Source of the DNA: an uncultured Gammaproteobacteria bacterium | GTDB lineage: Bacteria; Patescibacteriota; Microgenomatia; Levybacterales; GWA1-39-11 | Assembly (NCBI GenBank): GCA_964427615.1 | Contig: CAYRUR010000002.1 | Location: 81,847-145,846, forward strand | Direction of reading: 5' to 3' | Length of the DNA: 64,000 bases | Shown: positions 1 through 64,000 of the stretch, piece by piece | Numbering within the stretch: position 1 is the stretch's first letter | Layout of the letters: every line of letters begins with the position of its first letter | The notes under the pieces: generated by a model | Seen by the model: the letters and a program-made list of their open reading frames with translations, nothing else | Database searches by the model: none | What the model was told of the DNA's origin: nothing | Made by a program: the position numbers and the translations under genes

Positions 1-196
1 GAATTCGGTTATCTTTCTTTTCAACGTGTCCCTCAATTTTTGATACAGAGCCAGAACCATAAAGGTGAAGGTGAAACTCGGGAACACTAACATTTCTATG
101 CTCAACTTTTTGTTTAACGAACAAGCCGATAATTGTAACTGTAACTCCAACGACCCTAATAAGAATCTCAATTAGGTTAAGCGATATGTTTTCCAT
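1..196 (-). CDS. hypothetical small membrane protein, N-terminal portion only (gene runs off the window start)
   Basis: ATG at 196-194 on minus strand opens a frame with no stop down to position 1; translation MENISLNLIEILIRVVGVTVTIIGLFVKQKVEH... contains a hydrophobic helix; absent from ORF track because no stop codon in window. Confidence 0.25.
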   Translation of the reverse strand, partial: MENISLNLIEILIRVVGVTVTIIGLFVKQKVEHRNVSVPEFHLHLYGSGSVSKIEGHVEKKDNRI

Positions 197-423
197 AAGC
201 TAAGCTTCTTTTATAATTTTTTTTAAATTTTCTTACCTGTATCTTCTATCTCCACACTTATTAACTTTTGTTGCTTTCAACTTATACTAAAAATATGTCA
301 AGCAATCAATACTTGAGAGCTCAATCTTACTACAATACTTCTATACAGAAGTGTGCTTAAAACGTTATTAGAAATTGAAATCAGCAAAATTAACTCAACC
401 AATAGCAGTTGCTCTTTATAAAA

Positions 424-497
424 TGCTATACTGAAATAGAGATGGGTAAGAAATCGAAAATTGCTGTTTTTGTCTTTATTGCCATTGATATACAACA
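424..497 (+). repeat. copy 1 of ~73-bp direct repeat: duplicated cyoA promoter (TGcTATACT) plus first 18 codons; 442-504 encodes remnant MGKKSKIAVFVFIAIDIQQS-stop
   Basis: near-identical (1 indel, 1-2 mismatches) to 5645-5718 at the real cyoA start; read directly from sequence. Confidence 0.8.
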
Positions 498-533
498 ATC
501 TTAAGAATACCCCTTTTAATAACACTCCTACAC

Positions 534-1736
534 TTAGACAATTTCCTTCAGAACCTCAATAAATCTATCAATTTCATCTTCAGTGTTATAAAAATGAAGA
601 CTCACCCGTACAGAATCATTTAGTTGATCACCACTCCCTGTGCAATGTGTACCAGTACGCACATACATGTTGTTGCTGTCTAGAATAAAACCAACTTCCT
701 GTGAAACCATATTTTCAATATTGAACGCAATAATGCCATAACCAACTGCGCATCTACAAAATGCAATTCCAGGCAAGAATTCAACTTTATCTAAAGCTCT
801 TAATTTTCCGAGTAAATATTGGCTCAAATGTACTATTCGCTCTTGAATCTTCTCAATTGAAACTTCGTTAATAAAATCTATTGCTTTACCGAGTGAAATA
901 ATTCCAGCAAGATTTTCTGTTCCACCTTCCAAAAGATAGGGTAACTTCTTATAGGTAGTATTTGGTATATCAGATACAGTAGTTCCTCCGCCAACCAAAA
1001 ATGGATAAATTTGATCATGTATTCTTTGATTGATCCATAGAACACCTATTCCTGTTGATGCAAACATCTTATGACCTGAAAAACTAACAAAGTCTACTCC
1101 TAACTCTTGAACGTTCACTGGAATATGACCAATACTTTGAGCAGCATCAAGAGAGATTAAAATATCCTTCCTAGTCTTTTCTCTTATCACCTCAACATCA
1201 GTTTTGACACCATACACATTGTGAACGTGGGTTAGTGCAATAAGACGAGTTTTTTCCGTAACCTTTGATAAAACGTCTTCAACGTTTGCATCTCCTGCTG
1301 AAGTATTTTTGAAAGGAACAATTTTTATCTGGATACCAAATGTTTCTAAGGTGTTTTTAAGATTTATCCAAGGTAATACGTTAGAATCATGGTCTTCAAA
1401 ACAAACCATAATTTCATCATCTTTTTTCAGGTTATGTAATCCCCAAGAATATGCGACAGTATTAAGACTCGCTGTTGCACCTAAGGTAAAAATAACTTCA
1501 TCACAAGAGTTTGCATTAATAAAGTCTTTAACTTTTTCTCTTACTTGTTCAACCTCTCGTGTTACCTTATTGGCAATTACATAGCTACCCCGACCAGCAT
1601 TTGCACAGTATTCTGTAAAATATTTATTGATAGCATCTATTACTACTTTTGGCTTTTGAGTTGTTGAAGCATTGTCAAAATAAATGACCTCTGGATTTGA
1701 TACAAAAAATGGAAATTGATCTTTAAGATTCTGCAT
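534..1736 (-). CDS. class V aminotransferase-fold cysteine desulfurase (SufS/CsdA-like)
   Basis: 400 aa; PLP-lysine motif SGHKM, catalytic-loop Cys in RTGTHCTGS, overall SufS-like architecture; 14-nt overlap with upstream gene. Confidence 0.8.
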   Translation of the reverse strand: MQNLKDQFPFFVSNPEVIYFDNASTTQKPKVVIDAINKYFTEYCANAGRGSYVIANKVTREVEQVREKVKDFINANSCDEVIFTLGATASLNTVAYSWGLHNLKKDDEIMVCFEDHDSNVLPWINLKNTLETFGIQIKIVPFKNTSAGDANVEDVLSKVTEKTRLIALTHVHNVYGVKTDVEVIREKTRKDILISLDAAQSIGHIPVNVQELGVDFVSFSGHKMFASTGIGVLWINQRIHDQIYPFLVGGGTTVSDIPNTTYKKLPYLLEGGTENLAGIISLGKAIDFINEVSIEKIQERIVHLSQYLLGKLRALDKVEFLPGIAFCRCAVGYGIIAFNIENMVSQEVGFILDSNNMYVRTGTHCTGSGDQLNDSVRVSLHFYNTEDEIDRFIEVLKEIV

Positions 1737-3072
1737 TATGTAATTCTCCTATTTTTGCAGGCTTAACTTTTTCTAAAGACAACCCTGCGTCTCTCCATGC
1801 AACAATTCCACCTTCAAGATTATGAGCGTGATAACCTTTGGATTGCAGATACACAACATATTTTTTTGATTGTTCACCAACTGGACAGATAAATAAGACA
1901 GCCTGCTCTTCACAAAAAGGCATATTCCCATCTAATATTTTCACCAAATGTTCTTGAGGAATGTTAATTGATCCTTTTATGTGGGCTGTCTTAAAAGCTA
2001 AATTTGAACGAATATCTATAATGATTGGATTGTGTTCCTTAATCCATTCCTGGACATTTTCTAAGTTTACAGCCGGAGCTTCTAGGCATTGTTCTTCTGT
2101 AATATTTGCAATGCTATCAACTTTGGTTTTTTCACCAAAAACTTCGGGTTTTCGCTCCTTTATATAAGAAATATAGTATTCAAATCTGTCACAAGCAACG
2201 AAAACAGCAGTCTTTTTTTCAGTAAGTTGTGAATCTATCTTCTTAAGATATTGCAGAGTACCTTCAAATGATGCTCCACTCGTTGGCCCTGCTAAAATTC
2301 CACATTGTCTGATAAGAGTTAACATGGCATCAATTGACCTTCTTGAGTCTACCTCTTCTATAGATTCATAAAATTCTTTATCAAAAAGACCTACTTCCCA
2401 CATTTCAGTAATGGTTCTAATTCCTGGAATGTAGTCGTCTGCTGATGAAACAATGCCTACACTTATAAGCTCAGGATTTTGTTTTTTCATATACATTGCT
2501 GTTCCTCGTGTAGACCCTGTTGTTCCAAGTCCTCCAAAGAAGTAATCAACTTTGCTTAAATCATCAGTAATTTCCTTACCTGTAGTTGCATAATGAACCT
2601 CAATGTTTTTTTCATTTGTATATTGGGTTGTGTAATAATACTTATCTTGATTTTGCGTAACAATATTGTCTATATAAGTAAGAGGATCATTTGGATCTGT
2701 AGGGTCAGGACATTCACTTTTCCCAGGAAGCTGTTCTATCTCTGCTCCCATAACTTGTAAGATTGCTTTTACCTCTGGAACTTTAATCCTATTGGTAATT
2801 GTCTTAAAGGGAATACCATAAATTGAGGCAATTGCTTGCAAGACTTTAGCTGTATTCCCACTTGATGATTCAAGAATTGTTTGATTCTTTTCTTTAATAC
2901 TTTGAAGGTCATCTTTAATCATTGCCCAACCAATCCTATCTTTTACTGACCCAAAGGGATTATAAAACTCAAGTTTTGCATATAGGTCAATATTCTTGAG
3001 ACCATGTACTTTGGGGTCAATTTTAAGAAGTGGTGTATTTCCAATCAATTCAGTTATATGTTGATAAATCAT
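1723..3072 (-). CDS. cysteine synthase/cystathionine-beta-synthase family PLP enzyme (fold type II) fused to C-terminal rhodanese domain
   Basis: 449 aa; GSVKDRIG PLP-lysine motif and SSGNTAKV glycine-rich loop of CysK/CBS family; C-terminal ~100 aa with rhodanese active-site Cys (CPVGEQS); start ATGA overlaps stop of next gene. Confidence 0.75.
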   Translation of the reverse strand: MIYQHITELIGNTPLLKIDPKVHGLKNIDLYAKLEFYNPFGSVKDRIGWAMIKDDLQSIKEKNQTILESSSGNTAKVLQAIASIYGIPFKTITNRIKVPEVKAILQVMGAEIEQLPGKSECPDPTDPNDPLTYIDNIVTQNQDKYYYTTQYTNEKNIEVHYATTGKEITDDLSKVDYFFGGLGTTGSTRGTAMYMKKQNPELISVGIVSSADDYIPGIRTITEMWEVGLFDKEFYESIEEVDSRRSIDAMLTLIRQCGILAGPTSGASFEGTLQYLKKIDSQLTEKKTAVFVACDRFEYYISYIKERKPEVFGEKTKVDSIANITEEQCLEAPAVNLENVQEWIKEHNPIIIDIRSNLAFKTAHIKGSINIPQEHLVKILDGNMPFCEEQAVLFICPVGEQSKKYVVYLQSKGYHAHNLEGGIVAWRDAGLSLEKVKPAKIGELHNAES

Positions 3073-4517
3073 AGTTGTTCCTCCAGAAGGTAGGGATTGT
3101 ACTGTTCATCTTCAAACCATAAGAACTTATTGTTCCTCTTCACAACTGCTATTTTTTTTGCTATTTGCTGTTGAATAGTTGCAGATTCTGTAAAATCCAT
3201 ATTGTAGGCAGCAGTATTTACAAAAATTACCAAATCTCCAACCTCAGGAAGTTGTCTTATAAAAGTTTTATGTTTGTAGATAAAATCACTCTCAAGACAT
3301 AAGTTACCAATAAAATAAACCCCATAATCTCCTTCTTCCTTAGTTATATTTTTGTAGATGATAATCGGATCAAGCATCATTTCCTGATCAGTGGAGGCTA
3401 AATTTGAGCGATTCATATCCAATCCAATTAGAATTTCACCTTGAGGAGACTCTTTAACAAAATTTACTTTTGCAATGGTAATACCTGCTTGATTTAATAA
3501 TGATCTTCCTGGTTCAATAACAAGCTGCATCATTATTTCACTGAGAACATCTCCTGCTGATAGATTGTCGTATGAGGAAAGTTTGGTAGATAAAATCTCG
3601 TCTAAATATTCTGCTCCTGCTTGTTTTGTGAAATATTCATAAAAATTAGTAGCTCCCCTAATAACATTGCCCTCATTTCTAAATCCAAAGTTTGTATTAT
3701 GCCAAGTAATTGATGGAATCTTTCCTAAAGCTGCTTGTTGCAAGCTACCTATAAAATCTGTCCACTCTTTTTCATCTGCTATATAGCATATTTTAAAACC
3801 TCCACCAATATTTATAATCTGAGGATTTAACCCAACTTCTTGAAACTTTTCTAGCATTTGGATTAAATTTTCTAATGCAATTGTCTTCTCTTGAGGTGTA
3901 TTTGCATCAAGGTGATAAGAAAAACCTTGAAAGTTAAAAACCTTCCGATTCTCAAGCAGCATATTAGTAACTTTCTTATAGTCTTTAATATCTATCCCAA
4001 ATCTAGAATCTTTTGGAACTATTTTTGTATCTTCCGAACTAAAACCGCCAAAACGAATGAGCGTTTTTACTGATTCTTTATGTTTAATCTTTTTATGTAA
4101 AAGAATAATTTGTTCTAATTCAGAAAAGTTATCAACTTGAATTAGACACCTTTGTTGGATTGCAAGTAATAAGAAAGCTAGATTCTTAGGCCCAGTTACT
4201 TCTATTTCTCCTCCTTGATAACCACTGGCTAAAGCATCTATTAATTCTTTTTCTGATGCAGCATCAATTAGTATTCCTTCATAGTGGGCTTGCTTAACAA
4301 AAGCTTTGGATTTATTAGCTTTGTGAGCATAATAAATCTTTCCTTTTAAGTGGTGTTTTTCAAATATCTGCTGTAAAGATGCTATATTATCACTCAATTT
4401 CTCAGGAAAAATTATATTCAAAGGAGAACCAAAACAATTCAGGAGTGTAGTAATAGTTGATTGCTCATTTATGAATTCCTTAACGAGAGGATCAAGAATA
4501 GGAGTTAATTTGATCAT
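3069..4517 (-). CDS. PLP-dependent decarboxylase, fold III (Orn/DAP/Arg decarboxylase family 2)
   Basis: 482 aa; YAHKAN PLP-lysine motif, GGGF and EPGRSL motifs typical of group IV decarboxylases. Confidence 0.7.
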   Translation of the reverse strand: MIKLTPILDPLVKEFINEQSTITTLLNCFGSPLNIIFPEKLSDNIASLQQIFEKHHLKGKIYYAHKANKSKAFVKQAHYEGILIDAASEKELIDALASGYQGGEIEVTGPKNLAFLLLAIQQRCLIQVDNFSELEQIILLHKKIKHKESVKTLIRFGGFSSEDTKIVPKDSRFGIDIKDYKKVTNMLLENRKVFNFQGFSYHLDANTPQEKTIALENLIQMLEKFQEVGLNPQIINIGGGFKICYIADEKEWTDFIGSLQQAALGKIPSITWHNTNFGFRNEGNVIRGATNFYEYFTKQAGAEYLDEILSTKLSSYDNLSAGDVLSEIMMQLVIEPGRSLLNQAGITIAKVNFVKESPQGEILIGLDMNRSNLASTDQEMMLDPIIIYKNITKEEGDYGVYFIGNLCLESDFIYKHKTFIRQLPEVGDLVIFVNTAAYNMDFTESATIQQQIAKKIAVVKRNNKFLWFEDEQYNPYLLEEQL

Positions 4518-4519
4518 AG

Positions 4520-5476
4520 TTACTTCTGGGGATATTGAAAAGTAACATCAATTTGGTCAGAAATATCTCCATATGCATTAACTATGTAATCTTGGGCAAC
4601 ATATTTTTTATGTAACTCATGGAGTAAATGAAGCTTCTTTTCTCTATCCTCACCTTTCCTTTCTATTAGCTCAACAATTCTCTCAAACAATGCCAACTCT
4701 TGCTCTGATAGAATAGCGATGTCTAATGGAATATCTTGTTGTCTAGCTTGTTTAATTTCCCTCTTCAGCATAAATCCGCCTAGTAACTTATCACCAATCT
4801 TTTGTTTCAAATATTCTAAATCAGCCTCATCTTCTATCTTATTTCCAACTACGTAGAGATTTTCACCTACTCCTGCGTCTTTTGCTAATTGCATGTATTG
4901 TTCATAGACAGAAGTCCCTTCAGGAGTAGGTTCAATTACTAATATTATTGCATCAAACTGTGCATGAAGTGTATTTGAGAATGCATCTGTACCAGCAACC
5001 ATGTCAGATACAATCCACTCATCTTTTTTAAGAACAGTGTGGGAAAGAATATTTTCAAAAATTGCTAAATTTGTATGATAGCAAGCTGTACCAATTTCAT
5101 CACTATCATACGTTCCTACAAACATGTAATAGCCATTATCGGCAAATTTGTGAGCAAATTTTTTTATTAAGTAATCTTCTTTATCTATACTAACTAGACT
5201 TGAACCTTTTCCAGGAGGAGTTGTTTTAACAATGTGTTTATAATCTTTAATTCTATTATTATCCCCTTTTAAGTGCTTACGGATTAATGCGACATTACTA
5301 TGTTCAGATAGAGCAAGATCAGGGTTACGTTCTATACCAAGTAATCCTGAAACATGGATATTAATATCGGCATCAATCGCTAAAACCGTCTTATTATTTC
5401 TAAGTAAGTACTGGATAAATAAGGAAGTAGTTGTACTTTTTCCAGATCCACCTTTTCCAACAAATGCTATTTTCAT
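4520..5476 (-). CDS. SIMIBI-class P-loop NTPase (MinD/ParA/CooC/NifH-like deviant Walker A)
   Basis: Walker A VGKGGSGKSTT; likely start MKIAFVGKGG at 5476 (track ORF extends to 5539); 2-nt gap to upstream decarboxylase stop. Confidence 0.6.
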   Translation of the reverse strand: MKIAFVGKGGSGKSTTTSLFIQYLLRNNKTVLAIDADINIHVSGLLGIERNPDLALSEHSNVALIRKHLKGDNNRIKDYKHIVKTTPPGKGSSLVSIDKEDYLIKKFAHKFADNGYYMFVGTYDSDEIGTACYHTNLAIFENILSHTVLKKDEWIVSDMVAGTDAFSNTLHAQFDAIILVIEPTPEGTSVYEQYMQLAKDAGVGENLYVVGNKIEDEADLEYLKQKIGDKLLGGFMLKREIKQARQQDIPLDIAILSEQELALFERIVELIERKGEDREKKLHLLHELHKKYVAQDYIVNAYGDISDQIDVTFQYPQK

Positions 5477-5627
5477 AACTATAAATGCAATAGAATTGCA
5501 TTTAGTATATGCGAGTGACTCGCATTTGTCAATCCACAAACAGTTAAAACATTCCGAATAAATCTAAATAATTAAGTTGATCTCTGCTTTGAATGTTCCA
5601 ACGGATAAATTCATAAAGGGGATTGTA

Positions 5628-5656
5628 TTCAAATGGTTTCTACAAAATGCTATACT
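5628..5656 (+). promoter_or_regulatory. putative sigma70-type promoter of cyo operon: -35-like TTCAAA (5628-5633), extended -10 TGcTATACT (5648-5656); ATG only 8 nt downstream, so mRNA is leaderless or near-leaderless
   Basis: sequence inspection; no Shine-Dalgarno room before ATG at 5665. Confidence 0.45.
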
Positions 5657-5718
5657 GAATAGAGATGGGTAAGAAATCGAAAATTGCTGTTTTTGCCTTT
5701 ATTGCCATTGATGTACTT
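5645..5718 (+). repeat. copy 2 of ~73-bp direct repeat (native cyoA promoter and 5-prime end)
   Basis: matches 424-497. Confidence 0.8.
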
Positions 5719-6591
5719 CTAGTACTATGGCTCCTGCTTCATGATGCTACATTCCCCGTTCTGCATCCGAATGGTGCCATAGCCATACAAGAGCGGAATC
5801 TTTTTGTCTTTGCCATAGTGCTGGCACTTAGCATTATTCTTCCGGTATTTATCATGACTGCCATTATTGTCATGCGCTATCGTAAAGGAAATACCAAGGC
5901 CTCCTATACCCCCAACTGGAATCGTAACAGAAAATTGGAGGTTCTCTGGTGGATTATTCCCAGCACTATTATCTTTATCCTGGCTGTTGTTACCTGGTAC
6001 ACAACCCATGCACTTGATCCATACAAGCCACTTGCTAGTAACACTAAGCCTATGACCATTCAGGTAGTAGCTCTGCAATGGAAATGGCTTTTTATCTACC
6101 CTGAACAAAATATTGCTACGGTAAATTATGTGGTGTTTCCTGAAAAAACACCGCTCACGTTTGAACTCACAGCAGACGCACCCATGAATTCACTGTGGAT
6201 CCCTCATCTGGGTGGACAGCTCTATGCTATGGCAGGTATGGTTACAAAGCATCACTTAATGGCCAATGAAACTGGTGAATTCCCAGGCTCATCTGCTGAG
6301 ATCAGCGGAGAAGGATTTGCGAGTATGCGCTTTACCGCCAAAGCAACAACAAGCGAAGAATTCGAGCAATGGGTAGAGTCAGTCAAGTCTACTGCTACCC
6401 CCCCACTTGATCAAGCCACATATGATACGTTGGCAAAACCAAACACCCATCCTTCTCCTACCTTTTATGCATCAGTCGAGAAGGATATGTATAATAAAAT
6501 AGTCATGAAGTATAAGCCTTCTAACAACATGCCACAGAATCACAAGATGAACAACGATACATCCATGCCATCAAGTCCTGAGATGCACTGA
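5665..6591 (+). CDS. cyoA: cytochrome bo3-type quinol oxidase subunit II
   Basis: 308 aa; two N-terminal TM helices; region NSLWIPHLGGQLYAMAGMVTKHHLMANETGEFPGSSAEISGEGFASMRF closely parallels E. coli CyoA and lacks the CuA Cys ligands (quinol, not cytochrome c, oxidase). Confidence 0.85.
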   Translation: MGKKSKIAVFAFIAIDVLLVLWLLLHDATFPVLHPNGAIAIQERNLFVFAIVLALSIILPVFIMTAIIVMRYRKGNTKASYTPNWNRNRKLEVLWWIIPSTIIFILAVVTWYTTHALDPYKPLASNTKPMTIQVVALQWKWLFIYPEQNIATVNYVVFPEKTPLTFELTADAPMNSLWIPHLGGQLYAMAGMVTKHHLMANETGEFPGSSAEISGEGFASMRFTAKATTSEEFEQWVESVKSTATPPLDQATYDTLAKPNTHPSPTFYASVEKDMYNKIVMKYKPSNNMPQNHKMNNDTSMPSSPEMH

Positions 6592-6599
6592 TAATTACT

Positions 6600-8573
6600 A
6601 TGCAAGAACTTATTTTTGGAAGATTAACACTTGAAGCACTACCCCATGAGTGGTTCACCATAGGCGGAACAGCTACCGTTATGGGCATGGGAGTAGCAAT
6701 TGCCCTTTTCTTAACCTACACCAAACGCTGGAAATGGCTTTGGAATGAGTGGCTCACTAGCGTAGACCCTAAAAAAATCGGCATCATGTACATCATTGTT
6801 GCTTTTCTGATGTTTGTACGCGGTGGTCTTGATGCTGTCATGATATGGCTTCAGCAGGCACTAGCAAGCGGAGCAGCAACCGGATATCTTACCCCAGATC
6901 ATTTCCAACAGATTTTTACAGCACATGGCAACATCATGGTCTTTTTTGTTACCATGGGTTTTTTGTCCGGACTCCTGAACCTAATTGTGCCCCTGCAGAT
7001 AGGAGCACGTGATGTTGCCTACCCGTTATTAAATACCCTGAGCTTTTGGCTGTATGTAGCAGGTGCAATTTTTGTCAATCTTTTCTTCGTAGTTGGAGGA
7101 GAATTTTCTGCTGTAGGGTGGCTAGCAGTCGCGCCTCTTTCAGGGCCTGAGTATAGTCCTGGTGTTGGTGTCGATTACTGGATTTGGACACTGCAATTAT
7201 CAGGACTTGGAACCATTCTAGCTGGTATTAACTTCTTAGTTACCATTCTTAAAATGCGTGCTCCTGGTATGAGCCTCATGAAAATGCCAATCTTTACCTG
7301 GACTTCACTCTTAAGCATGATCTTGGTGCTCACTGTCTTCCCAATACTGGGCGCAACCACCCTTCTTTTATTTTTAGATCGCTTTTTAGGTATGCACTTA
7401 TTTACTTCAGGTTTTGGAGGAGATCCTATGATGTACGTCAACCTCATCTGGATGTGGGGACATCCTGAAATTTACATTTTAATTCTGCCTGTATTTGGCA
7501 TTTATTCAGAAGTTGTAGCAACCTTTTCACAAAAGCGAATTTTTGGCTATACCTCAACTATGCTCGCTTCAGCAGGAGTTATGCTACTCTCCATGTTAGT
7601 CTGGCTACACCACTTCTTCACTATGGGAGCAGGTGCAAGCGTTAATACTTTTTTTGGTATTATTACTATGCTCATTGCCATTCCAACTGGCGTACAAATA
7701 TTTAACTGGCTCACTACCATGTTTCGCGGAAAAATTGTACTTGCCACTCCTATGTACTGGTTCTTAGGGTTTATCAGTACCTTCTCACTGGGAGGAGTTA
7801 CTGGCGTTATGCTAGGAGTTCCTGGAATTGACTTTCAAGTCCACAACTCTCTTTTTCTGGTTGCGCATTTTCATACCATGGTTATTGGTGGTGCTCTCTT
7901 TGGTATTTTTGCAGGCTTTACGTATTGGTTTCCAAAGATTATGGGTTTTCGGCTCCATGAACGACTTGGCAAATATGCTTTCTGGTGCTGGATTGTCGGC
8001 TTTTTTACTTCCTTTGTACCGCTCTATATCCTAGGACTCATGGGAGCTACGAGAAGACTCGATCACTACACTGACCCTTCCTGGCAGCCACTATTTATCG
8101 TGTCACTTATTGGCAGCATTATTATTACCTGTGGGGTTTTCCTTCAGATATTGCAAATTATTGTAAGTATCAGACAACGCAAGCAACTTGTTGATACAAC
8201 AGGAGATCCTTGGAATGGACGCACCCTGGAATGGTCAACACCTTCTCCTGTCCCCCATTACAACTTTGCTGTTATACCTGCCGTGCAGAGCCGTGATGCA
8301 TTTTGGGAAATGAAATCCTCTCAAGGTGAGCATTCCAAAAACAGAAACATCCAATACAAAGATTTTCACATGCCCAAAAATACGGCAGCAGGAATTTATA
8401 TCTCAGGCTTTCTCTTTCTTCTAGGATTTGCTTTTGTCTGGCATATTATGTGGCTGGTTGTGGCAAGTATCATAGGAGCAATTGCTTGCTTTGTCGTCCG
8501 TGCATTTGATGAAAATACTGAATATGTAGTAACAGCTGAGGAAGTTGAGAAAATGGAAAAGAAATTAGTATAA
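6600..8573 (+). CDS. cyoB: quinol oxidase subunit I (heme-copper oxidase catalytic subunit)
   Basis: 657 aa, 12+ TM helices, HPEIYILILP and WLHHFFTMG motifs. Confidence 0.9.
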   Translation: MQELIFGRLTLEALPHEWFTIGGTATVMGMGVAIALFLTYTKRWKWLWNEWLTSVDPKKIGIMYIIVAFLMFVRGGLDAVMIWLQQALASGAATGYLTPDHFQQIFTAHGNIMVFFVTMGFLSGLLNLIVPLQIGARDVAYPLLNTLSFWLYVAGAIFVNLFFVVGGEFSAVGWLAVAPLSGPEYSPGVGVDYWIWTLQLSGLGTILAGINFLVTILKMRAPGMSLMKMPIFTWTSLLSMILVLTVFPILGATTLLLFLDRFLGMHLFTSGFGGDPMMYVNLIWMWGHPEIYILILPVFGIYSEVVATFSQKRIFGYTSTMLASAGVMLLSMLVWLHHFFTMGAGASVNTFFGIITMLIAIPTGVQIFNWLTTMFRGKIVLATPMYWFLGFISTFSLGGVTGVMLGVPGIDFQVHNSLFLVAHFHTMVIGGALFGIFAGFTYWFPKIMGFRLHERLGKYAFWCWIVGFFTSFVPLYILGLMGATRRLDHYTDPSWQPLFIVSLIGSIIITCGVFLQILQIIVSIRQRKQLVDTTGDPWNGRTLEWSTPSPVPHYNFAVIPAVQSRDAFWEMKSSQGEHSKNRNIQYKDFHMPKNTAAGIYISGFLFLLGFAFVWHIMWLVVASIIGAIACFVVRAFDENTEYVVTAEEVEKMEKKLV

Positions 8574-8699
8574 AGTATGAAGAAGTAAGTATTAAGTATG
8601 GAATTAAGAACAGTAGACAGTATACGGAAAACAGAGAAAAAATTTAGAATTTCGAATTTAGTATTTAGAATTTAAAATTAACAAGTTTAGTTATTAACT
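8574..8699. repeat. intergenic low-complexity repeat region (gaattaag/taagta units; contains 21-nt exact inverted match to 38588-38608)
   Basis: 8643-8663 tttagaatttcgaatttagta is exact reverse complement of 38588-38608. Confidence 0.6.
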
Positions 8700-9329
8700 A
8701 TGTCTTTAACAAAAATTGAAACGATACAATTAAATAAAGTAAGTGAACACGAAAAAGCAGAGGATAAATCTTTATTTGGTTTCTGGATATACCTCATGAC
8801 AGACTTGATTATGTTTGCTGTCTTTTTTGCAACGTATGCAGTACTGCATGGAAATACTTTTGGCGGACCATCAGCTAAAGAACTTTTTAGCCTCCCTTTT
8901 GCACTCACCGAAACCATCATTTTGCTTACCAGTAGTTTTACCTGTGGACTCGGTATATTGTTTGCACGAGACAACGACAAGCAAAAAACACTGCTCTTCT
9001 TTTTTCTTACCTTTCTTTTAGGAATTGCATTTTTGGGTATGGAATTAGTGGAGTTTTCCTCCTTACTGCATGAAGGACATGGATTTGGAGAAAGTGCTTT
9101 TCTCTCATCATTTTTTACGCTTGTGGGAGCGCATGGTCTGCATATTGCATCTGGTCTGATATGGCTTGGTATCTTACTGGTTTTTGTTGTAAAACGAGGG
9201 CTTACCCCTAGTATGCTTCGCAAACTAACACTTTTGAGTATTTTCTGGCATTTTTTGGATCTTGTCTGGATCTTTATTTTTACCATTGTATACTTAATGG
9301 GAGCCATGCCAAGCACAGGAGCAATGTAG
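8700..9329 (+). CDS. cyoC: quinol oxidase subunit III
   Basis: 209 aa, Cox3-like helices, GMELVEF...HGLHIASG motif; the overlapping 223-aa minus-strand ORF is rejected. Confidence 0.85.
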   Translation: MSLTKIETIQLNKVSEHEKAEDKSLFGFWIYLMTDLIMFAVFFATYAVLHGNTFGGPSAKELFSLPFALTETIILLTSSFTCGLGILFARDNDKQKTLLFFFLTFLLGIAFLGMELVEFSSLLHEGHGFGESAFLSSFFTLVGAHGLHIASGLIWLGILLVFVVKRGLTPSMLRKLTLLSIFWHFLDLVWIFIFTIVYLMGAMPSTGAM

Positions 9330-9332
9330 CAT

Positions 9333-9746
9333 ATGCAAACAACACATTCAAAAAACAATCAAATCAATAATAAAAGAAAAATCATCTTATCCTACGTTAC
9401 TGGTTTTCTGTTATCACTTATCCTAACCCTGACTGCCTACACCCTAGTCATTCTGCATCAGGGCTCATATCAAAGCATCTTTTCCTCCAACTCTCTTCTT
9501 ATTTTTATCCTGATTCTTGCCGTTATCCAACTAATAGTACAACTCCTCTTCTTCCTGCATTTAAGTCAAGAGAGAAAACCCTACTGGAACTCTGTCTTTC
9601 TCATTTCCACAGTGGGAATTATCCTCATTGTTGTTGTTGGCTCTATCTGGATTATGAGCAATCTGAGATACAACATGATGCCCCCTTCCTTAATGGATGA
9701 GCACATGATGCATGAGGAAGGAATATACCTGCAAAAAACACCCTAA
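9333..9746 (+). CDS. cyoD: quinol oxidase subunit IV
   Basis: 137 aa, three TM helices, position directly after cyoC. Confidence 0.7.
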   Translation: MQTTHSKNNQINNKRKIILSYVTGFLLSLILTLTAYTLVILHQGSYQSIFSSNSLLIFILILAVIQLIVQLLFFLHLSQERKPYWNSVFLISTVGIILIVVVGSIWIMSNLRYNMMPPSLMDEHMMHEEGIYLQKTP

Positions 9747-9760
9747 TCTTATCCATTACT

Positions 9761-10627
9761 ATGCTTCTTTCTATTAAAAAATACTATTCACTCACCAAAC
9801 CAGGCGTTTTATATGGCAACGTGCTGACTGGTGTTGCTGGTTTTTTACTGGCCAGTCGAGGCAACTTTGACTTTCTCTTGTTCTTGGCCACTATTATGGG
9901 TATGTCATTTGTTATTGCCTCTGCTTGTGTACTCAATAACTATCTGGATAAAGATATTGATAGCATTATGGAGAGAACCAAAAAAAGAGCCACTGCAAAC
10001 GGCAGCGTTGCAGGAAAAAATGCTGTCACTTTTTCTACTTTCTTGGGGTTGTTAGGATTTTTGATTTTATTCTTTTATACCAACTGGCTCGTGGTAGGTA
10101 TTGGTATCGTTGGCTTTATTGACTATGTACTGTTGTATGGTATGTTATCCAAAAGGCTATCAGTACATGGGACACTCGTGGGCAGCATCTCTGGTGCTAT
10201 GCCTATTCTTGCTGGTTATACTGCAGTAACCGGTACACTTGATATGGGAGCCATATTAGTTTTTCTCATTCTTTTCTTCTGGCAAATGCCTGAGTTTTAT
10301 TCTATTGCTATCTATCGCAGAGATGAATATAAAGCAGCAGGTATTCCGGTGGTATCAGTAGTAAAAGGAATACACAATACAAAAATGCAGATATTCTTCT
10401 ACACGTTTGCTTTTGTAACAACAACTATTCTTCTGAGTTTATTTGGGTACACGGGATATAGTTATCTACTCGTTATGCTGTTACTTGGACTGTATTGGTT
10501 GTGGCTTGCTGTAAAAGGTTTTCGGACAGCAGATGTAAATAAGTGGGCACGTCAGATGTTTCGCTTCTCACTCGTTATGTTATTGGTATTCTGTCTTATG
10601 ATTTCAATAGATGTACTTTTACCATAA
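9761..10627 (+). CDS. cyoE: protoheme IX farnesyltransferase (heme O synthase, UbiA family)
   Basis: 288 aa polytopic; NNYLDKDIDSIMERTKKRA UbiA-type aspartate-rich motif; operon position. Confidence 0.85.
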   Translation: MLLSIKKYYSLTKPGVLYGNVLTGVAGFLLASRGNFDFLLFLATIMGMSFVIASACVLNNYLDKDIDSIMERTKKRATANGSVAGKNAVTFSTFLGLLGFLILFFYTNWLVVGIGIVGFIDYVLLYGMLSKRLSVHGTLVGSISGAMPILAGYTAVTGTLDMGAILVFLILFFWQMPEFYSIAIYRRDEYKAAGIPVVSVVKGIHNTKMQIFFYTFAFVTTTILLSLFGYTGYSYLLVMLLLGLYWLWLAVKGFRTADVNKWARQMFRFSLVMLLVFCLMISIDVLLP

Positions 10628-10647
10628 ATTTATGCTATAATTTTTAT

Positions 10648-10905
10648 ATGGTATTACTGCTTCATATCATTATCGCTTCTATAAGTATTGCCTCTACTAT
10701 TTATACTGGTGTCTCTCCTTCCAAATCAAAGCTCTATGCAACCTATGCTTTAGTAGCATCTACTCTGATAAGCGGTTTTTATTTGTTATTCACCACTCCA
10801 TCTCACATGGTATCATCCTGCATGGTAGGTCTTGCTTATATTGGATTTGTGTCTTACAGCATCGTCAGAATACACCACAAACTAGCCACACAAGAAGTAC
10901 AATAA
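10648..10905 (+). CDS. small two-TM membrane protein downstream of cyoE
   Basis: in-frame ATG at 10648 within track ORF 10543-10905; hydrophobic 85 aa. Confidence 0.35.
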   Translation: MVLLLHIIIASISIASTIYTGVSPSKSKLYATYALVASTLISGFYLLFTTPSHMVSSCMVGLAYIGFVSYSIVRIHHKLATQEVQ

Positions 10906-10966
10906 AAATCCTCACTTGAAAATCTCATTATTTTAGTTCTGATAACTACACATTTTGTGCAATTGA

Positions 10967-10996
10967 TTGACACTACTAATCTTAGGGAGTTACAAT
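10967..10996 (+). promoter_or_regulatory. putative sigma70 promoter: TTGACA (10967-10972), 18-nt spacer, TACAAT (10991-10996); AGGA SD at ~11004 before ATG 11014
   Basis: sequence inspection. Confidence 0.45.
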
Positions 10997-11013
10997 GACA
11001 CTCAGGAAACCTT

Positions 11014-11919
11014 ATGCAAAAAATAATTCCCCATCTCTGGTTTGATAAAGAAGCTAAGGAAGCAGCCGAGTTTTATACTTCTTTGTTCCCAAACTCAAAG
11101 ATTACCCATGTAACAACGCTCCACGATACACCGTCTGGTGATACTGATATTGTCTCATTTGAGCTTTCTGGTCAAGACTTTATGGCCATTAGCGCTGGTC
11201 CTCTTTTTGCATTTAATCCTTCAATCTCGTTTATCCTCAATTTCGATCCTTCAAGAGATAAAAATGCTCGAGAAAACCTTGATGCACTGTGGGAGAAATT
11301 GTCTGATGGAGGCAAAGCCCTGATGCCTCTTGATACATACCCTTTCAGTGAACGTTATGGCTGGATACAAGATAAATACGGGCTTTCCTGGCAACTTATT
11401 TTATCGAATCCTGAAGGTGAAGAGAGGCCTTTTATTGTTCCATCGCTGCTGTTTGTGGGAGATGTAGCGGGCAAAGCAGAAGAGGCAACCAATTTCTATC
11501 TGTCAGTGTTTAAAAATGCAAAAAGAGGAATGATTGCCCGCTACCCTAAAGGTATGGAACCTGATAAAGAAGGCACTATTATGTTTTCTGATTTTATGCT
11601 CGAAGGACAATGGTTTGCTGCCATGGATAGTGCTCATAAACACAAATTTGCCTTCAATGAAGCAATCTCATTTTTGGTGAATTGTGAAACTCAGGAAGAA
11701 ATTGATTACTACTGGGAAAAGTTATCTGCAGTTCCTGAGGCGGAACAATGCGGCTGGTTGAAAGACAAATACGGTATATCGTGGCAAATTTCGCCAACTG
11801 TATTAGATGAGATGATGACAAAAGGTACTAAAGAACAGACCGATCGTGTGACACAAGCATTTCTTAAAATGAAGAAGTTTGATATTCAAAAACTCCAACA
11901 AGCCTACGAGGAAGAATAG
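11014..11919 (+). CDS. tandem two-domain VOC-superfamily protein (PhnB/so-called 3-demethylubiquinone-9 3-methyltransferase-like domain x2)
   Basis: 301 aa; both halves start with the HLWF / QDKYG(L/I)SWQ pattern typical of PhnB-like glyoxalase-fold proteins. Confidence 0.6.
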
Positions 11920-11928
11920 GAAAATAAA

Positions 11929-11954
11929 GTTCTTAGCATTTCTTATTCTAAGAG
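11929..11954. terminator. weak AT-rich hairpin (gttcttag-11 nt loop-ctaagag) between convergent genes
   Basis: inverted repeat read from sequence; short stem. Confidence 0.25.
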
Positions 11955-11967
11955 TGTCTCCTGTTAT

Positions 11968-12423
11968 TTATATTATATTGTATTCCTGTCTTGAGTTGTC
12001 TGGAAAGTTAACTGCATCATAAAGAACAAATTGAGTTGGTTTCATTTTATAAAAAAGATGAGGATGCTCTTTTAAGTTCATTAACTCAATAATTTTTTCT
12101 TTAGGAAATATTTTACTTTCATACAATGAAATTACTTTTTCAATATCTTTTTTGTCAGTAAGTAACTCTGCCACTCCTTGCACTTGCAATCCTCTTGGTA
12201 CATCATCTGGCGTATGAGGGAGAACTATAGCTGCTGCAACTTTTTGATTTTTTATTATCTCATCTGAATGTCTTCTCTTGGTTGAAGAAAACCAATAGAG
12301 GTTTAGATCAGAATCTGAGACAAACCACACACTACAAATCCAGGGTTGATTATTTATAGCAGTAGCAAGCTGCATGAGCGTTGCTTCCTTTAGATAGTTT
12401 TCAATTAACTTTCTTAAATTCAT
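11968..12423 (-). CDS. pyridoxamine 5-prime-phosphate oxidase-like FMN-binding split-barrel protein
   Basis: 151 aa, general PNPOx-like pattern; family-level call only. Confidence 0.5.
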   Translation of the reverse strand: MNLRKLIENYLKEATLMQLATAINNQPWICSVWFVSDSDLNLYWFSSTKRRHSDEIIKNQKVAAAIVLPHTPDDVPRGLQVQGVAELLTDKKDIEKVISLYESKIFPKEKIIELMNLKEHPHLFYKMKPTQFVLYDAVNFPDNSRQEYNII

Positions 12424-12564
12424 TTTACCCTAATGATGATGGTGATATATAAATTATCTTTCTTGCTTTTTGGGCATTTTCATCTTCCATGTAATCTGAT
12501 TATAACACTGTGTATATTGCTTAAAAAGAGATTTTACAGGAGATCCAAATAGGTAGTTTATTAG

Positions 12565-13524
12565 TCAAGTAAATGCGGGGAGGATTTCTTTTTGGTAGAA
12601 CTTAAAAAACTTTTCTTGGCTCTCCCAGCTCCCCACTTGATGCACATAAAGATAATCATACCCTGCATCAAAAAATTGCTGTATGGCTTGGATATGTTCT
12701 TCTTTATTAGGTCCCAAAGGCATGGTTTCAGGAAGATCTTCAATCGTAAGCTTTTCTACTGCAGCTTCAAAGTGCTTCGGAGAAGGAAGATCTGAACCCA
12801 AAGATCCACCCAGCATACCAGTAGGCCACTGCTCAAATACCATTTGTTTTGCCCGAGATCTATCCTCATCATAACAAACCTTTATCTGTCCGTATTTTGG
12901 TTTTCCTTTACCACCACTTTCTTCAAACGCTTCTATGAGCTTTCTACTAGGTTTGGTCGCAATAATACCATCAGCATACTCACCTGCAAGACGTGCAGAC
13001 CGACTAGTTGATACTGCCAAAAGGATAGGTACAGGATTTTTGGGAAGAGTAAACAGTTTGGCTTGCTCTACCGCATAATACTCACCAAAGTAGTCTACAT
13101 AATCACCAGTAAAAAGAGCTTTTATAATATTTATTGCTTCCATCATCATTTCCCGACGAATTTCAGGTCTTGGCCAGCCATATCCTACTATGTGCTCATT
13201 TAAATTTTCTCCTGTCCCAAGTCCTAGCATAAATCTTCCTTCCATGACTTGCCCACACGTTGCTGCTGCTTGCGCTATGGTGGTAGGATGTATGCGAATA
13301 AGCGGACAAGTAACCGCAGTACCTACTGCAAGGTTTTTTGTCTCCTGTGAAATACCACCTAGTGTTGTCCAAACAAACGGGCTTTCACCTTGTTTTGCAA
13401 TCCAGGGATGAAAGTGATCAGAAATAAAAGCAAAAGAAAATCCAACCTCTTCTGCTCTTTTGGCAAGGTTGATCAATGTTTGCGTATCATGTTCTTCACT
13501 TGATAGTGCATACCCCAATCTCAT
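12565..13524 (-). CDS. LLM-class (luciferase-like) flavin/F420-dependent oxidoreductase
   Basis: 319 aa TIM-barrel LLM signature (N-terminal RLGY...FISDHFHPW). Confidence 0.65.
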   Translation of the reverse strand: MRLGYALSSEEHDTQTLINLAKRAEEVGFSFAFISDHFHPWIAKQGESPFVWTTLGGISQETKNLAVGTAVTCPLIRIHPTTIAQAAATCGQVMEGRFMLGLGTGENLNEHIVGYGWPRPEIRREMMMEAINIIKALFTGDYVDYFGEYYAVEQAKLFTLPKNPVPILLAVSTSRSARLAGEYADGIIATKPSRKLIEAFEESGGKGKPKYGQIKVCYDEDRSRAKQMVFEQWPTGMLGGSLGSDLPSPKHFEAAVEKLTIEDLPETMPLGPNKEEHIQAIQQFFDAGYDYLYVHQVGSWESQEKFFKFYQKEILPAFT

Positions 13525-13535
13525 ATGTATCGTTC

Positions 13536-13943
13536 CTACTCAAAACCCATTTGAGCATAATGCAAAGGAGTAATACTTACGACTACCCGATTTTCCTTGT
13601 GTTCTGGATCTCCTGGATATGGTGATACTCCTGCGTAACGCTGACTTAAATGGTCTATTAACTCATGTCCTCCTTCTTTACTCATACTTGCTCTACCCTG
13701 TACTTGGATGTACTGATAGGGGTTTTCTTGATCATAAATCACAAAAGTAACTCGAGGATCACGCACCATATTTTTGTATTTTGCTCTTTCTATGGTGATA
13801 CTCACTTTAAAAACACCATCACCGTATTCAAACCATACTGGAGACATTTGAATAGAACCATCTTTACGTAATGTTGCCAACACCATAAAATTTGGCTTTT
13901 TTAAAAACTCAGTAATTTCAGGAGGAAATTTCCCTGCATCCAT
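13536..13943 (-). CDS. PPOX-class F420/FMN-binding split-barrel protein
   Basis: 135 aa; PPOX-class pattern (FMVLATLRKDGS...). Confidence 0.55.
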   Translation of the reverse strand: MDAGKFPPEITEFLKKPNFMVLATLRKDGSIQMSPVWFEYGDGVFKVSITIERAKYKNMVRDPRVTFVIYDQENPYQYIQVQGRASMSKEGGHELIDHLSQRYAGVSPYPGDPEHKENRVVVSITPLHYAQMGFE

Positions 13944-14056
13944 ACTTGTAAAATATCAGTCTAAAACGTAGACCTTACTATTGCATAAAAATAGCGTATG
14001 GAAACAGTAAAGATTACTTTAGTTGCCAGTAATCTTTATCTAGTCAGAAGTATTTA

Positions 14057-14731
14057 TTACACAGAAGTCAGCTGATGCGACATTTTGTTCTTTTTTGTTG
14101 CCATATAGCCTTTATTGACTTCATTTGGAGTAATTTCTAAGGGGACTCGTTCCAAAACTTCTATGCCATATTCACTCAGTTGTTGTATTTTGTTAGGATT
14201 ATTAGTTAATAATCGTATCTTTTCTACTCCTAAATCCTGGAGGATATCCTTTGCTACTTTATAATCACGAGCATCTATAGGAAGACCTAGCATTTCATTT
14301 GCTTCTACCGTATCAAACCCTTTTTCTTGTAAAGCATAGGCTTTTATTTTATTGGTAAGTCCTATTCCTCTTCCCTCTTGATTAAGATACAAAACAATTC
14401 CGCTTCCATTTTCTTGTATCTGCTTCATGCTCTGATGTAATTGCTCTCCACAATCACATTTCAAAGATGAGAAAATATCACCAGTTACACAAGAGGAGTG
14501 AAGACGTACCAGCTCTGTATCTTGAATATCTCCCTTTACCAAAGCCACGTGTTCTATATTATCAGACGATTTATATACCACCATCTGAAAGGTACCAAAT
14601 GATGTTGGCAAGGTTGCCTCAGCAGTACGCACAGTATCATTTTTTTTGGATATCATTGAATTAGATGCAGACATAGTAAAAAGAGTGTTAGATGTACTAT
14701 TTATACTCTCCAAAGTCTTCTGATTTGACAA
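14057..14731 (-). CDS. ribA: GTP cyclohydrolase II
   Basis: RLHSSCVTGD...CDCGEQL zinc-site motif and NQEGRGIG; track ORF overlaps upstream gene by 35 nt, true start probably an internal Met. Confidence 0.8.
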   Translation of the reverse strand: MSNQKTLESINSTSNTLFTMSASNSMISKKNDTVRTAEATLPTSFGTFQMVVYKSSDNIEHVALVKGDIQDTELVRLHSSCVTGDIFSSLKCDCGEQLHQSMKQIQENGSGIVLYLNQEGRGIGLTNKIKAYALQEKGFDTVEANEMLGLPIDARDYKVAKDILQDLGVEKIRLLTNNPNKIQQLSEYGIEVLERVPLEITPNEVNKGYMATKKNKMSHQLTSV

Positions 14732-15422
14732 AAATTGGGTCTACATTAAGTGTATTTAAGGTTTCCACTGCGCCATTTACCATACCAGCAGGACCTGCAA
14801 GATAAAAAATAGTATTTGGAATATCTTTCAGATATTTTTGAATCATGGAAGCGTCAATATACCCAGTCTCTCCCTCCCAACCATCTGATTCTTTATCCAT
14901 CTTTGTCATGGTTGGAATAAAAGTAAAGTGAGGATTTTCCTTTGCAAGTTGATATAACTCATCTAAGAATGGAGCACCTGCAACATTTCTATTAGCATAG
15001 AACAAATAAATTTCTTGCTCTGATTTTTCGTGTGTCGCTTGACGTAGCATACCTATGAATGGTGTTATACCAATCCCTCCGGAGATAAATGCAAGCGGAC
15101 GATTAGCAACTTTTGGCAATACCATAGATCCACGAGGATCAATAACTTCAACAGCCATCCCGTCTTGCGCATTTGCCAAATTCTTTTTAAATGCGGTGTC
15201 TCTCATACGAGTAGCAACACCCAAGGTAGGTTCAAAAGGAGCTGTGATTAATGAAAGGGTTCTTTCATTACCCTCTTCATCTATTTCTTGTGGATTTGTG
15301 ATACGAACAGAGATATGTTGTCCAGCAGTGTATTCAAAACCTTCTGGCTTCTCAAAATAAAAAGCCATAGTTCCGTCAGCTACTTGTTCTTTTTGTACTA
15401 ATTTTGATGTAAATGTCGCCAT
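14697..15422 (-). CDS. FNR-like oxidoreductase (FAD-binding FR-type plus NAD(P)-binding domain)
   Basis: 241 aa; SGGIGITP nucleotide-binding motif, RxYS-like FAD site. Confidence 0.65.
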   Translation of the reverse strand: MATFTSKLVQKEQVADGTMAFYFEKPEGFEYTAGQHISVRITNPQEIDEEGNERTLSLITAPFEPTLGVATRMRDTAFKKNLANAQDGMAVEVIDPRGSMVLPKVANRPLAFISGGIGITPFIGMLRQATHEKSEQEIYLFYANRNVAGAPFLDELYQLAKENPHFTFIPTMTKMDKESDGWEGETGYIDASMIQKYLKDIPNTIFYLAGPAGMVNGAVETLNTLNVDPIFVKSEDFGEYK

Positions 15423-15428
15423 GATTAA

Positions 15429-15761
15429 TTATTTTTCTTGTTCTCCCTCAATCATTTTTACGATTGAGTTTACTAATGTATCATCAGTCTTAACTTTGTA
15501 ATATACAATCTGCCCTTTTTTCTCTCGAGTAACCAAACCTGATTGCTCCAGTACTTTTAATTGTTGAGAAGTTGCTGGCATGGTCATACCCATAACATGA
15601 GCGATGTCTGTAACTTTCACATCTTCTCCATGCGTAACCATCAACAACCTAAACATCCTACATCGTGTTGGATCACTTACTGCATTAAAAATAACAGGTA
15701 ATCGGTCTTCATCAGACACAATTGCTTTTTTTATTTTTTTAATTTGCGTATCAGTCAGCAC
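15429..15761 (-). CDS. ArsR/SmtB-family HTH transcriptional regulator (GTG start)
   Basis: 110 aa winged HTH; first gene of ArsR-reductase-ribA operon. Confidence 0.65.
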   Translation of the reverse strand: MLTDTQIKKIKKAIVSDEDRLPVIFNAVSDPTRCRMFRLLMVTHGEDVKVTDIAHVMGMTMPATSQQLKVLEQSGLVTREKKGQIVYYKVKTDDTLVNSIVKMIEGEQEK

Positions 15762-15772
15762 GATATTTTATT

Positions 15773-15792
15773 AGTTGCTTATTTAAGCAACT
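15773..15792. promoter_or_regulatory. perfect 9-2-9 palindrome AGTTGCTTA-tt-TAAGCAACT 12 nt upstream of the ArsR-family gene: candidate autoregulatory operator
   Basis: read directly from sequence. Confidence 0.55.
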
Positions 15793-15925
15793 GCTTAAGT
15801 ATAGTATGCCAAAGGCAGTTTGTCAAGTACTTATTGCCATCTAATTATTTGTTCTCTCAAAATTGATATTGTGGTTATTGCAGGGAAAATCTATGAAGGT
15901 TAATAAAAGCAACTCACCTCAGTAG

Positions 15926-16411
15926 TTATGTTTTGTCAGAGGATTCATTCTCATCATCTTTTCTTTGTTGTTCTAGTAAACTAAAATCTGGTGCTTGGCG
16001 TGATAGCGCTACTGGTGGATGTTTTTCCAGGTAATGAGCAAATCTTTGATCATCTCCTTCCTCAATTTCAGGAAAACGAGTAAATATTTCTTGTCTAATA
16101 ATCTGCTGATTAAGATAATAAAAAAGTTCTTCCCACGTATCTACCGGCTCTAGTTCTAACTGAGAAGGGGTAACAGAGGTCTGTTCAAGTAAAGCATTAA
16201 AAGTATCTCGTGGAGAGGTCTTTAGTGTTTCTAACGCCTCATACGTAGCACCATAAGTACTGTACACACATTCTTCAGGCCCATAAGGCGTCTCCACTAC
16301 TTTTATTTCTTTTTCCTTCCATCGCTTCACAGCGTTTTCCACAAGTCGGTCTAAAAGACGTTTTTCTTGTTCAGAATTTTCTGGGTTTTCCCGATTTTCA
16401 ATTCCTCCCAT
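15926..16411 (-). CDS. hypothetical acidic protein
   Basis: 161-aa ORF, no recognisable motif. Confidence 0.4.
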   Translation of the reverse strand: MGGIENRENPENSEQEKRLLDRLVENAVKRWKEKEIKVVETPYGPEECVYSTYGATYEALETLKTSPRDTFNALLEQTSVTPSQLELEPVDTWEELFYYLNQQIIRQEIFTRFPEIEEGDDQRFAHYLEKHPPVALSRQAPDFSLLEQQRKDDENESSDKT

Positions 16412-16480
16412 GAGAAAACCTTATAACACAAGAATATGACAAATATGTAAGAATAAAAAAGAAAATTGTTTCAATACTTA

Positions 16481-17050
16481 CTAAGGCATAGAAGAAGGAG
16501 ATGCGGAAGGAATATTACTTGGAAGGTTTTGAGGTATATTTTTCACCTTATCATTGAACTGCTCAGACATATCAGTAAAAGTTACATCGTTTGGTACTTG
16601 TAGTAGGCTTTCATCAAAATGTTCGTTTCGGCAATTATTATCTTTTGAGGCAACCATCTCATCTACCTTTTCTGGGGAAAAAGGTTGTTGTGTATCTCCC
16701 AACGCTTTTTTATTTTCTTCAGTCAATGTAAAAATAAACCCTTTTTTTGTAGCAGGATCCCAATGATAGGAAGTATTACCTTTAACAATGGTTGCTGTGC
16801 TACTCTCCTCAGCTATTCCATTTACTCTTGCTTGTCCTTTTAAAATGTAGGCTGTGGTACGGAAATTAGCATCCTGATATTCACAAATAATATGCTCATT
16901 TACATCAACATTGATTGCCTTTGAAGTGGACTGTTCTTTATGAGAACTACTACTCTTTGGGTCGTTTTTTGACAAGAAGAAAAATCCTGCAGCAGCAACA
17001 ACAATAATTACGATAACTCCTATAATTATTTTTAGCATTGTAACTATCAT
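16481..17050 (-). CDS. hypothetical membrane-anchored protein (N-terminal TM helix)
   Basis: 189-aa ORF. Confidence 0.45.
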   Translation of the reverse strand: MIVTMLKIIIGVIVIIVVAAAGFFFLSKNDPKSSSSHKEQSTSKAINVDVNEHIICEYQDANFRTTAYILKGQARVNGIAEESSTATIVKGNTSYHWDPATKKGFIFTLTEENKKALGDTQQPFSPEKVDEMVASKDNNCRNEHFDESLLQVPNDVTFTDMSEQFNDKVKNIPQNLPSNIPSASPSSMP

Positions 17051-17080
17051 AACACAAGAATTAGGACAAAGAAAATACAG

Positions 17081-17743
17081 TTATCCCTCTATCGTTAAAG
17101 TATGTCCGTAGTCTTTCAGCCATTTGATTTGTTGTTTGTATGAAGGATTGTAATTTCTTACCTTCATCCAGAAAAATTGATTATGATTTTTTTCCATTGT
17201 ATGAGCTAACTCATGAATAACAACGTATCTGATAACAAGAAGCGGAGCCATAACAAGACGCCAATTAAATTGAAGTCTATTATCATGCGTACAAGATCCC
17301 CATTTTGATTTGGTGTCTGAAAAGGAAATATTGGTAACACTGGTATTCATTTCTGCTGCGTATTTCTCTACCTGTCTTGTAATAATTTCTTTTGCCTGCT
17401 TTATATACCACGCCGTTAATTCTTTTTCTTTACGAAAAAGAAGTGCTTGAGGAAATAGCAATTTTTCTTTTTCTACTGTCATATGGAGATAATTACCAGG
17501 CTGCAAGGTAAGAGTCTGGCCTAAAAAAAGATACTCTCCTTCTTTTCTTGCCTGCACTACCCTCTTTTTCATCTTTGCTAGATGCTTTTCTATCCAGTCT
17601 TGGCGTTCTTTGATAAAAGTATTTATTTGTTTTTCGCTTACATATTGTGGAGCTTTTAAGATAAGGGATCCGTCAGGCTCTATACGCAAAGAAATCGTTC
17701 TTCTGTCTGATCTAATAATAGTTACTTCAGAGATCTGCAGCAT
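17081..17743 (-). CDS. YgjP-like metal-dependent hydrolase (DUF45, HEXXH)
   Basis: 220 aa with VVIHELAHTMEKNH zinc-binding motif. Confidence 0.65.
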   Translation of the reverse strand: MLQISEVTIIRSDRRTISLRIEPDGSLILKAPQYVSEKQINTFIKERQDWIEKHLAKMKKRVVQARKEGEYLFLGQTLTLQPGNYLHMTVEKEKLLFPQALLFRKEKELTAWYIKQAKEIITRQVEKYAAEMNTSVTNISFSDTKSKWGSCTHDNRLQFNWRLVMAPLLVIRYVVIHELAHTMEKNHNQFFWMKVRNYNPSYKQQIKWLKDYGHTLTIEG

Positions 17744-17840
17744 AAAGGAATTCTATACTACCATATCTTTTGAAAAAGAGGGAAATCTAAAGCTCACGTT
17801 TTAAGAAAAGAAACTAAGACAATCAAAAGTGGATGAGAGA

Positions 17841-18458
17841 TTAACTTTTTTTCTCTTTTTCTCCCTTACTTAACTCAACTATTTGGCGAATAGGCGCATA
17901 CAAGGTAATAAACCATTTCCTCAGCAACTCCCACAATGGATCATCTTCCTTAACATCCCCTCGTCGTATATACCGTAGACAATTAATAGTTATCGTCTCA
18001 ATCACTGCCCACTGCATTCTTACTTGCTCATCATTTTTGAATTCTTTCCATTTTTTTGACTCAAAAAGTGCAGTTTTTAAATTATCTCTATATTCCTTAA
18101 AACGCATATCAATCAATATCTCCCACTGCTTTATATATTTTTCCTCCACCCCCGCATCAGAAAAAAGCGTCAAAAAGCCAACTACTACCTCTTTTTGCAA
18201 AAGTGAAAGAACAACTTTGTGTTCTTTTTCCCCAGTATCAATTGCGTTATCCACTTCTAAAATAAAAAGTCCGAGTACTGAGACTTCCAGTTCATTAAAT
18301 ATCCGGTCTTGCTCTACTTGATTCAAATTCTGAAACTCAACATACATTCGAAAATCTTTTCTTTGCCAGAATTCAAAAGCAGAGTTTGCTGCCATTTGAG
18401 CAAGATGTTTGCCCGCTTTACTCATCATCTTCTGTATATGGTCTTGTTGATTCTTCAT
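17841..18458 (-). CDS. hypothetical protein
   Basis: 205-aa ORF. Confidence 0.4.
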   Translation of the reverse strand: MKNQQDHIQKMMSKAGKHLAQMAANSAFEFWQRKDFRMYVEFQNLNQVEQDRIFNELEVSVLGLFILEVDNAIDTGEKEHKVVLSLLQKEVVVGFLTLFSDAGVEEKYIKQWEILIDMRFKEYRDNLKTALFESKKWKEFKNDEQVRMQWAVIETITINCLRYIRRGDVKEDDPLWELLRKWFITLYAPIRQIVELSKGEKEKKS

Positions 18459-18678
18459 AGATAGAATTAAATGTTACTCTTTATTATATACATTCTTTTA
18501 TTGTTTTCTATTCTATAATCCACTCCTATCCCAAGGTTATAACATTGTTATAATACACGTAAATGTTTGTCAATCCTCTCATTTTCAACGAAACACAACT
18601 TACTCAACTCTTCTTATGCTAAATTGCTATACTCTATCCCTTGACTTCGCTTATACAAAAACGGTAGTATAGAAACCT

Positions 18679-19242
18679 ATGGCAAAAGCAGATGAGCAAA
18701 TAACTTCCCCAGAGATGTGTCCTAAGTGTCAAAGCCCACTAGGAGAAATTCAAACCACAAAAACCGGCCGAAAATTACAACGATGTTCTACTGGCTCCTG
18801 GGATGCAGAGGCAAAGAAAAATGTGGGATGCGACTATGTGAAATGGCTTGAAATGGAACCACAAGAACTGGATGAAAAGTGTCCAAAATGTTCTGCACCG
18901 TTAGTATTGGCATTTACCCGATTCGGGAAGAAAATGAAAAAATGCTCTACTTCCTCTTGGGACAAAGAAGCCAAAAAAGCAATAGGTTGTGATTATGTCG
19001 AGTGGATCAATGGTACTACAGAAGAACTTGATGAAGAATGTCCTGAATGCGGAGCAAAACTCGTCCTCTACACCACTGCCAACGGCAAACGCATGAAAAA
19101 ATGCAGCACTGCAGGATGGGATAGACAAGCCAAAAAAGCTACTGGATGTCCGTATGTTTATTGGTTCAAGCCTGGTGAATATGAAGTAACCTACGATAGC
19201 GGAGGAGAAGAATTCTTACCCCCAGAACCTGCTGAAGCATAG
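18679..19242 (+). CDS. tandem triple zinc-ribbon protein (three ~57-aa repeats, each CxxC-x17-C-x14-C; topoisomerase-type C4 finger-like)
   Basis: repeats CPKCQSPL...RCSTGSWDAEAKKNVGCDYVKW / CPKCSAPL...KCSTSSWDKEAKKAIGCDYVEW / CPECGAKL...KCSTAGWDRQAKKATGCPYVYW. Confidence 0.7.
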   Translation: MAKADEQITSPEMCPKCQSPLGEIQTTKTGRKLQRCSTGSWDAEAKKNVGCDYVKWLEMEPQELDEKCPKCSAPLVLAFTRFGKKMKKCSTSSWDKEAKKAIGCDYVEWINGTTEELDEECPECGAKLVLYTTANGKRMKKCSTAGWDRQAKKATGCPYVYWFKPGEYEVTYDSGGEEFLPPEPAEA

Positions 19243-19620
19243 TATCCTCTATTTAAAATCCTAAGCACCACATTAGTATTAAGAGTTAAGAAGTAAGAAT
19301 TAAGTGTTTACTTAAAATTCTAAGCACTAAATCCTAAACCTTATTGTCATCACGAAGAAACGCTAATGGCTGTGGCGATCCCTGTTCATAAGGGGATTAC
19401 TTCGCTAACACTCGCAATGACGTCTGTTTAATAGTTTTCCCTAGACTCTAACCGCTATACGCTAATCGCTTATACATAGTTCTTGCCCTTTGTTCTCTGC
19501 TTACTGATTACTGTTTTCTTTTATTCATGAATCTCTCTTCGCTTTATAAACTTTATGAACTTTACAAACTTTCTACTCACCTCAAACTCGTTAACCCTTT
19601 AACTCGCAACCTATTAGCTT
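19243..19620. repeat. composite intergenic repeat element A (shares ~175 nt of colinear blocks with 38611-38770 plus shuffled short modules)
   Basis: block gattacttcgctaacactcgcaatgacgtctgttt at 19395-19429 vs 38611-38645 (32/35); catgaatct...gctttataaacttta in both. Confidence 0.7.
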
Positions 19621-19623
19621 ACT

Positions 19624-20037
19624 CTACATCTCCTGAGAAGCTTGTCCAACTGTCTGACTTTTACTAATATCCTCAAGCATTCTTTTGACTTCCTCTACCA
19701 TCTGATCAGGAGTGTATTGTGCTTTCATAAGATATCCGTGCGCTCCTAAGGTAAATGCTTCTTTAATAACTGCATCTTGAGATAAATTGGTAAGCATAAT
19801 CACCGGTATAGTTTTTGTGATTGCATCACTTTTAAGTGTTTTTAGAATTTCTATTCCATCCATATCAGGCAACATGATATCCAAAAGAATAAGATCGTAA
19901 GGATTCTTTTTGGCTTCTGCCAAACCTTCATTTCCCATTGCAGATACATCTACAGTAAATCCTGCTAATTCTAGTTGCCTTTTGTATAAGAAACTGAGAG
20001 GCCCTTGGTCTTCAAAAATTAAAATTCTCTTATTCAT
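19624..20037 (-). CDS. response regulator, receiver domain only
   Basis: 137 aa; DD pair, phospho-accepting D in LLDIMLPDMDG, conserved K. Confidence 0.8.
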   Translation of the reverse strand: MNKRILIFEDQGPLSFLYKRQLELAGFTVDVSAMGNEGLAEAKKNPYDLILLDIMLPDMDGIEILKTLKSDAITKTIPVIMLTNLSQDAVIKEAFTLGAHGYLMKAQYTPDQMVEEVKRMLEDISKSQTVGQASQEM

Positions 20038-20116
20038 ATAATTATTGTACTATTAAGCTTATATAGTATTACACGTTTGTGCTTTTCCTGCAATAGCTCT
20101 CAAGAAAAAAAAGGAA

Positions 20117-22375
20117 TTACCCTTTATCAACTGGTAATGAGAAACTAAATACTGATCCTTTTCCTTCTTCTGATTCCACCCAGATTTTTCCACCATGCAT
20201 CTCAACAATTGATTTTGAGATATAAAGACCCATTCCTGTTCCATTTGTCCCTTGTTCTAAATTCTTCTTTACCCTGAAAAATTTCGTGAATAAATGCTCA
20301 ATATCTTTTTGTGCTATACCTTTTCCAGTATCTTTTACATGAGTTATTACCTGTCCGTCCTTTTGCTCAATGGTAACAGTGATAGATCCACCCTGTGGAG
20401 TGTAATTAATTGCATTTGAAAGGAGATTTGATATAACTTCAGTAATACGCATCGTGTCAACAGAAAGTGATGGTACTGGCTCACTAGGCTCAACAAAAGT
20501 AAGTTGTATCTGCTTTTCCTGTGCACTAATTTTTACGGTATCAACCGTTTTGTTTACTAAAACTATCCAGTCTGTAGGTTGTTTTGAAATAGTAAATACG
20601 CCCTGCTCTATTTTACTCATATTTAGTAGATTCTGAATAAGAGCCATAAGTTGGTCAGAAGCAATATTGATTTGGTCAAGGAACATCTTTTGCTCATCTG
20701 AGAATTTCCCTTCATTTTCTTTCATAAAAATAGAAAGATATCCACGGATAGACGTAAGAGGCGTACGCAATTCATGAGCAGCCATAGATACAAAATCCAG
20801 TTTCATTTTTTCCAGTTCTTGTTCTTGCGTAACATCATGCAAAACAAGAATACAACTCAAATTTACGCTTCTCCCCTCTTTAATTTGCCCAGCAACAACA
20901 TGCACAAATGCCTTTTTAACACTAGTGGTAAGAGCCAAATTTTCTTTACGAAATACTGCACCTTCAGATGAGGAATCGTTAATAGGACTGTACGTTGCAG
21001 AGGGAATCTCTGTATTACCATCATAGAGCTTGAACACTTCATCTATTCGCTTCCCTATCACCTGTTCTGCTGAAAACCCGGTAACTATTTGTGCAGCTTT
21101 ATTAAAAATAACAATCTTTCTCTCAAAATCAACGCCAATTACCGCATCAGCAATACTGGAAATAGCCACTGCCATTTTATTTCGTTCTGCATTAATAACA
21201 TTTTTATCATGTTCTTGTTTTTGAAAAGCCTGCGCAAGATCAGCTGCCATTTTATTAAAAGTATTTGCCAATTCTTCAATTTCATCACCAGTTTTAATAG
21301 TTAACTGTTGATTAAAGTTGCCTTGACCCAACAAACGGCTACCCTGCTGCAACTCTTCGATAGGCTCTACAATTTTGCTAGAGATAAAAAGACCTGCCAA
21401 GCTAATAATAGAAAGCGTTATGATAAACAAAATAATAGAAAATATGCCTGCACGGTTAATTGCTGCCAACATGTCAGATACGGGGACTTGTGCAATAACA
21501 CCCCAATTGGTAAGCGGAACAGAGTTGTAGGTAGTAAGTGAGGGCTCATTTACTTCACTTGAAAGCTCTTCAACTGGTCCAGCAGTCTTTGTATTATTGG
21601 TAAGATTGGTGAGAAAGTTATGTACTACTGGAATATTTTTCATATTCCGCATATGAGAAAGATAAGATTTATCAGGATGCGTTAAAAGATTCCCTTTATC
21701 ATCCACTACATACACATATCCTGTTGTACCCATTTTTACAGCATTTATTCTTTGCCAAAGAGTATTTAACTGCACTTTCTCAACTAGTACTCCAAATACC
21801 TCACCGCTTTTGCGAGATGTACCTATGGATGAAGTTGATAAATTCTGCAGCTGCTGTGCATCTTTTGGCAATACAATGGGAACCGCAATATTTACGGATG
21901 GATTCCCTGCTTCATCAAGATACATAGGGCTGATGTATTTATTACCACCAACAAAAGTAGTAATTTTAAAAGCAGGATTATCTGATTGATCACGGAGTTC
22001 GTTCTGAGGATATATTCTATTTCTGCTAACACGAGCAATTTCTCTCCCGTTTTTATCTAACAACTGCAGCTCTTGAATATCCTGGTCTTGCAATAAAAAG
22101 TTTTGCATCTCAATAGTAGCAACTGATACATTTTTCTGTAATACTGCTTCTGTCTGTGAATGGATAATAAGGCTAATAATTTTAGTAGTTAAGAAGCTGC
22201 TAATTCTGTCTGCTGTTGCAGAAGCAGTTATTGCTACTTGATCAGAAGTAGCAATTTTAATCTCACTTTTAAAGGTCGTAAACCAAATAATATTAACGAT
22301 AAGAAGTGAGATACCTGCAAGAAGGATAAAAAAGAAAGGTAATTTAAATTTCAGTGTCGTTTTGGGCAGACGCAT
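20117..22375 (-). CDS. sensor histidine kinase (N-terminal TM + Cache-like periplasmic domain, HAMP, PAS, HisKA, HATPase)
   Basis: 752 aa; H-box MAAHELRTPLTSIRGY; G-boxes near C-terminus. Confidence 0.8.
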   Translation of the reverse strand: MRLPKTTLKFKLPFFFILLAGISLLIVNIIWFTTFKSEIKIATSDQVAITASATADRISSFLTTKIISLIIHSQTEAVLQKNVSVATIEMQNFLLQDQDIQELQLLDKNGREIARVSRNRIYPQNELRDQSDNPAFKITTFVGGNKYISPMYLDEAGNPSVNIAVPIVLPKDAQQLQNLSTSSIGTSRKSGEVFGVLVEKVQLNTLWQRINAVKMGTTGYVYVVDDKGNLLTHPDKSYLSHMRNMKNIPVVHNFLTNLTNNTKTAGPVEELSSEVNEPSLTTYNSVPLTNWGVIAQVPVSDMLAAINRAGIFSIILFIITLSIISLAGLFISSKIVEPIEELQQGSRLLGQGNFNQQLTIKTGDEIEELANTFNKMAADLAQAFQKQEHDKNVINAERNKMAVAISSIADAVIGVDFERKIVIFNKAAQIVTGFSAEQVIGKRIDEVFKLYDGNTEIPSATYSPINDSSSEGAVFRKENLALTTSVKKAFVHVVAGQIKEGRSVNLSCILVLHDVTQEQELEKMKLDFVSMAAHELRTPLTSIRGYLSIFMKENEGKFSDEQKMFLDQINIASDQLMALIQNLLNMSKIEQGVFTISKQPTDWIVLVNKTVDTVKISAQEKQIQLTFVEPSEPVPSLSVDTMRITEVISNLLSNAINYTPQGGSITVTIEQKDGQVITHVKDTGKGIAQKDIEHLFTKFFRVKKNLEQGTNGTGMGLYISKSIVEMHGGKIWVESEEGKGSVFSFSLPVDKG

Positions 22376-22446
22376 AGGTATAATTTGATTATAGCAAGCA
22401 TATTACATCTTGACTATAACCATAATATATTCTAGAGTTAATATAT

Positions 22447-23223
22447 ATGCAAAATTCTGAGCAAGATAATTCACCTCTTTCACCTAGTAACGCTCAGCCT
22501 GTCTCCACACCTCCATCAGCTGAGAATACTGTAGATTCTCAAGAAACAACTCCTACTCCTTTCCCATCTGCCAATGAGGTTCCACCTTCTGAAACACCGC
22601 CTACACCACCAACAGAACCGGTATCACCTCCTGAGAAACCTCGCCGTTCTTCCCTGTACTATTTAATAACCCTGATACTCTTTATTGTAGGTATTGCACT
22701 TGGGTTTTCCTTATTCAAACTCATGCCTGCAGAAAGTAAAAAAATAGCACCTCAGAAAGAAGCAACTGCAGATACTCTGACGCTTCCAAGCGACGCAGTA
22801 CAAATACAGGAATGTGCAAGTCACAAAGGAACACTGTATATAAGACCAACAGATATACCAGTTGGTCCTGTATACATGGTACATAAGGGAAAAGTGATAG
22901 GTCTTGAGTTTATGCTTGGGAAAGACGAATTTCTACAAGGAAAGAATTATGAGAATCTTCAAGGATTGGGCATGAAAGTAGATCATGTAAGCATCGGTCT
23001 TCTCTCACAAGGCCATGAAGGATATACAGCACCTCACTATCATGTAGATTTTTACAACGTCTCAAGAGAAATCAAAGACGCAATTACCTGTCCTACTAAC
23101 GCCAATTCCCCTACTACCCCTTCATCCTCATCAAGCGCTACCCCAAATGCTACCCCGTCCTCAACAATGACTCCATCATCCCCAAGTGGAGCAATGCAAA
23201 CAGAACCTCACATGGCCCACTAA
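22447..23223 (+). CDS. hypothetical bitopic membrane protein with Pro/Ser/Thr-rich N-terminal and C-terminal tails
   Basis: 258 aa; one TM helix (LYYLITLILFIVGIALGF). Confidence 0.45.
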   Translation: MQNSEQDNSPLSPSNAQPVSTPPSAENTVDSQETTPTPFPSANEVPPSETPPTPPTEPVSPPEKPRRSSLYYLITLILFIVGIALGFSLFKLMPAESKKIAPQKEATADTLTLPSDAVQIQECASHKGTLYIRPTDIPVGPVYMVHKGKVIGLEFMLGKDEFLQGKNYENLQGLGMKVDHVSIGLLSQGHEGYTAPHYHVDFYNVSREIKDAITCPTNANSPTTPSSSSSATPNATPSSTMTPSSPSGAMQTEPHMAH

Positions 23224-23307
23224 TAATTCCACACTTTATACTCGTGGAATAGCTTATTTATTTGACTCTTTTGTTTTGTAAAGTATAAAATACATCGTAT
23301 AACCCTT

Positions 23308-23973
23308 ATGACACAGAAACAATCCGCGCTTTTTTACATGTCCTTTTTTGCTGTCGTAAGTATGCTTCTCATGCCTCTGATTATCGGACTTATGGAGTTA
23401 TTAAATCTTCCCATAACGCTTTTCTTTGAAAATAGCAGATATGCTGTAGATAATTTTATTTTCTTCTTAAGAGTAACTACTTTTCCACTCCTTGCACTGC
23501 TTTTAATGTACAAACTTTCCATAAAAACAAAAAATCAAAACATATTTTTTTTGATAACCTTTTTACTGTTAGCAATTACGTCTTATTTTAATTTTCACAC
23601 AAAAGCTGTCTTACAAGATACAAATAATGCATTAAAACTTCTTTTTATAGGTATTCCCTTAGGTATCTACACTTCCTTTGTTCTTACCTATTTTTGGAGA
23701 AAAATAATGGTGCAAAAAGAATATGCAAAAGCACAACTATTACGTCTTCCTTTATTACTAACACTGGCTTTGCTTTTTATAGAATTGATTTCATCAATTG
23801 TTTTCTTTGATTCATTTATCCTCAGTATTTACATCATGATAGGAGAATTTTTGAAGAACAGGCAAATAGTAGACATTTTCTACCTGGACTACTATGGATT
23901 TGCAGGACTTTTCTTAAGCCTTGTCACCTCTACTTCTGCTCTGGCAATGTCTCATCCTCAGAAGAAAAAGTAA
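23308..23973 (+). CDS. polytopic membrane protein, unknown function
   Basis: 221 aa, ~6 hydrophobic helices. Confidence 0.45.
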   Translation: MTQKQSALFYMSFFAVVSMLLMPLIIGLMELLNLPITLFFENSRYAVDNFIFFLRVTTFPLLALLLMYKLSIKTKNQNIFFLITFLLLAITSYFNFHTKAVLQDTNNALKLLFIGIPLGIYTSFVLTYFWRKIMVQKEYAKAQLLRLPLLLTLALLFIELISSIVFFDSFILSIYIMIGEFLKNRQIVDIFYLDYYGFAGLFLSLVTSTSALAMSHPQKKK

Positions 23974-23988
23974 TGATCACGAAGTGTA

Positions 23989-26900
23989 CTAGAGAGAGGA
24001 GGAACGTCTTCTTACTCTCTTTTTTCTGAAGAATATGAAGAAGGATCCTACAACAATAGCAAGTAAGAAACCTGCTGCTGTCATAATGTAAGGATTACCC
24101 GATATACCTGCTGGTTTTACTTGTATGGTTAATTCCTGCTTCTTCACATCTCCATCCAAGTTAATACTTTGCTCTCCTTTAACATTCCCATAGGATATAA
24201 TGACCCGATGCTGTCCTGCTTCTACATCTTCAAAAGTAACCCAACCATCTTTATCAGTAGTACCAGTTCTGGGAGTTGAGTGCACTGTCACGCTTGCCCC
24301 TCCAACTGGTTTTTTATTTGTATCAATAACTTGAATTGTCAAATCATACGTTTTCTGATCAGAACCTATTTGTTCCTGAGGGTCTGACTGATCGGTGTTC
24401 TCCTGCTGTGTTTTACCTTGAGAGCAGGAAGTGGTTAGAATCCATCCTGGTTCTACATTATTTGATTTCTCAAGGCTTGGATATTTCTGTTTATTTTTTT
24501 CAATCAGTTCTTTATACCTATTTCCATCTCCTAATATTTTTTCTGCAATCTCCCACAATCCATCCCCTGCTTGTACCGTATATGTTTGGCAAACGTTTTT
24601 CTTTTCTTTTTCATTTCCACCAACTGGCTTTAGTTCTGAAAAGACAATAGGATTGTTACCAGCATTTACTCCTAATGTTTTAGCAGAAATTTCATTTGAC
24701 CATTCCCCGGTGGCACAACCATTCCCTGCTCTCACTCTGAAGTAATACGTTGTATTAGGACTCAAGCCTTTGACAGTATAGGTCCTCGTACCTTTTCCAC
24801 CAATATTCTCCACTCCAAATTGATATTCTCCTGACTTAGTACCATACTGCAATACATAATGATCATACGGATCTTGAGCATCGGTAAAATATAGTTCTAC
24901 AGTCTCAGCATCTTTGGCAAGAGCTGCATACAATGAAACCACTTTTTCTCCAGGAGTTAATGCAGAACAAACAGATGAGGAAGGTGAAGGTACAGTCTGA
25001 GAAGAATCAGCAGAAGGAAGTGAATCCTTTAATACGAAAGTGTGCGTAGAAAAACCCTCATCGTATGTAAAAGATAAAGATCCTCCACCATCTGTTTTTA
25101 ATTCTCTCCATAAACTATCATCACGAAAGATATAAAAGGTTTTATTGACTGGAAGATTCGAAAAAACTATGTCTACACTCTGATTTGTATCACTTGCCAT
25201 TCTCCACTTGCGATAATTATCTCTCCAATCTTCTATCGTGATATCAACATTTCCTGAAGTAACCGTAGCTGTCATATCTCTTTTTACATATTTTACTACT
25301 CTATCATGCTGGGCTGTACCTTTTAGTACGTTACCAGCACTACTTACTCGATTATAGTAATCTGTCGTTTTTGTCCAATCATTCGTGTTATCTAAATAAG
25401 CCTGGTAAATACTATTACCCCCTGTTGACTTGTCAATTAAGTATGACGATCCTATGTTATTAGGGAAAAAATAAGCTGTTGGATAAATATCATTAAGAAG
25501 TTCTAAAAGGTAATAATCTGAAAATGCAAAAGTAAAATCACTTGTACTAGAGTAAGTCAAACCATACTTATTCACAGTATCATAATCTGAATTTTTCGTC
25601 TTCATTTCTAATATAAAAAGTTCTTCTCCTCTCTTTTGCCAATTATTACGCTTTGATTGGGGGTAACTTGTATCTTGAGCCAGCTTTAATAAGTTGTAAG
25701 AGATTATTGAACTTCTCCTTTGATCTGATCTCAAATCAGTTATGGGTCTATCTGCAAGATTATCTGCTAATTTTACTAATGAATCACTAATTTTCGTTAC
25801 CAATGATTGCTGAGTAGTATCATTTTCTATTAAATCTTTAAATTCACGCAATCCATTTAATGCCCATCCTTGCCCTCCATCCCAAAAGATTGGACCGTTA
25901 ATAGTATCTGTGGCATAGTTATACCGTTGATAAAACCAGCCTTCAGGAGTTTGTAGTTTGTCAATCATTGTGTTAATCATTTTAATCGCATCACTTTTAT
26001 ATGTGTCGTTATTCAGAAGCTTCCCCATATACCAGAAAAATTGAGGCTTTCCTCCACCAGCATCAATCCAAAATTCACTTCCTGCTCCAGAACTATGAGA
26101 AAAATTATCGTAGGTTACATTATAAGCTGCACGTGAATAACTAAGAATATCTCCCATTGCATTATAAAGACTTATATCTCCTGTTTCTTCATATGCTGGT
26201 TTAATTGTTGTCCAACCAGCAAAAGTACAGTCAGTATAATTTCCCGCACCTAGAGGATAACATCGTAAATCAGAGGTTCCTGTTCTAATGGTATCTTTAG
26301 TACGTTCAGCTTGTTCGTTTCTTAATTCTGGATATCCCAACTCATCAAATACACCTCCCATAAATGCATTATCCCAATCAGCGCCTTTATAATTAAGAAT
26401 ACTTTTTCTAATCTGATTAGCAAAAACTCCACCATAATTCCCTTCTAGCACTTCAGGACGATTATGAATATAGTGAAATTCCAACATGTCTTTTACACTT
26501 CTATACTGGTCGTACTTCGGATCAAGCGTTATGCTTCCTATTGCTTGATGTGAGTTATCATTTGGATCGAAGAGTTTGAAAGTAAAACTTAATGTGACAT
26601 CTCTATTATAAGTTCGAGGAGCATGAATTGTTTTACTAAAACTACCTAGAGCGTCGGTAGTGACCGTCCACATTGGATATTTTTGTATTTTATCTACATA
26701 TACATTATTACTCCCCACCTTTAAAAATCGCCATTCAAAGCTAGGAACTCCTTTATCTTTATCAAACACCTTAGTCCATGTAACCCAACTGGAAGAACCA
26801 GTACTATCTACATCAACCGTCTGTGCATATCCACCTCCATTTGACCAGTAGATGTCAGATGCTCCTATGCGAAAATAAGGTGTTGCTGCTACTGCGTCGT

Positions 26901-27291
26901 AATAGCGTATAAAAACAAGCACATTCTCAAATTCATCATATGCATGAGAATATGACCAACCTGTTCCGAACTCTAGTGTACCTGTATACTGTTTTGCCGT
27001 CTCCCCTTGATAAGTAGTATCTGTGTAATCTTTTTCAGGACCACCATCATAGTTGTATAGATAGTAAGTATGATTAGGAATAAGACCACTGCCTGTTATC
27101 GTAATTTGCTCTCCGAGAAAAGGTGTTGTGTTACTTATTGAAAAAGATGAAGATGCAGAAACCTTAGGAATAATTATTGTAAATAGTAAAGAAAAGAATA
27201 GAGATAAGTTAAAAAGGAAAAAGAATAATCTCCTGGTATTCTGACTATAGTCTAATATAGGAGAAAAAAGCTTTCTATTAACAAATACCAT
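23989..27291 (-). CDS. large cell-surface protein (signal/anchor, ~700-aa unknown domain, FN3, LysM, CarboxypepD-reg-like beta-sandwich, C-terminal TM anchor)
   Basis: 1100 aa; FN3 motif YYFRVRAGNG; LysM YTVQAGDGLWEIAEKIL; C-terminal hydrophobic helix + RKKRVRRR. Confidence 0.6.
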   Translation of the reverse strand: MVFVNRKLFSPILDYSQNTRRLFFFLFNLSLFFSLLFTIIIPKVSASSSFSISNTTPFLGEQITITGSGLIPNHTYYLYNYDGGPEKDYTDTTYQGETAKQYTGTLEFGTGWSYSHAYDEFENVLVFIRYYDAVAATPYFRIGASDIYWSNGGGYAQTVDVDSTGSSSWVTWTKVFDKDKGVPSFEWRFLKVGSNNVYVDKIQKYPMWTVTTDALGSFSKTIHAPRTYNRDVTLSFTFKLFDPNDNSHQAIGSITLDPKYDQYRSVKDMLEFHYIHNRPEVLEGNYGGVFANQIRKSILNYKGADWDNAFMGGVFDELGYPELRNEQAERTKDTIRTGTSDLRCYPLGAGNYTDCTFAGWTTIKPAYEETGDISLYNAMGDILSYSRAAYNVTYDNFSHSSGAGSEFWIDAGGGKPQFFWYMGKLLNNDTYKSDAIKMINTMIDKLQTPEGWFYQRYNYATDTINGPIFWDGGQGWALNGLREFKDLIENDTTQQSLVTKISDSLVKLADNLADRPITDLRSDQRRSSIISYNLLKLAQDTSYPQSKRNNWQKRGEELFILEMKTKNSDYDTVNKYGLTYSSTSDFTFAFSDYYLLELLNDIYPTAYFFPNNIGSSYLIDKSTGGNSIYQAYLDNTNDWTKTTDYYNRVSSAGNVLKGTAQHDRVVKYVKRDMTATVTSGNVDITIEDWRDNYRKWRMASDTNQSVDIVFSNLPVNKTFYIFRDDSLWRELKTDGGGSLSFTYDEGFSTHTFVLKDSLPSADSSQTVPSPSSSVCSALTPGEKVVSLYAALAKDAETVELYFTDAQDPYDHYVLQYGTKSGEYQFGVENIGGKGTRTYTVKGLSPNTTYYFRVRAGNGCATGEWSNEISAKTLGVNAGNNPIVFSELKPVGGNEKEKKNVCQTYTVQAGDGLWEIAEKILGDGNRYKELIEKNKQKYPSLEKSNNVEPGWILTTSCSQGKTQQENTDQSDPQEQIGSDQKTYDLTIQVIDTNKKPVGGASVTVHSTPRTGTTDKDGWVTFEDVEAGQHRVIISYGNVKGEQSINLDGDVKKQELTIQVKPAGISGNPYIMTAAGFLLAIVVGSFFIFFRKKRVRRRSSSL

Positions 27292-27374
27292 AATTTAACC
27301 ATATCACACTTTAAATAAAAATGCTAGTTATAATCTGTAGATTATGATGATGATAAATATCAGACTAGTAGGAT

Positions 27375-27587
27375 ATGAAGACTACTGCTACTAGAATATA
27401 TTTTGGAAAACAACTAAAAATACTACGTAAGAAAAATGGATTTTCTCAAGAAGAACTAGGATTTCGAGCAGGTCTTCATAGAACTTATATAGGATCTGTT
27501 GAGCGAGGAGAACAAAATATATCAATCGATAACATTGAGAAGTTAGCAGAAGCACTTCGCATCTCCCCAAAGGAATTCTTCGAATAA
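27375..27587 (+). CDS. XRE-family HTH transcriptional regulator
   Basis: 70 aa; GFSQEELGFRAGLHRTYIGSVERGE. Confidence 0.7.
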   Translation: MKTTATRIYFGKQLKILRKKNGFSQEELGFRAGLHRTYIGSVERGEQNISIDNIEKLAEALRISPKEFFE

Positions 27588-27720
27588 CAAAATATAGATC
27601 AAATTATCAATCCTTTACAATTCTCGCTTTTCTGTGCTTTTTAAAACCCTTCTCTCATCTCTTAACAAACTCTCACGCTCCTCTACCTCCATTTTAATTC
27701 TTGAAATATACAATGTAATA

Positions 27721-28086
27721 ATGAGACTGCAAGGAGTTCTTATTTTCTCAGAAGACCCTAACACTCTGGTAGAGTTTTATAAAAAAGTTTTACAACAAGA
27801 ACCTACATGGTCAGGAGGAGATTTCACTGGATTTGTTACAGAAAATGAATACCTTACCATAGGACCTCATGATAAAGTACATGGAAAAAACACGAATCCT
27901 GAAAGAATCATGATAAATTTTGAAACAGATGAGGTAGAGAAAGAATTTGAAAGAATAAAAGCATTGGGTACACCTGTTGTTGCAGAGCCCTATGCTCCGG
28001 CAGAAGAATCAAGCATGCAAATTGCAACGTTTCAAGACCCTGATGGTAATTATTTCCAACTTACCTCTCCTATACAAGAAGGGTAA
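27721..28086 (+). CDS. VOC (glyoxalase/bleomycin-resistance fold) family protein
   Basis: start moved to internal ATG 27721 (MRLQGVLIFSEDP...). Confidence 0.5.
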   Translation: MRLQGVLIFSEDPNTLVEFYKKVLQQEPTWSGGDFTGFVTENEYLTIGPHDKVHGKNTNPERIMINFETDEVEKEFERIKALGTPVVAEPYAPAEESSMQIATFQDPDGNYFQLTSPIQEG

Positions 28087-28103
28087 AAGGTATTATTCTG
28101 TAA

Positions 28104-29225
28104 TTATTTTTTTTCTAAATTTTCTCTAAAAAATTCTACAGTCCTTTGCATTGCCTGAGTAAAGCTGCTTCCATTAATATTATGTCCTCCAGATGAGTAT
28201 TCATAGAAAGTATGCTTTACCGCAGTTGCATCAAGGAGTGTATTCAAGTCCTTGCTATACCCAATATTTACCACGGTATCATCTTTGGCATGATGAATCT
28301 CAATTGCACCCTTCAGGTCTGAGAGATAATTTGTTACAGCCACCTGTTTCCAAAAAGGGCTATCTACACGAGGCTGTCCATACCTATTAAATAACTCTCT
28401 TCTTTTTCTTTGTCTCTCAGATTCATCCTGGGGAGGTCTATAGCTTGAGTCTTGAATACCGTATTTGAGCATATCTGTATAGGAATATACGGCGCCTGCC
28501 CAAATAACCCCTGCTGGAATATCAGGTTTCGCTGCCATGCTCCGCATCACAACGTTGCCTGCCATGCTATGTCCCCACAATCCTATTTTTTTAGCATTTA
28601 CAAAATCACTTGATTGTAAAGCAGCATAGGCATTTAATGTATCCACTACATAATCAGATCCAAAGTATCCCCCACCCGACTCACCTTCTGATTCTCCATG
28701 TCCTCGCAAATCAATTTTGAAAACCACAAATCCATGAGAAGCTAAATAGTCAACATAATCAACATACTTTTCAAGTGTTCTATATTGAGAAGGAGGAATA
28801 TATCCATGTACAAAAACAATAGCAGGCCATCCACCTGCAGGCATCTCACCTTTTGGTCTTGTAAGCAATCCGTGTATCTTAAAACCATCAGAATTATAGT
28901 AAGTAAGATAAGATGTATAGGTAGCCTTCTCTGCCACATGGGTCATTTCTCCTAACTCACTTTGATATATTTTCTCTCGCAAGTAGGGAATAGTTAACTC
29001 CTCAAAAGGAAATGGTGTAGGAGAAATAATAGAGTTAGATTTCTCACCATTAGAAGAAAAAAAACTCTTTTCTATTTTATTGCTATCACCCAGAAAATAG
29101 ATTCCTCCTACTACAGTAAGTACCAACATAAAGATAGTAACAACTATCCATATCTTTTTTGAGGCATAGGGTGCATGTTTTTGAGGCAGCATAGGACTAC
29201 CTGCGTTTTTTACTGTATCTTTCAT
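28104..29225 (-). CDS. alpha/beta hydrolase (dienelactone hydrolase / S9 peptidase-like), N-terminal TM anchor
   Basis: 373 aa; nucleophile elbow GHSMAG. Confidence 0.65.
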   Translation of the reverse strand: MKDTVKNAGSPMLPQKHAPYASKKIWIVVTIFMLVLTVVGGIYFLGDSNKIEKSFFSSNGEKSNSIISPTPFPFEELTIPYLREKIYQSELGEMTHVAEKATYTSYLTYYNSDGFKIHGLLTRPKGEMPAGGWPAIVFVHGYIPPSQYRTLEKYVDYVDYLASHGFVVFKIDLRGHGESEGESGGGYFGSDYVVDTLNAYAALQSSDFVNAKKIGLWGHSMAGNVVMRSMAAKPDIPAGVIWAGAVYSYTDMLKYGIQDSSYRPPQDESERQRKRRELFNRYGQPRVDSPFWKQVAVTNYLSDLKGAIEIHHAKDDTVVNIGYSKDLNTLLDATAVKHTFYEYSSGGHNINGSSFTQAMQRTVEFFRENLEKK

Positions 29226-29303
29226 GGGGTACTAGTATACGAGATTTTTGGATACGTTAAAAGGCTTTTTTGGATGTATGTTTAATTCTTACACACAAAC
29301 ACA

Positions 29304-29852
29304 TTAGTCTTTTCCTAATGCTTCTTGGATACCTTTTACGTCTCTTTCTTTTACCGCTGTCATCAATTTCTTGATAGTATCAAAGATTACGGGTAACTCT
29401 AAATAATCAATACCAATTGCAACCCAGGCAAGCCAGGTAGGAAGTACCGTACCTCCCCCCCTCCCCGTCAACTCTTCTACTACAAATTCATCAGTAATCC
29501 AAAAAATATGCAAGAATTGGGAGTTAATAAAGAAAAGATAGAGAATACTTCTCATTTTGTGTCCTTTACGATACTCATTCAGGTAAATAAGTGAAGTAGT
29601 AATAATCGCTGGAATTTCCAAATAATCTACTAACAGTATCAAAAACTCCCATATACCCGTAATTTCAAAAAAGCTTTTTCCTACCAAACGTAAAGCTATT
29701 ACATGAGCACTTAACCAATAGAGATGCACCAGTTGTAAAAGAAAAAGGCCAACAGCAATACTGACATTTAAAATGTAGTGCCGCTCATACCAAGCAAAAA
29801 ATTGTTGTATTATTCTTTTCATAGTAATCTCTTGTCTGTTTCTATTATGCAA
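29304..29852 (-). CDS. hypothetical polytopic membrane protein
   Basis: 182-aa ORF, 4-5 TM helices. Confidence 0.45.
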   Translation of the reverse strand: MHNRNRQEITMKRIIQQFFAWYERHYILNVSIAVGLFLLQLVHLYWLSAHVIALRLVGKSFFEITGIWEFLILLVDYLEIPAIITTSLIYLNEYRKGHKMRSILYLFFINSQFLHIFWITDEFVVEELTGRGGGTVLPTWLAWVAIGIDYLELPVIFDTIKKLMTAVKERDVKGIQEALGKD

Positions 29853-29952
29853 AAAGTATTAAAAAAATGCCAACCAATACATTACATTTTCAAACACTCT
29901 CTCATCTTGCGCGTTTGCACCTGGCAAAGGAATATGGTATAAAAAACACCTC

Positions 29953-30402
29953 ATGAATCTTCTAGGGCAAAATGAGCTCGCGTTTCTAGCAGATCTAATC
30001 CTCGCTTTTATTTGTGGAGTCATTATTGGTGGAGAGCGAGAGCTAAAACAAAAACCAGCTGGTATTAGCACACAAACCCTCGTTATTGGCGCTTCTATGA
30101 CGTTCTCATTTATCTCTCAAAACGTAGGTGTGGGGGACCCTACCAGAATTGCTGCTCAAATTGTCTCAGGAGTAGGGTTCTTGGGTGCAGGAATTATCCT
30201 CAGGTCTGAAAAATCAAAGACTGTCTCAAACCTTACAACTGCCGCAAGTATTTGGTATTCTGCTTCTATCGGAATGGCTCTTGGCTTTGACTATCACCTC
30301 ATAGCAATTGCTGCTACTATTTATGCAGTTGTTATCAGTAGAATTCCTCACATTAACAAACGAGAAGAAGATTTTGACGATCCTTCGAATAAAGGTAGAT
30401 AA
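29953..30402 (+). CDS. MgtC/SapB-family membrane protein
   Basis: 149 aa; GVIIGGERE...AGISTQTLV MgtC N-domain pattern. Confidence 0.65.
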   Translation: MNLLGQNELAFLADLILAFICGVIIGGERELKQKPAGISTQTLVIGASMTFSFISQNVGVGDPTRIAAQIVSGVGFLGAGIILRSEKSKTVSNLTTAASIWYSASIGMALGFDYHLIAIAATIYAVVISRIPHINKREEDFDDPSNKGR

Positions 30403-30443
30403 TGCTCTTACTTTATCTTTTTCATTTATTTCCCAGATAGCGT

Positions 30444-30902
30444 ATGATAAAGATAGTGAAAAACACTCCACTTATTCCCTATTTTGAGACCACACGTTAT
30501 CGAGTAGATGCTATGGTAGAGCTCGCTAATGCAAAATCAGGTGAAAAAGGAGCTGATTTAGGTGCAGGAGATGGAAGAATTCTGATTGCTTTTGCAAAAA
30601 CAGGGGTTGAAATGCATGGGTTTGAAATAGATCAAAACTATGTTAGCCAAGCCCAAAAAAACATCCAAAAAGCAGGAATTACACAAAACGCAATTTTACA
30701 CAACAAAAATTTTTGGGAAGAAGATTTATCATCCTACTCTATTATTACTATTTATGGCATGCCGGATGTTATGCAACAACTTGAGGAAAAATTGCAAAAA
30801 GAATTAAAACCAGGATCTTGCGTTTTATCTAACTACTACCCTTTTCCCAATTGGAAAGAAGAGAAGAAAAAGGATAATGTGTATCTATATATCAAAGGAT
30901 GA
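30444..30902 (+). CDS. small class I SAM-dependent methyltransferase-like protein (paralog of 38069-38569)
   Basis: 152 aa; motif I DLGAGDGRI; ~40% identity to paralog. Confidence 0.5.
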   Translation: MIKIVKNTPLIPYFETTRYRVDAMVELANAKSGEKGADLGAGDGRILIAFAKTGVEMHGFEIDQNYVSQAQKNIQKAGITQNAILHNKNFWEEDLSSYSIITIYGMPDVMQQLEEKLQKELKPGSCVLSNYYPFPNWKEEKKKDNVYLYIKG

Positions 30903-31009
30903 TCACTCTATTAGTTATAGAATAGAGCCAAGAAATGCACTCCACTTTTATACAGAACACCTTCTCTTATTGACAAATAAGTAATAAATACTTAACAATA
31001 ATATAGCAT

Positions 31010-31462
31010 ATGCAAGATACTTCTAGTGACTTCTTCAATCTTCTTATACAGCTGAGTATCCTCATTCCCCTTGTCTCTCTTTCTCTTATCGGACAATGGA
31101 AATTGTACGAAAAAGCAAGATATCCGGGATGGGCTTGTCTTATACCATTTTATGGACAGTATGTTTTACTAAAAATAGTCAATAGACCAGGATGGTGGCT
31201 TATCTTCTACTTTATCCCTTTTGGGAGTATAATACTTGGGCTTATTGTCGCAATGGATCTGGCAGAGGCATTTGGTAGAAGCGGTCTTTTTGGATTTTTC
31301 CTCAATTTTCTCTTCCAACCAATTGGATTTATAATTCTAGGCTTTGGAAAATCACAATATCAAAGAGGAAATAATACTCCTCCATTAACACCTCCGGTTG
31401 CTCCAGTACCAACTGTTGCAGCCCCATTACAACCACCCTCTACTCCTAACCAACCAGCCTAA
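31010..31462 (+). CDS. DUF5684-like small membrane protein with Pro-rich C-terminal tail
   Basis: 150 aa; WKLYEKARYPGWACLIPFYGQYVLLKIV pattern. Confidence 0.5.
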   Translation: MQDTSSDFFNLLIQLSILIPLVSLSLIGQWKLYEKARYPGWACLIPFYGQYVLLKIVNRPGWWLIFYFIPFGSIILGLIVAMDLAEAFGRSGLFGFFLNFLFQPIGFIILGFGKSQYQRGNNTPPLTPPVAPVPTVAAPLQPPSTPNQPA

Positions 31463-31707
31463 ACGTATATTTTTCTTCTTCAAACGTTTAGCCAATATAA
31501 AAAAGAGCTTCTCTCTAGAAGTCACTTCAAACCTCTTTACTGTTGTCATCCTGATAAGTTACCAAACGCATACAGAATCTCTAACAGAAGAAACCTGATT
31601 CTGAACAGGTCCTTCGATCATGATCTCAGGATCAATGACCAGAATGACTGATTTTGAAAAGACTTTATGTTTAGAATCTGAAAGGAACTAGTTACGAGGA
31701 AGAAAAA

Positions 31708-32550
31708 TTATATTTTCTGAAGTCTTTTTACTCGCTCCTCAACTGGCGGATGAGTTGAAAAAAGATGCATCATTTTACTGCCTAGTCCACCGAATGGATC
31801 TGAAATATAGAGAGACGAAATCGCAGGATTTGCGTTCATAGGGTTACGTTTTGCAGAATCATGAATTGCTACTAGTGCTTTTGCTAACGGCTGTCCAGTA
31901 CCAATCGTTTTTGCACCTGTTGTATCAGCTGCAAACTCCCGTTGTCTGGAAATTGCCATTTGAACAATAGAAGCAGCAATCGGCACAAGCAACGCAACTA
32001 CAATACCTAAAACCCCTGCTCCAGGATTTTCTTCGTTATCTCCACTACTACCAAAACCACTAAAAAGACTCATGTTAGCAAGAAAAGAAATGCTACTTGC
32101 CAGAACCGCTGCAATAGTTGCGATCAAAACATCACGGTTCTTCACATGCGCTAATTCATGAGCTAACACTCCTCTTAATTCGTCTTTTGAAAGTACTTGC
32201 AAAATACCTTCTGTAACTGCAACTGAGGCATGTCCTGGTCCTCTTCCCGTAGCAAATGCGTTTGCTTGTTGATCAGGAGTAATATAAAGTTTTGGCATGG
32301 GGATATTAATTTTGTGAGAAAGGTCCTGTATCATGCTATAAATTTCCCCATGTGTATTTCTATCCAAAGGCTTTGCCCGACTCATAGAAAGCGCAAGTTT
32401 ATCAGAGAAAAAGTACATGCCTCCATTCATGAGAAGTGAGAAAATAAAAGCAGTATAAATACCCTGCCTACCACCAAAAAAACCACCAAGTGTGATAAGG
32501 ATTACGCTTAAAATACCTAACAGAAGAAATGTTTTCAGAAGACTACCCAT
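31708..32550 (-). CDS. htpX: M48-family zinc metalloprotease HtpX
   Basis: 280 aa; HELAHV motif, TM helices. Confidence 0.8.
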   Translation of the reverse strand: MGSLLKTFLLLGILSVILITLGGFFGGRQGIYTAFIFSLLMNGGMYFFSDKLALSMSRAKPLDRNTHGEIYSMIQDLSHKINIPMPKLYITPDQQANAFATGRGPGHASVAVTEGILQVLSKDELRGVLAHELAHVKNRDVLIATIAAVLASSISFLANMSLFSGFGSSGDNEENPGAGVLGIVVALLVPIAASIVQMAISRQREFAADTTGAKTIGTGQPLAKALVAIHDSAKRNPMNANPAISSLYISDPFGGLGSKMMHLFSTHPPVEERVKRLQKI

Positions 32551-32602
32551 ACCAGTATTATATACAATACCACAATTTATTCAATCTTTAGTGTCTGTAA
32601 GC

Positions 32603-33193
32603 TTAATTGTCCTGGATATAATACCGAATCTCCTCTTTTTGAAGATCGAGAAGATTATATAAATAGGTAATATCCTTATCTGTGTGCCTAATACATCCAG
32701 AACTTCCTGGATTTTCTACTGACAATCGACTCATATCTCCATTTACTCCATGCAATCCAAAATACCCGGGTAGCTGCCAGTTACACTGACCATTGCATTC
32801 CAGGTATGGTTCTGGTCCAAAGGGTTCTTTCTCTCCTACCGGTACATTAAGCGTTAAAAAATAGGGAGCTGTCTCAGGATTATCTTTTGTTTCCATTTTG
32901 TCTGTAATAACCCAATACTCTTTTCCAACTAATTCTGGAAGTGGTGTGGGTTTCTCACCTGGTACACCAGTTTTGACAGTAAATGTTTTTACCACTTTGC
33001 TTTTTTCTGTATTTCCTGGTACTCCTTGATATAACAACTCTTTATTTGATTTACGATGTAATAAAAACCAATAAGCTGTTTTTTCCTGAACTGATTCTTC
33101 TGTAACTTGCTTTTGAGATGGTGTTTGATTGTTGAGTGCCAAACCAATACCAATGCCAAAAAGTGCAACTAAAATACCGATGAAAATGCGCAT
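32603..33193 (-). CDS. L,D-transpeptidase (YkuD domain)
   Basis: 196 aa; HGxn...SSGCIRH catalytic motif; N-terminal signal/anchor. Confidence 0.75.
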   Translation of the reverse strand: MRIFIGILVALFGIGIGLALNNQTPSQKQVTEESVQEKTAYWFLLHRKSNKELLYQGVPGNTEKSKVVKTFTVKTGVPGEKPTPLPELVGKEYWVITDKMETKDNPETAPYFLTLNVPVGEKEPFGPEPYLECNGQCNWQLPGYFGLHGVNGDMSRLSVENPGSSGCIRHTDKDITYLYNLLDLQKEEIRYYIQDN

Positions 33194-33243
33194 ACTCTGT
33201 ATTGTATCAGAATGAATCGGGAAAAATTTGATACAATACCCTC

Positions 33244-34353
33244 ATGAAAAAGAGGCACTTTGCTTTTATTGTGTTTATCCTACTTCCTACAACGGCAGTA
33301 ATTGCTCTTGTGATTTCAAAAACAGTAATTCCTCCATTGGTTGCAACCCCTAAGTTAAAAAACAGTCCTGCTCCTTCTTCAAATATGCATACAAACAAAA
33401 CCTCATTACCCACTCCCCCACCTTCAAAAATACTGGAAAACAATTACCATATTTTCCAATCCTTTAATAACTGCGGGCCAGCAGCACTTTCTATGGCGCT
33501 TTCCTATTTTGATATTCAAAAAAGCCAACAAGAATTAGGTCAAGCCTTGCGTCCTTACCAAAACCCACAAGGAGACAATGATGATAAATCAGTAACATTA
33601 GAAGAATTAGCGCAAGAAGCTGAAAAATATGGACTCATTGCTTATCATAGGCCAAACGGAAATATAGCACTCATAAAAAAATTCATTGCTGCTGATATCC
33701 CAGTTGTTACCCGCACTTGGTTGAAGGAACATGAAGATATCGGACACTACAGAATCGTTAAAGGATATGATGACAACACCCAGGAGTTAATCCAAGATGA
33801 TTCATTACAAGGAAAAAACCTTCGTTATTCTTATAAAACATTTAATGACCTGTGGCAAAAATATAACTATGAATTTTTAGTACTTGTTCCTAAAGAAAAA
33901 CAAAAAGAAGCAGAATCAATTTTGGGAGAAATAGCAGATCCCAAAATTGCATGGGAAAAAGCAGTAAAAGATATAGAAAAAACACTAGAGACAAATCCTG
34001 ATGATATATATGCTCTTTTTAATCTATCTGTTGCCTTGTACCACACAGGCGATTATCAAAAATCAGTAGAAGCCTATGAACAAGTTGCAGATAGACTTCC
34101 GAAACGCACTCTCTGGTATCAGATAGAACCTATTCAAGCATATTTTGCACTTGGAAACTATGAAAAAGTATTTTCTCTCACTGATGCCATTTTAGAAAAT
34201 CAAAACAGGGCTTTTTCAGAAATTTATCTTTTGAGAGGAGAAATCTATAAAAAACAAGGGAATCTGAACGCTGCAAAAAGGGAATTTGAAAAAGCAGTAC
34301 TTTACAATAAAAACTTGTTGGAAGCACAAAATGCCCTTTCTTCTCTAGAATAA
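33244..34353 (+). CDS. C39-like papain-fold peptidase domain fused to TPR repeats, secreted/anchored
   Basis: 369 aa; FQSFNNCGPAALSMAL catalytic-Cys motif; C-terminal TPR-like repeats. Confidence 0.6.
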   Translation: MKKRHFAFIVFILLPTTAVIALVISKTVIPPLVATPKLKNSPAPSSNMHTNKTSLPTPPPSKILENNYHIFQSFNNCGPAALSMALSYFDIQKSQQELGQALRPYQNPQGDNDDKSVTLEELAQEAEKYGLIAYHRPNGNIALIKKFIAADIPVVTRTWLKEHEDIGHYRIVKGYDDNTQELIQDDSLQGKNLRYSYKTFNDLWQKYNYEFLVLVPKEKQKEAESILGEIADPKIAWEKAVKDIEKTLETNPDDIYALFNLSVALYHTGDYQKSVEAYEQVADRLPKRTLWYQIEPIQAYFALGNYEKVFSLTDAILENQNRAFSEIYLLRGEIYKKQGNLNAAKREFEKAVLYNKNLLEAQNALSSLE

Positions 34354-34440
34354 CTACTATTCTCGTGGATGAACAAACTCCTTTCATCCCTCCCACCCAC
34401 ATCACCTATACTTATTCACTCAACACAGAGAAAGCATCTT

Positions 34441-34836
34441 CTATTTATTTCCTCTTCCATTTCCGTTATGCTTTCGTTCTCTTGGCTTTACGGTAATGTT
34501 GTTGACTACATCCACTACCCCACTACTCCAGTAAGCATCACCATAAGCAAGTGGTTTTGTGCGAGGATTTTTTACTTCCCCAGAGAGAGTTGCCACACCA
34601 TCTTTCACACTTACCTGAATCCTGTTCTCATCTGAAAGGGTAATTCCAGGATCCGCAGCGATATTATCTCTTACGATATCCGCAATTTCGTTATCATCTA
34701 AGATGAAATTTCTATTGTAATCGTATAGATCTAAGTCGGTGAATCCGGTGGGCGCTCCCCACCAATAGTAAGAAACATAAGGGAAGTTTGGATAGGTATA
34801 GAAATCATATGTAATTGGTCCAAATCTATCTGGCAT
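34441..34836 (-). CDS. BON-domain protein
   Basis: 131 aa; IQVSVKDGVATLSGEV...VVDVVNNITV. Confidence 0.5.
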   Translation of the reverse strand: MPDRFGPITYDFYTYPNFPYVSYYWWGAPTGFTDLDLYDYNRNFILDDNEIADIVRDNIAADPGITLSDENRIQVSVKDGVATLSGEVKNPRTKPLAYGDAYWSSGVVDVVNNITVKPRERKHNGNGRGNK

Positions 34837-34946
34837 ATTTGTTCACCTCCTTTTGTAAATTTAAGTCCATGGTATTGCATACAAATAAGATGATTTTAAA
34901 ATTCAGGTAAGTAATGTGTAATGGTTACCTTGAACAGAAAATAAGT

Positions 34947-35759
34947 CTATTTTTCGTAGTCTTCTTCCAAAATATAGGAGACAAATTGCTTACCTAATTC
35001 AGTCAGGACATACCTTTTTGTATCATCAAAGGTTGAAACTCGTGTGTTTGTTTCTTCCTCTGTTTTTTTCTGAGGCTTTGCTCTCACAAATTTGCCATAA
35101 AAGTCTTTTTCTCTGGATTGACGTATCAGATACCCCATTGTTAAATCAAGAATAAGCATTTTATACAAATCAGCTTCTGCAGAGTCTTCTGACGGAATTC
35201 CCTTATGCATCTGCAGCCACAACTCTTTGCGGGTCAATCCAGCAGGTGATGCTTCATATAAATGACGTAAAACAGTTATGTGCTCTTTTGAGTATCTATC
35301 TACCCAATCAATAAAAAGAGAAATAGCATAATCAGGACTGGTTTTTTTGGTAGCAGCACTTATCAAGGTATTACGAATAAGCACTCTTTTTTCCTCATTT
35401 TCCACAGCAGACCAATTCCGAAAACTTTTTCTCACGAGTCTCAAATATTCAGGGCTCTCAATACGACTTTTTACTTTTTTATTCTTCAAACCAAGGCACT
35501 GTAGCACCTCTATTAATGTAGTACCAATTTCTCGTATTTCATCTTCTTGCAGCCTTAACCATATCCTAACTAAATCATCAAACACAGCATGCTCTTCTGG
35601 GGTAACAGGAAGGATCAATTCTCTAATGTTCTCAACTTCTGTAGGAGAAATACCACTTAAATATGCGAGTGCTTTCTGCGCATCTTTATCCAGCTCTAAT
35701 TTTTCCTGCTGCTCTTGCTTTTTTTCATCTTTTTTCTGCATATCATTTTTCTTCTCCAC
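34947..35759 (-). CDS. hypothetical protein, downstream partner of PIF1-like helicase
   Basis: 270-aa ORF, Lys/Glu-rich N-terminus. Confidence 0.4.
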   Translation of the reverse strand: MEKKNDMQKKDEKKQEQQEKLELDKDAQKALAYLSGISPTEVENIRELILPVTPEEHAVFDDLVRIWLRLQEDEIREIGTTLIEVLQCLGLKNKKVKSRIESPEYLRLVRKSFRNWSAVENEEKRVLIRNTLISAATKKTSPDYAISLFIDWVDRYSKEHITVLRHLYEASPAGLTRKELWLQMHKGIPSEDSAEADLYKMLILDLTMGYLIRQSREKDFYGKFVRAKPQKKTEEETNTRVSTFDDTKRYVLTELGKQFVSYILEEDYEK

Positions 35760-35822
35760 TAATACAATATGCTTATGAAAATCGTGCCAAAAAAATATAA
35801 TAGATTAGCAAGAAAAAAATCA

Positions 35823-37190
35823 TTACGAATAAAAAGAGGCATGAGGATCATAAAAACGCTTGCGTTTATCTTTTTTACCTTGTTCTTTTAACTCTTCTAT
35901 AGCAATTTTTTGTTGCGCCTCTATCTCATACCATGCAACAAAAGCTAACTCTTCTTGCAGTTGGGTAGAAAGGTTTCGCAATGTGTAATCAAAAGCCAAT
36001 ACTTTCTCGTCTACCACTAATGCCTTATGATTCAAACCCATCAAACGCAGCCCTTTTAGCGAACGAATACGAGACAAAGCAACATATCCCATTCCAGGAA
36101 CAAAGGGTCTCCCCAGATCTATTTCTGCTGCATCCAGGCTCATACCTTGACTTTTATGTACTGTCATTGCCCATGCAAGGCGCAAAGGCAACTGCCTAAT
36201 ACGTGCTTTTTCTTCACCATCTTCTTCAATGTTCCACTCAGAGTGAGCTACCTCAATAACCTCGCCTCTATTGGTAATCACTATTGGCAATCCTTTTTTT
36301 GTAAAGTCTTCTACTACCCCCAATGTTCCATTGACATATCCTTTCTCAAAGTTGTTTTTCAAGAACATCACTACTGCTCCTTTTTTTAACATAAGAGTAG
36401 CAGGAACAAGCGAATTCTTTTTCATCACTTCTACAAAATGAGGGCTTCCTTCTCCTTCCATTTCAAAGACATAAGGAGATGTTGGCAACTTCAATAGCTC
36501 CTGGCTATTTATGGTATCAACATGCTGATTGTGTGTATAGAGACGAGTAGAAATATGAGAAAGAGGTTTATAAAGACAGGATGCAAGTGTTTTGATAGAG
36601 GATTTACTGATCGTATTTTCTCTGATTTCATGCAAAATTGACACAAAATCAGCGTCTTGTTGACGGTATTCTTTATCAAGATAGCAGACATACAAATCTA
36701 ATTTCTGCCATAATCCTGACTCAAAAATAAAAGAAAGCGGTTCTCCTTTTGCCACTACGGGCGGTAGCTGAAAAAAATCTCCACAAAATACTACCTGCAT
36801 TCCCCCAAACGGTGCTCTACTTCCTTTGAAAGTCTGACAAATTTTATCTACCATACTTAAGGTATCGATTGAAAGCATGGATATTTCATCAACCACCAGA
36901 ACTTGTGTATTCCTAAAGCGTTTTCTCAGGTATTTGCGTTTTACGAGCTGTTCTACACCCTCCGGTGATAGATTCTTCTGTACTCCAATTCCTGCCCAAG
37001 AATGCAACGTGACCCCACCAATTTGAGTGGCAGCCACTCCTGTTGAGGCGGTTATTCCAACGCCAATTCCCTGTTGTTGTAAATAGGAAATATATTCGCT
37101 CAGTACATGCGTTTTTCCGCTGCCTGCAAAACCGGTCAAAAAGACATTTTTGCCTAATTTCAGAATATCAAGTGCTTGCTGTTGTGTCAT
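35823..37190 (-). CDS. PIF1/RecD-family SF1B DNA helicase
   Basis: Walker A GFAGSGKTHVL; motifs VLVVDEISM and ltTVHKSQGMSLD-like (AMTVHKSQGMSLD); start set to MTQQQ at 37190. Confidence 0.75.
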   Translation of the reverse strand: MTQQQALDILKLGKNVFLTGFAGSGKTHVLSEYISYLQQQGIGVGITASTGVAATQIGGVTLHSWAGIGVQKNLSPEGVEQLVKRKYLRKRFRNTQVLVVDEISMLSIDTLSMVDKICQTFKGSRAPFGGMQVVFCGDFFQLPPVVAKGEPLSFIFESGLWQKLDLYVCYLDKEYRQQDADFVSILHEIRENTISKSSIKTLASCLYKPLSHISTRLYTHNQHVDTINSQELLKLPTSPYVFEMEGEGSPHFVEVMKKNSLVPATLMLKKGAVVMFLKNNFEKGYVNGTLGVVEDFTKKGLPIVITNRGEVIEVAHSEWNIEEDGEEKARIRQLPLRLAWAMTVHKSQGMSLDAAEIDLGRPFVPGMGYVALSRIRSLKGLRLMGLNHKALVVDEKVLAFDYTLRNLSTQLQEELAFVAWYEIEAQQKIAIEELKEQGKKDKRKRFYDPHASFYS

Positions 37191-37281
37191 AATGCAAAAA
37201 CTGTTAAAAGAGTGTAAAAATAGGTTGGAGAGGGGCACAAGACGGGAGAGAACTTATGCCCCTCACTTTTTTTGAAAAAAC

Positions 37282-37773
37282 TTAATTCCAAAGCCAACGG
37301 GTGTGACTTCTATCTTCAGAAGAACAGAAAATACCGTGATACTGTTTACCACCTTTGGTTACCCCTTTTTTTTCAGTAGCTGGCTTTCCACATACTTCAC
37401 ATATTGCTGCTTGGAGGTTTTTTTGCTTATCATTGGACTTTTCAGACGTAGCTCGAGTCATCTCATCTGCTGAAGCCACACTCTCAATAAGCCCATATCC
37501 AGCAAAACCTAATGCTCTCCCTACTGCTGATGTTTCAGCAACTTCATACGGGTTTTCTTTTTCTATAATGCGTGCATTTTGAGGATTCACTGAACTGATT
37601 CCTGTGAAGACTTTTCCTTTCACCTTAATTGTAGCTTTAACTACAATAGGATCGTGATTAAGGACTTCTGTCTCTACTCCTTCCAACACATTATCTTCAT
37701 GTGCTAACTCTAGCCGTCTTGCTACTGTCATATACTCTTTCCCATGAATCTGTACAATTCCGTTGTTTACCAT
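37282..37773 (-). CDS. putative Rad52/Sak-like single-strand annealing protein with C-terminal Cys/His cluster
   Basis: 163 aa; GKEYMTVARRLELAHEDN and AETSAVGRALGFAGYG resemble Rad52-fold SSAP motifs (recalled from memory, not searched). Confidence 0.35.
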   Translation of the reverse strand: MVNNGIVQIHGKEYMTVARRLELAHEDNVLEGVETEVLNHDPIVVKATIKVKGKVFTGISSVNPQNARIIEKENPYEVAETSAVGRALGFAGYGLIESVASADEMTRATSEKSNDKQKNLQAAICEVCGKPATEKKGVTKGGKQYHGIFCSSEDRSHTRWLWN

Positions 37774-38068
37774 CTCTTAATCACCTCCTTTGTTTGGAGA
37801 AATAACTTTTACTCAGTTCCGTATTATTTACAGGGAAGAAAGCAGGAGAAATAGCAGGTAAAATATGTTTCGCAGTCTCCACCTCTTTTCTCTTACGTCA
37901 GCTCTCTTTCCCTGCGAAAATCGTACTAGGATTATATCATCGTTTCTAGTTTTTTTCAATCATTTTTCTAATTATTTTTGCTTATGGTTGAAGCTCTATA
38001 CACCAAAAATCGCTTTCATACTAAATTCATACGTATTCTGTATATTATTCTTTCATTACATTTATAGG

Positions 38069-38569
38069 ATGAAGAATATGGGAAAGTTTTTCTCTATAGA
38101 TAATCTTGATTATGCACGCAAAGTCCCCTATGTTCCTAGTTCTTATGATAGTGTTACTACTATCACCCAGCTTGCTCAAAAGGCAAAAGAAAACACCAAA
38201 AAATCAATAAAAGCTGCTGATTTAGGATCGGGAGATGGCAGAATTATAGTATCACTTGCAGAGCATGATATAGAATCACATGGGTATGAGATAGATGGAA
38301 AGTTAGCTCTTACTGCAGAACAAAAAATTCTGGAAAAAGGCTTAGATGGTAAAGCATTTATCCATCCTGTAGACTACTGGAAAGAAAATCTCTCAGACTA
38401 TGATATTGTCATCATTTATGGCATGAACTCCGTGATGGAAAAATTGGAAAAAAAGCTGGCAAAAGAACTAAAGCCTGAAGCAAAAGTCATTTCCAATGTT
38501 TTCCAATTCCCTCACTGGAAAGCGGAAAAAGAAGTAAACCACATATTCCTCTACTCCCCTCGTGGGTAG
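38069..38569 (+). CDS. small class I SAM-dependent methyltransferase-like protein (paralog of 30444-30902)
   Basis: start moved to ATG 38069 (MKNMGKFF...); motif I DLGSGDGRI. Confidence 0.5.
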   Translation: MKNMGKFFSIDNLDYARKVPYVPSSYDSVTTITQLAQKAKENTKKSIKAADLGSGDGRIIVSLAEHDIESHGYEIDGKLALTAEQKILEKGLDGKAFIHPVDYWKENLSDYDIVIIYGMNSVMEKLEKKLAKELKPEAKVISNVFQFPHWKAEKEVNHIFLYSPRG

Positions 38570-38835
38570 ATGAGATTAAATTCTCAGTACTAAATTCGAA
38601 ATTCTAAAGAGATTGCTTCGCTAACACTCGCCATGACGTTTGTTTGGATAGCTTTTCCTAAACGTTAAACGCTAGTTCACTGCTCTCTGTTCACTGTTTT
38701 CTTCACATTCCTAAATCATGAATCTTTTTTCTAGCTTTATAAACTTTAAAAACTTTATAACTTTATAGACTCCTTAACTAATCACTAAACGCTATACGCT
38801 AACCGCTTCTCCCCACCTTAATCTCTTTCCATTAT
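38570..38835. repeat. composite intergenic repeat element B (homologous to element A; includes 21-nt inverted match to 8643-8663)
   Basis: see element A. Confidence 0.7.
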
Positions 38836-38884
38836 GTTTCATGCTTTATACCCTATTCTTACAAGGAATTGGTAAAGTATCAAA

Positions 38885-39688
38885 ATGAACGGTATCACAC
38901 AGTCATTCATTGACTCTTTGACCCAACTTTTCCCATTTTTAAAAAAAGAAGAACCTATTCCCATAGAGTCGGTGATAAAAAATAGAAAAGAAGAAGCATT
39001 TTACCGCTATTCGATTTCCATACTCAACCGTGAACGTATTCCCTTTATGGTTGGAGGTACTTATGCTTTCACAGCACATACTGGCATTGTCCGTCCTACT
39101 AAAGATCTTGATATCTTTTGTAAAGCAGGAGATTACCTAAAAATTCTTAATATCTTAGAAAATAAAGGATACAAAACAGAAATAACAGATCCTCGCTGGA
39201 TTGCTAAGGCATTTTATAACGGTTTTTTTATTGACATTATCTTTGCCTCCCGCAGTGATATGGCAAATGTAGATGATGCGTGGTTCAGTCGTGCTCCTTC
39301 TGCAATTATTTTTGAACAACCAGTAAAAATAATTCCGGCAGAAGAGCTTATTTGGAGTAAATCATATGTACAACATAGAGAAAAATATGACGGAGCTGAT
39401 GTAAACCACTTAATACTTAAAAAAGGAAGAGACATTGACTGGCATTATCTGCTCAACAGAATGGAAGCTCATTGGGAAATTTTATTCTCACATATTATCA
39501 ACTTTCGCTTTGTATATCCTTCAGAACGCTCTATTATCCCTCGATGGTTCATGGAAGAAATGCTTTCACGAGTAAAAGCGCAGCTAGATGCACCAGAACC
39601 ACAAGGCAAAATTACCCGAGGCCATTTAATAGCTCATAAGCAATATGATATCGATACCCAAGAGTGGGGATTTAAAAATGTAGAATAA
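38885..39688 (+). CDS. nucleotidyltransferase-fold protein, AbiEii/AbiGii-toxin-like
   Basis: 267 aa; N-terminal MVGGTYAFTAH...RPTKDLDIF resembles GGTA...R.S.DIDF motif of AbiEii toxins; no cognate antitoxin ORF seen. Confidence 0.45.
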   Translation: MNGITQSFIDSLTQLFPFLKKEEPIPIESVIKNRKEEAFYRYSISILNRERIPFMVGGTYAFTAHTGIVRPTKDLDIFCKAGDYLKILNILENKGYKTEITDPRWIAKAFYNGFFIDIIFASRSDMANVDDAWFSRAPSAIIFEQPVKIIPAEELIWSKSYVQHREKYDGADVNHLILKKGRDIDWHYLLNRMEAHWEILFSHIINFRFVYPSERSIIPRWFMEEMLSRVKAQLDAPEPQGKITRGHLIAHKQYDIDTQEWGFKNVE

Positions 39689-39712
39689 TTTTTTTCATCT
39701 TCCTTACTTTTT

Positions 39713-39931
39713 TTACTCCAAATCTCCAATTGCTTCTGCCACATCATTTGGACTATTAAATTCCATATCAGGAAGCATCCGGAGCGTTTCTAATACATTA
39801 TCATCTGCTCCTTCCTCTTCGGCTGTCCGTAATAGATCTTGCTTCGAAGCAGGATAATCAACTCCTTTCAAATACTTCTGCACTTGAATAGGATTCACTA
39901 TTTCATCCATCTCATCATCCATATCTACCAC
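39713..39931 (-). CDS. DUF2795-family small acidic protein
   Basis: 72 aa; YLKGVDYPASKQDLLRTAEEEGA...FNSPNDV. Confidence 0.55.
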   Translation of the reverse strand: MVDMDDEMDEIVNPIQVQKYLKGVDYPASKQDLLRTAEEEGADDNVLETLRMLPDMEFNSPNDVAEAIGDLE

Positions 39932-40028
39932 CTCCTTTATCCTGTTTTATAGAGGTACTGATTGATAAATCTATAAAAAGGAGGTAAGAGTTGAGTAATG
40001 AGACATTAAAAAACGATAAAATCAAATC

Positions 40029-40724
40029 TTAGAATGCATATCTTCCCTTCTCTTTTTTCTGTTCTTCTTTTCTCTTTTTCAACAGCTTTTCTACTTCTTC
40101 ATCTGTAGTCTGTGGAAAATGAGCATACCATAGCCCCACGGCATTAAATTCAACCGGACATACTAAACAAATAAACTCATCTACCTCATGTTCAAAGAAT
40201 CGTGCAGAATCCTCAGCACATACCGGCACGGCAAACACAATTTTGCCAACCTTCAATTTTTTTAAAGCCTTGACTGCCGCTCGCGCCGTAACTCCTGTTG
40301 CTAATCCATCATCAACCAAAATAACTGTTTTGTTTTTTAGGTAGGATAAGTCTTTACCACCGCGATATCGTTGTACTCTCCTTGCTAATTCTTTTTTCTC
40401 TTTCTCAAAAATAGGTTGAATTTCTCTTCTATCAATACTCAGACCTTCAATTGTTTCGATATCAAACAACGTCACATCTTCTTCAGATATTGCACCAATA
40501 CCAAATTCTTCATGTCTGGGTGCACCAATTTTGCGCGCAATAATGACATCAAGAGGAAGATACAAAGTATGAGCCACTTGATATCCTACTGGAACGCCAC
40601 CACGCGGTAGAGCAATAACAACTGCCTCCGAATCCTTGTACTGCATAAGAGATTGTGCCAGATATGCACCTGCATCAGTACGATCATAAAATGGTATCTC
40701 TACTTCATATCTGCTTTTATTCAT
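40029..40724 (-). CDS. type I phosphoribosyltransferase-domain protein
   Basis: 231 aa; VILVDDGLATGVTARAA PRPP-binding motif. Confidence 0.7.
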   Translation of the reverse strand: MNKSRYEVEIPFYDRTDAGAYLAQSLMQYKDSEAVVIALPRGGVPVGYQVAHTLYLPLDVIIARKIGAPRHEEFGIGAISEEDVTLFDIETIEGLSIDRREIQPIFEKEKKELARRVQRYRGGKDLSYLKNKTVILVDDGLATGVTARAAVKALKKLKVGKIVFAVPVCAEDSARFFEHEVDEFICLVCPVEFNAVGLWYAHFPQTTDEEVEKLLKKRKEEQKKEKGRYAF

Positions 40725-41908
40725 GATGATATCTGCAACCCTCTACTGTGTAACCGCAGCCACAATAAAATATCCTTTCTTGTTAAAAACCCTAATAATT
40801 TTCTCCCCTCCACCACCGGAACTTGTCCAACATCTTTTCTCACAATTTTATACACTGCATCTGCAACTGCCTCTTTTGGAGACACCACATCAAGGTCTTT
40901 AAATGGAGTCATAACATCCTTTACCCTTTTTTTCTCCCAATCCTGCCTTTCTACTTTCTGTAAATCCTCCTGACACACCAGTCCTTTCAACTCGCCATTT
41001 TCAATAACAGGAAATACATGCTTATCAGTACCAATCATATAATCATCTACCAATCTACTTAATGAAAGGTCTGCTGGAACAACATGCATGTTCTCCCGCA
41101 TTAACGAAGCCACTTTAACATCTTCCAGTGCTTCTTGTAAAACTACCTGCTGCATACTTTGTTGTGCTGCACTATTCAAAAACCACCCAATAAAAGCAAG
41201 CCACAACCCACCTATAAGTCCAGAACCTAACACAGGAATAGATATGCCAAATGCCATAGCAACTCCGGTAAAAATAAAAGTCCAAGCAACTATTTGTCCA
41301 ATAGTTGAAGCAATAGCAGTCGCTCTATGTAAGCTACCCGTTATAGCCCAAATAGTAGAACGTAAAATTCTACCTCCATCCAGAGGAAAGCCAGGTACCA
41401 AATTAAAAAAACCAAGCAAGATATTAACTGGACCCAACCATAGAAAAAGTGTGGCTATCGAATTAAGCGCTAAAACATTTTGAGGTAGTCCTAAAGCTAT
41501 AAACGAAACCCCAGATGCAAGACTAGCCAAAAATAAGAAAAAAACTCCCAAAACAATACTGGTAATAGGCCCCACAATCGCCATTAAAAACTCTGTTGCA
41601 GGAGATGGTGGTTCTCTTTCAATGTTGGATACACCACCAAATAAAAAGAGAGTTATCCTACTCACCTGTAAGCCCCTAGCTTTTGCCACAAGTGAATGAG
41701 CCAACTCATGAGCTAAGACTGATGAAAAGAAAAGAAATGAAGCAATAAGTGCAATCCCCCAGGTAAGAAAGAATCCCCATTCAGGATGAAATGTTGGAAA
41801 AACTCCCAATGCTAAATTAAAAGTAACAAGCAAAAAAATTAATATCCAACTGGAATCAATCGTAATATCGATACCAAAAATAGTGGCAACATGAAAGCTG
41901 TCGCGCAT
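40721..41908 (-). CDS. site-2 protease family (M50) zinc metalloprotease with tandem CBS domains
   Basis: 395 aa; HELAHSL in TM helix; C-terminal CBS pair. Confidence 0.75.
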   Translation of the reverse strand: MRDSFHVATIFGIDITIDSSWILIFLLVTFNLALGVFPTFHPEWGFFLTWGIALIASFLFFSSVLAHELAHSLVAKARGLQVSRITLFLFGGVSNIEREPPSPATEFLMAIVGPITSIVLGVFFLFLASLASGVSFIALGLPQNVLALNSIATLFLWLGPVNILLGFFNLVPGFPLDGGRILRSTIWAITGSLHRATAIASTIGQIVAWTFIFTGVAMAFGISIPVLGSGLIGGLWLAFIGWFLNSAAQQSMQQVVLQEALEDVKVASLMRENMHVVPADLSLSRLVDDYMIGTDKHVFPVIENGELKGLVCQEDLQKVERQDWEKKRVKDVMTPFKDLDVVSPKEAVADAVYKIVRKDVGQVPVVEGRKLLGFLTRKDILLWLRLHSRGLQISS

Positions 41909-41989
41909 ATGGGATAAGCTTATCTAGAAATGATGAAAGAGATTTAAGAGATAGGTAAGGATTGGATAATGAATAGTGTCTATGATTTT

Positions 41990-42250
41990 GTTATTTGTTG
42001 ATTATTAACGAGTTGAAAATGAGTAGGTAGTATGCAGGAAATCTAAGATAGCAAAACGTAAAGCTGCAATTTAGATCTAAAAACTTTTTACTTTTAAATT
42101 GTACTTTTGCCTTTTGAATTTTGAGTTTTGACTTTTCATTAACCCGTTAATAACTAATAATTAAATACCTAAACGTTCTCCGCCAATCCCTCTACATTAC
42201 CAATCCTTACCTTATTATTACGTTTTTTTCTTTTAGTTTTAACTTCAATA
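41990..42250. repeat. intergenic repeat region related to elements A/B (cattaacccgttaataactaat, aactcgttaataa modules)
   Basis: short shared modules with 19585-19600 and 53275-53300. Confidence 0.45.
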
Positions 42251-42290
42251 GTGAAAAGTATAAGGAGACATATAACAAAAAAATACGTAC

Positions 42291-43004
42291 ATGATAGATT
42301 TTAAAAAACAGGTCTTGCTTGTTGTAGCTCCACATCCAGATGATGAAGTACTGGGGTGCGCTGGGCTGATGAAAAAAGTAAAAAATAACGGAGGAAAAGT
42401 ATATGTGTTATTTTTAACAAACGGCACTACTCATGAATTTTCAAAAAATGGTGTTACTACCCAACAAGAACGAGAAAAAGAAATAAATGCAGTATCTACC
42501 TTATTACAGATAGATGGATGGAAAATTGCGTTTCCCGGAGATAAGTATCATTTATCTCTTGATACTGTTCCTCAAAAAGAGATTATCCATCAAATTGAGA
42601 AGGGATCTACCATTTCTCTTGAAACAATACAACCCACTATGATTGCAACCACCTACAAATCAGACTACAATCAAGACCATAGAGCGTGTTTTGAAGCAGT
42701 TATCGCTGCTACCAGACCTGCTCCACCTGCTAGCAAACCGTTCCAACCTATTGTTTTTGCTTATGAATTTACCGCTAACCTCACCTGGAGCCTTAGCTCT
42801 TCTCTTACACCGAATATGCTCGTGTCTCTTACAGATGAAGAATTAGAAACAAAAATACAAGCTATGCAGCTATATGAGTCCCAAGTAAGGGACAAAAATC
42901 ATACCCGATCACTGGAACATATCAAAAATCTCGCACGTCTTAGAGGAGCAGGCGCAGGAGTACCATACGCAGAGGCATTCCAAACATTACGAATAGTACT
43001 ATGA
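42291..43004 (+). CDS. PIG-L/LmbE-family N-acetylglucosaminyl deacetylase
   Basis: 237 aa; VVAPHPDDEVLGCAG motif. Confidence 0.75.
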   Translation: MIDFKKQVLLVVAPHPDDEVLGCAGLMKKVKNNGGKVYVLFLTNGTTHEFSKNGVTTQQEREKEINAVSTLLQIDGWKIAFPGDKYHLSLDTVPQKEIIHQIEKGSTISLETIQPTMIATTYKSDYNQDHRACFEAVIAATRPAPPASKPFQPIVFAYEFTANLTWSLSSSLTPNMLVSLTDEELETKIQAMQLYESQVRDKNHTRSLEHIKNLARLRGAGAGVPYAEAFQTLRIVL

Positions 43005-43651
43005 CTATAGCAGGACATCAACCAAACTTCATGCCAAACCTTGCCTTTTTTTACAAAATGGCACATGCGGATTTGTTTGTTATTACAACCAATATCCGAC
43101 TAGAAAAGAGAGAAGGATGGCAACAAAGAAACAAAATACGCACACAACAAAAAGAACTTTGGATCACCACTCCTATTTATGGCTCCCAATCACAACAAAT
43201 AAAAGACGTACAGATAGATAATCAAAGAGACTGGAGAAAAAGACAAGCAAGAACACTGCAGCTTACTTACTCAAAGGGAAAAGGAAATGCTTATCTTCCT
43301 CAACTCCTTTCATTATATGAAAAAAATTGGACACGATTAGTAGACTTCAATGTAGCTATTATTCACATGTTAGCCAGTATTTTAGATATTAAAACCCCCT
43401 TGTCAATTGACGAAGAAACAACCGGTGTAAAACACGAGATTTACATCCGTATTTGCCAAAAATACAAAGGTGACACTTTTCTCTCAGGTCTTGGCTCAAA
43501 GAACTACCTTACCCCTGAAAGGCTGCAAGATTTAGAAAAGCATAACATTACCAACACGTTTGTCAAAAAAGATCTTTCTGCTTACCCTTATTCTACTGTT
43601 CACTATTTATTATCAGAAGGGAAAGATTGGGTAAAACATGCATTACAGTAA
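43001..43651 (+). CDS. WbqC-family protein
   Basis: 216 aa; IAGHQPNFMPNLAFFYKMAHADLFV; 4-nt overlap with upstream deacetylase. Confidence 0.6.
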   Translation: MTIAGHQPNFMPNLAFFYKMAHADLFVITTNIRLEKREGWQQRNKIRTQQKELWITTPIYGSQSQQIKDVQIDNQRDWRKRQARTLQLTYSKGKGNAYLPQLLSLYEKNWTRLVDFNVAIIHMLASILDIKTPLSIDEETTGVKHEIYIRICQKYKGDTFLSGLGSKNYLTPERLQDLEKHNITNTFVKKDLSAYPYSTVHYLLSEGKDWVKHALQ

Positions 43652-44780
43652 AAGGTCACTTATTACCATACTGTTACTTGTCCTTTTTATTCTTGCTGGA
43701 ATAGCTATACTCATTTTGCTATTTGAAATAATAAAAACACGAGATACAGAAGATAAGAAAGCACCACCTCCCCCAAAAACTCAAAAAGAAGATTTTTCAG
43801 TTACTGCTTGGATTCCTTATTGGGATCAAGAAAACGCAATAAAAAGTGCGACAGAAAATATTACCAAACTAGATGCTATTGGAGTATTTTGGTATAAATT
43901 AACTCCTGAAGGAACAGTAACAGTATATGAAAAAGCAATTGAGGATCAACGATTTATAGAATTTGCTCATGAAAATGATGTAAAAGTCTACGCCCTCGTT
44001 GCAAACCTACCAGAAGAAGGAGAAGAGACAACAGGTTGGGACCCGGAACGAGTCGAAAATGTTATAAGTAATGAAGACCAAAGAGAAAAACATATCAATG
44101 ACTTAGTGAATCTGGTAATATATAAAAATTTTGATGGACTAGCTCTGGACTACGAAAATCTAAGGCCAGAACAAAAAGACAATTTTAGTCTTTTTATCCA
44201 AGAACTGGCTCAGGCGCTACACCAACAACAAAAATCTTTAGAAATAGCCATTCATCCAAAAACATCTGAAAATCCTAATACAGAATTCTCTGGTGCACTC
44301 GCCCAAGACTACCAAAAGATTGCTCAATATGCAGATCACCTGCATTTTATGATGTATACTCAACATGGTAGAGAATCAAAGCCTGGACCTTCCAGCACCC
44401 CCGAGAGAACCGAAGCAGCACTTAATTACGCAATTGAAAAACTACATATTCCCAAAGAAAAAATTATTATGGGAATTGGCCTTTTTGGCTTAGAATGGCA
44501 AGTTGAAGGGAATGGATTTACAGGAGTTGAAGATGACCTCACCTATAATCAGGTAGAAAATTTCATAGAGCAGAATAAAACAGACATGTATAGAGATGAG
44601 AATTCACAAAGTGTAGAAATAACTTTTAGAGAAAGTAATACCTTTCATGTAATTTGGATAAATGACGCAAAAAGCATAAAAAGAAGAATACAGATAGCAA
44701 AAAATTATGATGTAGGAGGTGTTTCTCTCTGGAGACTTGGTGGTGAAGATCCAGAGATATGGAATTTTATTACAAAGTAG
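43638..44780 (+). CDS. GH18-like glycoside hydrolase-fold protein with N-terminal TM anchor
   Basis: 380 aa; FDGLALDYE resembles GH18 DGxDxDWE catalytic motif. Confidence 0.55.
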   Translation: MHYSKRSLITILLLVLFILAGIAILILLFEIIKTRDTEDKKAPPPPKTQKEDFSVTAWIPYWDQENAIKSATENITKLDAIGVFWYKLTPEGTVTVYEKAIEDQRFIEFAHENDVKVYALVANLPEEGEETTGWDPERVENVISNEDQREKHINDLVNLVIYKNFDGLALDYENLRPEQKDNFSLFIQELAQALHQQQKSLEIAIHPKTSENPNTEFSGALAQDYQKIAQYADHLHFMMYTQHGRESKPGPSSTPERTEAALNYAIEKLHIPKEKIIMGIGLFGLEWQVEGNGFTGVEDDLTYNQVENFIEQNKTDMYRDENSQSVEITFRESNTFHVIWINDAKSIKRRIQIAKNYDVGGVSLWRLGGEDPEIWNFITK

Positions 44781-44847
44781 TTACGCTCTTTTTACAAAAA
44801 CATAATGATTATAGCCATACAATAAATAGTAAATAAAGAAATAAAAA

Positions 44848-44864
44848 TGACAGACAGACAGACA
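44848..44864 (+). repeat. tetranucleotide tract (GACA)x4 immediately after ATG 44847-44849
   Basis: atGACAGACAGACAGACAgattga read from sequence. Confidence 0.9.
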
Positions 44865-45675
44865 GATTGATCCAGAAGTATTACGCACCCATGCAGAACA
44901 GACAGTTACCCAGCTGAGGGAAGTTGCGGAACACCACGAAAGAACGTATCCAGCAAACATAGATGTAGTTTGGGTTTTCAGTGGTCCTGGCACGTACTAT
45001 AATCCCATACTTGAAGAAAAAGATCCGGAATTTGCCAGATGGATGGATAGAGACAGAATACGCTTAGGTATAGCTTTAGTACGTGAGATAACAGCAAGTA
45101 AAATAAGACAAGCAAACACTACAGTAAAAGCACATGATTTACAAACAGCAGATTTAGAGAATTACAGTCCTATTTTTTACTACAATGGCATACCAGCAGA
45201 AAATGCTGCTTTCAGACGTGCCTTGCAAGACACAAATCAAAAGTGGCCAAAAACAAAACTGGATACCAGTAAAATACTTATAGCAGATACTTTTCTAGAA
45301 CCCGACGGAACACCTCAGTTAATACGCCACACTCTAGATCAAGTAGTCAACTTTTTTCAGGAAGTAGAAAAGGCTGATAAGGATCCTTCACACCCACTTC
45401 ATGGAAGACACACTGTGGCTCTCGTTTCCAATATTGAGCACTTCGTTCGTATCCCTCACTACCTCAATCTCTATAATAAAAAACGTGAAGAAGAAGGAAA
45501 AGAGCCTCTGCAGTTCTGGGCATATGGGCTCAGAACACGAGAGGTCGAGGCATACCAACAAGGTACGTATTTAGGAAAATTACCTGATGTATATCAAAAA
45601 AGTGAAATTGATAGACTCATAACCTATGCAGAACAAGGACATTTGGATATAGAACCTGCTTATTTCAGAACTTAA
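44851..45675 (+). CDS. putative DUF218/YdcF-like protein, start unresolved (open frame from 44851; first in-frame ATG only at 45043; upstream ATG 44847 is out of frame by one GACA unit)
   Basis: N-terminal extension VVWVFSGPGTYYN and TVALVSNIEHFVRI resemble DUF218 conserved blocks; track ORF 45043-45675. Confidence 0.45.
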   Translation, partial: QTDRQIDPEVLRTHAEQTVTQLREVAEHHERTYPANIDVVWVFSGPGTYYNPILEEKDPEFARWMDRDRIRLGIALVREITASKIRQANTTVKAHDLQTADLENYSPIFYYNGIPAENAAFRRALQDTNQKWPKTKLDTSKILIADTFLEPDGTPQLIRHTLDQVVNFFQEVEKADKDPSHPLHGRHTVALVSNIEHFVRIPHYLNLYNKKREEEGKEPLQFWAYGLRTREVEAYQQGTYLGKLPDVYQKSEIDRLITYAEQGHLDIEPAYFRT

Positions 45676-46888
45676 TACTTCTCCTTGGGCTTACCCAACT
45701 ACCGGTAGATCTCTCGGAAAATACAAGAGGAAGAGTAAAAAGAAATAACAGAGAGTCGATATACCGTAAAAAGAAAAATCCTACTCCATACAAAAGCATC
45801 AGAGGTTTTTTCTCTAAGATAGTTGCAAAAATGGTTAACAGATAATCCATTAAAAATAATCCTACAAATAGCTCTGCAAGTGAAATATTTGGTTGTATTG
45901 CTATGACATGAAATTGATTTAGTAACAAAAGTGAGAGAACCAGAGGAGAAGCCAATACTACCAAAGCATATAAAAGCATTTCTATCAAAAACCCTCCTAA
46001 AAAAAGCCAGAACATGCTGGGCCATACACCATTACGAAAAATGGTTTGCCAAAACCCCAAATTCCATCGCTTTACCTGCTTAATATAATCCTTCAAATAA
46101 TAAGGATCCTGACTATACCCTTTCACTGCTGGAATATAAGCAACATTTCCCAATTTTTTCTTTCTTACCTCAAAGGTCATGTTGAAATCTTCAATAACCA
46201 AGTTTGGTGCATCAATAGAAAGTTTTTTTAATACTTTTGTTTTGTACACAGATAACCCCCCTGGAATAATATACGTGACATTGGTATACTTCCACGTCAT
46301 CCCATATCGCATACCTAATTGCAAAATTCTCCATAATCGCACACGATAGGCAATAAAAAAATTTTCCCAAAATCCATAATTCTTTATTTCAGTAACTTGA
46401 TGAGGAGCAACCGCAGCTGTATCTTTTTGTGAGAGAAGTGGTAAGGCGTATTTCATGTAATCTGGATGAATCATTACATCTGCATCGTGAATAAGAATTG
46501 CCTTATATTTCTCATATAAGTTATAACGCTTCATGGTATATACCAACGCCTTTGCTTTTCCTCCATTTGGTTTCTGTGTTATTACATTCACCCGCATATT
46601 GCGTGCTACCGTTGCTGTTTTATCAGTAGAAGAATCATTTACCAAATAAATATTTTTTTTAGGGAGTACTTTTGCTAACGCCTCTATTGTTTTTCTAATA
46701 CTCGTCTCCTCATTATGAGCGGGAATAATGGCAGCAACTTCATTTATTGTAATTGTTTTTGGCTTTCTTCCTTTTCTTTTTGGATGTCTTTTAGGGATTT
46801 TTTCAAACACAAACCGTACCCACCCGATTGCTAACCAGAGGCTAAAATTCACTCCCATTAATGTCATGAAGGATATTAACCATACCAT
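45665..46888 (-). CDS. family 2 glycosyltransferase, polytopic membrane (processive-type)
   Basis: 407 aa; AAIIPAHNEE, multiple C-terminal TM helices. Confidence 0.7.
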   Translation of the reverse strand: MVWLISFMTLMGVNFSLWLAIGWVRFVFEKIPKRHPKRKGRKPKTITINEVAAIIPAHNEETSIRKTIEALAKVLPKKNIYLVNDSSTDKTATVARNMRVNVITQKPNGGKAKALVYTMKRYNLYEKYKAILIHDADVMIHPDYMKYALPLLSQKDTAAVAPHQVTEIKNYGFWENFFIAYRVRLWRILQLGMRYGMTWKYTNVTYIIPGGLSVYKTKVLKKLSIDAPNLVIEDFNMTFEVRKKKLGNVAYIPAVKGYSQDPYYLKDYIKQVKRWNLGFWQTIFRNGVWPSMFWLFLGGFLIEMLLYALVVLASPLVLSLLLLNQFHVIAIQPNISLAELFVGLFLMDYLLTIFATILEKKPLMLLYGVGFFFLRYIDSLLFLFTLPLVFSERSTGSWVSPRRSIKF

Positions 46889-47817
46889 ACCATCGTTTTT
46901 TTAATCCCGTCTTCCAAATCATACTGCATGTCCCATCCCAAACTACGGATTTTAGATAAATCAGGTACTCTTCTATTGTGATCATGTGCCGGACGTCCCA
47001 CAAAAGAAATACCATTTTTCATGTTTGTAAAATGAAGAAAAGATTCTGCCAAAGCAAGAATCGTCATTTCTCTATCACTTCCCAAGTTATATACCTCTCC
47101 CTTTTCCCCTTTCTCACTCACTACAAGCAGCCCCTCCACAAGGTCATCAACAAAACAAAATGTTCTTGTCTGACTTCCATCGCCTTGTACTGGTAAAGGT
47201 TTTCCCTCTTTGATATTTTTTAGAAATGAGGACATGATCCGAGTATCTAACAGATTCATACCAGGACCAAAGGTATTAAAAATCCTTACAATTTTTACAT
47301 CTACTCCAAATTTATAGCTATATACAAAACAAAGACTTTCTCCAATTCTTTTTCCTTCCTCATAAGGACTTCTTTCACCCAAAGGACTTACATTTCCGGT
47401 ATATTCTTCTCGTTGCGGAAATTGTTCTGGCTGTCCATATACTTCTGAAGAGCTTGCATACACAACCACAGCTTTTGTCTTTTGAGCAAGTTGTAATATA
47501 TTACGGGTGCCAATACTTGAAGTAAGAATCATTTCTTCAGCAAGTGGAATGAGGTTTGAGACACCAGTAGGACAGGCTAGATGAAAAATAAAATCAATCT
47601 GCCCTATCTTTTTCTCCATTTCAGGAGAGAATGGATTAGTTATATCCCATTTAAAAAAAGAAAATCGTGGGTATACGGATAAGTGGGTGAGATTTTCTCC
47701 AGTAGAAGTAATAAAGTTATCAACAGCTATCACTGTATGCCCTGCATCCAAAAGTCTTTTGCAAAGATTCATTCCCAAAAATCCTGCCCCACCAGTAACC
47801 AATATTCTTTTTTTCAT
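46876..47817 (-). CDS. NAD-dependent epimerase/dehydratase, UDP-glucuronate decarboxylase (UDP-xylose synthase)-like
   Basis: 313 aa; ILVTGGAGFLG Rossmann motif, YASSSEVYG catalytic region. Confidence 0.7.
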   Translation of the reverse strand: MKKRILVTGGAGFLGMNLCKRLLDAGHTVIAVDNFITSTGENLTHLSVYPRFSFFKWDITNPFSPEMEKKIGQIDFIFHLACPTGVSNLIPLAEEMILTSSIGTRNILQLAQKTKAVVVYASSSEVYGQPEQFPQREEYTGNVSPLGERSPYEEGKRIGESLCFVYSYKFGVDVKIVRIFNTFGPGMNLLDTRIMSSFLKNIKEGKPLPVQGDGSQTRTFCFVDDLVEGLLVVSEKGEKGEVYNLGSDREMTILALAESFLHFTNMKNGISFVGRPAHDHNRRVPDLSKIRSLGWDMQYDLEDGIKKTMVWYG

Positions 47818-47838
47818 TATATACTCCTTTGCACACTC

Positions 47839-49149
47839 TCAAATATGAAATCTGCCAAATAAAAGCTTAGAATTACCGTTTGGACGAGGCGGCATGGTAT
47901 GCAATTCAAATACCAGTGGATTCTTTTCTTTACGTAATAACCCTCTTGTATCAAGAATAGGAACGCCATACTGCAATAAATCTTTATAGGGAATAACTTT
48001 ATGATCAGTAACAATAATCAAAAGGTCTGTATTTTTAACATTTTCTTCTTTCAAAGCACTATTTTGTAATCCTTCAAATTCCGCAACATAGGGATCATGA
48101 TAGGATACTTCTACTCCATATTGCTGAAGCTTATGAGTAATCACTGTTGCTACTGATTCTCTCGTGTCTGCCACATCTGGCTTGTAAGTTACTCCCAACA
48201 ACATCACTCGTTTTTTGCCCCCATGTCCATTTGTTTGGGCAAGTATTTGCATTGTTCTGTCAACCACTTTAAGTGGCTGTCCTTCATTAACATACCCTGC
48301 CAACTCTACCATGGACAGTGAAAGGCCATGTTGTTTTGCATCCTCTACTAAATAAAAAGGATCTACAGGGATACAATGTCCTCCCACTCCTGGTCCCGGA
48401 TAATGAGGCATAAAAGCAAAAGGCTTTGTACCTGCTGCCTCTATCACTTCCCAAATATCTATCCCTACACTTCTTGAATAGTCAGCTATTTGATTCATAA
48501 GACTGATATTCACGAGTCTAAATGTGTTTTCTAAGAGTTTTGACATCTCCGCTGTCTCTAAAGTAGAGACAACAAATACTTCTTTTACCATTGTCTTATA
48601 AAACTGTTCTGCAATTGCTATTGAGTACTCTCCGTACCCTCCCACAACTTTAGGAATATCACGAAATGAGTAGATTGTATTTCCAGGATCAATTCTCTCT
48701 GGAGAATAAGAAAGAAAGAAATCAATATCTGGCACAAGCCCTGACTTTTCAAGAATAGGCAAGGCAACCATACGGGTAGTACCAGGAGCAATAGAGCTCT
48801 CCACGGTTATCAGCTGTCCTGGTCTTAAATAAGTAGCAACTGTTTCAAATGCTTGTTTAAATGGTTGAAGGTCGGGGATTTTTAGTGCATCTACTGGAGT
48901 GGGTACACTCACACATACAACATCACAAGAAGAAAGCTTTGAAAAATCGACAGTTGCAGAAAAGCGGGGAATATGCATACTCTTAACCCTTTCAACAGCT
49001 TGGGAAGCCGTATCAAAACCAAGCACCTCATATCCTGCTTCGCTTGCACCTTGCCCTAAGGTCTTGCCTACATACCCTACACCCACTATACCTACTCGGG
49101 CCTTTTTGTTAATAATCTTGCCATATAACTCCCCCTTTTTTTCCATCAA
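47839..49149 (-). CDS. UDP-glucose/GDP-mannose dehydrogenase-family nucleotide-sugar dehydrogenase
   Basis: 436 aa; VGIVGVGYVG, GGHCIPVD catalytic Cys. Confidence 0.8.
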   Translation of the reverse strand: MMEKKGELYGKIINKKARVGIVGVGYVGKTLGQGASEAGYEVLGFDTASQAVERVKSMHIPRFSATVDFSKLSSCDVVCVSVPTPVDALKIPDLQPFKQAFETVATYLRPGQLITVESSIAPGTTRMVALPILEKSGLVPDIDFFLSYSPERIDPGNTIYSFRDIPKVVGGYGEYSIAIAEQFYKTMVKEVFVVSTLETAEMSKLLENTFRLVNISLMNQIADYSRSVGIDIWEVIEAAGTKPFAFMPHYPGPGVGGHCIPVDPFYLVEDAKQHGLSLSMVELAGYVNEGQPLKVVDRTMQILAQTNGHGGKKRVMLLGVTYKPDVADTRESVATVITHKLQQYGVEVSYHDPYVAEFEGLQNSALKEENVKNTDLLIIVTDHKVIPYKDLLQYGVPILDTRGLLRKEKNPLVFELHTMPPRPNGNSKLLFGRFHI

Positions 49150-49260
49150 CTAACGCCTTTCCCCGTCTCCTCTTGGTAATGTAATGATTAGAAGACATTT
49201 TTCACTATAGAGGTAGAAGTTAAAAATAAAATCAAAAGTAAATAATGATTGTGTAAGAAG

Positions 49261-50058
49261 TTACTTCTTATTAACAATAAGGGAAAGAAGAAAAAGAAAA
49301 AGAGCTATCAAAACAATAGATCCTCCTGCTGCCAAATCAAAGTAAAAGGACATAACTACACCACTTATCACAGAAAAAATAGAAATAATCTCAGCAATTA
49401 CAATGGTGTGCAAGAAATCTTTTTTAAATTGTAAAGCAGTAATAACCGGAATAACGACCAGTGCGGAGATGAGCAAAACACCAAGAATAGGAATAGCCAG
49501 AGCGACCGTAAGTGCTGCTAGAATAATAAAGAGAATATTAATAAAGGTTACCGGAATTCCACCAACACGTGCTGATTGTTCGTCAAAAGATACATATACC
49601 AACTCTTTAAAAAACGCCACTACCAACCCGATTATGACAATTCCTAAAATTGCAATACGCACGACATCTGTTTCTCTCACCGCTAAAATGCTACCGAACA
49701 AAAAATTAAAAAGATTTGTATTAAATCCATTGGCAAAGCCTATCAAAACAACTGCCACCGCAAGGCTTCCTGATAGAAAAATAGATAGTGCTGATTCTCC
49801 ATATACTCGTTTGGAAATACGCAATCGTTCAATAGCCACTGATGAAAAAACAGCGGCAATCATCGCAGTAAGCACTGGACTTACACCCAGTAAAAGCCCT
49901 ATAGCTACACCTGCCAATGACACATGAGAAAGAGTGTCAGCAATCAGCGAATAACGACGCAATACCAGAAAAATACCGATAAGAGGAGCAATTACTCCTA
50001 TCACGAGTCCTGCTTGAAGTCCTCTAATAATAAAATCGTATGCAAAAATATCAATCAT
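49261..50058 (-). CDS. metal (Zn/Mn) ABC transporter permease
   Basis: 265 aa polytopic; operon with ATPase and SBP. Confidence 0.75.
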   Translation of the reverse strand: MIDIFAYDFIIRGLQAGLVIGVIAPLIGIFLVLRRYSLIADTLSHVSLAGVAIGLLLGVSPVLTAMIAAVFSSVAIERLRISKRVYGESALSIFLSGSLAVAVVLIGFANGFNTNLFNFLFGSILAVRETDVVRIAILGIVIIGLVVAFFKELVYVSFDEQSARVGGIPVTFINILFIILAALTVALAIPILGVLLISALVVIPVITALQFKKDFLHTIVIAEIISIFSVISGVVMSFYFDLAAGGSIVLIALFLFLLSLIVNKK

Positions 50059-50822
50059 AATATATGTGGACCCGCTACATATTTAATATCTCTTCCATAC
50101 AACTTTTCCAGATAATTCCCTTTTACAAATGTTTCAGTCGCACCATGATACACTAATGTTTGGTTAATACAGGCAATTTCCGTAACCTCATTTGCGACAA
50201 CTCCTATATCATGAGAAACCAAGACTAATGTGAGGTTTAACTTTTGATTCAATTTTCTCAATAAAGTATAAAAGTCTATTTGATTTTTCACATCTACTCC
50301 TGCTGTGGGCTCATCCAGAAAAATAATTTCCGGTTCTCCTGCTAAAGCACGTGCAATGAAAACTCTCTGCTGCTGACCACCGGACAAATCACCTATTCTT
50401 CTCTTAGCAAATTCCTGCATTTCCACTTGTTCCAAAGACCGGTCTATAATTTTTCTATCTTCTTGCGTCAACCAATGAAACAAACCTTTTTTGGCATACC
50501 GTCCCATGGCAACCACTTCTTCAACAGTAATAGGAAATCGGGAATCAAAATTGTGAAATTTTTGAGGAATATAGCCTAATTTTGATTTATCTTTAAATCG
50601 ATTAATAGGTTGTCCAAAGAGTTTTATCTCTCCTTCCTTTATAGGTAAAAGACCTAGTATGAGTCTTAACAAGGTTGACTTTCCTCCTCCGTTGGGGCCG
50701 ATAATTCCTAAGTAATCTCCTCTATGAATTGCAAAAGAGATATCTTTTAACACCAACTCTTTGGCATAAGAAAAAGAGATATGAGAAATTTCTATGATAT
50801 TTTCTGAATGATCTAGTTGCAT
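50055..50822 (-). CDS. metal ABC transporter ATP-binding protein
   Basis: Walker A GPNGGGKST, signature LSGGQQQR. Confidence 0.85.
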   Translation of the reverse strand: MQLDHSENIIEISHISFSYAKELVLKDISFAIHRGDYLGIIGPNGGGKSTLLRLILGLLPIKEGEIKLFGQPINRFKDKSKLGYIPQKFHNFDSRFPITVEEVVAMGRYAKKGLFHWLTQEDRKIIDRSLEQVEMQEFAKRRIGDLSGGQQQRVFIARALAGEPEIIFLDEPTAGVDVKNQIDFYTLLRKLNQKLNLTLVLVSHDIGVVANEVTEIACINQTLVYHGATETFVKGNYLEKLYGRDIKYVAGPHIL

Positions 50823-51736
50823 ACCAACGCCTTTTCTAAATTCGCAAGATTAGCTTCCATGATAGTGAAATAATTTTCACCTTTTGCTTCATCTTCTGGT
50901 GTGAGTCCTTCAGCCGGATTTAAAACCAATGTTTCTACTCCTGTCTCTTGAGCTAGAGTTTGAGAAAATCGTGGACTTGTTAACTCTTCGAAAAAAATAT
51001 ACTTTACCTGCTTTTCCCGCACAAATGTTGCTAATTCAGCCAATTTTCGTGCAGAAGGCTCTTCTTCAGGACTCAGGCCTGAGATAGCCACTTGATTCAA
51101 ATTATATTCCTGAGCTAAATAACCAAAGGCTGCATGAGCGGTTACGATATCTCGTTTTTGACAAGTCGCAAGACCTTGTCTGTACGCACTATCCAACTCC
51201 TGCAAGGAAGCAATTAGTTCATCTGCATTTTTTTGATAGTAAGAAGCGTTTTTCGGATCTTCTTTTTTGAAAGCTTCTGCAATAATTGCCACTTGATGCT
51301 GCGCAAGCTCTGGACTAAGCCATACATGAGGATCAGTACTATGCTCTGCAAAAAGATTTTCATTTATCACAAGCACCTCAACATCCTTGCCTATCAAATT
51401 TTTTTGCATTGCAGGTGCCCAGACCTCAATATGACCATTCAGTAATAGAAGATCACTATGCTGTATCTTTACCACGTCTTGCGTTGTTGGCTCAAATTCA
51501 TGCGCCTCCACTCCTGCCGGAGTAATATTAATAACATGAGCATGATCACCCCCAACTACAGAGGCAAAATAATAGAGAGGGTATAAAGAAGTAACAACAT
51601 CTATTTTTCCTGTGTTACTGGAGTTATTACTCTTCTGAAGCAATAATTGTCCACCAAAAGTAAAGACAAAAACTGCGAAAACAATAACAATAAGCAAGAT
51701 AAGAATTCCTTTATTTTTAACTTTCATTCCTGACAC
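50813..51736 (-). CDS. metal ABC transporter substrate-binding protein (ZnuA/cluster A-I family)
   Basis: 307 aa; HVWLSP motif, signal anchor. Confidence 0.75.
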   Translation of the reverse strand: MSGMKVKNKGILILLIVIVFAVFVFTFGGQLLLQKSNNSSNTGKIDVVTSLYPLYYFASVVGGDHAHVINITPAGVEAHEFEPTTQDVVKIQHSDLLLLNGHIEVWAPAMQKNLIGKDVEVLVINENLFAEHSTDPHVWLSPELAQHQVAIIAEAFKKEDPKNASYYQKNADELIASLQELDSAYRQGLATCQKRDIVTAHAAFGYLAQEYNLNQVAISGLSPEEEPSARKLAELATFVREKQVKYIFFEELTSPRFSQTLAQETGVETLVLNPAEGLTPEDEAKGENYFTIMEANLANLEKALVCN

Positions 51737-52146
51737 CTTTCACAAACTCCAAAAAATTCTAATGAGTGACGCTTTACTAAAAAGTTTTTTTCCTGTTCTA
51801 CATTTTTTTCAAAATCTTCCACAACACAATCTGCAATATCCTGAATTGTTCCACATACTTCACAAATCAGATGATGGTGATCGGGTCTTCCAGCTAACTC
51901 ATACCTGAATTTTCCCTCATACAGCTGAATTTGTTTTGCCAGCCCTTTATCCGTAAAAGCATTGATAATACGAAAAACAGTTGCTTGATCCACCTGAATA
52001 TCATTTTTCTGCAGATGCTCTTTTATCATTGAGACATCAACAGGATTATCTGTTTTTTCCAAATATTTAAGAACTGCAATACGTGCAGGAGTCGCACGCA
52101 AAGATATTTCTTTTAACTCCCTTCGACAATCGTGTCTATTTTTCAT
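51724..52146 (-). CDS. Fur-family metalloregulator (Zur-like)
   Basis: 140 aa; HHHLICEVCG...CERC. Confidence 0.75.
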   Translation of the reverse strand: MKNRHDCRRELKEISLRATPARIAVLKYLEKTDNPVDVSMIKEHLQKNDIQVDQATVFRIINAFTDKGLAKQIQLYEGKFRYELAGRPDHHHLICEVCGTIQDIADCVVEDFEKNVEQEKNFLVKRHSLEFFGVCERCQE

Positions 52147-52187
52147 CCTATCTGGACTATATCACACATGCAAGTAAGTTGCAATAA

Positions 52188-53156
52188 TTACTTTCTTAAA
52201 GATCCTTCTACTAAGAAAAAAGCAAGATAAAGAAAAAGAAGTATCAATGCCTCTTTGCGAGAAATAGTATTTGCTGTACGACAAAAATAGAAAAAGAGTC
52301 CCAAACCGACCAGCAAAAAGAAGAAAATAACTAAAAAGCTATCCTCTACCCGTATGGTCTCTGCTCCATGTAACAAGGTCAGCACTCCAAAAAGCAAGAC
52401 ATTAGCAGCAGCTGATCCTAAGTAATCACCAAAAGCAATATCTGTTTTTTTAGAAAGCACAGACCTGACTGCAATAGAGAATTCAGGCAGATTAGTACCA
52501 AGTGAAAGAAATAAAAGACTTATATAAAAAGGAGAAATGCCAAGTATGTTTGAGAAAAAAAGAGTCTTATCAACAATAATATTGCTTGAAATAAAAACAA
52601 TACCTACCCCTGCCAGCACCTTTCCTATATCTAGAAAAGAATACCTTTTGTACGTTAAAACATCTTGAGCATTTTTTTCAAATATGCCATTCCCCCTCTG
52701 TACCAGATAAAACAAACATCCATATACAACCAAAAGTATCACTCCCTCAACATCAGTTATATGCTTGTCAATCAATAGAAAGGCTGGAAGACACATGGTA
52801 AGCAAGAAAAAAATAAGTGTTTTTTTCCCTAAGTGGTTTTTTAGCTTTATTCCTTTTGCCATAATAGCCAATGCCGGAATAATAAATAAAAACATTGCTG
52901 CAATACCTCCCACTAAATTTCCAACAAATATTTCTGGCTTTCCTTCAGATACAGAGGTAAGTCCTACTGCAAATTCAGGAATAGACGTCAAAATTCCTAA
53001 CACAAAAAAAGAAATGGCAAAAGAGGAAATGTGCAGTTTTTTAGAAAATCTATCAACTGCCTGCACAATAAGCCCAGCTCCCAACCAAATAGCTACAAAA
53101 GACACAAAATAGAGAATAAGACTAGTAAGAACCATGAGCAGTTCCAGTATAGACAA
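52188..53156 (-). CDS. CaCA-family cation/Ca2+ exchanger
   Basis: 322 aa; two alpha-repeats (LTSIPEFAVG, LGTNLPEFSIA). Confidence 0.7.
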   Translation of the reverse strand: MSILELLMVLTSLILYFVSFVAIWLGAGLIVQAVDRFSKKLHISSFAISFFVLGILTSIPEFAVGLTSVSEGKPEIFVGNLVGGIAAMFLFIIPALAIMAKGIKLKNHLGKKTLIFFLLTMCLPAFLLIDKHITDVEGVILLVVYGCLFYLVQRGNGIFEKNAQDVLTYKRYSFLDIGKVLAGVGIVFISSNIIVDKTLFFSNILGISPFYISLLFLSLGTNLPEFSIAVRSVLSKKTDIAFGDYLGSAAANVLLFGVLTLLHGAETIRVEDSFLVIFFFLLVGLGLFFYFCRTANTISRKEALILLFLYLAFFLVEGSLRK

Positions 53157-53360
53157 AGCCTGAGAGGGAATGCAAGCAGGGAGAAATTCATGAATGAGAA
53201 TTGAGAATTACGAATTAAGAAAGGAGATCGGTTAGAGTTTAGTGATTAGTAGTTTATAAACTTGTTGTCTTCCAGCTCGTTAACCCGTTAGTAATCAATA
53301 AAGAATATTCTAATCACTTATTCTAAGACTTTTAACTTCTGTTCTCTTCCAAAGATATAA
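53157..53360. repeat. intergenic repeat region related to elements A/B (cggttagagtttagtgattagt is a reverse-complement variant of B module actaatcactaaac...ctaaccg)
   Basis: read from sequence. Confidence 0.5.
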
Positions 53361-53361
53361 T

Positions 53362-53862
53362 TTATACCTCCAGGCTAGCTAATACCTGAGTGGTAAGTTG
53401 AGGAATATGTTTTTCTGCCCATTTTGCCATCTCTTCTTCTTCCCTTTTTATATCCTGACACATTCGTGCTGTTTTTTCGTCTCCTAATGCATTAGCTGCA
53501 GCAACCAGTGAATCATAAGAAGCTATCTCAAATTGCTCTGTTGCATACAAGCTAATAGCTATCTTTACTGCTTTATCATGTGGCGTAATCTCACTCATTG
53601 CTCCTTTTATATTTCCCATGATTTGTGCAAGAAAACTTTTTGCTCGTGAAGTACCTGCCCCTAACTCTTCTATCCTTCTTTTCAGTCTTTCTGCTTGCTG
53701 GTCTGTTATATCTTTATGATCTCTTATTTTTTCTTGCAGTTGAGGATAGTCATCAAGATCATCTATCTGCCCATCTAAAGTGCGACTGATATCTTGCTCC
53801 ATGCCATAAGCATCATTCAGCCATTTTATATATTGCTCTTTTCTATCGCTATCATTATCCAT
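53362..53862 (-). CDS. YciE/YciF-like ferritin-fold protein (DUF892)
   Basis: 166 aa four-helix pattern. Confidence 0.55.
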   Translation of the reverse strand: MDNDSDRKEQYIKWLNDAYGMEQDISRTLDGQIDDLDDYPQLQEKIRDHKDITDQQAERLKRRIEELGAGTSRAKSFLAQIMGNIKGAMSEITPHDKAVKIAISLYATEQFEIASYDSLVAAANALGDEKTARMCQDIKREEEEMAKWAEKHIPQLTTQVLASLEV

Positions 53863-54042
53863 ACCTCATTTCATACTATCTACTAGGTGTAAGAATGATG
53901 TTCTACAATCCGTAAGAAGCGTGTAATGTACACTAAGCACTATTATTCTTTATATAAAACTCAATGCAATGATTTATTTTCAATACATAATTAAAATTAT
54001 TTTGCTTATTGACATGAAAAACTCACTCATATATATTAAAAA

Positions 54043-56073
54043 ATGAATTGCTCAATGCTTATGAAAATGTTATCTAAAAAGACTCTTCACCTTGCACTCC
54101 CTTCCTTCCTTATTCTTGCTATAGCTGCTATTATCACATCTAACAACACTAATCTCTTCAACTTTCAAGCTGATGCTGATACTGCAAATCCAGAGCCAAA
54201 AGTAATGAATAACCTTTTGTCTAACCCTTCCATGGAAGTCGAAGTAAACGGCGAAGTCGAAGCATGGGGAGCCCGTACATCAAATAATTGGGATAACACA
54301 ATTCATCACTATGGCAATGCTTCTATGCATGTAGTACCTGCTACTGACGCTTACCGCTACTCACATAATACTATTACTCTAGAAGCCGGAAAAACTTATG
54401 TACTGCAAGGCTGGGTTAAAACAGAAAATGCTTCTGGCAGTGGGGTATATATTCGTTATGCCCAAACAAACCCTACTCCAACTAAAGTCTTTACCACTGA
54501 AAAACTAAATGGAACCAATGGCTGGACAAAGGTCACCAAAACCTTCACTCTTCCAGCAGATTATGCAGCAGGACGAGTTGATATTGTTTGGGAGATAACC
54601 GCAGGAGAAGCTTGGATAGACGACGTTGCTCTTTGTGAAAATGAATGTATAGAAGGAATAGCAAATAAGCTTGCGAATTCTTCTATGGAAGTAGTAGTAA
54701 ATGGTGATGCTGAAGCATGGGGAGCGCGAGCAACCAATAACTGGGACAACGCTGTCTACCATTCCGAAACTGCTTCCATGCATGTCGTGCCTGCAAATGA
54801 CGGCTACTACTACGCACATCAAACAATTACTCTTCAAGCAGGATCCACCTATACTATACAAGGATTTATAAAAACAGAAAATGCTTCTGGAAGTGGGGTA
54901 TATATTCGTTATGCTCAAACAAACCCTACTCCAACTAAGGTCTTTACCACTGAAAAACTAACTGGAACTAATGATTGGACAAAGGTCACCAAAACCTTCA
55001 CGCTGCCTGCAGATTATGCAGCAGGACGAGTTGATATTGTTTGGGAAATCAATGCTGGTGAGGCTTGGATTGATGATGTTATGCTCTGCGAAGGAAATGG
55101 TCCTTGTGCCCAAGATACTACTGCTCTCAAAGTATGTGATGAATCAATCCATAACAAATATGTAACCACCGGCCCTGACGGACAGACATATGCCACCTGG
55201 CATCCATCCACAGACCCTGAAACAGGTTGTATCTTCGGACATGAACATGGCAACAATCCGGAAAGCGTTTTGCCAGGATACAAACCAGCATTTGGATACA
55301 CTGCAGGTCGCATGGGCATGACAGAACCACATAATGGATTTAAAGTGTATGCTTTCACTGACTACGATGATGAGAGCTGGGTCGTAACACATCACTTTGG
55401 CACAGCCGGTAGAGGCACGCTTTGTAACCAATTCCATACCATAGATGTTGCCGTAGGACAAGCTAGTGGAGAAGTACTCGCTGATCTACACACTATGGCA
55501 GATCATGGACGTTCTCGATTCTTTGATGGTCAATACATGACACCAGCAGAATGCCCTGATCAAGTAAATATCAATTCCTTTGGTATTAGAAGAATCCCTA
55601 TGTCTCCTGATGGATATGAGCCATGGTTGGTAAATGATAAGATACATCATCTTGGACTCAATGTTGCGCTTAACATCCTAACTTCAGATGCCATCATGGG
55701 CTGTGAAGATCCTACCTGTAGTGTAATGAAGCGCAATGGTACTAACACCGGTTCTCGCAGAAGATTTCAAGCGACAGTAGGATCAAACGGCTTGCAAATT
55801 AACGAAACTGTTACTACTACCAACAGCGGTATCTTTTATACTGACTCTATGGGACATGAGATGAGAATGGCTACTGATTCTGACTCTGTTATGCAATATA
55901 TCAAACCAGGATACCATGGTGAGGCAACTATTGCTCGCAGTGACCAATTGGACGCAGCTCGCGGAGGATGCTGGTACTACAACGGACAAAATGCACCTAT
56001 GGGTTGCTCAACAGGAGACTTGAACGGTGCAGATCCTCTACTCTTACCAACAGAGTTAATTGGATCTAACTAA
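54043..56073 (+). CDS. secreted protein: signal peptide, two tandem CBM-like beta-sandwich modules (~150 aa each), then ~330-aa Cys/His-rich domain of unknown function
   Basis: 676 aa; internal repeat ...ENASGSGVYIRYAQTNPTPTKVFTTEKL...TLPADYAAGRVDIVWEI... present twice. Confidence 0.7.
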   Translation: MNCSMLMKMLSKKTLHLALPSFLILAIAAIITSNNTNLFNFQADADTANPEPKVMNNLLSNPSMEVEVNGEVEAWGARTSNNWDNTIHHYGNASMHVVPATDAYRYSHNTITLEAGKTYVLQGWVKTENASGSGVYIRYAQTNPTPTKVFTTEKLNGTNGWTKVTKTFTLPADYAAGRVDIVWEITAGEAWIDDVALCENECIEGIANKLANSSMEVVVNGDAEAWGARATNNWDNAVYHSETASMHVVPANDGYYYAHQTITLQAGSTYTIQGFIKTENASGSGVYIRYAQTNPTPTKVFTTEKLTGTNDWTKVTKTFTLPADYAAGRVDIVWEINAGEAWIDDVMLCEGNGPCAQDTTALKVCDESIHNKYVTTGPDGQTYATWHPSTDPETGCIFGHEHGNNPESVLPGYKPAFGYTAGRMGMTEPHNGFKVYAFTDYDDESWVVTHHFGTAGRGTLCNQFHTIDVAVGQASGEVLADLHTMADHGRSRFFDGQYMTPAECPDQVNINSFGIRRIPMSPDGYEPWLVNDKIHHLGLNVALNILTSDAIMGCEDPTCSVMKRNGTNTGSRRRFQATVGSNGLQINETVTTTNSGIFYTDSMGHEMRMATDSDSVMQYIKPGYHGEATIARSDQLDAARGGCWYYNGQNAPMGCSTGDLNGADPLLLPTELIGSN

Positions 56074-56294
56074 ACTGACCACTCTCTTTCGCTGCTTCTA
56101 GTACATCTGTCTACCTTTTTTTTAAATTCTTCTATTCACCTATAAATTGTGTACCCAAAGTTTGAGATAAATAAAAATTATATGGGGAATGTTTTAGATA
56201 GATCTTTATCTTTCCTTTCTTTTATATGTGATGATTTTGCTGTAATAATTGAATGAAAAGGAAGATTATAAGAAAAGAAGAAAATACGACTTTA

Positions 56295-57854
56295 TTATTG
56301 GGAAGCTTTTTTCTTAGATGAAACACCCGCTTTCGATTCCTCTGGAGCAATGGGAATAGAAAAATAAAAGGTAGATCCTTTGTTTTTTTTACTTTTAACC
56401 CACATCTTTCCTTTGTGTTTTTTTACAACCTCTGAGGCAACATACAACCCTAGCCCAAATCCCCCCTTAGGATTACTACTCATTCTTTTCTCTTGAAAAT
56501 AAGGATCAAACACTTTTGAAATTGATTCTTTTGCAATACCAATACCTTCATCTTTGACACTGATAACTACATCTTTCTTACCAGTTTTTACTGATACTAC
56601 TATCTTGCTGCCCTCTTTTGAATATTTAATTGCATTGTTTATTAAATTCGTTAATACTTGTGAAAGACGAGTATAATCTCCTATCACCATTGGTTCTTTC
56701 CCGTCTTCTATACTTACTATTTCATGGGTATCATTTACAAATTGATAATTTACCATAACTTCATATACTAATTTATTAATAGAGAGTCTTTTTCTCTCAA
56801 TATCAAATTTTCCTTCTTGAATTTTCTCAACATCCAAGAGCACATTTATTAAGTAAATCGTCTTATTTGTTTGATTTTCAATTTGAGTAATGAAATAAGT
56901 ATTTTTCTTATCTTTGTTTTCCTCAAGTCTTTTTTTCAGTATCTGAGAATAGGTTTTAATCGTAGTTAGAGGGGTTTTTAATTCATGACTTGCAACACCT
57001 AAAAACTCATCTTTTTTCGACTCGGCATTTTTACGAACAGTAGCATCTCTGAAAAAAACAAGAGCACCATCCTGGATGGGGTAAATTGTTTGCTCATACC
57101 ATCTCTTTTTCGGTTCAAAGTACTCTTCAAACGTACATGATTTTTTCTTTTTTAAAGCCCTCTTGTAACGCTTTTCGTAAAGACTGCCTTTTAGATCCGG
57201 GAAAAGATCGCACACTGTTTTACCCAAAATTTCTTCTTTTTCTTTTCCAATATATTTTGCAGCTGTGTCATTTACGAATAGGTAGCGCAAATCCTTGTCA
57301 AAAATTATGACCCCGTCCGGAATTGCATTCCATATTTCTTTATCTTCTTTATTTACTGGTAAATAAGGCTCTTGAATAGGAGTATCTTTTATCACATCCT
57401 GCATTGTCAATAGGATAAACTTTGTCTTTTTCCCTACAAACGTCATTCTACGTGCGTTCCAAAGCATTTCTTTTTTACCCTTTTTAGCAATATTTTGTTC
57501 TACCCGAAAGTTCTCTAAAAAAGTATTTTTTGTAAGGACTGCCTTCAGAGCTTTTTTTATTTTTGTCACACCCAAGGAATCCTGCACCAACTCATCAAAA
57601 TACTTACCATTTACTTCTTTACCAGAAACCTGAAAGGTATCCCAGAATGCTTTATTTGATACTTTTACTCGCAGATTACTATCAAGTACTAAAAGAGGAT
57701 ATGGTATTGTTTCCATCGTTGCTTTTGCATATGCACTCTGTTCCATCAACTCTCCTATTGTTGCTCTTACAGAAGTGTTAAAAAGGCGTGATAAGTGAAT
57801 AGGGGAATTAAGAACTATCTGCAATAACGAGAGGTCATCTTTTTCTTTTTTCAT
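56295..57854 (-). CDS. cytoplasmic sensor histidine kinase (PAS-PAS-HisKA-HATPase)
   Basis: 519 aa; H-box ASHELKTPLTTIKTY. Confidence 0.75.
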   Translation of the reverse strand: MKKEKDDLSLLQIVLNSPIHLSRLFNTSVRATIGELMEQSAYAKATMETIPYPLLVLDSNLRVKVSNKAFWDTFQVSGKEVNGKYFDELVQDSLGVTKIKKALKAVLTKNTFLENFRVEQNIAKKGKKEMLWNARRMTFVGKKTKFILLTMQDVIKDTPIQEPYLPVNKEDKEIWNAIPDGVIIFDKDLRYLFVNDTAAKYIGKEKEEILGKTVCDLFPDLKGSLYEKRYKRALKKKKSCTFEEYFEPKKRWYEQTIYPIQDGALVFFRDATVRKNAESKKDEFLGVASHELKTPLTTIKTYSQILKKRLEENKDKKNTYFITQIENQTNKTIYLINVLLDVEKIQEGKFDIERKRLSINKLVYEVMVNYQFVNDTHEIVSIEDGKEPMVIGDYTRLSQVLTNLINNAIKYSKEGSKIVVSVKTGKKDVVISVKDEGIGIAKESISKVFDPYFQEKRMSSNPKGGFGLGLYVASEVVKKHKGKMWVKSKKNKGSTFYFSIPIAPEESKAGVSSKKKASQ

Positions 57855-58089
57855 CCAATCCTCTTTCTAAAATCCTAAATACTATTCTAAAAAAGATACC
57901 AACACAATAATAGTAATTTTTGTAATAATTATGTAAGAAAATTTGCATTTTTTAGGCTTTTACTATTTCAATCCTATTAATAAACTCTCATAAAAACTTA
58001 ACAAAATTGTGAGAAAGTCTTAATGCATCAACGTCACAAATATATTCTAGGACTAATGTAATGATCTCCTTACATCTCTATAAAATCAC

Positions 58090-59226
58090 ATGATAAAGCA
58101 GCATATACTGCCTGGCACTAAAAAAATCGCAGTACTACGAGCAAACGGGCTTGGAGATTTCATGTTTGTGCTCCCCGCTCTACAAGCCATACGTGAAACA
58201 TACCCACAAGCAGAAATCGTTTATTTAGGAAAAAATTGGCATAAAGATTTTTTACATCAAAGACCTTCACCTATTGATAAAGTCATAGCCATTCCTAATA
58301 TAAAAGGAGTAGGAGAAGAAAATAATCAACTTGAAGATAAAAAAGAACAAAATCTTTTTTTTGAGAGGATGCAACAAGAGCAATTTGATCTGGCTTTGCA
58401 ACTACATGGAGGAGGAAAATACTCCAACCCATTTATAAAAAAATTAGGGGCCAAAATAACTGCTGGATTAAAAACCCCGGATGCAGAACCACTTACCATT
58501 TCCATTCCTTATATATATTACCAACATGAAATATTGCGCTATCTAGAAGTTGTCTCTTTTATAGGAGCTACGACAAGTAGGATAAATCCAAAAGTTGAGA
58601 TCACAAGAGAAGAAATTGAAGAAGCAAAACCTTTCTTAAGACACACCTCATACGCAGTGTTGCATCCAGGAGCTAGTGATTTAAGAAGAAGATGGCATCC
58701 TGAAAGATTTGCCTATCTTGGTGATTTTCTTGCTCAGCAAGGATTACCCGTATATATTACTGGAACAAAAGAGGAAGAAGAAACCGTAAGTAAAGTTGTG
58801 AGCCATATGCGAAAAAAAGCCATAAATCTTTGTAGTAAACTCTCTTTGAGAGGCTTAACAGGTCTCCTTTCTCAGACAGAAATAGTAATAGCAAATGATA
58901 CAGGACCTCTGCATCTTGCAGAAGCACTTGGCACTCCAACAGTTGGCATCTACTGGTGTGGTAATCTCATTAACGCAACTCCTCTGACACGTACTCTCAA
59001 TCGCGCACTTCCTTCTTGGATTACCATCTGTCCTCTGTGTGGCACTGACATTGCTCGTCCAGGATTTCCTTTTGAGTATGAGAAAACGAATTGTTCTCAT
59101 CTTACTTCTTTCGTAAATGCCGTAAGTACTGAGGAGGTTATTTCCGCTGTAACTCATTTGCTAGATCAGACTACAATCACCAAAAAAAGATACAAAGATA
59201 AACCTTTTCACTTTTTCCATAAATAA
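58090..59226 (+). CDS. family 9 glycosyltransferase (heptosyltransferase-like)
   Basis: 378 aa; N-terminal LRANGLGDFMFVLPALQAIRETYP typical of GT9. Confidence 0.65.
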   Translation: MIKQHILPGTKKIAVLRANGLGDFMFVLPALQAIRETYPQAEIVYLGKNWHKDFLHQRPSPIDKVIAIPNIKGVGEENNQLEDKKEQNLFFERMQQEQFDLALQLHGGGKYSNPFIKKLGAKITAGLKTPDAEPLTISIPYIYYQHEILRYLEVVSFIGATTSRINPKVEITREEIEEAKPFLRHTSYAVLHPGASDLRRRWHPERFAYLGDFLAQQGLPVYITGTKEEEETVSKVVSHMRKKAINLCSKLSLRGLTGLLSQTEIVIANDTGPLHLAEALGTPTVGIYWCGNLINATPLTRTLNRALPSWITICPLCGTDIARPGFPFEYEKTNCSHLTSFVNAVSTEEVISAVTHLLDQTTITKKRYKDKPFHFFHK

Positions 59227-59457
59227 CTAATTCTTTTTTATGAAGTCACTCTAAAAAGCACACTACCATAAATACTACAGGTTTATTAATTAATCCTCGC
59301 TATAAGAAAATCATACACTATTCATATCCAAAAAAAGAACAGGAAAAGGGTAATTCATATTACTATAAGATTTACTTCTCTTACCTGCTTCTTACTTACT
59401 TCTCGTTGTATTCTTAGGTTTTACCATTATCATAACTCGTGTAATAAAAAAAAAGTC

Positions 59458-60519
59458 ATGATAACGCAAAGACCCCTAAAAGCCATAAGAGTTAAACAAA
59501 TTGCAGTCTTAAGAGCACTTCAACTGGGTGATTTACTTGTTGCTATTCCTGCCATACGGGCTTTAAAAAAGGAATTGCCTAACGCAACTATTACCCTCAT
59601 TAGTCTTCCTTGTGCGGAAGAGTTTGTAAAACGATTTGATCATTACTTTGATGATTTTATTCCTTTCCCAGGATATCCAGGCCTTCCAGAACAAAAAATA
59701 TCTTTTGACAAACTAATTTCTTTTATACACGAAGTTAGAAAAAAACAATTTGATCTTCTGATCCAAATGCAAGGAAACGGTTCTGTCACCAACCCTTTGA
59801 TAGAGCTTCTCGGAGCAAAAAAAAATGCAGGCTACTATCGCAAAATAGATTATCAACCCAAAGGCTTATTCCTGGAATATCCAGAAGAAAAAAATGAGAT
59901 TGAAAAACATATGGCACTTATGCATTATCTTGGCATAAAACACAAAAGTACCCACCTTGAAATACCGGTAACTTCCCAAGAACAAAAAGAGACAGAAAAA
60001 ATAAAAAAAACCCATCGTCTCCACAACTATATAGGTATTCATCCAGGAGCAAGCAATAAGAATAAACAGTGGAATGCGCACCACTTCGCTTCTGTGGCTG
60101 ACTACTTTGCACTACAAGGATACCAAATCGTTGTTACCGGAACCACAAAAGACAAAAAAGCAGCAGATGATATGCAAAAATATATGCAGACAAAGCCTCT
60201 ATCCCTTATTGGAAAAACATCCTTGGGTATGCTAGCAGAAATTCTCCAATCTGCTCGCTTAGTCATCACCAATGACACGGCTACTTCCCACATAGCTTCA
60301 GCAGTAAAAACAAAAAGTGTGATTATCTTTTCTCCCTCATCACAAATACACCGCTGGAAACCACTTAATACCACAATACATATTGCTCTTTCTCCTAAAG
60401 ATACTCAAAATCCGCAATTTGTCATAGATACGGCACTACTATTATTAAACAACTCAAAAAAGTCAGAAACGTCGCAGTCAATAAATACGAAAACAAAACA
60501 CATACCAATTACTCTATGA
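59458..60519 (+). CDS. family 9 glycosyltransferase (heptosyltransferase-like), second copy
   Basis: 353 aa; VLRALQLGDLLVAIPAIRALKKELP. Confidence 0.65.
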   Translation: MITQRPLKAIRVKQIAVLRALQLGDLLVAIPAIRALKKELPNATITLISLPCAEEFVKRFDHYFDDFIPFPGYPGLPEQKISFDKLISFIHEVRKKQFDLLIQMQGNGSVTNPLIELLGAKKNAGYYRKIDYQPKGLFLEYPEEKNEIEKHMALMHYLGIKHKSTHLEIPVTSQEQKETEKIKKTHRLHNYIGIHPGASNKNKQWNAHHFASVADYFALQGYQIVVTGTTKDKKAADDMQKYMQTKPLSLIGKTSLGMLAEILQSARLVITNDTATSHIASAVKTKSVIIFSPSSQIHRWKPLNTTIHIALSPKDTQNPQFVIDTALLLLNNSKKSETSQSINTKTKHIPITL

Positions 60520-61526
60520 AAAACCAAACGCAAAAAAGAAAAAAAATATTTACCTGGCATATACATGGAAGTTACTTGTACTATCTTTCACAAACTAATA
60601 GCGACATTTTTCTTCCCACAAAGCCTGGAACACATGAAGGGTATACCGGAAAAAGCGGTCCCTTCCCCTGGCCGGATACCGTACATGAAATACCAGCAGA
60701 AGAGGTAAAAAATTATGATTTTGATCTTATCCTTTTCCAGTCAAAGAAAAATTATCAAGAGGATCAGTACGAAATTTTAAGTCCAAGACAAAGAACACTA
60801 CCCAAAGTTTATTTAGAACATGATCCTCCCCAACAACACCCCACAGACACGATACATTGGGTGCAAGACCCTTCCACCACCCTCGTACAGGTCACACACT
60901 TTAACGATCTCATGTGGGATACAGGAATAACACCCACAAAAGTAATAGAACATGGTGCAATCACACCTCCACCTGTTACCTATACTGGCACTATTCCCAA
61001 AGGAATTGTCGTAATTAACAACCTAAAAGAGCGAGGAAGAAGGCTTGGATATGACATTTTTGAAAAAGTCAGAAAAGAGATCCCGCTTGACATCGTTGGT
61101 ATGAATTCAAAAGAAATTGGCGGATTAGGAGAAGTTCCCCACCATGAACTGCCTGCTTTTATAGCTCAATACCGTTTCTTTTTTCATCCCGTTAGATATA
61201 CCAGTCTTGCACTTTCGCTTGTGGAGGCAATGATGGTAGGTATGCCTGTAGTTGCATTGTCAACCACAGAAATAACCAGTGTAATTAAAAACGGAGTAAA
61301 TGGGTATGCAGATACCAACATACAAAAACTCGTTGTGTACATGCACCTGCTTTTGGAGAATGAAGAACTGGCTCATGAAATAGGAAGAGGAGCCAAAATA
61401 ACTGCTCAACAAAAATATAATATCCACCGGTTTAGCAAAGACTGGGAACAACTTTTTACGCTTCTCACAGAAAAAGAAAATATTCTACCAAACTCACCAA
61501 GCATGACAAAAGGAGGAATTATATGA
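60516..61526 (+). CDS. family 4 glycosyltransferase
   Basis: 336 aa; EX7E region SLALSLVEAMMVGMPVV; overlaps neighbours by 4 nt. Confidence 0.65.
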   Translation: MKNQTQKRKKIFTWHIHGSYLYYLSQTNSDIFLPTKPGTHEGYTGKSGPFPWPDTVHEIPAEEVKNYDFDLILFQSKKNYQEDQYEILSPRQRTLPKVYLEHDPPQQHPTDTIHWVQDPSTTLVQVTHFNDLMWDTGITPTKVIEHGAITPPPVTYTGTIPKGIVVINNLKERGRRLGYDIFEKVRKEIPLDIVGMNSKEIGGLGEVPHHELPAFIAQYRFFFHPVRYTSLALSLVEAMMVGMPVVALSTTEITSVIKNGVNGYADTNIQKLVVYMHLLLENEELAHEIGRGAKITAQQKYNIHRFSKDWEQLFTLLTEKENILPNSPSMTKGGII

Positions 61527-63457
61527 AAAAAAGAATACTATTTATATCAGAACACGCTTCACCCCTTGCCACAGTAGGCGGGACAGATGCAGGAGGACAA
61601 AATATTTACGTAGATAAACTCGCAAAAGAGTTAGTGAAACTGGGATATGAAATAGATATTTTTACCCGCTGGGATAATACACAAGTTCCCCAAATTATTC
61701 ATTATCAGCAAGGAATTAGGGTAATTCATATAAAAGCTGGGCCAATTGCTCATCTACCCAAAGAAAAGCTCCTACCCTTCATGAATACATTTACCAAAAA
61801 TGCTCTGCGCTTTATAAAAAAAGAATCCTTACACTACAAACTTGTACATGCTCATTTTTTCATGTCCGCACTGGTAGCTGCAAGACTGAAGGAAAAATTA
61901 GGAATTCCTTTTGTAGTAACCTTCCATGCACTGGGCAAAGTCAGACGCTTACATCAAGGGAAACAAGATACGTTCTCAGACGGACGTTTTGCTATAGAGG
62001 AAATGGTTATCAAAGAAGCAGATCACATTATTGCCGAGTGTCCCCAAGACAGAGAAGATTTAATCTATCACTACAATGCAGACCAAAATAAAATTAGTAT
62101 TATCCCCTGTGGATTTGACCCCCATGAATTCTACCCTATGAATAAACAGCTAGCACGTCTTCAGCTTAAGATTAACCAGGAAGCGTTTGTCATACTACAA
62201 CTTGGACGGATAGTACCACGAAAAGGAGTAGACACCGTTATCAAAGCGGTAGGACATCTTTTGAGAAAAAGAGAAATACCACTAAAATTAATTATTGTCG
62301 GAGGAGACTCCAAAAAGCCTGACCCTGTTATCACGCCTGAAATTGGAAGACTGCAAAACTTAGCAAAAAAGGAAGGCATTACAATACACACTACTTTTAC
62401 GGGAAGAAAGGATAGAAATGAACTACTCACTTACTACAATGCAGCTGATATCTTTGTAAGCACCCCTTGGTATGAACCATTCGGTATTACTCCTCTTGAA
62501 TCAATGGCATGTGGAATCCCTGTTATAGGATCTGAAGTAGGAGGTATTCAATTTAGTGTAACCAACGGTAAAACTGGATTTCTGATACCTCCCAAAAACC
62601 ATAAGGCACTAGCAGAAAAAATAACACTGCTCTACGAAAATCAAAAACTACGAGAACAAATGAGTAATGCTGCCATTAAACGGGTCAACACCTTCTTTAC
62701 TTGGTCCACCGTTGCTTCTTCTGTTTCATCACTCTACGAAAAAATACTCTTCTCTAGTTTTACTCATACACAAGAACACCAAGATACCATTGATATTATA
62801 GAAAATAATTTTGATAACCTCTCTACAGTGATAGAAAATACAAAAAAAACGTTGCGTATTCCTATCTATCATGCTGCCTCAATTTTGGTAAAAAGTATTC
62901 GCTCTGAAGGAAAAATTCTGATTTGTGGCAATGGAGGTAGTGCATGTGATGCACAACATTTTGCAGTAGAACTAGTAGGACACTTCATGTTAGACAAAAG
63001 AACTGCACTCCCTGCTCTTGCACTCAATACTGACTCATCCATTTTAACTGCTGTTCCGAATGACTTTGCATTTACCGATGTTTTTGCCAGACAAGTAGAA
63101 GCATTAGGAAAGCCTGGAGATATACTTTTTGGCATAAGTACCAGCGGAAATTCTAAAAATATTCTTAAAGCATTTAAGCAGGCAAAAAAGAAAAATATGA
63201 TCTGTATTGGATTACTTGGAAAAAATGGAGGTGCTTTAAAAGAGTTATGTGACATTGCTCTCGTAGTCCCATCAAATAATACCCAAACAATTCAGGAAAT
63301 ACATACCAACATTATTCACACCTTGTGTGAAATTATAGAAAAGCAACTCTTTTCCTCAAAAACAACTCCAAAAAAAGCACAGGTTGCATCACCACCTCAC
63401 CCTAAGAAGGCATTGTACCAACTGAATTTGCAAGAAGAGGAGGAGGAGGAAGAATAA
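61523..63457 (+). CDS. fusion protein: SPS/MshA-like GT4 glycosyltransferase (aa 1-~410) + SIS-domain sedoheptulose-7-phosphate isomerase GmhA (aa ~440-620)
   Basis: N-terminal ASPLATVGGTDAGGQNIYV; C-terminal ILICGNGGSACDAQHFAVELVGHF...FGISTSGNSKNIL classic GmhA motifs. Confidence 0.75.
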   Translation: MKKRILFISEHASPLATVGGTDAGGQNIYVDKLAKELVKLGYEIDIFTRWDNTQVPQIIHYQQGIRVIHIKAGPIAHLPKEKLLPFMNTFTKNALRFIKKESLHYKLVHAHFFMSALVAARLKEKLGIPFVVTFHALGKVRRLHQGKQDTFSDGRFAIEEMVIKEADHIIAECPQDREDLIYHYNADQNKISIIPCGFDPHEFYPMNKQLARLQLKINQEAFVILQLGRIVPRKGVDTVIKAVGHLLRKREIPLKLIIVGGDSKKPDPVITPEIGRLQNLAKKEGITIHTTFTGRKDRNELLTYYNAADIFVSTPWYEPFGITPLESMACGIPVIGSEVGGIQFSVTNGKTGFLIPPKNHKALAEKITLLYENQKLREQMSNAAIKRVNTFFTWSTVASSVSSLYEKILFSSFTHTQEHQDTIDIIENNFDNLSTVIENTKKTLRIPIYHAASILVKSIRSEGKILICGNGGSACDAQHFAVELVGHFMLDKRTALPALALNTDSSILTAVPNDFAFTDVFARQVEALGKPGDILFGISTSGNSKNILKAFKQAKKKNMICIGLLGKNGGALKELCDIALVVPSNNTQTIQEIHTNIIHTLCEIIEKQLFSSKTTPKKAQVASPPHPKKALYQLNLQEEEEEEE

Positions 63458-63461
63458 TACT

Positions 63462-64000
63462 ATGCATACATTAGAAGATAAAGTAGCAATTATAACAGGA
63501 GGAAGTCAAGGACTAGGAAAAGCAATCGCTACTACTCTTGCCCAAAATGGAGCAACAGTTATCATTGCTGATATAAAAGCAGAACAAGCAAGAGAGACAG
63601 CTAACCAGCTAATGGAGGAAGGATACAAAGCAAAAGGAGTATTTGTAGACGTATCTGAGGAAAAAGAAGTGGAAGATTTACTCTCAAAGACAAAAGAAAA
63701 GTACGGAACATTGGATATTATTATCAACAATGCAGGCGTTGATAAAACAAAATTGATTACTGATCTAACTGTTAAAGAATGGGATATGGTTATAGATGTC
63801 AATTTACGAGGACCCTTTTTGATGACAAAATACGCGTTTGATATTATGCAAGACCAGTCCACAGGAGGTCATATTGTAAATATAACCTCTACTGCTGCCA
63901 AACGTGCTTGGGCAGAAGCCTCTGCCTATCACGCAAGCAAATGGGGATTACTAGGATTTAGCTATGCCAGCCATGTAGAAGGAAGAGCATACAACATAAA
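63462..64000 (+). CDS. short-chain dehydrogenase/reductase (SDR), 5-prime part; continues beyond window end
   Basis: translated by hand: MHTLEDKVAIITGGSQGLGKAIA... TGxxxGxG, NNAG, YHASK motifs; not in ORF track because no stop within window. Confidence 0.7.
   Translation, partial: MHTLEDKVAIITGGSQGLGKAIATTLAQNGATVIIADIKAEQARETANQLMEEGYKAKGVFVDVSEEKEVEDLLSKTKEKYGTLDIIINNAGVDKTKLITDLTVKEWDMVIDVNLRGPFLMTKYAFDIMQDQSTGGHIVNITSTAAKRAWAEASAYHASKWGLLGFSYASHVEGRAYNI

Follow-up and report, generated by a model that had tools for sequence, protein, structure and literature searches.

Upstream of cyoA, the gene for ubiquinol oxidase subunit II, the 64-kb stretch of DNA analysed here (the window) carries a compact four-gene operon with the cyoA promoter and first 17 codons repeated on each side of it. 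How did the start of an oxidase gene come to bracket this cassette, and is the truncated copy anything more than a scar?

A duplicated cyoA start around a four-gene operon

Local alignment places the direct repeats at 417-493 (copy 1, 77 nt) and 5641-5716 (copy 2, 76 nt), both on the plus strand. They share an exact core of 38 nt (435-472, identical to 5658-5695) and differ by three mismatches and one 1-nt indel: T419/C5643, an extra A in the run at 434-436 of copy 1, T473/C5696 and A490/G5713. Similarity between the copies stops at 493/5716. An earlier sequence-only reading had described repeats of ~73 bp at 424-497 and 5645-5718, with one single-base indel, one or two mismatches and the first 18 codons in common. 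The repeats and the indel stand, but the left end lies further out, the right end falls 4 nt earlier, there are three mismatches, and the identity spans codons 1-17 and excludes codon 18. The repeat is genuine and well outside what chance would produce: with up to three mismatches allowed, the 38-mer occurs exactly twice in the window, no comparable match arose in 100 dinucleotide-preserving shuffles, and the only other exact repeats of at least 20 nt lie inside an ORF at 54043-56073. All four differences fall outside the core, which is consistent with two diverged parents having crossed over inside it; the clustering is not statistically significant (P = 0.066 for uniformly placed differences).

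Copy 2 (5641-5716) holds the working -10 element, the start codon and codons 1-17 of cyoA (5665-6591, plus strand, 308 aa). The protein passes the TIGR01433 model (278.6 bits against a cut-off of 266.2), ten relatives align with it from Met1, and cyoB, C, D and E (COX1, COX3, COX4_pro and UbiA genes) follow up to 10627, in agreement with the original view that copy 2 is the true start of the gene. The predicted cyoA promoter (5628-5656) combines a -35 hexamer, TTCAAA, which lies outside the repeat, a 17-nt spacer and an extended -10, TGCTATACT (5648-5656). This -10 ends 8 nt before the ATG, so the transcript would be leaderless or nearly so, and the layout TGnTAnnnT-N5-10-ATG recurs at no fewer than seven other gene starts in the window. 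In candidate-phyla bacteria, cyo operons are reported to have been laterally acquired (PMC8407418).

Copy 1 (417-493) is a remnant comprising part of the cyoA promoter and the gene's 5′ end. The same extended -10, correctly spotted in both copies, lies at 424-432, with 9 nt rather than 8 to its ATG at 442. The ORF that follows, MGKKSKIAVFVFIAIDIQQS, is indeed a 20-aa remnant ending in TAA at 502-504 (442-504, plus strand); it matches CyoA residues 1-17 except for two non-synonymous differences, V11A and I17V (copy 1 having V11 and I17). After 493 all similarity to cyoA is lost at a sharp junction and the stop codon follows. Copy 1 has no recognisable -35 hexamer, whereas copy 2 has one, and the promoter scan omits the copy 1 site. 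As had been noted, copy 1 lies just 3′ of the gene then labelled a desulfurase: a unique spacer of 40 nt (494-533), for which no similarity was found elsewhere, separates it from the stop codon of that gene (534-536). Further left the trail is short. BLAST of positions 1-540 against all loci returned the repeat and nothing further, and for the ORF at 1-196, a 65-aa N-terminus, no homologue was found in the protein database, itself included.

Might the duplication have been created by assembly? An independent assembly (Logan, k=31, SRR7082976) covers the region in two contigs, both 100% identical to the window, one running from 443 to 5687 (and so including 443-493 of copy 1) and the other starting at 5666 within copy 2. 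It breaks exactly at the core, with the break points predicted for an exact repeat of 38 nt, and three of the four arms carry their copy-specific bases in its contigs. Both copies therefore exist in the reads, and collapse or duplication during assembly is ruled out at three of the four junctions. The fourth, which joins the left flank to copy 1 (1-442), is present in the window's own assembly only, the start of the window being probably a contig end. The 164-kb source contig passes both copies with copy-specific bases on either side of each core.

The cassette and its relatives

The four cassette genes are co-oriented on the minus strand, overlap or abut, and fill 534-5476. The first encodes a CooC/MinD-type P-loop ATPase (4520-5476, 318 aa; PF01656), whose sole PDB match is CooC (3kje, 1e-9). 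It is followed by a LysA-like PLP-dependent decarboxylase of the Orn/DAP/Arg family (3069-4517, 482 aa; PF02784, PF00278), with DAP decarboxylase and D-Orn/D-Lys decarboxylase as nearest PDB entries, then a CysK/CysM/SbnA-like PLP enzyme with a C-terminal rhodanese domain (1723-3072, 449 aa; PF00291 and PF00581) and lastly a SufS-like class-V aminotransferase (534-1736, 400 aa; PF00266, 6e-103). The labels "desulfurase" and "sulfur cassette" hold at the level of families and fail at that of specific identity, since the SufS, CysK/CysM and LysA models all score under their NCBIfam cut-offs. The SufS-like protein reaches 373 of 475 bits for TIGR01979 and 270 of 661 for PRK09295, and membership of the class-V aminotransferase family is what is established for it from sequence. 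The LysA-like protein reaches 135 of 298 bits (TIGR01048). The CysK-like protein stays under the cut-off of every equivalog model (168/344 bits for TIGR01136, 152/394 for TIGR01138, 139/351 for TIGR01139), including that of the SbnA family (TIGR03945, 1.5e-45), and its fused rhodanese domain is absent from the CysK/CysM families. The fusion itself has relatives of up to 81% identity, and a related rhodanese-domain protein is part of the solved structure PDB 8H4H; we found no papers citing 8H4H and, in the literature, none describing the four-gene module. This conserved cassette is arguably a more interesting object than the repeat.

The cassette was also proposed to be a self-contained operon, and this is borne out by its own promoter and palindromic operator and by the recurrence of all four genes at other loci in unchanged order. 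The promoter is strong and sigma-70-like (5504-5532, minus strand; TTGACA-17-TATACT, 11 of 12 matches), and two palindromes, ATGCAATAGAATTGCAT (5485-5501) and ATGCGAGTGACTCGCAT (5509-5525), form a putative Fur/Zur-family operator (5485-5525). A box of this type (52168-52184) also precedes the window's Fur-family gene, and at three related loci (L083, L093 and L085) one lies between the Fur gene and the P-loop gene. The cassette was seen at 30 other loci in several phyla, about 10 complete and about 20 partial (mostly cut by contig ends), with gene order conserved from Patescibacteria-like contigs to Alkaliphilus metalliredigens. These relatives usually adjoin a Fur-family gene, and cyoA here sits where the Fur gene stands in the closest of them (L083 and L093).

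The adjacency of cassette and cyoA is unique to this genome among the loci surveyed. No cassette lies beside cyoA at any of 80 cyoA loci in GTDB species genomes, neither cyoA nor cyoB lies beside the cassette at any of its 30 other loci, and none of 21 loci with cassette relatives in JGI metagenomes has cyo. Flanking repeats are likewise absent from all 12 other cassette loci examined. Together these results point to a one-off event in this lineage.

Composition is a less telling guide. By GC3 the four cassette genes are the four lowest of 57 genes, and cyoD, cyoA and cyoB the three highest, so that the repeat marks a compositional junction. The synonymous-codon-usage (RSCU) distance between the cassette and the rest of the window, 0.57, lies inside the spread seen for ordinary blocks of four genes (0.49 +/- 0.14), and a foreign origin is thus weakly supported by composition; codon usage was rejected as strong evidence for it, the GC3 rank being striking but the RSCU distance no outlier. 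No tRNA, tmRNA or Rfam family was found in the window, and no intrinsic terminator was predicted.

A probable insertion scar and its rivals

The reading that we favour, at a probability of about 0.55, is that one recombination event placed the operon upstream of cyoA and left the repeats as its scar. As expected of such a scar, one copy runs on into a whole gene and the other breaks off sharply. A complete, self-regulated four-gene operon (494-5640) would have been set directly upstream of cyoA, and 77 bp covering the cyoA promoter and the start of its coding sequence would have been duplicated in the same event. This could have happened by a Campbell-type single crossover with circular DNA carrying a short cyoA′ segment, or by homology-facilitated illegitimate recombination with linear DNA of a related strain, anchored at one end through homology in cyo and joined illegitimately at the other, at cyoA codon 17/18 (493|494). 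By either route the right-hand side would end up with a complete cyoA and its promoter (copy 2), and the left-hand side with a cut-short promoter and a 17-codon stub (copy 1). Expression of cyoA would have been preserved, and the 38-nt core would let a RecA-type deletion remove exactly 5,223 bp and restore a single functional cyoA start. Copy 1, which retains an extended -10 and an ATG, may also give rise to a leaderless transcript antisense to the 3′ end of the cassette, as had been suggested; with real genes of this genome sharing that layout, the idea is a reasonable one.

Insertion at the cyo promoter with duplication had been suggested from the outset. The repeats, the self-contained operon and its unique position uphold this; the direction and mechanism are what we infer. 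Among GTDB species genomes with CyoA, 80 loci yielded best identities of 58-60% and no informative relative, a protein search of 5.8 billion sequences gave a closest CyoA about 58% identical, and an exact 28-mer from the core had no match in JGI metagenomes. At the two closest cyoA loci (L002 and L064) the neighbours upstream of cyoA are unrelated. With no relative nearer than about 58%, no empty site or attB could be found; nor was a donor arrangement, and the polarity of the event accordingly remains a matter of inference.

Could the same structure have arisen in place? The cassette may already have stood beside cyoA, copy 1 then arising by tandem duplication of the cassette together with the cyoA start and loss of one cassette, or as a short repair patch templated from 5.2 kb away. 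The end structure would be identical, no mobility genes are required and none are present, and the RSCU distance of the cassette is unremarkable. This history nevertheless needs either two events or a patch mechanism that, to our knowledge, is poorly documented in bacteria, and it leaves unexplained both the loss of the Fur-family gene that adjoins the cassette in its closest relatives and the avoidance of the core by the differences. We regard it as rather unlikely.

Site-specific integration is a more doubtful proposition. Here the repeats would be attL and attR of a non-autonomous islet with the cyoA 5′ end as target, the integrase being encoded elsewhere and the islet carrying a replacement promoter and N-terminus in the manner of a cis-mobilisable element. 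An identical core, diverged arms and an intact target gene make up the classical att-site architecture, and all three are seen here (38 nt exact, arms diverged, cyoA intact). Against this, Pfam and NCBIfam identify only PLP enzymes and a P-loop ATPase in the 5.2 kb, with no integrase; no tyrosine or serine recombinase gene lies within or beside the repeats in the visible sequence; and the 12 other cassette loci examined show no flanking repeats. A 5′-end target would also be atypical. No cassette relatives were found among the viral contigs of IMG/VR, and matches among plasmid records are confined to two Streptomyces replicons of 1.6-2.8 Mb, at 45-50% identity.

Equally doubtful is that copy 1 has been retained for a function, as an antisense promoter or a small leaderless ORF coupling the cassette to cyoA control. 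Copy 1 keeps the extended -10 and ATG in the layout of real genes here, it points into the 3′ end of the cassette, and no intrinsic terminator is predicted between the two. However, the -35 is missing, the spacing has changed by 1 nt, two non-synonymous changes and an early stop are what decay would give, and the RNA fold around copy 1 is no more stable than that of shuffled sequence (z = +1.5).

Less probable still is an error of connectivity, in which an assembler joined a chromosome with a single cyoA start to a free 5,223-bp circle (or reads from a cassette-less strain were mixed in). The k=31 graph cannot separate the two arrangements, the Logan contig with the cassette has ends that overlap by 22 nt, and the repeat lies only 417 nt from the probable contig end. 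The 164-kb contig nonetheless spans both copies with copy-specific bases flanking each core. Under the usual assembler settings, any k-mer of at least 41 over A434-T473 must be in the reads. Even with such an error the cyoA′ fragment would still be attached to the cassette, leaving the duplication itself real. We give as little credence to the boldest combination, a non-autonomous islet precisely excisable through the 38-nt core at the leaderless promoter and start of cyoA, which would have brought a replacement promoter and N-terminus so that the oxidase gene was never inactivated, and whose copy 1, as an antisense promoter, would tie a Fur/Zur-box-controlled sulfur/PLP operon to oxidase control. 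Insertion of an IS or transposon was rejected: there is no transposase, no inverted repeat pairs the two boundaries, and the duplication is 77 nt.

If the insertion scar is the correct reading, one acquisition of genes by an uncultured low-GC bacterium can be dated and oriented from the repeat: a laterally acquired cyo operon came first, and a metal-regulated accessory operon was later recombined in at the cyo promoter, which did not inactivate the oxidase gene. From the repeat one would also predict that the cassette can be lost reversibly and without a scar, something that could be sought in population data. Most likely an ordinary recombination scar, the case is a neat example and not a new principle.

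Resemblance to known systems

Campbell-type integration and homology-facilitated illegitimate recombination both bracket the insert with direct repeats whose length equals that of the shared segment; one repeat belongs to an intact gene and the other is cut short. The copies differ where donor and recipient had diverged, and recombination between them can remove the insert again. The cassette resembles such products in its flanking repeats, one on intact cyoA and one truncated. It differs in having no known donor, plasmid backbone or related strain and a shared segment of only 77 nt, and what is seen is the end product alone. Like islands, prophages and cis-mobilisable elements bounded by attL and attR, it consists of accessory genes bracketed by an imperfect repeat with an identical core, and cyoA stays functional with a duplicate of its end supplied. 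Unlike them, it has no integrase, its target is a protein-gene 5′ end and promoter and not a tRNA or 3′ end, and the cassette occurs elsewhere without such repeats. Transposons also surround themselves with direct repeats of target sequence, but their target-site duplications are 2-15 nt, against 77 nt here.

For the gene content, the nearest parallels are the clusters for staphyloferrin B (SbnA/SbnH) and EDDS, which are under Fur/Zur control and pair a CysK/SbnA-like enzyme with a LysA-like decarboxylase. The cassette likewise combines an SbnA-family match with a LysA-family decarboxylase, a likeness that serves as a lead only, and its relatives adjoin a Fur-family regulator or metal transporters. 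It departs from those clusters in lacking SbnB and an NIS synthetase, and has instead a rhodanese fusion, a SufS-like enzyme and a CooC-like ATPase.

The repeat pair and the cyoA promoter

Two direct repeats on the plus strand bracket the cassette: copy 1 at 417-493 (77 nt) and copy 2 at 5641-5716 (76 nt), with the repeat finder, local alignment and reading of the sequence in agreement on both. The sequence-only reading had proposed such a pair, and its existence is confirmed; the coordinates it gave were nearly right, but the true start lies 7 nt earlier and the true end is at 493/5716, and the repeat covers 17 codons rather than the 18 claimed. In the local alignment the copies differ by three substitutions (T419/C5643, T473/C5696 and A490/G5713) and by one additional A in copy 1, within the run at 434-436, a divergence of ~5%. 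All four differences fall outside a central core of 38 identical nucleotides (435-472 and 5658-5695), a distribution that is not significant (P = 0.066). With up to 3 mismatches allowed, this core occurs in the 64 kb only at copy 1 and copy 2 and matches nothing in 100 dinucleotide-preserving shuffles, and no copy of it was found in JGI metagenomes. Other exact repeats of at least 20 nt in the window are confined to ORF 54043-56073. This ORF encodes a 676-aa product with no NCBIfam match and contains, at 54418-55027, an internal duplication with a 453-nt offset (about 151 aa) and many exact 20-mers; Tandem Repeats Finder reported no array there.

Copy 2 had been taken as the real start of cyoA, and this holds: its 308-aa ORF passes the cut-off of the curated CyoA model (TIGR01433; 278.6 vs. 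266.2 bits), CyoA aligns from Met1 in 10 relatives, and cyoB, C, D and E come after it, the cyo genes together spanning 5665-10627. The extended -10 of copy 2 (TGCTATACT, 5648-5656) is followed after 8 nt by the ATG, and a -35-like TTCAAA lies 17 nt upstream of the -10, outside the repeat. A survey of the 45 nt before every window ORF and of all TGnTAnnnT-N5-10-ATG sites found this layout at the very start of no fewer than seven other substantial genes (13943, 17038, 27291, 33193, 33244, 38885 and 52146). The TGnTAnnnT element stands 6-9 nt from the ATG at the first genes of transcription units, for example at 13943, 27291, 33193, 33244, 38885 and 52146, and GGAGG Shine-Dalgarno sequences are found mainly at internal operon genes. 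With an extended -10 so close to the start codon, the mRNAs of these genes would be leaderless. Recurrence of the layout suggests that the organism uses leaderless extended -10 promoters, and the repeat holds the complete cyoA core promoter together with the start codon.

Copy 1 retains TGCTATACT at 424-432, with a 9-nt spacing to the ATG at 442, and has no -35 in its promoter region. As the earlier reading had described, what follows is a 20-aa remnant ending with TAA at 502-504. RNA folding of the region surrounding copy 1 shows nothing unusual, and no terminator was predicted between copy 1 and the neighboring SufS-like gene. The minus-strand ORF 1-196, which runs off the window start, had no match in a database of 5.8 billion proteins in which other window proteins are present, a sign that position 1 probably coincides with an end of the 164-kb source contig.

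The cassette and its relatives

The cassette comprises four co-oriented minus-strand genes encoding a CooC/MinD-type P-loop ATPase (4520-5476), a LysA-like PLP decarboxylase (3069-4517), a CysK/SbnA-like PLP enzyme fused to a rhodanese (1723-3072) and a SufS-like class-V aminotransferase (534-1736). All four proteins fall short of the curated SufS, CysK/CysM and LysA cut-offs, so these names are valid at family level only. A near-consensus promoter (TTGACA-17-TATACT) is located at 5532-5504 on the minus strand, and a palindrome, ATGCAATAGAATTGCAT, at 5485-5501. A related box, ATGCAAGTAAGTTGCAA, is present at 52168-52184 at the Fur-family gene (51724-52146) that heads a znuACB-type operon (49261-52146). 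Palindromes of the ATGCAA-N5-TTGCAT or TGCAAC-N-GTTGCA type stand upstream of both operons, which suggests one Zur/Fur-type regulon, and the same box type is seen in relatives of the cassette (L083 1253-1275, L093 5601-5617 and L085 3583-3631). The cassette probably belongs to this putative regulon.

Identical four-gene order to that of the module (534-5540) is found in distant lineages. These loci (L083-L112) include the contigs L083/84 and L085-87, Alkaliphilus metalliredigens (L088), one widespread organism (L089-91) and JGI contigs (L092-L112). The usual neighbors are a Fur-family gene, or DtxR, ZnuABC and CbiMQO genes, with a TGCAAC-N-GTTGCA-type box in the interval that separates the Fur gene from the P-loop gene. 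In the closest relatives, L083 and L093, the Fur gene occupies the position that cyoA has in the window. Upstream of the Fur gene, L083 also carries three tandem 66-nt units and a pair of 57-nt repeats 176 nt apart (329-748). The cassette was not found on viral contigs, its only matches among plasmid records are two Streptomyces replicons of 1.6-2.8 Mb, and no paper describing the four-gene module was found. Having its own promoter and palindrome and recurring at distant loci, the cassette is a self-regulated and portable unit.

Base composition was compared across 57 window genes. The lowest four GC3 values (0.219-0.230; P = 2.5e-6 for the rank alone) all belong to the cassette, and the three top values are those of cyoD (0.46), cyoA (0.43) and cyoB (0.39). 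In synonymous codon usage, the distances that separate the cassette and the cyo block from the remainder of the window are both within the ordinary spread of four-gene blocks, and composition therefore only hints that the two are imports from different sources. According to published work (PMC8407418), candidate-phyla bacteria obtained their cyo operons by lateral transfer, with which the high GC3 of cyoD, cyoA and cyoB is consistent. The window CyoA and CyoB are closest to proteins from MAGs labeled Saccharibacteria, Chlamydiota and "Gammaproteobacteria", and the nearest CyoA anywhere shares 58% identity.

Origin of the duplication

The simplest account of this arrangement is that one recombination event placed the cassette upstream of a resident cyoA, duplicating 77 bp. 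Here cyoA would already have been in place when the cassette recombined in upstream of it, either by single-crossover integration of a circular molecule bearing a cyoA' segment, or by homology-facilitated illegitimate recombination, in which a related strain would have supplied a fragment with one cyo-anchored end and an illegitimate joint at 493|494. The two routes are equally possible, and both account for an intact copy 2, a sharply truncated copy 1, ~5% divergence and differences lying wholly outside the core.

Insertion next to the cyo promoter had been proposed from the sequence; the repeats and the self-contained cassette on which that proposal was built are borne out, but the insertion itself is plausible and only partly supported. 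The cassette is at none of 80 cyoA loci and neither cyoA nor cyoB is at any of 30 cassette loci. Direct repeats span the cassette ends at none of 12 other loci; the corresponding score for the window is 2e-29. A rival account invokes either a local duplication and a later deletion or a repair patch; that copy 1 may have been kept as an antisense promoter is compatible with any of the accounts given here. A site-specific att system would be a further alternative, with its integrase acting in trans; at the cassette itself no integrase, transposase or terminal inverted repeat was found.

The remaining alternative, a connectivity artefact or population mixture, was addressed with an independent per-run Logan assembly (SRR7082976), whose contigs encode the CysK-like protein and CyoB. 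One of these (L001) reproduces window 443-5687 with 100% identity, and another (L082) begins at 5666 and is identical across 12,908 nt. The ends of L001 lie 30 nt before 473, the first base past the core, and 30 nt after 5657, the last base preceding it, and L082 starts 30 nt before 5696; these are exactly the points at which a k=31 de Bruijn graph breaks when it meets an exact repeat of 38 nt. Among the copy-specific bases, those of the right arm of copy 1 and of both copy 2 arms are present in these contigs, so both repeat variants exist in the reads; independent coverage does not extend to the join between the left flank and copy 1. In a k=31 graph the integrated form looks like an empty site plus a 5,223-bp circle, but the 164-kb source contig passes through both copies, which favors the integrated form.

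Useful by-products of the analysis are a conserved, Fur-box-bearing four-gene cassette and a leaderless promoter architecture. Under recombination of the cassette upstream of cyoA, the repeats are plausibly a fresh example of an already known signature, the scar of an insertion or recombination event that leaves the insert excisable.

Follow-up and report, generated by a model that had tools for sequence, protein, structure and literature searches.

A widely conserved PLP-enzyme operon with a candidate Zur-type operator: a possible metal-starvation module

In the CysM-CysO-Mec system of Mycobacterium tuberculosis, a CysM-type enzyme is supplied with sulfur by a carrier protein instead of by free sulfide. 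The two characterised enzymes of the PALP-rhodanese type, AMA synthase and Fda4, catalyse C-N bond formation and use no sulfur donor (PMC12751119); Fda4 condenses O-phosphoserine with L-alanine (PMC12751119), and the product of AMA synthase is a zinc chelator (PMC8829947). A CysK-like enzyme paired with a DAP-decarboxylase-like enzyme defines the antiSMASH aminopolycarboxylate clusters (PMC13206832), and EDDS is a zincophore whose production Zur represses (PMC9252823, PMC7586795). Here we compare with these systems a four-gene cassette found in a 64,000-nucleotide stretch of DNA (hereafter referred to as the window).

All four reading frames of the cassette lie on the minus strand. In the order of transcription, they encode a CooC-like MinD-family ATPase, a putative metallochaperone (4520..5476; 318 aa from its ATG), a fold-III PLP decarboxylase resembling LysA, DokD and BtrK (3069..4517; 482 aa), a fusion of a CysM-like PALP domain to a C-terminal GlpE-like rhodanese domain (1723..3072; 449 aa) and a SufS-type desulfurase, a group II paralogue (534..1736; 400 aa). 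The ATPase and decarboxylase genes are separated by a 2-nt gap (4518-4519), the decarboxylase and fusion genes share an ATGA overlap (3069-3072), and the fusion and desulfurase genes overlap by 14 nt (1723-1736); the single coupled operon proposed in the first-pass annotation is thus borne out in its coordinates and its three junctions. The mechanically called ATPase frame extends to a TTG at 5539. We place the true start at the ATG at 5476, because the public gene call is 318 aa long, the corresponding M1 is kept in at least 95% of 41 homologues, and the promoter and operators described below fall within the longer frame. A direct repeat of ~77 nt bounds the cassette. Its right copy (5641..5716, plus strand) is the functional 5′ region of cyoA and its left copy (417..493, plus strand) is a relic that corresponds to the -10 region of this gene and its first ~17 codons; a 59-nt core is 97% identical between the two. 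Window positions 443..5687 are spanned exactly by an independent unitig, 5245 nt long, in the public data.

Profile searches matched every family foreseen for the four proteins: Aminotran_5 for the desulfurase (E 6e-103), PALP (E 1e-48) and Rhodanese (E 4.5e-14) for the fusion, Orn_Arg_deC_N (E 2.6e-21) and Orn_DAP_Arg_deC for the decarboxylase, and a CbiA/ParA/NifH-type P-loop domain for the ATPase. None of the four reached an NCBIfam equivalog cut-off, and sufBCDE and cysE are absent from the flanking 12 kb, in agreement with the earlier view that this is not a housekeeping cysteine or SUF arrangement. The desulfurase scored 373 bits against TIGR01979, below the cut-off of 475, and keeps all the SufS catalytic residues; H222-K223, R360, C365 and R377 are conserved in the homologue alignment. 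Pfam and NCBIfam matches support a LysA-like placement of the decarboxylase, whose PDB matches are DAP decarboxylase, D-Orn/D-Lys decarboxylase and BtrK, and in which the alignment shows K66, H202, E335 and C407 to be conserved. Conserved residues of the fusion are K44, SSGN70-73, C121-x-D123-P124, C294-D295-R296 and the rhodanese C396. Catalytic residues are thus kept in full across the cassette, and at least 95% of the homologues retain the PLP lysines and the active cysteines of the rhodanese domain and of the SufS-like enzyme.

The PALP domain of the fusion carries IPGIR and CDR, motifs common to CysM, together with a canonical SGNT loop, and does not reach the NCBIfam CysM cut-offs. The best Foldseek matches of the fusion are the AMA synthase structures 8h4q and 8h4h (E 2e-28 over ~470 columns, 21-22% identity), and the two proteins have in common an insertion loop that CysK, CysM and CBS lack. 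The AMA synthase equivalents of SGNT, IPGIR and CDR are SGST, VPGPR and CCDL, so that the motifs are partly lost there, and Cys121 is invariant in, and specific to, the bacterial fusion family. AMA synthase also has a Cys at the rhodanese position; conservation of this residue therefore does not discriminate between sulfur and nitrogen chemistry.

The label MinD/ParA/NifH-type, given previously to the ATPase, is right for the P-loop class and too generic for the protein, which is specifically CooC-like with a Cys-x-His motif. It has the deviant Walker A sequence GKGGSGKS, its sole PDB match is CooC1 (3kje; E 1e-9), and its C-Y-H aligns with the C-Y-C of CooC. G7-K8-G9-G10-x-G12-K13, C132 and H134 are kept in at least 95% of 41 homologues, and the family numbers 1675 members at E<=1e-10, all uncharacterised. 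Since Cys132-x-His134 occupies the position of the metal-binding Cys-x-Cys of CooC, the sequence points to a metallochaperone and not to a generic MinD/ParA protein.

The four genes constitute a genuine operon, conserved across many bacterial and archaeal phyla. Eighty related loci were compared, ranging from Patescibacteria to Streptomyces and Nanohaloarchaea; in 76 of them the decarboxylase gene lies directly upstream of the fusion gene. Cultivable carriers include Alkaliphilus metalliredigens QYMF, Streptomyces scabiei ATCC 49173 and a Nocardia strain. The linkage occurs in Patescibacteria, Melainabacteria, Firmicutes, Actinomycetes, Bdellovibrionota, Verrucomicrobia, Ktedonobacteria and Nanohaloarchaea, and reduced genomes (Patescibacteria, Dojkabacteria and Nanohaloarchaea) also carry the cassette. 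With the gene order kept so widely, the cassette is not a chance grouping, and the genes are linked rather than scattered as separate housekeeping genes. A desulfurase is present in 70 of the loci, with none nearby in the other 10, and the ATPase in only 27.

The cassette is preceded by a sigma-70-type promoter (5504..5532, minus strand; TTGACA-17-TATACT), the best promoter-like site in positions 1..6000, with 11 of 12 positions matched. Operator box I (5509..5525; ATGCGA-N5-TCGCAT), a variant of box II, sits in the promoter spacer; this perfect palindrome, TGCGAGTGACTCGCA, occurs once in the window. Box II (5485..5501; ATGCAA-N5-TTGCAT) lies 8 nt upstream of the ATPase ATG. The distance of 24 nt between the boxes is the spacing of two boxes in locus L086, and the TTGACA-box-TATACT architecture is also seen in locus L002. 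A second operator copy, ATGCAAGTAAGTTGCAA (52168..52184), stands upstream of a gene for a Fur-family regulator, putatively Zur (51724..52146, minus strand; 140 aa, with an HHH motif and two CxxC pairs), which is 45% identical to the Fur-family gene directly after the L002 cassette. A znuA-znuC-znuB-type ABC importer (49261..51736, minus strand), located by tblastn with the L002 genes, would be co-regulated with the cassette. Its binding protein is best matched in the PDB by B. subtilis YcdH (E 6e-66), along with zinc-binding AdcA, and its ligand positions are His/His/His/Glu. The exact motif WTGCAA-N5-TTGCAW occurs twice in the 64 kb, against 0.09 expected, and of the 11 exact boxes present in 1.37 Mb of sequence from related loci, 10 are at cassette or fur/znu promoters. 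Box II-type operators lie upstream of the cassette in L054, L056, L082, L086 and L002, and TGAAAATnATTTTCA-type boxes, which we take to be Zur-like, hold the same position in other lineages.

In relatives, the genes beside the cassette include those for Fur-family proteins, for Znu transporters, for COG0523 GTPases or for HMA proteins: fur-znuACB is contiguous with it in L002 and L086, COG0523 genes adjoin it in six actinomycete loci and in Nanohaloarchaea, an HMA-domain protein adjoins it in Nocardia, and actinomycete loci have a linked metal ABC transporter. When 8-kb flanks were fetched on each side of each of the 80 loci, Fur/Znu/COG0523/HMA/ArsR neighbours were found in 42 and no metal-linked neighbour in 38. 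On this sequence evidence, the cassette is tied to metal starvation by an operator common to it and the zinc importer operon, and it appears to be a Zur-type regulon module that would be switched on by zinc shortage. The first-pass annotation, which gave no metal context, had missed both this operator and these neighbours.

Tentatively, and with a little less than even confidence, we read the cassette as a metal-starvation module, most likely for zinc and of the Zur type, in which a sulfur relay yields a cysteamine-type thiol and the ATPase acts as a zinc chaperone. The Fur-family regulator would repress the cassette through the two 6-5-6 operators overlapping the promoter. The SufS-like enzyme would pass cysteine sulfur, as a persulfide, to Cys396 of the rhodanese domain, and the CysM-type PALP domain would convert O-phospho- or O-acetyl-serine to an aminoacrylate that captures this sulfur. 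The resulting cysteine-type unit, which may still be held on the rhodanese domain by a disulfide, would lose its alpha-carboxylate to the LysA-like decarboxylase, leaving a 2-aminoethyl thiol, a cysteamine-type N,S ligand that methyltransferases, GNATs or oxidases may modify further in some lineages. The CooC-like ATPase would form a dimer with a Cys2His2 metal site at its interface and serve as a chaperone for a metal (zinc), filling the role of the COG0523 GTPases or HMA proteins that adjoin the cassette elsewhere.

The relay from SufS through rhodanese to PALP, followed by decarboxylation, had been suggested before and seems the most likely chemistry: the SufS residues and the rhodanese Cys are kept, CysM-type IPGIR and CDR are present in the PALP domain, and a 14-nt overlap joins the desulfurase gene to that of the fusion. 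The product is probably a small S- or N-containing metal-binding amine; beta-replacement and then decarboxylation would leave a ligand with a 2-aminoethyl group, most probably a thiol of the cysteamine type. We found no description of a pathway of this kind, and the earlier description likewise did not recognise the combination. Several points count against our reading. A cysteine unit made from cysteine sulfur looks circular unless the tethered intermediate holds; 10 loci have no desulfurase in the vicinity and the ATPase is confined to 27. No exporter or chelate importer is linked to the cassette in the window, and YcdH/AdcA-type binding proteins probably bind free zinc. The sequence of the regulator does not specify its metal, and its box has the 6-5-6 form of the box of the Streptomyces coelicolor nickel regulator Nur, tTGCaa-N5-ttGCAA (PMC2691836). 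Finally, the characterised PALP-rhodanese-type enzymes make C-N bonds with no sulfur donor.

That last point makes nitrogen chemistry, which the earlier description did not consider, a serious rival: AMA synthase, which forms C-N bonds and yields a zinc chelator, is closest to the fusion, and EDDS gives a precedent for the enzyme pair. The product would then be an aminopolycarboxylate/ethylenediamine-type zincophore, as AMA, toxin A or EDDS. The fusion would join O-phosphoserine to an amino-acid amine, and the decarboxylase, perhaps acting in repeated rounds, would trim the new 2-amino-2-carboxyethyl unit, leaving an N-(2-aminoethyl) amino acid. In this scheme the rhodanese domain would be structural and the desulfurase would have a side role. 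The chelator idea draws on the top full-length structural match, with its common insertion loop, and on the Zur-repressed EDDS clusters with their CysK-like and DAP-decarboxylase-like pair; the Fda4 reaction, the 10 loci with the core pair and no desulfurase, the FAD amine oxidase and Asp/Arg hydroxylase of the melainabacterial clusters, and tandem fusion or decarboxylase copies in L023 and L051 are consistent with it. We nevertheless judge it unlikely, as it leaves no role for a SufS-like enzyme that is catalytically complete and coupled to the fusion in 70 loci. Moreover, the bacterial fusion retains the SGNT, IPGIR and CDR that AMA synthase has partly lost, Cys121 is restricted to the bacterial family, and no SbnB/AesB-type ornithine cyclodeaminase was found in any annotated locus.

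Less probable again is a zinc-sparing or zinc-mobilising response without a released ligand. SufS and rhodanese could provide back-up sulfur trafficking in place of zinc-dependent SufU, a low-molecular-weight thiol could be made without a zinc enzyme, or, by analogy with ZigA-HutH, the cysteine/thiol pool might be remodelled to free bound zinc. Zinc-independent paralogues and COG0523 chaperones are classic members of Zur regulons (PMC6103462). The apparent Zur-type regulation, the adjoining COG0523 genes, the lack of a linked exporter in the window and the presence of the cassette in reduced genomes would all fit. However, the canonical counterparts LysA, CysK/CysM and SufS are not known to be zinc enzymes, a synthesis in two steps is suggested by the decarboxylase and fusion being invariably paired, and the tailoring genes that accompany the cassette in Actinomycetes and Melainabacteria resemble those of natural-product clusters.

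We consider it highly improbable that the regulon answers nickel or cobalt, with a Nur-like regulator, a nickel-chaperone ATPase and a nickel-ligand product. CooC, the only solved relative of the ATPase, inserts nickel, CbiMQO follows the cassette in Alkaliphilus, and in L087 a NikR_C protein is encoded nearby. Against these stand the YcdH/AdcA-type importer with its zinc-type His3Glu ligands, the COG0523 and Znu genes recurring beside the cassette, and the presumably Zur-like TGAAAATnATTTTCA boxes of other lineages. The box does share the 6-5-6 form of the Nur box, but no histidines are seen by eye in the regulator stretch placed at the Nur His70/His72 Ni-site sheet (PMC2691836). Least credible is the literal earlier reading, a stand-alone S-amine secondary-metabolite module unconnected with metal homeostasis and with a generic MinD/ParA ATPase, which has the domain logic and the 38 loci without a metal-linked neighbour within 8-kb flanks in its favour and is opposed by the operator common with fur-znuACB, the metal-linked neighbours in 42 loci and the CooC-type metal motif.

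Among known systems, the EDDS/EDHA clusters (aes of Amycolatopsis japonicum; antiSMASH 'aminopolycarboxylic-acid') resemble the cassette in their CysK-like and DAP-decarboxylase-like enzymes, likened by description (PMC13206832), in Zur repression by zinc (PMC9252823) and in the metal ABC transporter linked in Actinomycetes; the cassette differs in lacking an ornithine cyclodeaminase, in the rhodanese fused to PALP, in the extra SufS-like desulfurase and CooC-like ATPase, and in a spread far beyond Actinomycetes. AMA synthase (8H4H, 8H4Q) and Fusarium Fda4 share the two-domain PALP plus rhodanese-like architecture (PMC8829947, PMC12751119), whereas these enzymes of fungi catalyse C-N bond formation with neither a desulfurase nor a decarboxylase as partner, and the bacterial fusion keeps CysM-type motifs and the extra invariant Cys121. 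The ATPase is like CooC, which inserts nickel into CO dehydrogenase, in its MinD-type deviant Walker A and the metal motif at the dimer-interface position, and unlike it in that Cys-x-His replaces Cys-x-Cys, the C-terminus is extended by ~80 residues and there is no CO dehydrogenase partner. COG0523 genes, the family of the zinc metallochaperones ZigA, ZagA and Zng1, occupy the same cassette-adjacent place in other lineages, but encode G3E GTPases and not MinD-family ATPases. As in the SufS-SufE/SufU and IscS-rhodanese (ThiI, YnjE, MOCS3) relays, a group II desulfurase adjoins an active-Cys rhodanese; here SufBCD, SufE and SufU are absent, the acceptor is fused to PALP and the TIGR01979 cut-off is missed. 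BtrK, the fold-III L-glutamyl-[BtrI carrier protein] decarboxylase of butirosin synthesis, matches the cassette decarboxylase weakly (E 1.4e-9) and shows that an amino acid can be decarboxylated while tethered to a carrier, tethering being hypothetical here. The fusion resembles CysM-CysO-Mec in IPGIR and CDR and, as we propose, in a protein-borne sulfur donor; its carrier would be a fused rhodanese persulfide instead of a ubiquitin-like thiocarboxylate, and its product would pass on to a decarboxylase.

The cassette comprises four genes on the minus strand, transcribed in the order ATPase, decarboxylase, PALP-rhodanese fusion and desulfurase. In the ORF listing, the decarboxylase (482 aa) occupies 3069-4517, the fusion (449 aa) 1723-3072 and the desulfurase (400 aa) 534-1736. 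The ATPase (318 aa) lies within a mechanical ORF at 4520-5539, and its gene starts at the ATG at 5476. This start is supported by the public gene call of 318 aa, by the conservation of M1 among homologues, and by the position of the promoter and operators within the longer mechanical ORF. The junctions described in the first-pass annotation (a 14-nt overlap, an ATGA overlap and a 2-nt gap) are those found in the ORF listing, and a Pfam profile search recovered every domain that it had assigned to the four proteins. The nearest NCBIfam families are SufS for the desulfurase, CysK/CysM/SbnA for the fusion, LysA for the decarboxylase and MinD/ParA/NifH for the ATPase. Because no cassette protein reaches a curated NCBIfam cut-off, none of them is a housekeeping enzyme; that reading was rejected on the equivalog cut-offs, which none of the four proteins attains, and on the gene order, which is kept across phyla. 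No tRNA genes, Rfam families or terminator-like site were found in or around the cassette.

A scan for relatives of the fusion, with one genome per species, yielded 589 loci, of which the best 80 were kept. Their sources include Actinomycetes (Streptomyces, Nocardia, Actinoplanes, Micromonospora, Kitasatospora and Cellulomonas) as well as several classes of Patescibacteria, Melainabacteria/Obscuribacterales, Firmicutes, Bdellovibrionota, Verrucomicrobia, Ktedonobacteria, Bryobacterales and Nanohaloarchaea. Among these best 80 of 589 loci, the decarboxylase was found in 78, the remaining two being cut by contig ends, the desulfurase in 70 and the CooC-like ATPase in 27. These presence counts identify the decarboxylase and the fusion as the invariant core; the desulfurase is a very frequent third member, and the ATPase is a fourth member that depends on the lineage. 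The first-pass annotation had allowed for the absence of conserved linkage and for variation of the rhodanese Cys or the PLP lysines. Neither is the case, because the decarboxylase lies directly 5′ of the fusion, on the same strand, in 76 of these 80 loci, and because the catalytic residues are kept, conservation being scored as retention in at least 95% of 41-71 homologues, depending on the protein.

The core is duplicated in two loci. In L023, from Ktedonobacteria, a PALP copy without rhodanese lies directly 5′ of the fusion (5533-9281), and L051, from Bdellovibrionota, has two complete decarboxylase-fusion pairs on opposite strands (6559-9323 and 11262-13944). By analogy with aspergillomarasmine A (AMA) synthase, which performs two successive additions, the duplicated core could possibly do the same. 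In Obscuribacterales/Melainabacteria (L004-L020 and L085; for instance L085 5120-18310), the cassette is surrounded by an extended conserved cluster. It contains an Asp/Arg beta-hydroxylase-like gene, a ~500-aa uncharacterised protein with a ParB/Srx-like DGNHR motif, an FAD amine oxidase, a ~440-aa uncharacterised protein, a Fur gene, a second CooC-like ATPase, two SAM methyltransferases, an AHSA1 gene and an MFS (BT1) transporter. Its gene content looks like that for modifying the core product and exporting the derivative. In the Nocardia loci (L029-L033, L042 and L068; for instance L029 5252-6535), the desulfurase gene is in an upstream position. The next gene encodes a ~430-aa protein with a heavy-metal-associated (CxxC) domain at its C-terminus and a fold that was otherwise not recognised; a Na+/H+ exchanger fused to a zf-UBP zinc finger is encoded downstream of the cassette. 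No CooC-like ATPase was found in these Nocardia loci.

The fusion combines a PALP domain, a linker and a C-terminal rhodanese-like domain in one chain. Its PALP fold has the PLP lysine, the SGNT asparagine loop, and IPGIR and CDR motifs of the CysM type. K44 (the PLP lysine), S70-S71-G72-N73, C121-x-D123-P124 and C294-D295-R296, together with C396-x-x-G399-x-x-S402 of the rhodanese domain, are each kept in at least 95% of homologues. The fusion scores 168 against NCBIfam cysKM (cut-off 344), 158 against CysM (413), 139 against cysK (351) and 155.6 against TIGR03945, the SbnA family of 2,3-diaminopropionate biosynthesis (349.95). No SbnB/ornithine cyclodeaminase-type gene occurs in any annotated locus. 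When an AF2 model of the fusion (mean pLDDT 82) was compared with the PDB by Foldseek, the four best matches were AMA synthase (8h4q and 8h4h), in the apo form and with O-phosphoserine, with both domains aligned (E 2e-28). CysK, CysM and CBS ranked after it and aligned to the PALP domain alone. AMA synthase is a fungal PALP and rhodanese-like enzyme of a type that forms C-N bonds between O-phosphoserine and the amine of an amino acid, and AMA is a natural zinc chelator (PMC8829947, PMC8319579). Sequence identity between the fusion and AMA synthase is only 21-22%; the HMMER alignment of the two covers an insertion loop, at which alignments with CysK and CysM have a gap.

Judged from residue-level alignments, the fusion presents a mixed picture between CysM-type enzymes and AMA synthase. 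The insertion loop is present in the bacterial family and in AMA synthase and absent from CysK, CysM and CBS. The family shares with those three the SGNT loop (SGST in AMA synthase) and the SVKDR context of the PLP lysine (NVKIM), and with CysM the IPGIR and CDR motifs (VPGPR and CCDL in AMA synthase). The Arg of IPGIR presumably corresponds to Arg210 of E. coli CysM, which binds anions. A family-specific insertion, LPGxSECPDPTDPNDP, with an invariant Cys121-x-Asp-Pro, spans residues 115-130 of the fusion (window 1723-3072). Cys121 is absent from AMA synthase, and CysK, CysM and CBS have no loop to carry it. This insertion might hold a second persulfide, bind a metal or act as a lid.

The decarboxylase has the fold-III domains, a PLP lysine and the Cys of a CxESxD motif; K66, H202, E335, C407 and D411 are kept in at least 95% of homologues. 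It scores 135.2 against TIGR01048 (LysA; cut-off 297.9), and a ~55-residue insertion separates the two matched stretches. In PDB comparison it is similar to DAP decarboxylases, D-Orn/D-Lys decarboxylase and BtrK, whose substrate is carrier-tethered glutamate. The desulfurase has the Aminotran_5 fold (Pfam E 6e-103), a PLP lysine and a catalytic Cys in an RTGxHC-type loop. It retains every SufS catalytic residue, and H222-K223, R360, C365 and R377 are kept in at least 95% of 60 homologues. Its scores are 373.2 bits against TIGR01979 (SufS family; cut-off 475.1) and 270 against PRK09295 (SufS equivalog; cut-off 661). The SUF partners SufE/SufU and SufBCD were not found in the cassette or its flanking 12 kb, and no recurrent SUF neighbour was found among the related loci. 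The earlier statement that this is not the SUF arrangement is borne out by the absent partners and the TIGR01979 score below the cut-off.

The ATPase carries the conserved deviant Walker A motif of the MinD class (GKGGxGK[ST]) and C132-x-H134, which is kept in at least 95% of homologues. Its sole PDB match is CooC1 (E 1e-9), with its C-Y-H aligned to the metal-binding C-Y-C of CooC; the generic MinD/ParA reading was rejected on these grounds. While the metal motif of CooC is Cys-x-Cys, that of the cassette ATPase is Cys-x-His, and a dimer would have a putative Cys2His2 site, typical of zinc. The family has 1675 members at E<=1e-10, with 'CO dehydrogenase maturation factor' as the fullest annotation; no CO dehydrogenase gene was present in any locus examined.

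The first-pass annotation framed the cassette without metals and in doing so overlooked a metal context that appears both in its operator and in its neighbours. The promoter, TTGACA-17-TATACT, is the best sigma-70-like site of the region. Two 6-5-6 palindromes overlap it, ATGCGA-N5-TCGCAT in the spacer and ATGCAA-N5-TTGCAT 8 nt 5′ of the start codon. The exact box, WTGCAA-N5-TTGCAW, has two copies in the 64 kb, where 0.09 would be expected; no shuffle out of 100 contained two. The second box (52168-52184) lies directly 5′ of a Fur-family gene (51724-52146), which is followed by znuA, znuC and znuB; this boxed block (49261-52184) is 46 kb from the cassette. In the closest relatives, the loci L002 (70% identity) and L086, the fur-znuACB block lies directly 3′ of the desulfurase gene, a box precedes both units, and the two boxes at the cassette promoter have the same 24-nt spacing as in the window. 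Ten of the 11 exact boxes in 1.37 Mb of related loci are at cassette or fur/znu promoters; they occur in Patescibacteria, Dojkabacteria, Alkaliphilus, an Eubacteriales MAG and Limisphaerales. Other lineages have TGAAAATnATTTTCA-type palindromes at the equivalent position, one of them between divergent znuA and decarboxylase genes in a Streptomyces.

In L002 (5435-5599) and L086 (7670-7834), the boxed promoter is separated from the ATPase gene by a conserved 54-aa ORF (MKFYNVKTRKSVDVPDNDVEVVTMKNGKKAAKA...LRLSK) without a Pfam match, and a strong hairpin lies 3′ of this ORF. The ORF is missing from the window, where the ATPase gene comes straight after the operators. It could act as a leader/attenuator or encode a small protein of the zinc regulon.

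Clustering of all ORFs in the best 80 of the 589 loci revealed a Fur-family regulator in 24 loci, an ArsR-family regulator in five, a COG0523 (cobW + CobW_C) GTPase in six actinomycete loci and an HMA-domain protein in seven Nocardia loci. ZnuA, ZnuB and ZnuC families were recurrent (by tblastn, ZnuA in 10 loci and ZnuB in 12). In Alkaliphilus metalliredigens, the cassette is preceded by genes for a DtxR-type regulator and a ZnuA/ABC-3 transporter and followed by CbiMQO; in a common gut Firmicute, the cassette operon starts with a Fur-family gene. The Obscuribacterales neighbours include Fur, a second ATPase copy, a CsoR/RcnR-type regulator and tailoring enzymes, and a nanohaloarchaeal locus has the order cobW, ATPase, decarboxylase, fusion.

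NCBIfam profiles did not resolve iron, zinc, nickel and peroxide types among the Fur-family regulators and left some binding proteins ambiguous. PDB comparison gave a clearer assignment for the binding protein of the window: it is closest to B. subtilis YcdH (E 6e-66) and the zinc-binding lipoprotein AdcA, has His, His, His and Glu at the ligand positions, and matches manganese-type proteins with far lower scores. COG0523 proteins are discussed in a review on Zur as candidate metallochaperones of Zur regulons (PMC6103462). The YcdH/AdcA-like binding protein and COG0523 make zinc the best reading of the regulon metal. The genomic features of a Zur regulon are present, namely a Fur-family gene encoded with a zinc-type ZnuABC importer and a common operator 5′ of the cassette. 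Nickel is a minor rival: the box has the form of the Nur box, tTGCaa-N5-ttGCAA with 6-5-6 symmetry (PMC2691836), and CooC, the sole solved relative of the ATPase, handles nickel. The Ni-site histidines of S. coelicolor Nur are His70, His72 and His126 (PMC2691836); the Fur-family regulator of the window has no His in the stretch AKQIQLYEGKFRYEL, which we placed by eye as the presumed counterpart of Nur's Ni-site sheet.

The cassette and its promoter are flanked by two ~77-nt direct copies (417-493 and 5641-5716), with a 59-nt core that is 97% identical and one 1-nt indel. Each copy contains the -10 region and ribosome-binding site of cyoA together with its first ~17 codons; the left one is a truncated relic of 20 codons. 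An independent public unitig, L001 (5245 nt), equals window 443-5687 exactly, with both ends inside the repeats. The repeats and the unitig suggest that the whole cassette entered the cyoA leader in one insertion. The cassette contains no recombinase, transposase or integrase gene, and its GC content is 0.34 against 0.35-0.39 over most of the window. Its nearest relatives are in Patescibacteria MAGs. Divergent from it is a complete cytochrome bo3-type quinol oxidase operon (5665-10627; cyoA-D-like genes and heme O synthase); an aerobic oxidase is unusual in Patescibacteria.

All readings of the chemistry would share two steps. In the first, beta-replacement on an activated serine would join a nucleophile X to the 2-amino-2-carboxyethyl unit; in the second, LysA-type decarboxylation would yield X-CH2-CH2-NH2. 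We tentatively favour sulfur as X, at slightly less than even chances, with a cysteamine-type N,S ligand as the product, because the fusion has a complete desulfurase coupled to it in 70 of the best 80 of 589 loci, the rhodanese Cys is invariant and the PALP active-site motifs are of the CysM type. Speculatively, the cysteine unit would be built on the rhodanese persulfide and decarboxylated there; since it would never be free, the apparent circularity of using cysteine sulfur to make a cysteine unit would disappear. The metal would be handled by the ATPase, or elsewhere by COG0523/HMA proteins. The main rival is rather unlikely in our estimate: X would be an amino-acid nitrogen, as in AMA, toxin A and EDDS, giving an N-(2-aminoethyl) amino acid. 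Precedent is stronger for nitrogen, but this reading offers no explanation for the desulfurase. Less probable still is a role in sparing or mobilising zinc without a released ligand. We give less weight to a taurine route (cysteate synthase and decarboxylase) and to a lanthionine-to-thialysine route, since both leave the metal regulation unaccounted for.

The sulfur reading extends to a more ambitious proposal, to which we give a small chance: a new route to a cysteamine-type thiol amine by tethered synthesis, with a zinc ligand under Zur control and a new class of zinc chaperone. The cysteine unit would be built on, and disulfide-tethered to, the fused rhodanese cysteine; the LysA-like enzyme would decarboxylate the tethered unit, avoiding the thiazolidine dead-end of free cysteine with PLP; the product would be released as a zinc ligand; and the MinD/CooC-family Cys2His2 ATPase would be the new chaperone, parallel to COG0523. 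If beta-replacement and decarboxylation were repeated, even N-(2-mercaptoethyl)ethylenediamine-type chelators could be built.

Known responses to zinc starvation include importers, zinc-free protein paralogues, COG0523 chaperones and a few metallophores (EDDS, staphylopine and pseudopaline). If our interpretation is correct, a compact and very widely distributed module would be added to them, combining a sulfur relay with AMA/EDDS-like PLP chemistry and a CooC-family ATPase, maybe a new type of zinc chaperone; the cassette may bring to light a ligand pathway and a chaperone class that are both new. For fungal AMA synthase, it would also supply a bacterial origin of the odd rhodanese domain and a context for it. 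Its retention in reduced episymbionts (Patescibacteria, Dojkabacteria and Nanohaloarchaea) suggests importance for metal acquisition, and its presence in cultivable Streptomyces, Nocardia and Alkaliphilus makes the proposal directly testable.

A full-text literature search found no paper describing this gene combination. The nearest known systems are the EDDS-type aminopolycarboxylate clusters, whose hallmark is a CysK-like and LysA-like pair under Zur control (PMC13206832, PMC9252823) and whose signature comprises cysteine-synthase-like, DAP-decarboxylase-like and ornithine-cyclodeaminase genes (PMC13206832), and AMA synthase, which has the same fusion architecture as the PALP-rhodanese protein. 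Compared by description, the first two signature genes are present and adjacent in the cassette and the ornithine cyclodeaminase is absent. The cassette differs from both systems in having a desulfurase in place of the ornithine cyclodeaminase, in the addition of a CooC-like Cys-x-His ATPase, in its retention of CysM-type motifs and in its very broad distribution.

Follow-up and report, generated by a model that had tools for sequence, protein, structure and literature searches.

Two intergenic blocks combining a CGTC-tagged REP core with heptamer-periodic DNA in a probably Patescibacteria-like genome

Introduction

Two intergenic blocks of the window, by which we mean the whole 64-kb stretch of DNA analysed here, resemble each other closely enough to raise the question of what kind of sequence they represent and how they came to be there. 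An earlier note on this DNA had described the two blocks, hereafter A and B, as members of a dispersed family of shuffled modules, comparing them to MITE- or REP-like elements or to small-RNA or terminator modules, and had set them apart from CRISPR arrays.

Results

A and B are copies of one non-coding composite unit

A pattern search placed the 35-mer GATTRCTTCGCTAACACTCGCMATGACGTYTGTTT at positions 19395-19429 and 38611-38645, with 32 of 35 bases identical and a chance expectation of zero. Gapped local alignment of the DNA around these two sites delineated the following units.

19385-19575, no strand assigned: composite unit copy A (REP plus heptamer and nonamer modules), delimited by local alignment with B; Logan contigs end at 19437 and 19519
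38602-38767, no strand assigned: composite unit copy B, delimited by local alignment with A; Logan contigs join at 38754-38783

The alignment comprises 133 matches and 21 mismatches (86% identity over aligned columns) interrupted by five indels of 27, 8, 4, 4 and 2 nt, its modules are colinear, and its score of 118 compares with 22 ± 3 for shuffled B. The sequence GCTTTATAAACTTTA... was found at 19541 and 38734, and CGCTATACGCTAAYCGCTT at 19453 and 38790, the latter lying 32 nt after the 35-nt core in A but 145 nt after it in B. All blocks named in A and B by the earlier note were recovered in place, and the differing position of its ctatacgctaa module (CGCTATACGCTAAYCGCTT) proved to be real. 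The units, which span 166-191 nt, are non-coding. They are rich in stops and offer no usable open reading frame through which further genomic copies could be traced. A spurious 21-residue ORF ('...SLTLAMT...') lies over A at 19366-19431.

Parts of the regions around A and B recur elsewhere in the window. TCRTTAACCCKTTA is present in exact form at 19588, 42136 and 53277. Blastn self-comparison matched 38576-38608 in region B to 8643-8675 (94%, inverted, 33 nt) and 19272-19305 in region A to 8564-8597 (85%, 34 nt); it further matched 38759-38794 to 53233-53263 (78%, reverse complement) and 53277-53301 to 42136-42160 (84%). A and B thereby share modules, in both orientations, with three more intergenic regions. 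The short modules said to recur outside A and B do so, as the three exact copies of TCRTTAACCCKTTA and the reverse-complement match at 53233-53263 illustrate, and the regions previously listed as carrying them stand, although the list missed a fifth member at 8574-8699. The recurrence of modules also holds, but the modules themselves are not arbitrary, all five regions being heptamer-periodic.

All five regions are heptamer-periodic

TRF detected period-7 arrays in each of the five regions (8567-8599, 8641-8679, 19278-19304, 38785-38807, 42083-42136 and 53197-53221), together with periods of 8 or 9 at 19542-19572 and 38735-38767 and periods of 20-21 at 8559-8600 and 42083-42136. The regions, their identity at a lag of seven bases and their settings are as follows.

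8574-8699, no strand assigned: heptamer mosaic E (TRF, blastn and lag-7 identity of 0.61), within the cyoABCD operon, between cyoB and cyoC
41909-42290, no strand assigned: heptamer mosaic C, lag-7 identity 0.45, separating divergent genes; ACTTTTG array at 42083-42136 and TCATTAACCCGTTA module
19243-19623: region A, lag-7 identity 0.40, between convergent genes for a 187-aa protein with three Zn-ribbon repeats and for a response regulator
38570-38884: region B, lag-7 identity 0.40, between same-strand methyltransferase-like and nucleotidyltransferase-like genes
53136-53361, no strand assigned: heptamer mosaic D, lag-7 identity 0.38; AGAATTA array at 53197-53221, reverse-complement CTAAMCG module and TCGTTAACCCGTTA module

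The other 18 intergenic regions of at least 100 nt were flat at ~0.30 at all lags, and a sliding 120-nt lag-7 scan of the window at a threshold of 0.45 returned the five regions plus one borderline stretch at 39961. The response regulator beside A comes after a Cache/PAS histidine kinase, and B lies downstream of a gene. The generalization that all copies sit at gene 3' ends fails for 41909-42290, between divergent genes, and for 8574-8699, inside an operon.

The heptamer units are AT-rich and of few types (CTAAAYN/CTAAMCG, TTAAGAN/GTAAGAA, ACTTTTG/GNTTTTG and GTTCNCT/GNTTACT), and occur in either orientation; no heptamer consensus was common to all arrays. Within and around A and B, the following modules were distinguished.

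19243-19345, no strand assigned: heptamer arrays upstream of REP A, TTAAGAG/TTAAGAA/GTAAGAA... and CTAAGCA/CTAAATC/CTAAACC; TRF period 7 at 19278-19304
19448-19475, no strand assigned: CTAAMCG-type module CGCTATACGCTAATCGCTT in A, with its counterpart at 38785-38808 in B
38785-38808, no strand assigned: CTAAMCG-type module in B, ACTAATC ACTAAAC GCTATAC GCTAACC, with its reverse complement at 53233-53263
19541-19575, no strand assigned: module of 8-9 nt period, (CTTTATAAA)n, in A, with its counterpart at 38734-38767 in B

By blastn, the arrays at 19243-19345 share modules with 8564-8597 and 8650-8683. Mosaic C also contains a 12-bp perfect inverted repeat (41954-41965 / 42200-42211).

The 35-nt core of A and B is a REP with a broken stem

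A profile made from 185 members of the REP family described below matched the 64-kb window exactly twice, on the minus strand in both cases.

19392-19422, minus strand: REP copy A, CGTC-ATTGC-GA-G-TGTTAG-C-GAA-GTAAT-CCC (profile E=3.6e-5)
38608-38638, minus strand: REP copy B, CGTC-ATGGC-GA-G-TGTTAG-C-GAA-GCAAT-CTC (profile E=5.1e-5)
19346-19380, plus strand: possible decayed inverted partner of REP A, T-GTC-ATCAC-GA-...-GTG-GCGAT-C (read from the sequence)

Both copies retain the CGTC tag and the AT...AT start of the stem and have the same inner hairpin segment, GTGTTAGC, a variant with a second stem of 2 bp and a loop of 4 nt; their tails are CCC (A) and CTC (B). In each, the 5-bp stem is altered once, in REP A on the 3' arm (GTAAT for GCAAT) and in REP B on the 5' arm (ATGGC for ATTGC). 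The comparison of the 35-nt block to REPs was thus well founded, since the block displays an unpaired CGTC tag, a stem starting from AT and a short C-initial tail. We filed the core as a CGTC-tagged REP on the strength of the tag, the AT stem start and the outward-tag dimers found in other genomes.

The putative partner of REP A is 14 nt away from it with the tags pointing outward and did not reach significance with the REP profile; upstream of REP B, no partner was found. REP A is thus a singleton or a decayed dimer, and REP B a singleton. No doublet hairpin formed in the window (z of -0.1/-1.1 for A and -0.1/+0.5 for B against shuffles). A region contains at most one REP, or possibly one decayed pair, and three of the five contain none. 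REP singlets have been interpreted as doublets in decay in work on REPINs (PMC3337134), and the two window REPs are in all likelihood relics in decay, having lost the ability to fold or to move.

The same REP class occurs in many phyla and in phage-like contigs

The 23-mer CTTCGCTAACACTCGCNATGACG was searched in the GTDB collection at one genome per species, yielding 24 loci spread over lineages that are not related to one another. A Legionellales MAG accounts for at least 13 of them; the others are in a Legionella MAG, Helicobacter saguini, Coriobacteriales, Dysgonamonadaceae, Bacteroidia, Alphaproteobacteria, Thermodesulfobacteriota and Chloroherpeton. In the Legionellales MAG, the REP heads a longer conserved unit at its 13 or more loci. 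Most of the GTDB loci have an inverted partner a few tens of bases upstream, and such pairs fold into a single long hairpin (z of -3.6 to -10.9 against dinucleotide shuffles). A generic pattern, GTCATTGCGAG-N(4-24)-GAAGCAATC, hit at least 120 IMG/VR contigs. The core of A and B is a member of a pan-bacterial element found in many phyla and in phage-like contigs, a point that the earlier note had missed, as it had the heptamer periodicity of the remaining modules. Identity of a 27-mer across phyla need not call for horizontal transfer, since so large a family with so short an inner hairpin may produce the same 27-mer more than once.

The architecture of the class, drawn from ~180 copies among the IMG/VR matches listed, is (C/T)GTC-ATTGC-GA-[G...C hairpin]-GAA-GCAAT-C, or, written as an interrupted stem, CGTCATTGCGAG...GAAGCAATCCA: 5 bp, a GA/GAA internal loop and a variable second stem of 1-8 bp. 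ATTGC/GCAAT pairs in 197 of 199 complementary cases, with the compensatory variants ATCGC/GCGAT and ATTAC/GTAAT. Among the IMG/VR matches listed, the inner hairpins comprise 99 distinct sequences, average 2.6 consecutive pairs compared to 0.71 ± 0.09 when shuffled, and vary in pair type at every position; the occurrence of several pair types per position indicates that structure rather than sequence is conserved. GTC is preceded by T in 95 and by C in 79 of the 182 matches listed, 174 in all, and by C in all 27 genome copies. Nearly all copies have a tail that starts with C, the triplets CTC, CCA and CCC accounting for 69, 48 and 23 of the 182 listed IMG/VR matches and CCA for 13 of the 27 genome copies. 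A tag-outward inverted partner accompanies 68 of 180 copies among the IMG/VR matches listed, with a modal spacer of 22-24 nt.

The orientation of REPs relative to neighbouring genes showed no bias, the 43 singletons between co-directional genes dividing into 18 sense and 25 antisense, and informative cases were too few for strand asymmetry (G-T vs A-C) in the inner stem. The sole match in a plasmid collection was the REP core, once, on a Geminocystis plasmid; text searches of the literature with sequence strings returned unrelated primers only; and Rfam gave nothing relevant at E<=10 for an intact REP dimer. Several candidate associations were discarded. A small GIY-YIG nuclease gene adjoins one of ~150 loci and none of the 24 genome loci. 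No transposase-like ORF is present between inverted copies ~600 nt apart (loci L088 and L091). Neither a hammerhead nor a K-turn accounts for the GA/GAA loop, the core nucleotides and bulge geometry being a misfit when compared by eye with the consensus of these motifs.

The heptamer mosaic is lineage-specific

The nearest named relatives of the CoxI protein are MAGs assigned to Saccharimonadales, Doudnabacteria or Patescibacteria (69-72% identity), which makes a Patescibacteria-like organism the probable source of the window. At cyo, the window was compared with four relatives whose CoxI is 75-77% identical, L150 (GCA_964503265.1), L151, L152 and L154. cyoB and cyoC overlap by 4 nt in all four, whereas a 126-nt mosaic separates them in the window. 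The REP profile found no match in L150, L151 and L152. TRF detected 0-1 period-7 arrays in L150, L151 and L028, the latter being the locus with the closest histidine-kinase homologue (63%), at a GC content similar to that of the window. On these comparisons, the mosaic intergenic repeat is specific to the lineage of the window.

Short-read contigs break inside A and B

The window REPs and long A/B units amount to two copies in 73.5 kb, that is, the window plus a 9.5-kb extension; the latter is free of REPs, of modules like those of A and B, and of heptamer periodicity. A metagenome scan with a lineage-specific 27-mer gave 0 matches. Logan contigs of the same organism from SRR7082976 cover positions 443-5687, 5666-19437, 19519-38783 and 38754-54585, and one Logan contig from SRR7082966 also ends at 19519. 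The ends at 443, 5666/5687, 54585 and 55017 coincide with the only exact repeats of at least 30 nt in the window (435-472 / 5658-5695 and 54556-54593 / 55009-55046). The 30-mers at the breaks in A and B (19408-19437, 19519-19548 and 38754-38783) each occur just once in the window, and these breaks are likely due either to another copy outside it or to variation between strains. Contig breaks are not proof of repetition, since the Logan ends at 56775 and 22876 fall at no repeat and strain polymorphism is possible. Regions C, D and E are crossed unbroken by Logan contigs. Overall, the breaks inside A and B suggest further copies elsewhere, and A and B likely belong to a dispersed family rather than to a two-locus duplication.

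A and B lack the hallmarks of MITEs, structured RNAs and CRISPR arrays

No inverted pairs were found in A at a seed of 7 or more, B contains only internal AT-rich palindromes, and no duplicated flank is visible at either unit; the MITE reading and the terminal-repeat and target-site checks that went with it thus find nothing in A or B to rest on. Folding of both strands of A and B showed no excess over shuffles (z of -0.4 to +1.2). No terminator-like hairpin followed by a T-run was found, and Rfam gave neither a match at gathering score over the window nor anything relevant at E<=10 on A, leaving the small-RNA or terminator reading without support. The exclusion of a CRISPR array was correct, no array of regularly spaced identical repeats with unique spacers being present. 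No transposase is encoded in the 64-kb window or its 9.5-kb extension.

Discussion

The core of A and B can be set against the superfamily of CGTC-tagged REPs surveyed by Di Nocera, De Gregorio and Rocco (2013, BMC Genomics 14:522; PMC3733652), which includes dRS3 of Neisseria and RPE-4 and RPE-6 of Rickettsia. These REPs are described as having an unpaired CGTC or TGTC tag (CCTC being tolerated), a stem that starts with AT and a 3-nt tail close to CCA. They usually form head-to-head dimers whose tags point outward, and lie for the most part outside genes, between convergent or unidirectional ones, and only occasionally within a gene. The survey reports them from five phyla, at 20 to thousands of copies per genome and without a dedicated transposase, describes Neisseria members that are intermingled with other repeats in intergenic mosaics, and proposes that REPs at the 3' ends of genes work at the RNA level (PMC3733652). 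In the four published families the stem runs unbroken over 8-9 bp and the loop measures 4-5 nt (Table 1 of the survey); the authors allow that bulged classes may have escaped them.

The class described here resembles these REPs in its unpaired tag, its A-T/T-A stem start, its C-initial tail, its presence in several phyla without an associated transposase, and its location, which is largely extragenic, between convergent or unidirectional genes, and in occasional cases intragenic. Head-to-head dimers with outside tags are likewise found in other genomes, although they are absent as intact pairs from the window. In contrast to the published families, the stem is interrupted by a GA/GAA loop. The fit of the tail to the published description is loose, CTC being commoner than CCA among the IMG/VR matches listed. 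Also unlike the REPs of the survey, the window copies are decayed singletons, and their apparently Patescibacteria-like host lies outside the five listed phyla. We place the core in the CGTC superfamily as a whole, without assigning it to one of the families CGTC-1 to CGTC-4.

Similarity to the REPIN/RAYT system (Bertels & Rainey 2011) is found in other genomes, in the form of inverted pairs with a 22-24 nt spacer and a long hairpin, and of singlets that resemble decaying remnants. The tag, in contrast, is CGTC and not GTAG, the window has no intact doublet, and no RAYT was found: none of the genes of the 64-kb window and its 9.5-kb extension is a RAYT (HuH/Y1) gene flanked by REPs. REPIN families are, moreover, usually lineage-specific, whereas the present REP sequence is common to several phyla.

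The combination, in intergenic DNA, of a REP palindrome with short modules of variable order and orientation recalls the NIMEs of Neisseria (dRS3 plus RS units) and the BIMEs of E. coli. The window differs from both in having one REP per region and no alternating palindromic arrays, and from NIMEs in that the partner modules are heptamer-periodic tandem arrays and not RS units with palindromic bounds.

For the arrays themselves, the closest parallel may be the STRR sequences of cyanobacteria, which Mazel et al. are said to have described in 1990 as tandem heptamers at many dispersed non-coding sites, of unknown function. STRR units contain GC. The window arrays share with STRRs the tandem 7-nt unit and an intergenic, dispersed location, but their units are AT-rich (CTAAAYN, TTAAGAN, ACTTTTG) and far more degenerate, and their host is not a cyanobacterium. 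The core, in sum, is a decayed single copy of a widespread and previously described kind of REP, and the remaining modules are reminiscent of cyanobacterial STRRs.

We consider that A and B are probably (at roughly 60%) a multi-copy non-coding composite repeat, namely tolerated selfish or neutral DNA in which slippage-born arrays and recombination-shuffled blocks carry REP relics. Two ingredients make up the repeat. The first is the CGTC-tagged REP, elsewhere often a tag-outward pair that can fold like a REPIN. The second is degenerate tandem arrays of 7 nt, in some cases 8-9 nt, which would have been born by replication slippage and may then have been shuffled among intergenic regions through recombination or gene conversion between similar arrays, with the REP relics carried along in the shuffled blocks. 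The blocks would be tolerated wherever spacer DNA does no harm, be it behind a convergent gene pair, between genes in tandem, in the promoter region of a divergent pair or inside the cyo operon. What the data show directly are the sequence relationships, the architecture and distribution of the REP, the heptamer periodicity, its absence from the relatives compared and the lack of hairpin, terminator or terminal-repeat features. The origin of the repeat, its mode of spread, its want of a cellular function and its copy number across the genome are what we infer from these patterns, the case against a function being one from absence. At 86% identity across heptamer modules whose order is conserved, A and B are more alike than old neutral arrays would be expected to be, which leaves room for recent active copying or selection.

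The main rival, which we hold to be unlikely though the most serious of the alternatives, is that the A/B unit is an active non-autonomous mobile element whose REP serves as a recognition end for a transposase encoded elsewhere (RAYT/IS200-like Y1 or other) that would copy it to new intergenic sites. GTAG-type REPs are indeed mobilised by RAYTs (PMC3116915, PMC3337134), and the colinearity and 86% identity of A and B, the contig breaks that suggest further copies with exact matches of at least 30 nt, the 126-nt mosaic inserted at an otherwise overlapping cyoB/cyoC junction and the longer unit headed by the same REP at 13 or more loci of the Legionellales MAG are all consistent with movement. 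Yet A and B have no terminal inverted repeats and no target-site duplication, their REPs are solitary, have damaged stems and form no stable hairpin, neither the window nor the 9.5-kb extension encodes a transposase, the cyo insertion (E) is without a REP, and CGTC REPs are reported to lack a dedicated transposase (PMC3733652).

More speculative, and in our estimate rather improbable, is the suggestion that the REP class may be an undescribed structured element with a conserved purine-rich loop, possibly with tandem sheared G-A pairs, that a conserved protein would recognise in single-stranded form, be it DNA or RNA, and that, together with the heptamer arrays, it may be the footprint of an active spacer-generating or copying process in a streamlined Patescibacteria-like genome.

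That the heptamer arrays are functional DNA, providing phased sites for a nucleoid or regulatory protein or acting as curvature elements, with the REP being incidental, strikes us as quite improbable. Periodicity is kept over 100-380 nt in five regions despite unit variation, three heptamers make 21 bp or two helical turns (TRF periods of 20-21 also being present), and one array is in a divergent promoter region (C). Against such a role, the arrays share no heptamer consensus and lie in either orientation relative to transcription; they are also wanting at the cyo operon of the relatives compared, number 0-1 in the TRF-scanned loci and are missing from the adjoining 9.5 kb.

Still less probable is a role at the RNA level, in which the units would be small RNAs, stabilisers of mRNA 3' ends or terminators co-transcribed with their neighbours. 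The position of A between convergent genes and of B downstream of a gene would suit the published proposal that REPs act as RNA at gene 3' ends (PMC3733652), as would the G-T pair of the window's inner hairpin, which can pair only on the GTCAT strand. However, A and B show no excess folding (z of -0.4 to +1.2) and no terminator-like hairpin with a T-run, and Rfam gave no match up to E<=10. In A the GTCAT strand runs sense to the response-regulator operon, in B antisense to both neighbours; the orientation of singletons elsewhere is unbiased (18 sense, 25 antisense), and the genes on either side of region C diverge. That A and B are the outcome of one segmental duplication of a single intergenic region, and not members of a family, is very improbable. 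In its favour speak the mere two REPs and two long units in 73.5 kb, the single REP core in the plasmid collection and the empty metagenome scan. Against it, three more regions carry shared modules, in either orientation, the flanking genes are not duplicated, and contigs of two samples end at the same base in A, with breaks also in B, at 30-mers that are unique in the window.

The reading of A and B as a tolerated composite repeat does not overturn current understanding. At the practical level, the blocks are non-coding repeats at which short-read assemblies break and from which spurious ORF calls can arise. The CGTC REP superfamily appears to reach into a Patescibacteria-like lineage and into phage-like contigs, and to take in a class whose stem is interrupted. 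Finally, a small, gene-dense genome can gain heptamer spacer DNA, even in an operon whose genes overlap in the sampled relatives, and the cyo case offers a clean natural setting in which to study how heptamer-periodic DNA arises.

Repeat DNA within the cyo operon, and duplications in the window

The cyoB and cyoC genes share a 4-nt overlap in four relatives (among them L150 11977-11980, L151 11971-11974 and L154 7765-7768), whereas in the window a 126-nt heptamer mosaic (8574-8699) lies between them. As judged by this comparison, the heptamer-mosaic repeat DNA is an insertion inside the cyo operon of this genome. A 59-nt direct repeat with 97% identity (435-493 and 5658-5716) was found to duplicate the cyoA ribosome-binding region and first 17 codons (MGKKSKIAVF...) 5.2 kb upstream. 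The upstream copy, in which a stop occurs in frame after 20 codons, is a gene-start fragment. The short-read assembly of the organism was broken at this repeat. The gene for a 676-aa protein, in which two CBM_4_9 domains are present, hosts a 300-nt tandem duplication (54227-54979; 79% identical, copies 453 nt apart), and the short-read assembly was likewise broken at an exact 38-nt repeat (54556-54593 and 55009-55046).

Other repeats of the window

Region C, one of the five heptamer-periodic regions of the window, could be a separate MITE-like element, since some excess folding (z = -2.0) is seen there and in none of the other four. The arms of a perfect 12-bp inverted repeat in this region, GGTAAGGATTGG at 41954-41965 and CCAATCCTTACC at 42200-42211, lie 234 nt apart, and an imperfect palindrome of 65 nt (42052-42116) is located internally. 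Adjoining element A, a composite intergenic repeat unit, is the gene for a 187-aa protein (18775-19169) made up of three tandem copies of a 159-nt (53-aa) unit; every copy corresponds to a Top1-type C4 zinc ribbon, and the copies share 62-71% DNA identity. An intergenic perfect microsatellite, (GACA)4.5, was observed at 44849-44866.

The CGTC-tagged palindromic repeat (REP) in other genomes

Perfect head-to-head REP dimers enclose a second palindrome (CAGATCG...CGATCTG) in the Legionellales MAG MHBB01 (loci L002, L005, L007, L015-L017, L022 and L025) and are followed by a conserved tract of ~50 nt (gcatgtattcctttatgtttacattgtaaactattcatgcgtaggccctg), the whole forming a composite unit of ~150 nt present at at least 13 loci; the same contigs also contain the dRS3-like GTCATTCCCGCGAAGGCGGGAATC. 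Head-to-tail arrangement of CGTC REPs is negligible according to published surveys; head-to-tail tandem arrays were found in a Coriobacteriales MAG (L010 1-130, period 46 nt) and in an IMG/VR contig (L075 2695-2818, period 33 nt). The Helicobacter saguini copy (L008 4487-4509) lies in frame within an 873-aa ORF (...GVDCFANTRNDATN...), an intragenic location reminiscent of that of Rickettsia RPEs. The only match of element A in the plasmid collection was the REP core, in a Geminocystis plasmid (NZ_AP014816.1 48290-48322; 94% over 33 nt), annotated inside a DUF1156 gene. In several phage-like contigs, a Shine-Dalgarno sequence and start codon follow the REP end by 5-20 nt (e.g. ...GAAGCAATCtcaaaaggaggaaaccATG); these loci are not independent, because some are mutually homologous.

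REP upstream of a Shine-Dalgarno sequence and start codon in IMG/VR contigs (others were also found)
L032, position 7062
L035, position 2244
L065, position 6118

Heptose-pathway-like genes

Three family-9 glycosyltransferase (heptosyltransferase-like) genes, together with SIS and PfkB/cytidylyltransferase genes, are located at 58090-60519 of the window and at 11342-12376 of L155, its extension. This gene set looks like a heptose-sugar pathway; the named relatives closest to this genome are Patescibacteria.

Follow-up and report, generated by a model that had tools for sequence, protein, structure and literature searches.

A probable recent slipped-strand frameshift directly after the start codon of an accessory glycan-cluster gene

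The glycan gene cluster and its protein family

We analysed one 64-kb stretch of DNA (the window), in which the gene under study lies within a cluster of envelope-glycan genes, as the original prediction had proposed. Upstream on the same strand are genes for a PIG-L de-N-acetylase, a WbqC-like protein and a GH18 hydrolase, while the downstream side is occupied by convergent genes for a GT2 glycosyltransferase, an epimerase and a UDP-glucose dehydrogenase (Table 1). The end of the GT2 gene overlaps that of the gene under study, hereafter the family gene, by 11 nt. Immediately upstream of PIG-L, a divergent intergenic region of 382 nt contains about eight degenerate ACTTTT(G/A)-like units with a period of 7 and 75% matches (42083–42136), which might form an array bound by a regulator or a stretch of bent DNA. 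Directly downstream of the cluster, a metal-uptake operon (ZnuA/ABC-3/ABC ATPase) and a Fur-family regulator occupy 49261–52146 on the minus strand; this operon is unrelated to the frameshift described below.

Table 1. Features of the cluster and of the start region, in window coordinates.
Feature	Position	Strand	Evidence
PIG-L family de-N-acetylase, first cluster gene	42291–43004	+	Pfam PF02585, E 7e-21
WbqC-like protein	43001–43651	+	Pfam PF08889, E 5e-40
GH18 (GH85-like) hydrolase, N-terminal membrane anchor	43638–44780	+	Pfam PF00704, E 1e-30
Native ATG, now out of frame with the family gene	44847–44849	+	Homolog N-termini; 3-unit translation
Perfect tetranucleotide tract, GACA x4.5; equals (ACAG)4 at 44850–44865	44849–44866	+	Tandem Repeats Finder
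Mini-ORF MTDRQTD-stop, 7 codons, expected product of the native ATG at four units	44847–44870	+	Translation
274-codon open frame, complete family protein	44851–45675	+	Homologs, AF2 model
Near-cognate in-frame ATT (Ile6), overlapping the mini-ORF stop (ATTGA)	44866–44868	+	Sequence reading
ATG of the gene callers' 210-aa P0001; internal Met65, WMDRDRI motif	45043–45045	+	Homolog alignment
Membrane GT2 glycosyltransferase, convergent	45665–46888	-	Pfam PF13641, PF00535
NAD-dependent UXS-like epimerase/decarboxylase	46876–47817	-	Precomputed Pfam PF01370, PF16363 in L001
UDP-glucose/GDP-mannose dehydrogenase	47839–49149	-	Precomputed Pfam PF03721, PF00984, PF03720 in L001
-10-like hexamer, example region	22375–22400	-	
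-10-like hexamer, example region	19217–19242		
-10-like hexamer, example region	33220–33243		

The cluster recurs in related loci. L009 and L010 share the gene order PIG-L, WbqC, (PMT_2, DegT), GH18, an unknown gene, the family gene and then the convergent GT2, UXS-like epimerase and dehydrogenase, which matches the window; PIG-L, WbqC and GT2 are syntenic in L009, L018 and L020. Of the GH18 relatives with sufficient flanking sequence, the nearest three (L018, L019 and L020; 52% GH18 identity) carry the same cluster, in which GH18 runs up to or into the convergent GT2 at 6145–6152, 3297–3304 and 4340–4431, respectively. Since the family gene is missing between GH18 and GT2 in these three loci, it is accessory, dispensable and patchily distributed.

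The original prediction had described the product as DUF218/YdcF-like, a label that failed in Pfam, hhalign and Foldseek comparisons. Specifically, DUF218 (PF02698) gave no Pfam match at E<=1 for the window protein and 27 homologs, nor at E<=0.01 for 10 distant family members, and hhalign returned a probability of 0.6% against E. coli YdcF. NCBIfam gave no match for the window protein, and neither Pfam nor NCBIfam assigned a family to the long or the short product. A sequence-profile search of the PDB yielded chance matches only, and a Foldseek search of the PDB with the AlphaFold2 (AF2) model found nothing significant. The family comprises 294 cluster representatives at E<=1e-3, and its named members belong to Candidatus Curtissbacteria and Levybacteria. 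Among the homologs, which we labelled P0002–P0187, P0086 is a GH18 fused to the family domain, and three representatives (P0145, P0152 and P0169) bear a C-terminal GNAT domain. Additionally, the family gene adjoins GH18 in L009, L010 and L012, and P0016 also follows GH18. Our best guess is that the family acts with GH18 in processing an amino-sugar polymer. This unannotated GH18/GNAT-linked family of about 300 representatives offers a concrete target for studies of the cell-envelope chemistry of CPR bacteria.

A second glycan cluster lies at 58090–63457 and is also seen in L014 (8446–13188). It contains three GT9 heptosyltransferase-like genes, a GT4-SIS (GmhA-like) fusion, a HAD phosphatase and a PfkB+cytidylyltransferase (HldE-like) gene, which together form an ADP-heptose-type pathway; such a pathway is unexpected outside LPS producers. 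The window also encodes a COX1 cytochrome/quinol oxidase subunit I at 6600–8573 (+, E 6e-138), with 5665–6591 upstream of it. The glycan genes of the same genome are most similar to those of Microgenomates (CPR), a group usually without respiratory chains. The host is probably a CPR bacterium of the Microgenomates type.

Start codon, repeat tract and reading frames

The long frame of the family gene begins directly after a TGA that overlaps ATG 44847, runs in +1 relative to that ATG and ends with the TAA at 45673–45675; its earliest ATG, GTG or TTG is the one at 45043. Tandem Repeats Finder reported 100% matches for 4.5 copies of GACA behind ATG 44847, and translation from this ATG stops at the TGA at 44868–44870. 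Both the repeat-encoded mini-ORF and the frame that is open from 44851 with its first canonical start at 45043 are thus as originally predicted. The claim that losing one unit or gaining two would bring ATG 44847 into frame was likewise borne out with in silico alleles: 3, 6 and 9 ACAG units give products of 274, 278 and 282 aa from this ATG, and the other unit numbers from 1 to 8 lead to a stop after 3 to 28 codons. With one ACAG removed, the start reads ATG ACA GAC AGA CAG ATT GAT, which is translated as MTDRQIDPE... and continues through the full 274 aa; the (ACAG)4 tract is one unit above the in-frame state.

The 18-nt GACA tract is the longest period-4 run of the window, followed by runs of 14 and 12 nt. 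The window also has an AAGA tract at 48708–48721 and a CCTT tract at 54100–54111. No period-4 run of 18 nt arose in 1000 order-1 and 1000 order-3 Markov simulations of 64 kb, and a run of 16 nt arose in fewer than 1% of them. The tract exceeds chance for the composition of the window. A sigma-70 scan of 44781–44846 gave no convincing promoter. Neither Rfam nor tRNA searches across the window returned any element, the tract site included.

Comparison with homologs locates the native start. Most of the 40 homologs (34–45% local BLASTP identity, about 254 aa) cover 96–100% of the 274-codon read-through, and in the protein alignment their N-termini follow the pattern M-[TSVK]-E-R-[QLHF]-[IV]-[DN]-P and align at 44847. 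The start of P0008, MTERQIDPQEL, sits exactly on QTDRQIDPEVL of the window, and residues 1–5 are missing from several homologs. The window read-through keeps all 27 invariant alignment columns, seven of which (V40, V42, S44, G45, P46, G47 and T48) fall upstream of 45043, and its residues 13–57 contain the peptides THAEQTVTQLR, EVAEHHER and TYPANIDVVWVFSGPGTYYNPILEEK. The 44851–45042 block, originally described as conserved-looking, is therefore part of the protein. Because the homolog N-termini match and the unit-number alleles restore the frame, we assign ATG 44847 as the native start with one unit too many; the earlier claim that the gene is off frame by exactly one repeat unit holds on the same two grounds.

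An AF2 model built on the alignment (pLDDT 89.9, pTM 0.90) places helix H8–27 and strand E39–42 within the fold with confidence. Translation from 45043 would yield a product without these two elements and without the invariant VFSGPGT loop, and this product is predicted to be probably inactive, as core elements would be missing. We also considered 45043 as an evolved start and rejected it, since this codon encodes an invariant internal Met65 and the codons upstream of it are conserved as in the intact homologs. An SD-like motif was not found upstream of 45043. Across the window, an SD-like tetramer precedes 14 of the 49 genes, and a TATAAT-like (-10-like) hexamer ends 4–14 nt before the start in 12 of 49, against a background of 6.9%. 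Such hexamers near the start were observed upstream of homologs in L003, L004, L005 and L011 as well. Both this organism and its relatives seem to make frequent use of leaderless or short-leader mRNAs, and internal initiation at 45043 becomes still less likely on this account. These data correct the public annotation, in that the 210-aa call is truncated and the real gene has 274 aa with its start at 44847.

Origin and age of the extra unit

The original prediction gave a sequencing or assembly frameshift as its main alternative. An exact-protein look-up located the locus in Logan contigs (L001 and L016) from two different sequencing runs. The contig of SRR7082966 (10,465 nt) corresponds to window positions 38754–49218 and that of SRR7082976 (15,832 nt) to 38754–54585, each with 0 mismatches and (ACAG)4 included. 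With the NCBI assembly, three assemblies from at least two libraries stand at four units, all of them consensus sequences in which a minority of 3-unit (ON) cells would not show. Zero mismatches over 15.8 kb across runs thus indicate a near-clonal population. Both Logan contigs start exactly at window position 38754, a point that may mark a repeat or a junction that varies between strains. A literature search on the run accessions found no paper.

An artefact, with three units and an intact gene in the true genome, would fit a source that is a metagenome-assembled genome, in which repeats can be mis-assembled, and an in-frame state that is just one unit away. However, the assemblies agree base for base over 10–16 kb with the tract, and short-read errors do not typically take the form of a clean insertion of 4 nt into an 18-nt tract. 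Coding sequence makes up about 90% of the window, and none of its other genes is obviously split. Because the tract is identical in independent assemblies of two runs and no other gene is obviously split, we regard an error as very improbable. The family gene thus bears a real interruption relative to its intact homologs, of +4 nt and present in two runs.

The codons downstream of the lesion are otherwise undisturbed. Apart from the 4-nt shift relative to the family, the frame is intact, and we found no further decay (extra stops, indels or lost conserved residues) in the 274-codon ORF; as a candidate nascent pseudogene it would have a single lesion, with all 27 invariant residues kept. The identity to the family of residues 6–64, which are now untranslated, relative to that of residues 65–274 is 1.06 in the window read-through and 1.05 +/- 0.08 in the intact homologs. 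Since the upstream codons show no additional decay, the frameshift looks recent. Either it is indeed recent, or the N-terminal region is still being translated, whether in a subset of cells or by one route or another, or is under selection; a fully intact downstream ORF would also be seen with a reversible switch that is maintained, or with a frameshift that is bypassed.

We think it probable that a real and recent one-unit slipped-strand event has silenced this accessory glycan gene, in a manner that is reversible in principle rather than as a demonstrated evolved switch. The event may have started from a lineage-specific codon choice: codons 2–5, T-D-R-Q (T-E-R-Q in relatives), are spelled ACA GAC AGA CAG, which is a perfect (ACAG)3 micro-repeat, and a plausible ancestor, ACA GAA AGA CAG, would be one substitution short of it. 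Replication slippage would then have added one unit, converting (ACAG)3 to (ACAG)4. From the native ATG, translation would now yield a 7-residue peptide and stop, leaving the remaining gene without a start until the Met65 codon. Because the peptide from ATG 44847 stops and the Met65 product would be without the first helix, the strand and the most conserved loop, the present allele is most likely null (OFF). Loss of one unit could revert it, at the low rate expected for a 4-unit tract, and the locus would carry a loss of function that is tolerated and possibly transient, not a switch that evolved to act at high frequency. The dispensability of the gene fits a tolerated loss-of-function allele and is also typical of phase-variation targets. 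If the reading is correct, slippage by a single unit within a very short coding microsatellite has here produced a clean, verified frameshift of natural origin, an event of a well-known type.

We considered whether protein could still be made from the 4-unit allele, through (re)initiation at ATT 44866–44868 or through a +4 ribosomal hop. The ATT, whose use as a non-canonical start is speculative, is the only near-cognate start that would preserve the whole fold, and several homologs do without residues 1–5; for a hop, the codons ACA, GAC, AGA and CAG each repeat exactly 4 nt downstream in the frame of the gene, and the ORF is without decay. However, the homologs are all single-frame and none needs recoding, the stop context GAU UGA permits no P-site re-pairing in +1 as read from the sequence, and an SD-like element before the ATT is absent. 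ATT initiation and ribosomal hopping are inefficient in the bacteria studied. Both routes are weak candidates, and we consider continued expression by either of them quite unlikely. A prfB-type programmed +1 frameshift was rejected, as AUU offers no re-pairing for GAU and the homologs are all unsplit. An alternative code with TGA as sense was rejected as well, since TGA terminates 11 of the 49 genes; it also fails on the TAA two codons upstream in the frame of the gene.

Another explanation is a contingency locus, in which (ACAG)n is kept as slippage toggles the accessory glycan gene between ON (3, 6 or 9 units) and OFF at a useful frequency. The architecture is a known one: a unit whose length is not a multiple of three, in the form of (ACAG)4, lies in the frame directly after the ATG of an accessory glycan-cluster gene, and a change in unit number toggles between full-length and truncated product in silico. 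The tract length is unexpected from composition, the unit is identical to that of H. influenzae lgtC, and the ORF is wholly intact though OFF. Moreover, the gene is accessory among relatives, and phase variation usually targets accessory, dispensable genes. However, the length of the tract, 4.5 units by Tandem Repeats Finder and four complete units, lies below the PhasomeIt cut-off of at least 5 units for tetranucleotide SSRs (PMC6321876), and far below the 8–38 GACA units, varying between strains, of the proven H. influenzae lgtC (PMC2651432, Table 5).

The distribution of the tract also speaks against a contingency locus. It was missing from homolog DNA at all nine loci examined, where the starts read ATGACTGAAAGACAA, ATGACTGAACGACAA and similar, and the 64-kb window contains no other frame-shifting tract at the usual cut-offs, its homopolymers being A/T only and at most 9 nt. 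Since the homolog DNA is repeat-free, the tract is lineage-specific, and its ON state would be three units only, which are merely the conserved TDRQ codons. An exact look-up covering about 15 billion public proteins found neither the 3-unit nor the 6-unit ON protein, and the flanks of the tract, used as a pattern with a variable gap, were unmatched in JGI metagenome contigs. The closest relatives found reach at most 47% identity for the family protein and 52% for GH18, and a scan of genome contigs gave relatives of at most 43%. Among the papers listed in a literature search, none connected Patescibacteria to SSR phase variation, and the consensus state is equal in both runs. The phase-variation switch of the original prediction therefore found no positive support, given four units, tract-free homologs, no ON allele in public data and the same state in the runs, and we judge a contingency locus to be unlikely. 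That prediction had named as evidence against itself an invariant four-unit tract combined with a protein starting at 45043; the first part was observed, in two consensus assemblies, and the second was not, as 45043 is the internal Met65.

A contingency locus would nevertheless have distinct consequences. If it were true, the cell-surface polymer would vary within the population, for example with respect to phage or host/partner recognition, giving surface heterogeneity in a near-clonal population. To our knowledge, work on stochastic switching of surface glycans has been almost confined to host-adapted pathogens and has not extended to ultra-small uncultivated bacteria. Should length heterogeneity prove true, SSR phase variation would be new for CPR bacteria, as far as we know and according to our literature search. 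A young, working contingency locus, which would be the first SSR phase switch in a Microgenomates/CPR-type bacterium and would toggle a GH18-partner family, is in our estimate quite unlikely.

Comparison with known systems

At the level of the protein, the family loosely resembles DUF218/YdcF/SanA (PF02698) in its alpha/beta fold, in a first strand followed by a Gly-rich loop and in its envelope-related context. It differs from PF02698 in that 38 members have no Pfam match, hhalign gives 0.6% and Foldseek finds no solved match. At the level of translation, the locus is like prfB in having a short upstream frame that ends at UGA and a main frame in +1, but it has no slippery P-site codon and no conserved stimulatory SD, and the frameshift occurs in no homolog.

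The closest counterpart in architecture is H. influenzae lgtC (HI_0258), which shares the GACA/ACAG unit and its placement within the earliest codons of the ORF, with the number of units likewise setting the frame. Both genes are non-essential surface-glycan targets, and in both the repeat encodes a hydrophilic peptide (T-D-R-Q). In contrast to the 8–38 strain-variable units of lgtC (PMC2651432), the window gene has 4, or 3 in the ON state, and it shows no length variation in consensus, has tract-free homologs and is accompanied by no further such locus in 64 kb. By this analogy, hypermutability of the window tract is unlikely to be high.

With ordinary slipped-strand alleles and nascent pseudogenes, the window gene has in common the one-unit growth of a short, codon-born repeat, a dispensable gene and no other lesion. 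It differs from them in the position of the tract at codons 2–6 and in that loss of one unit restores the gene perfectly, which makes the allele formally reversible.
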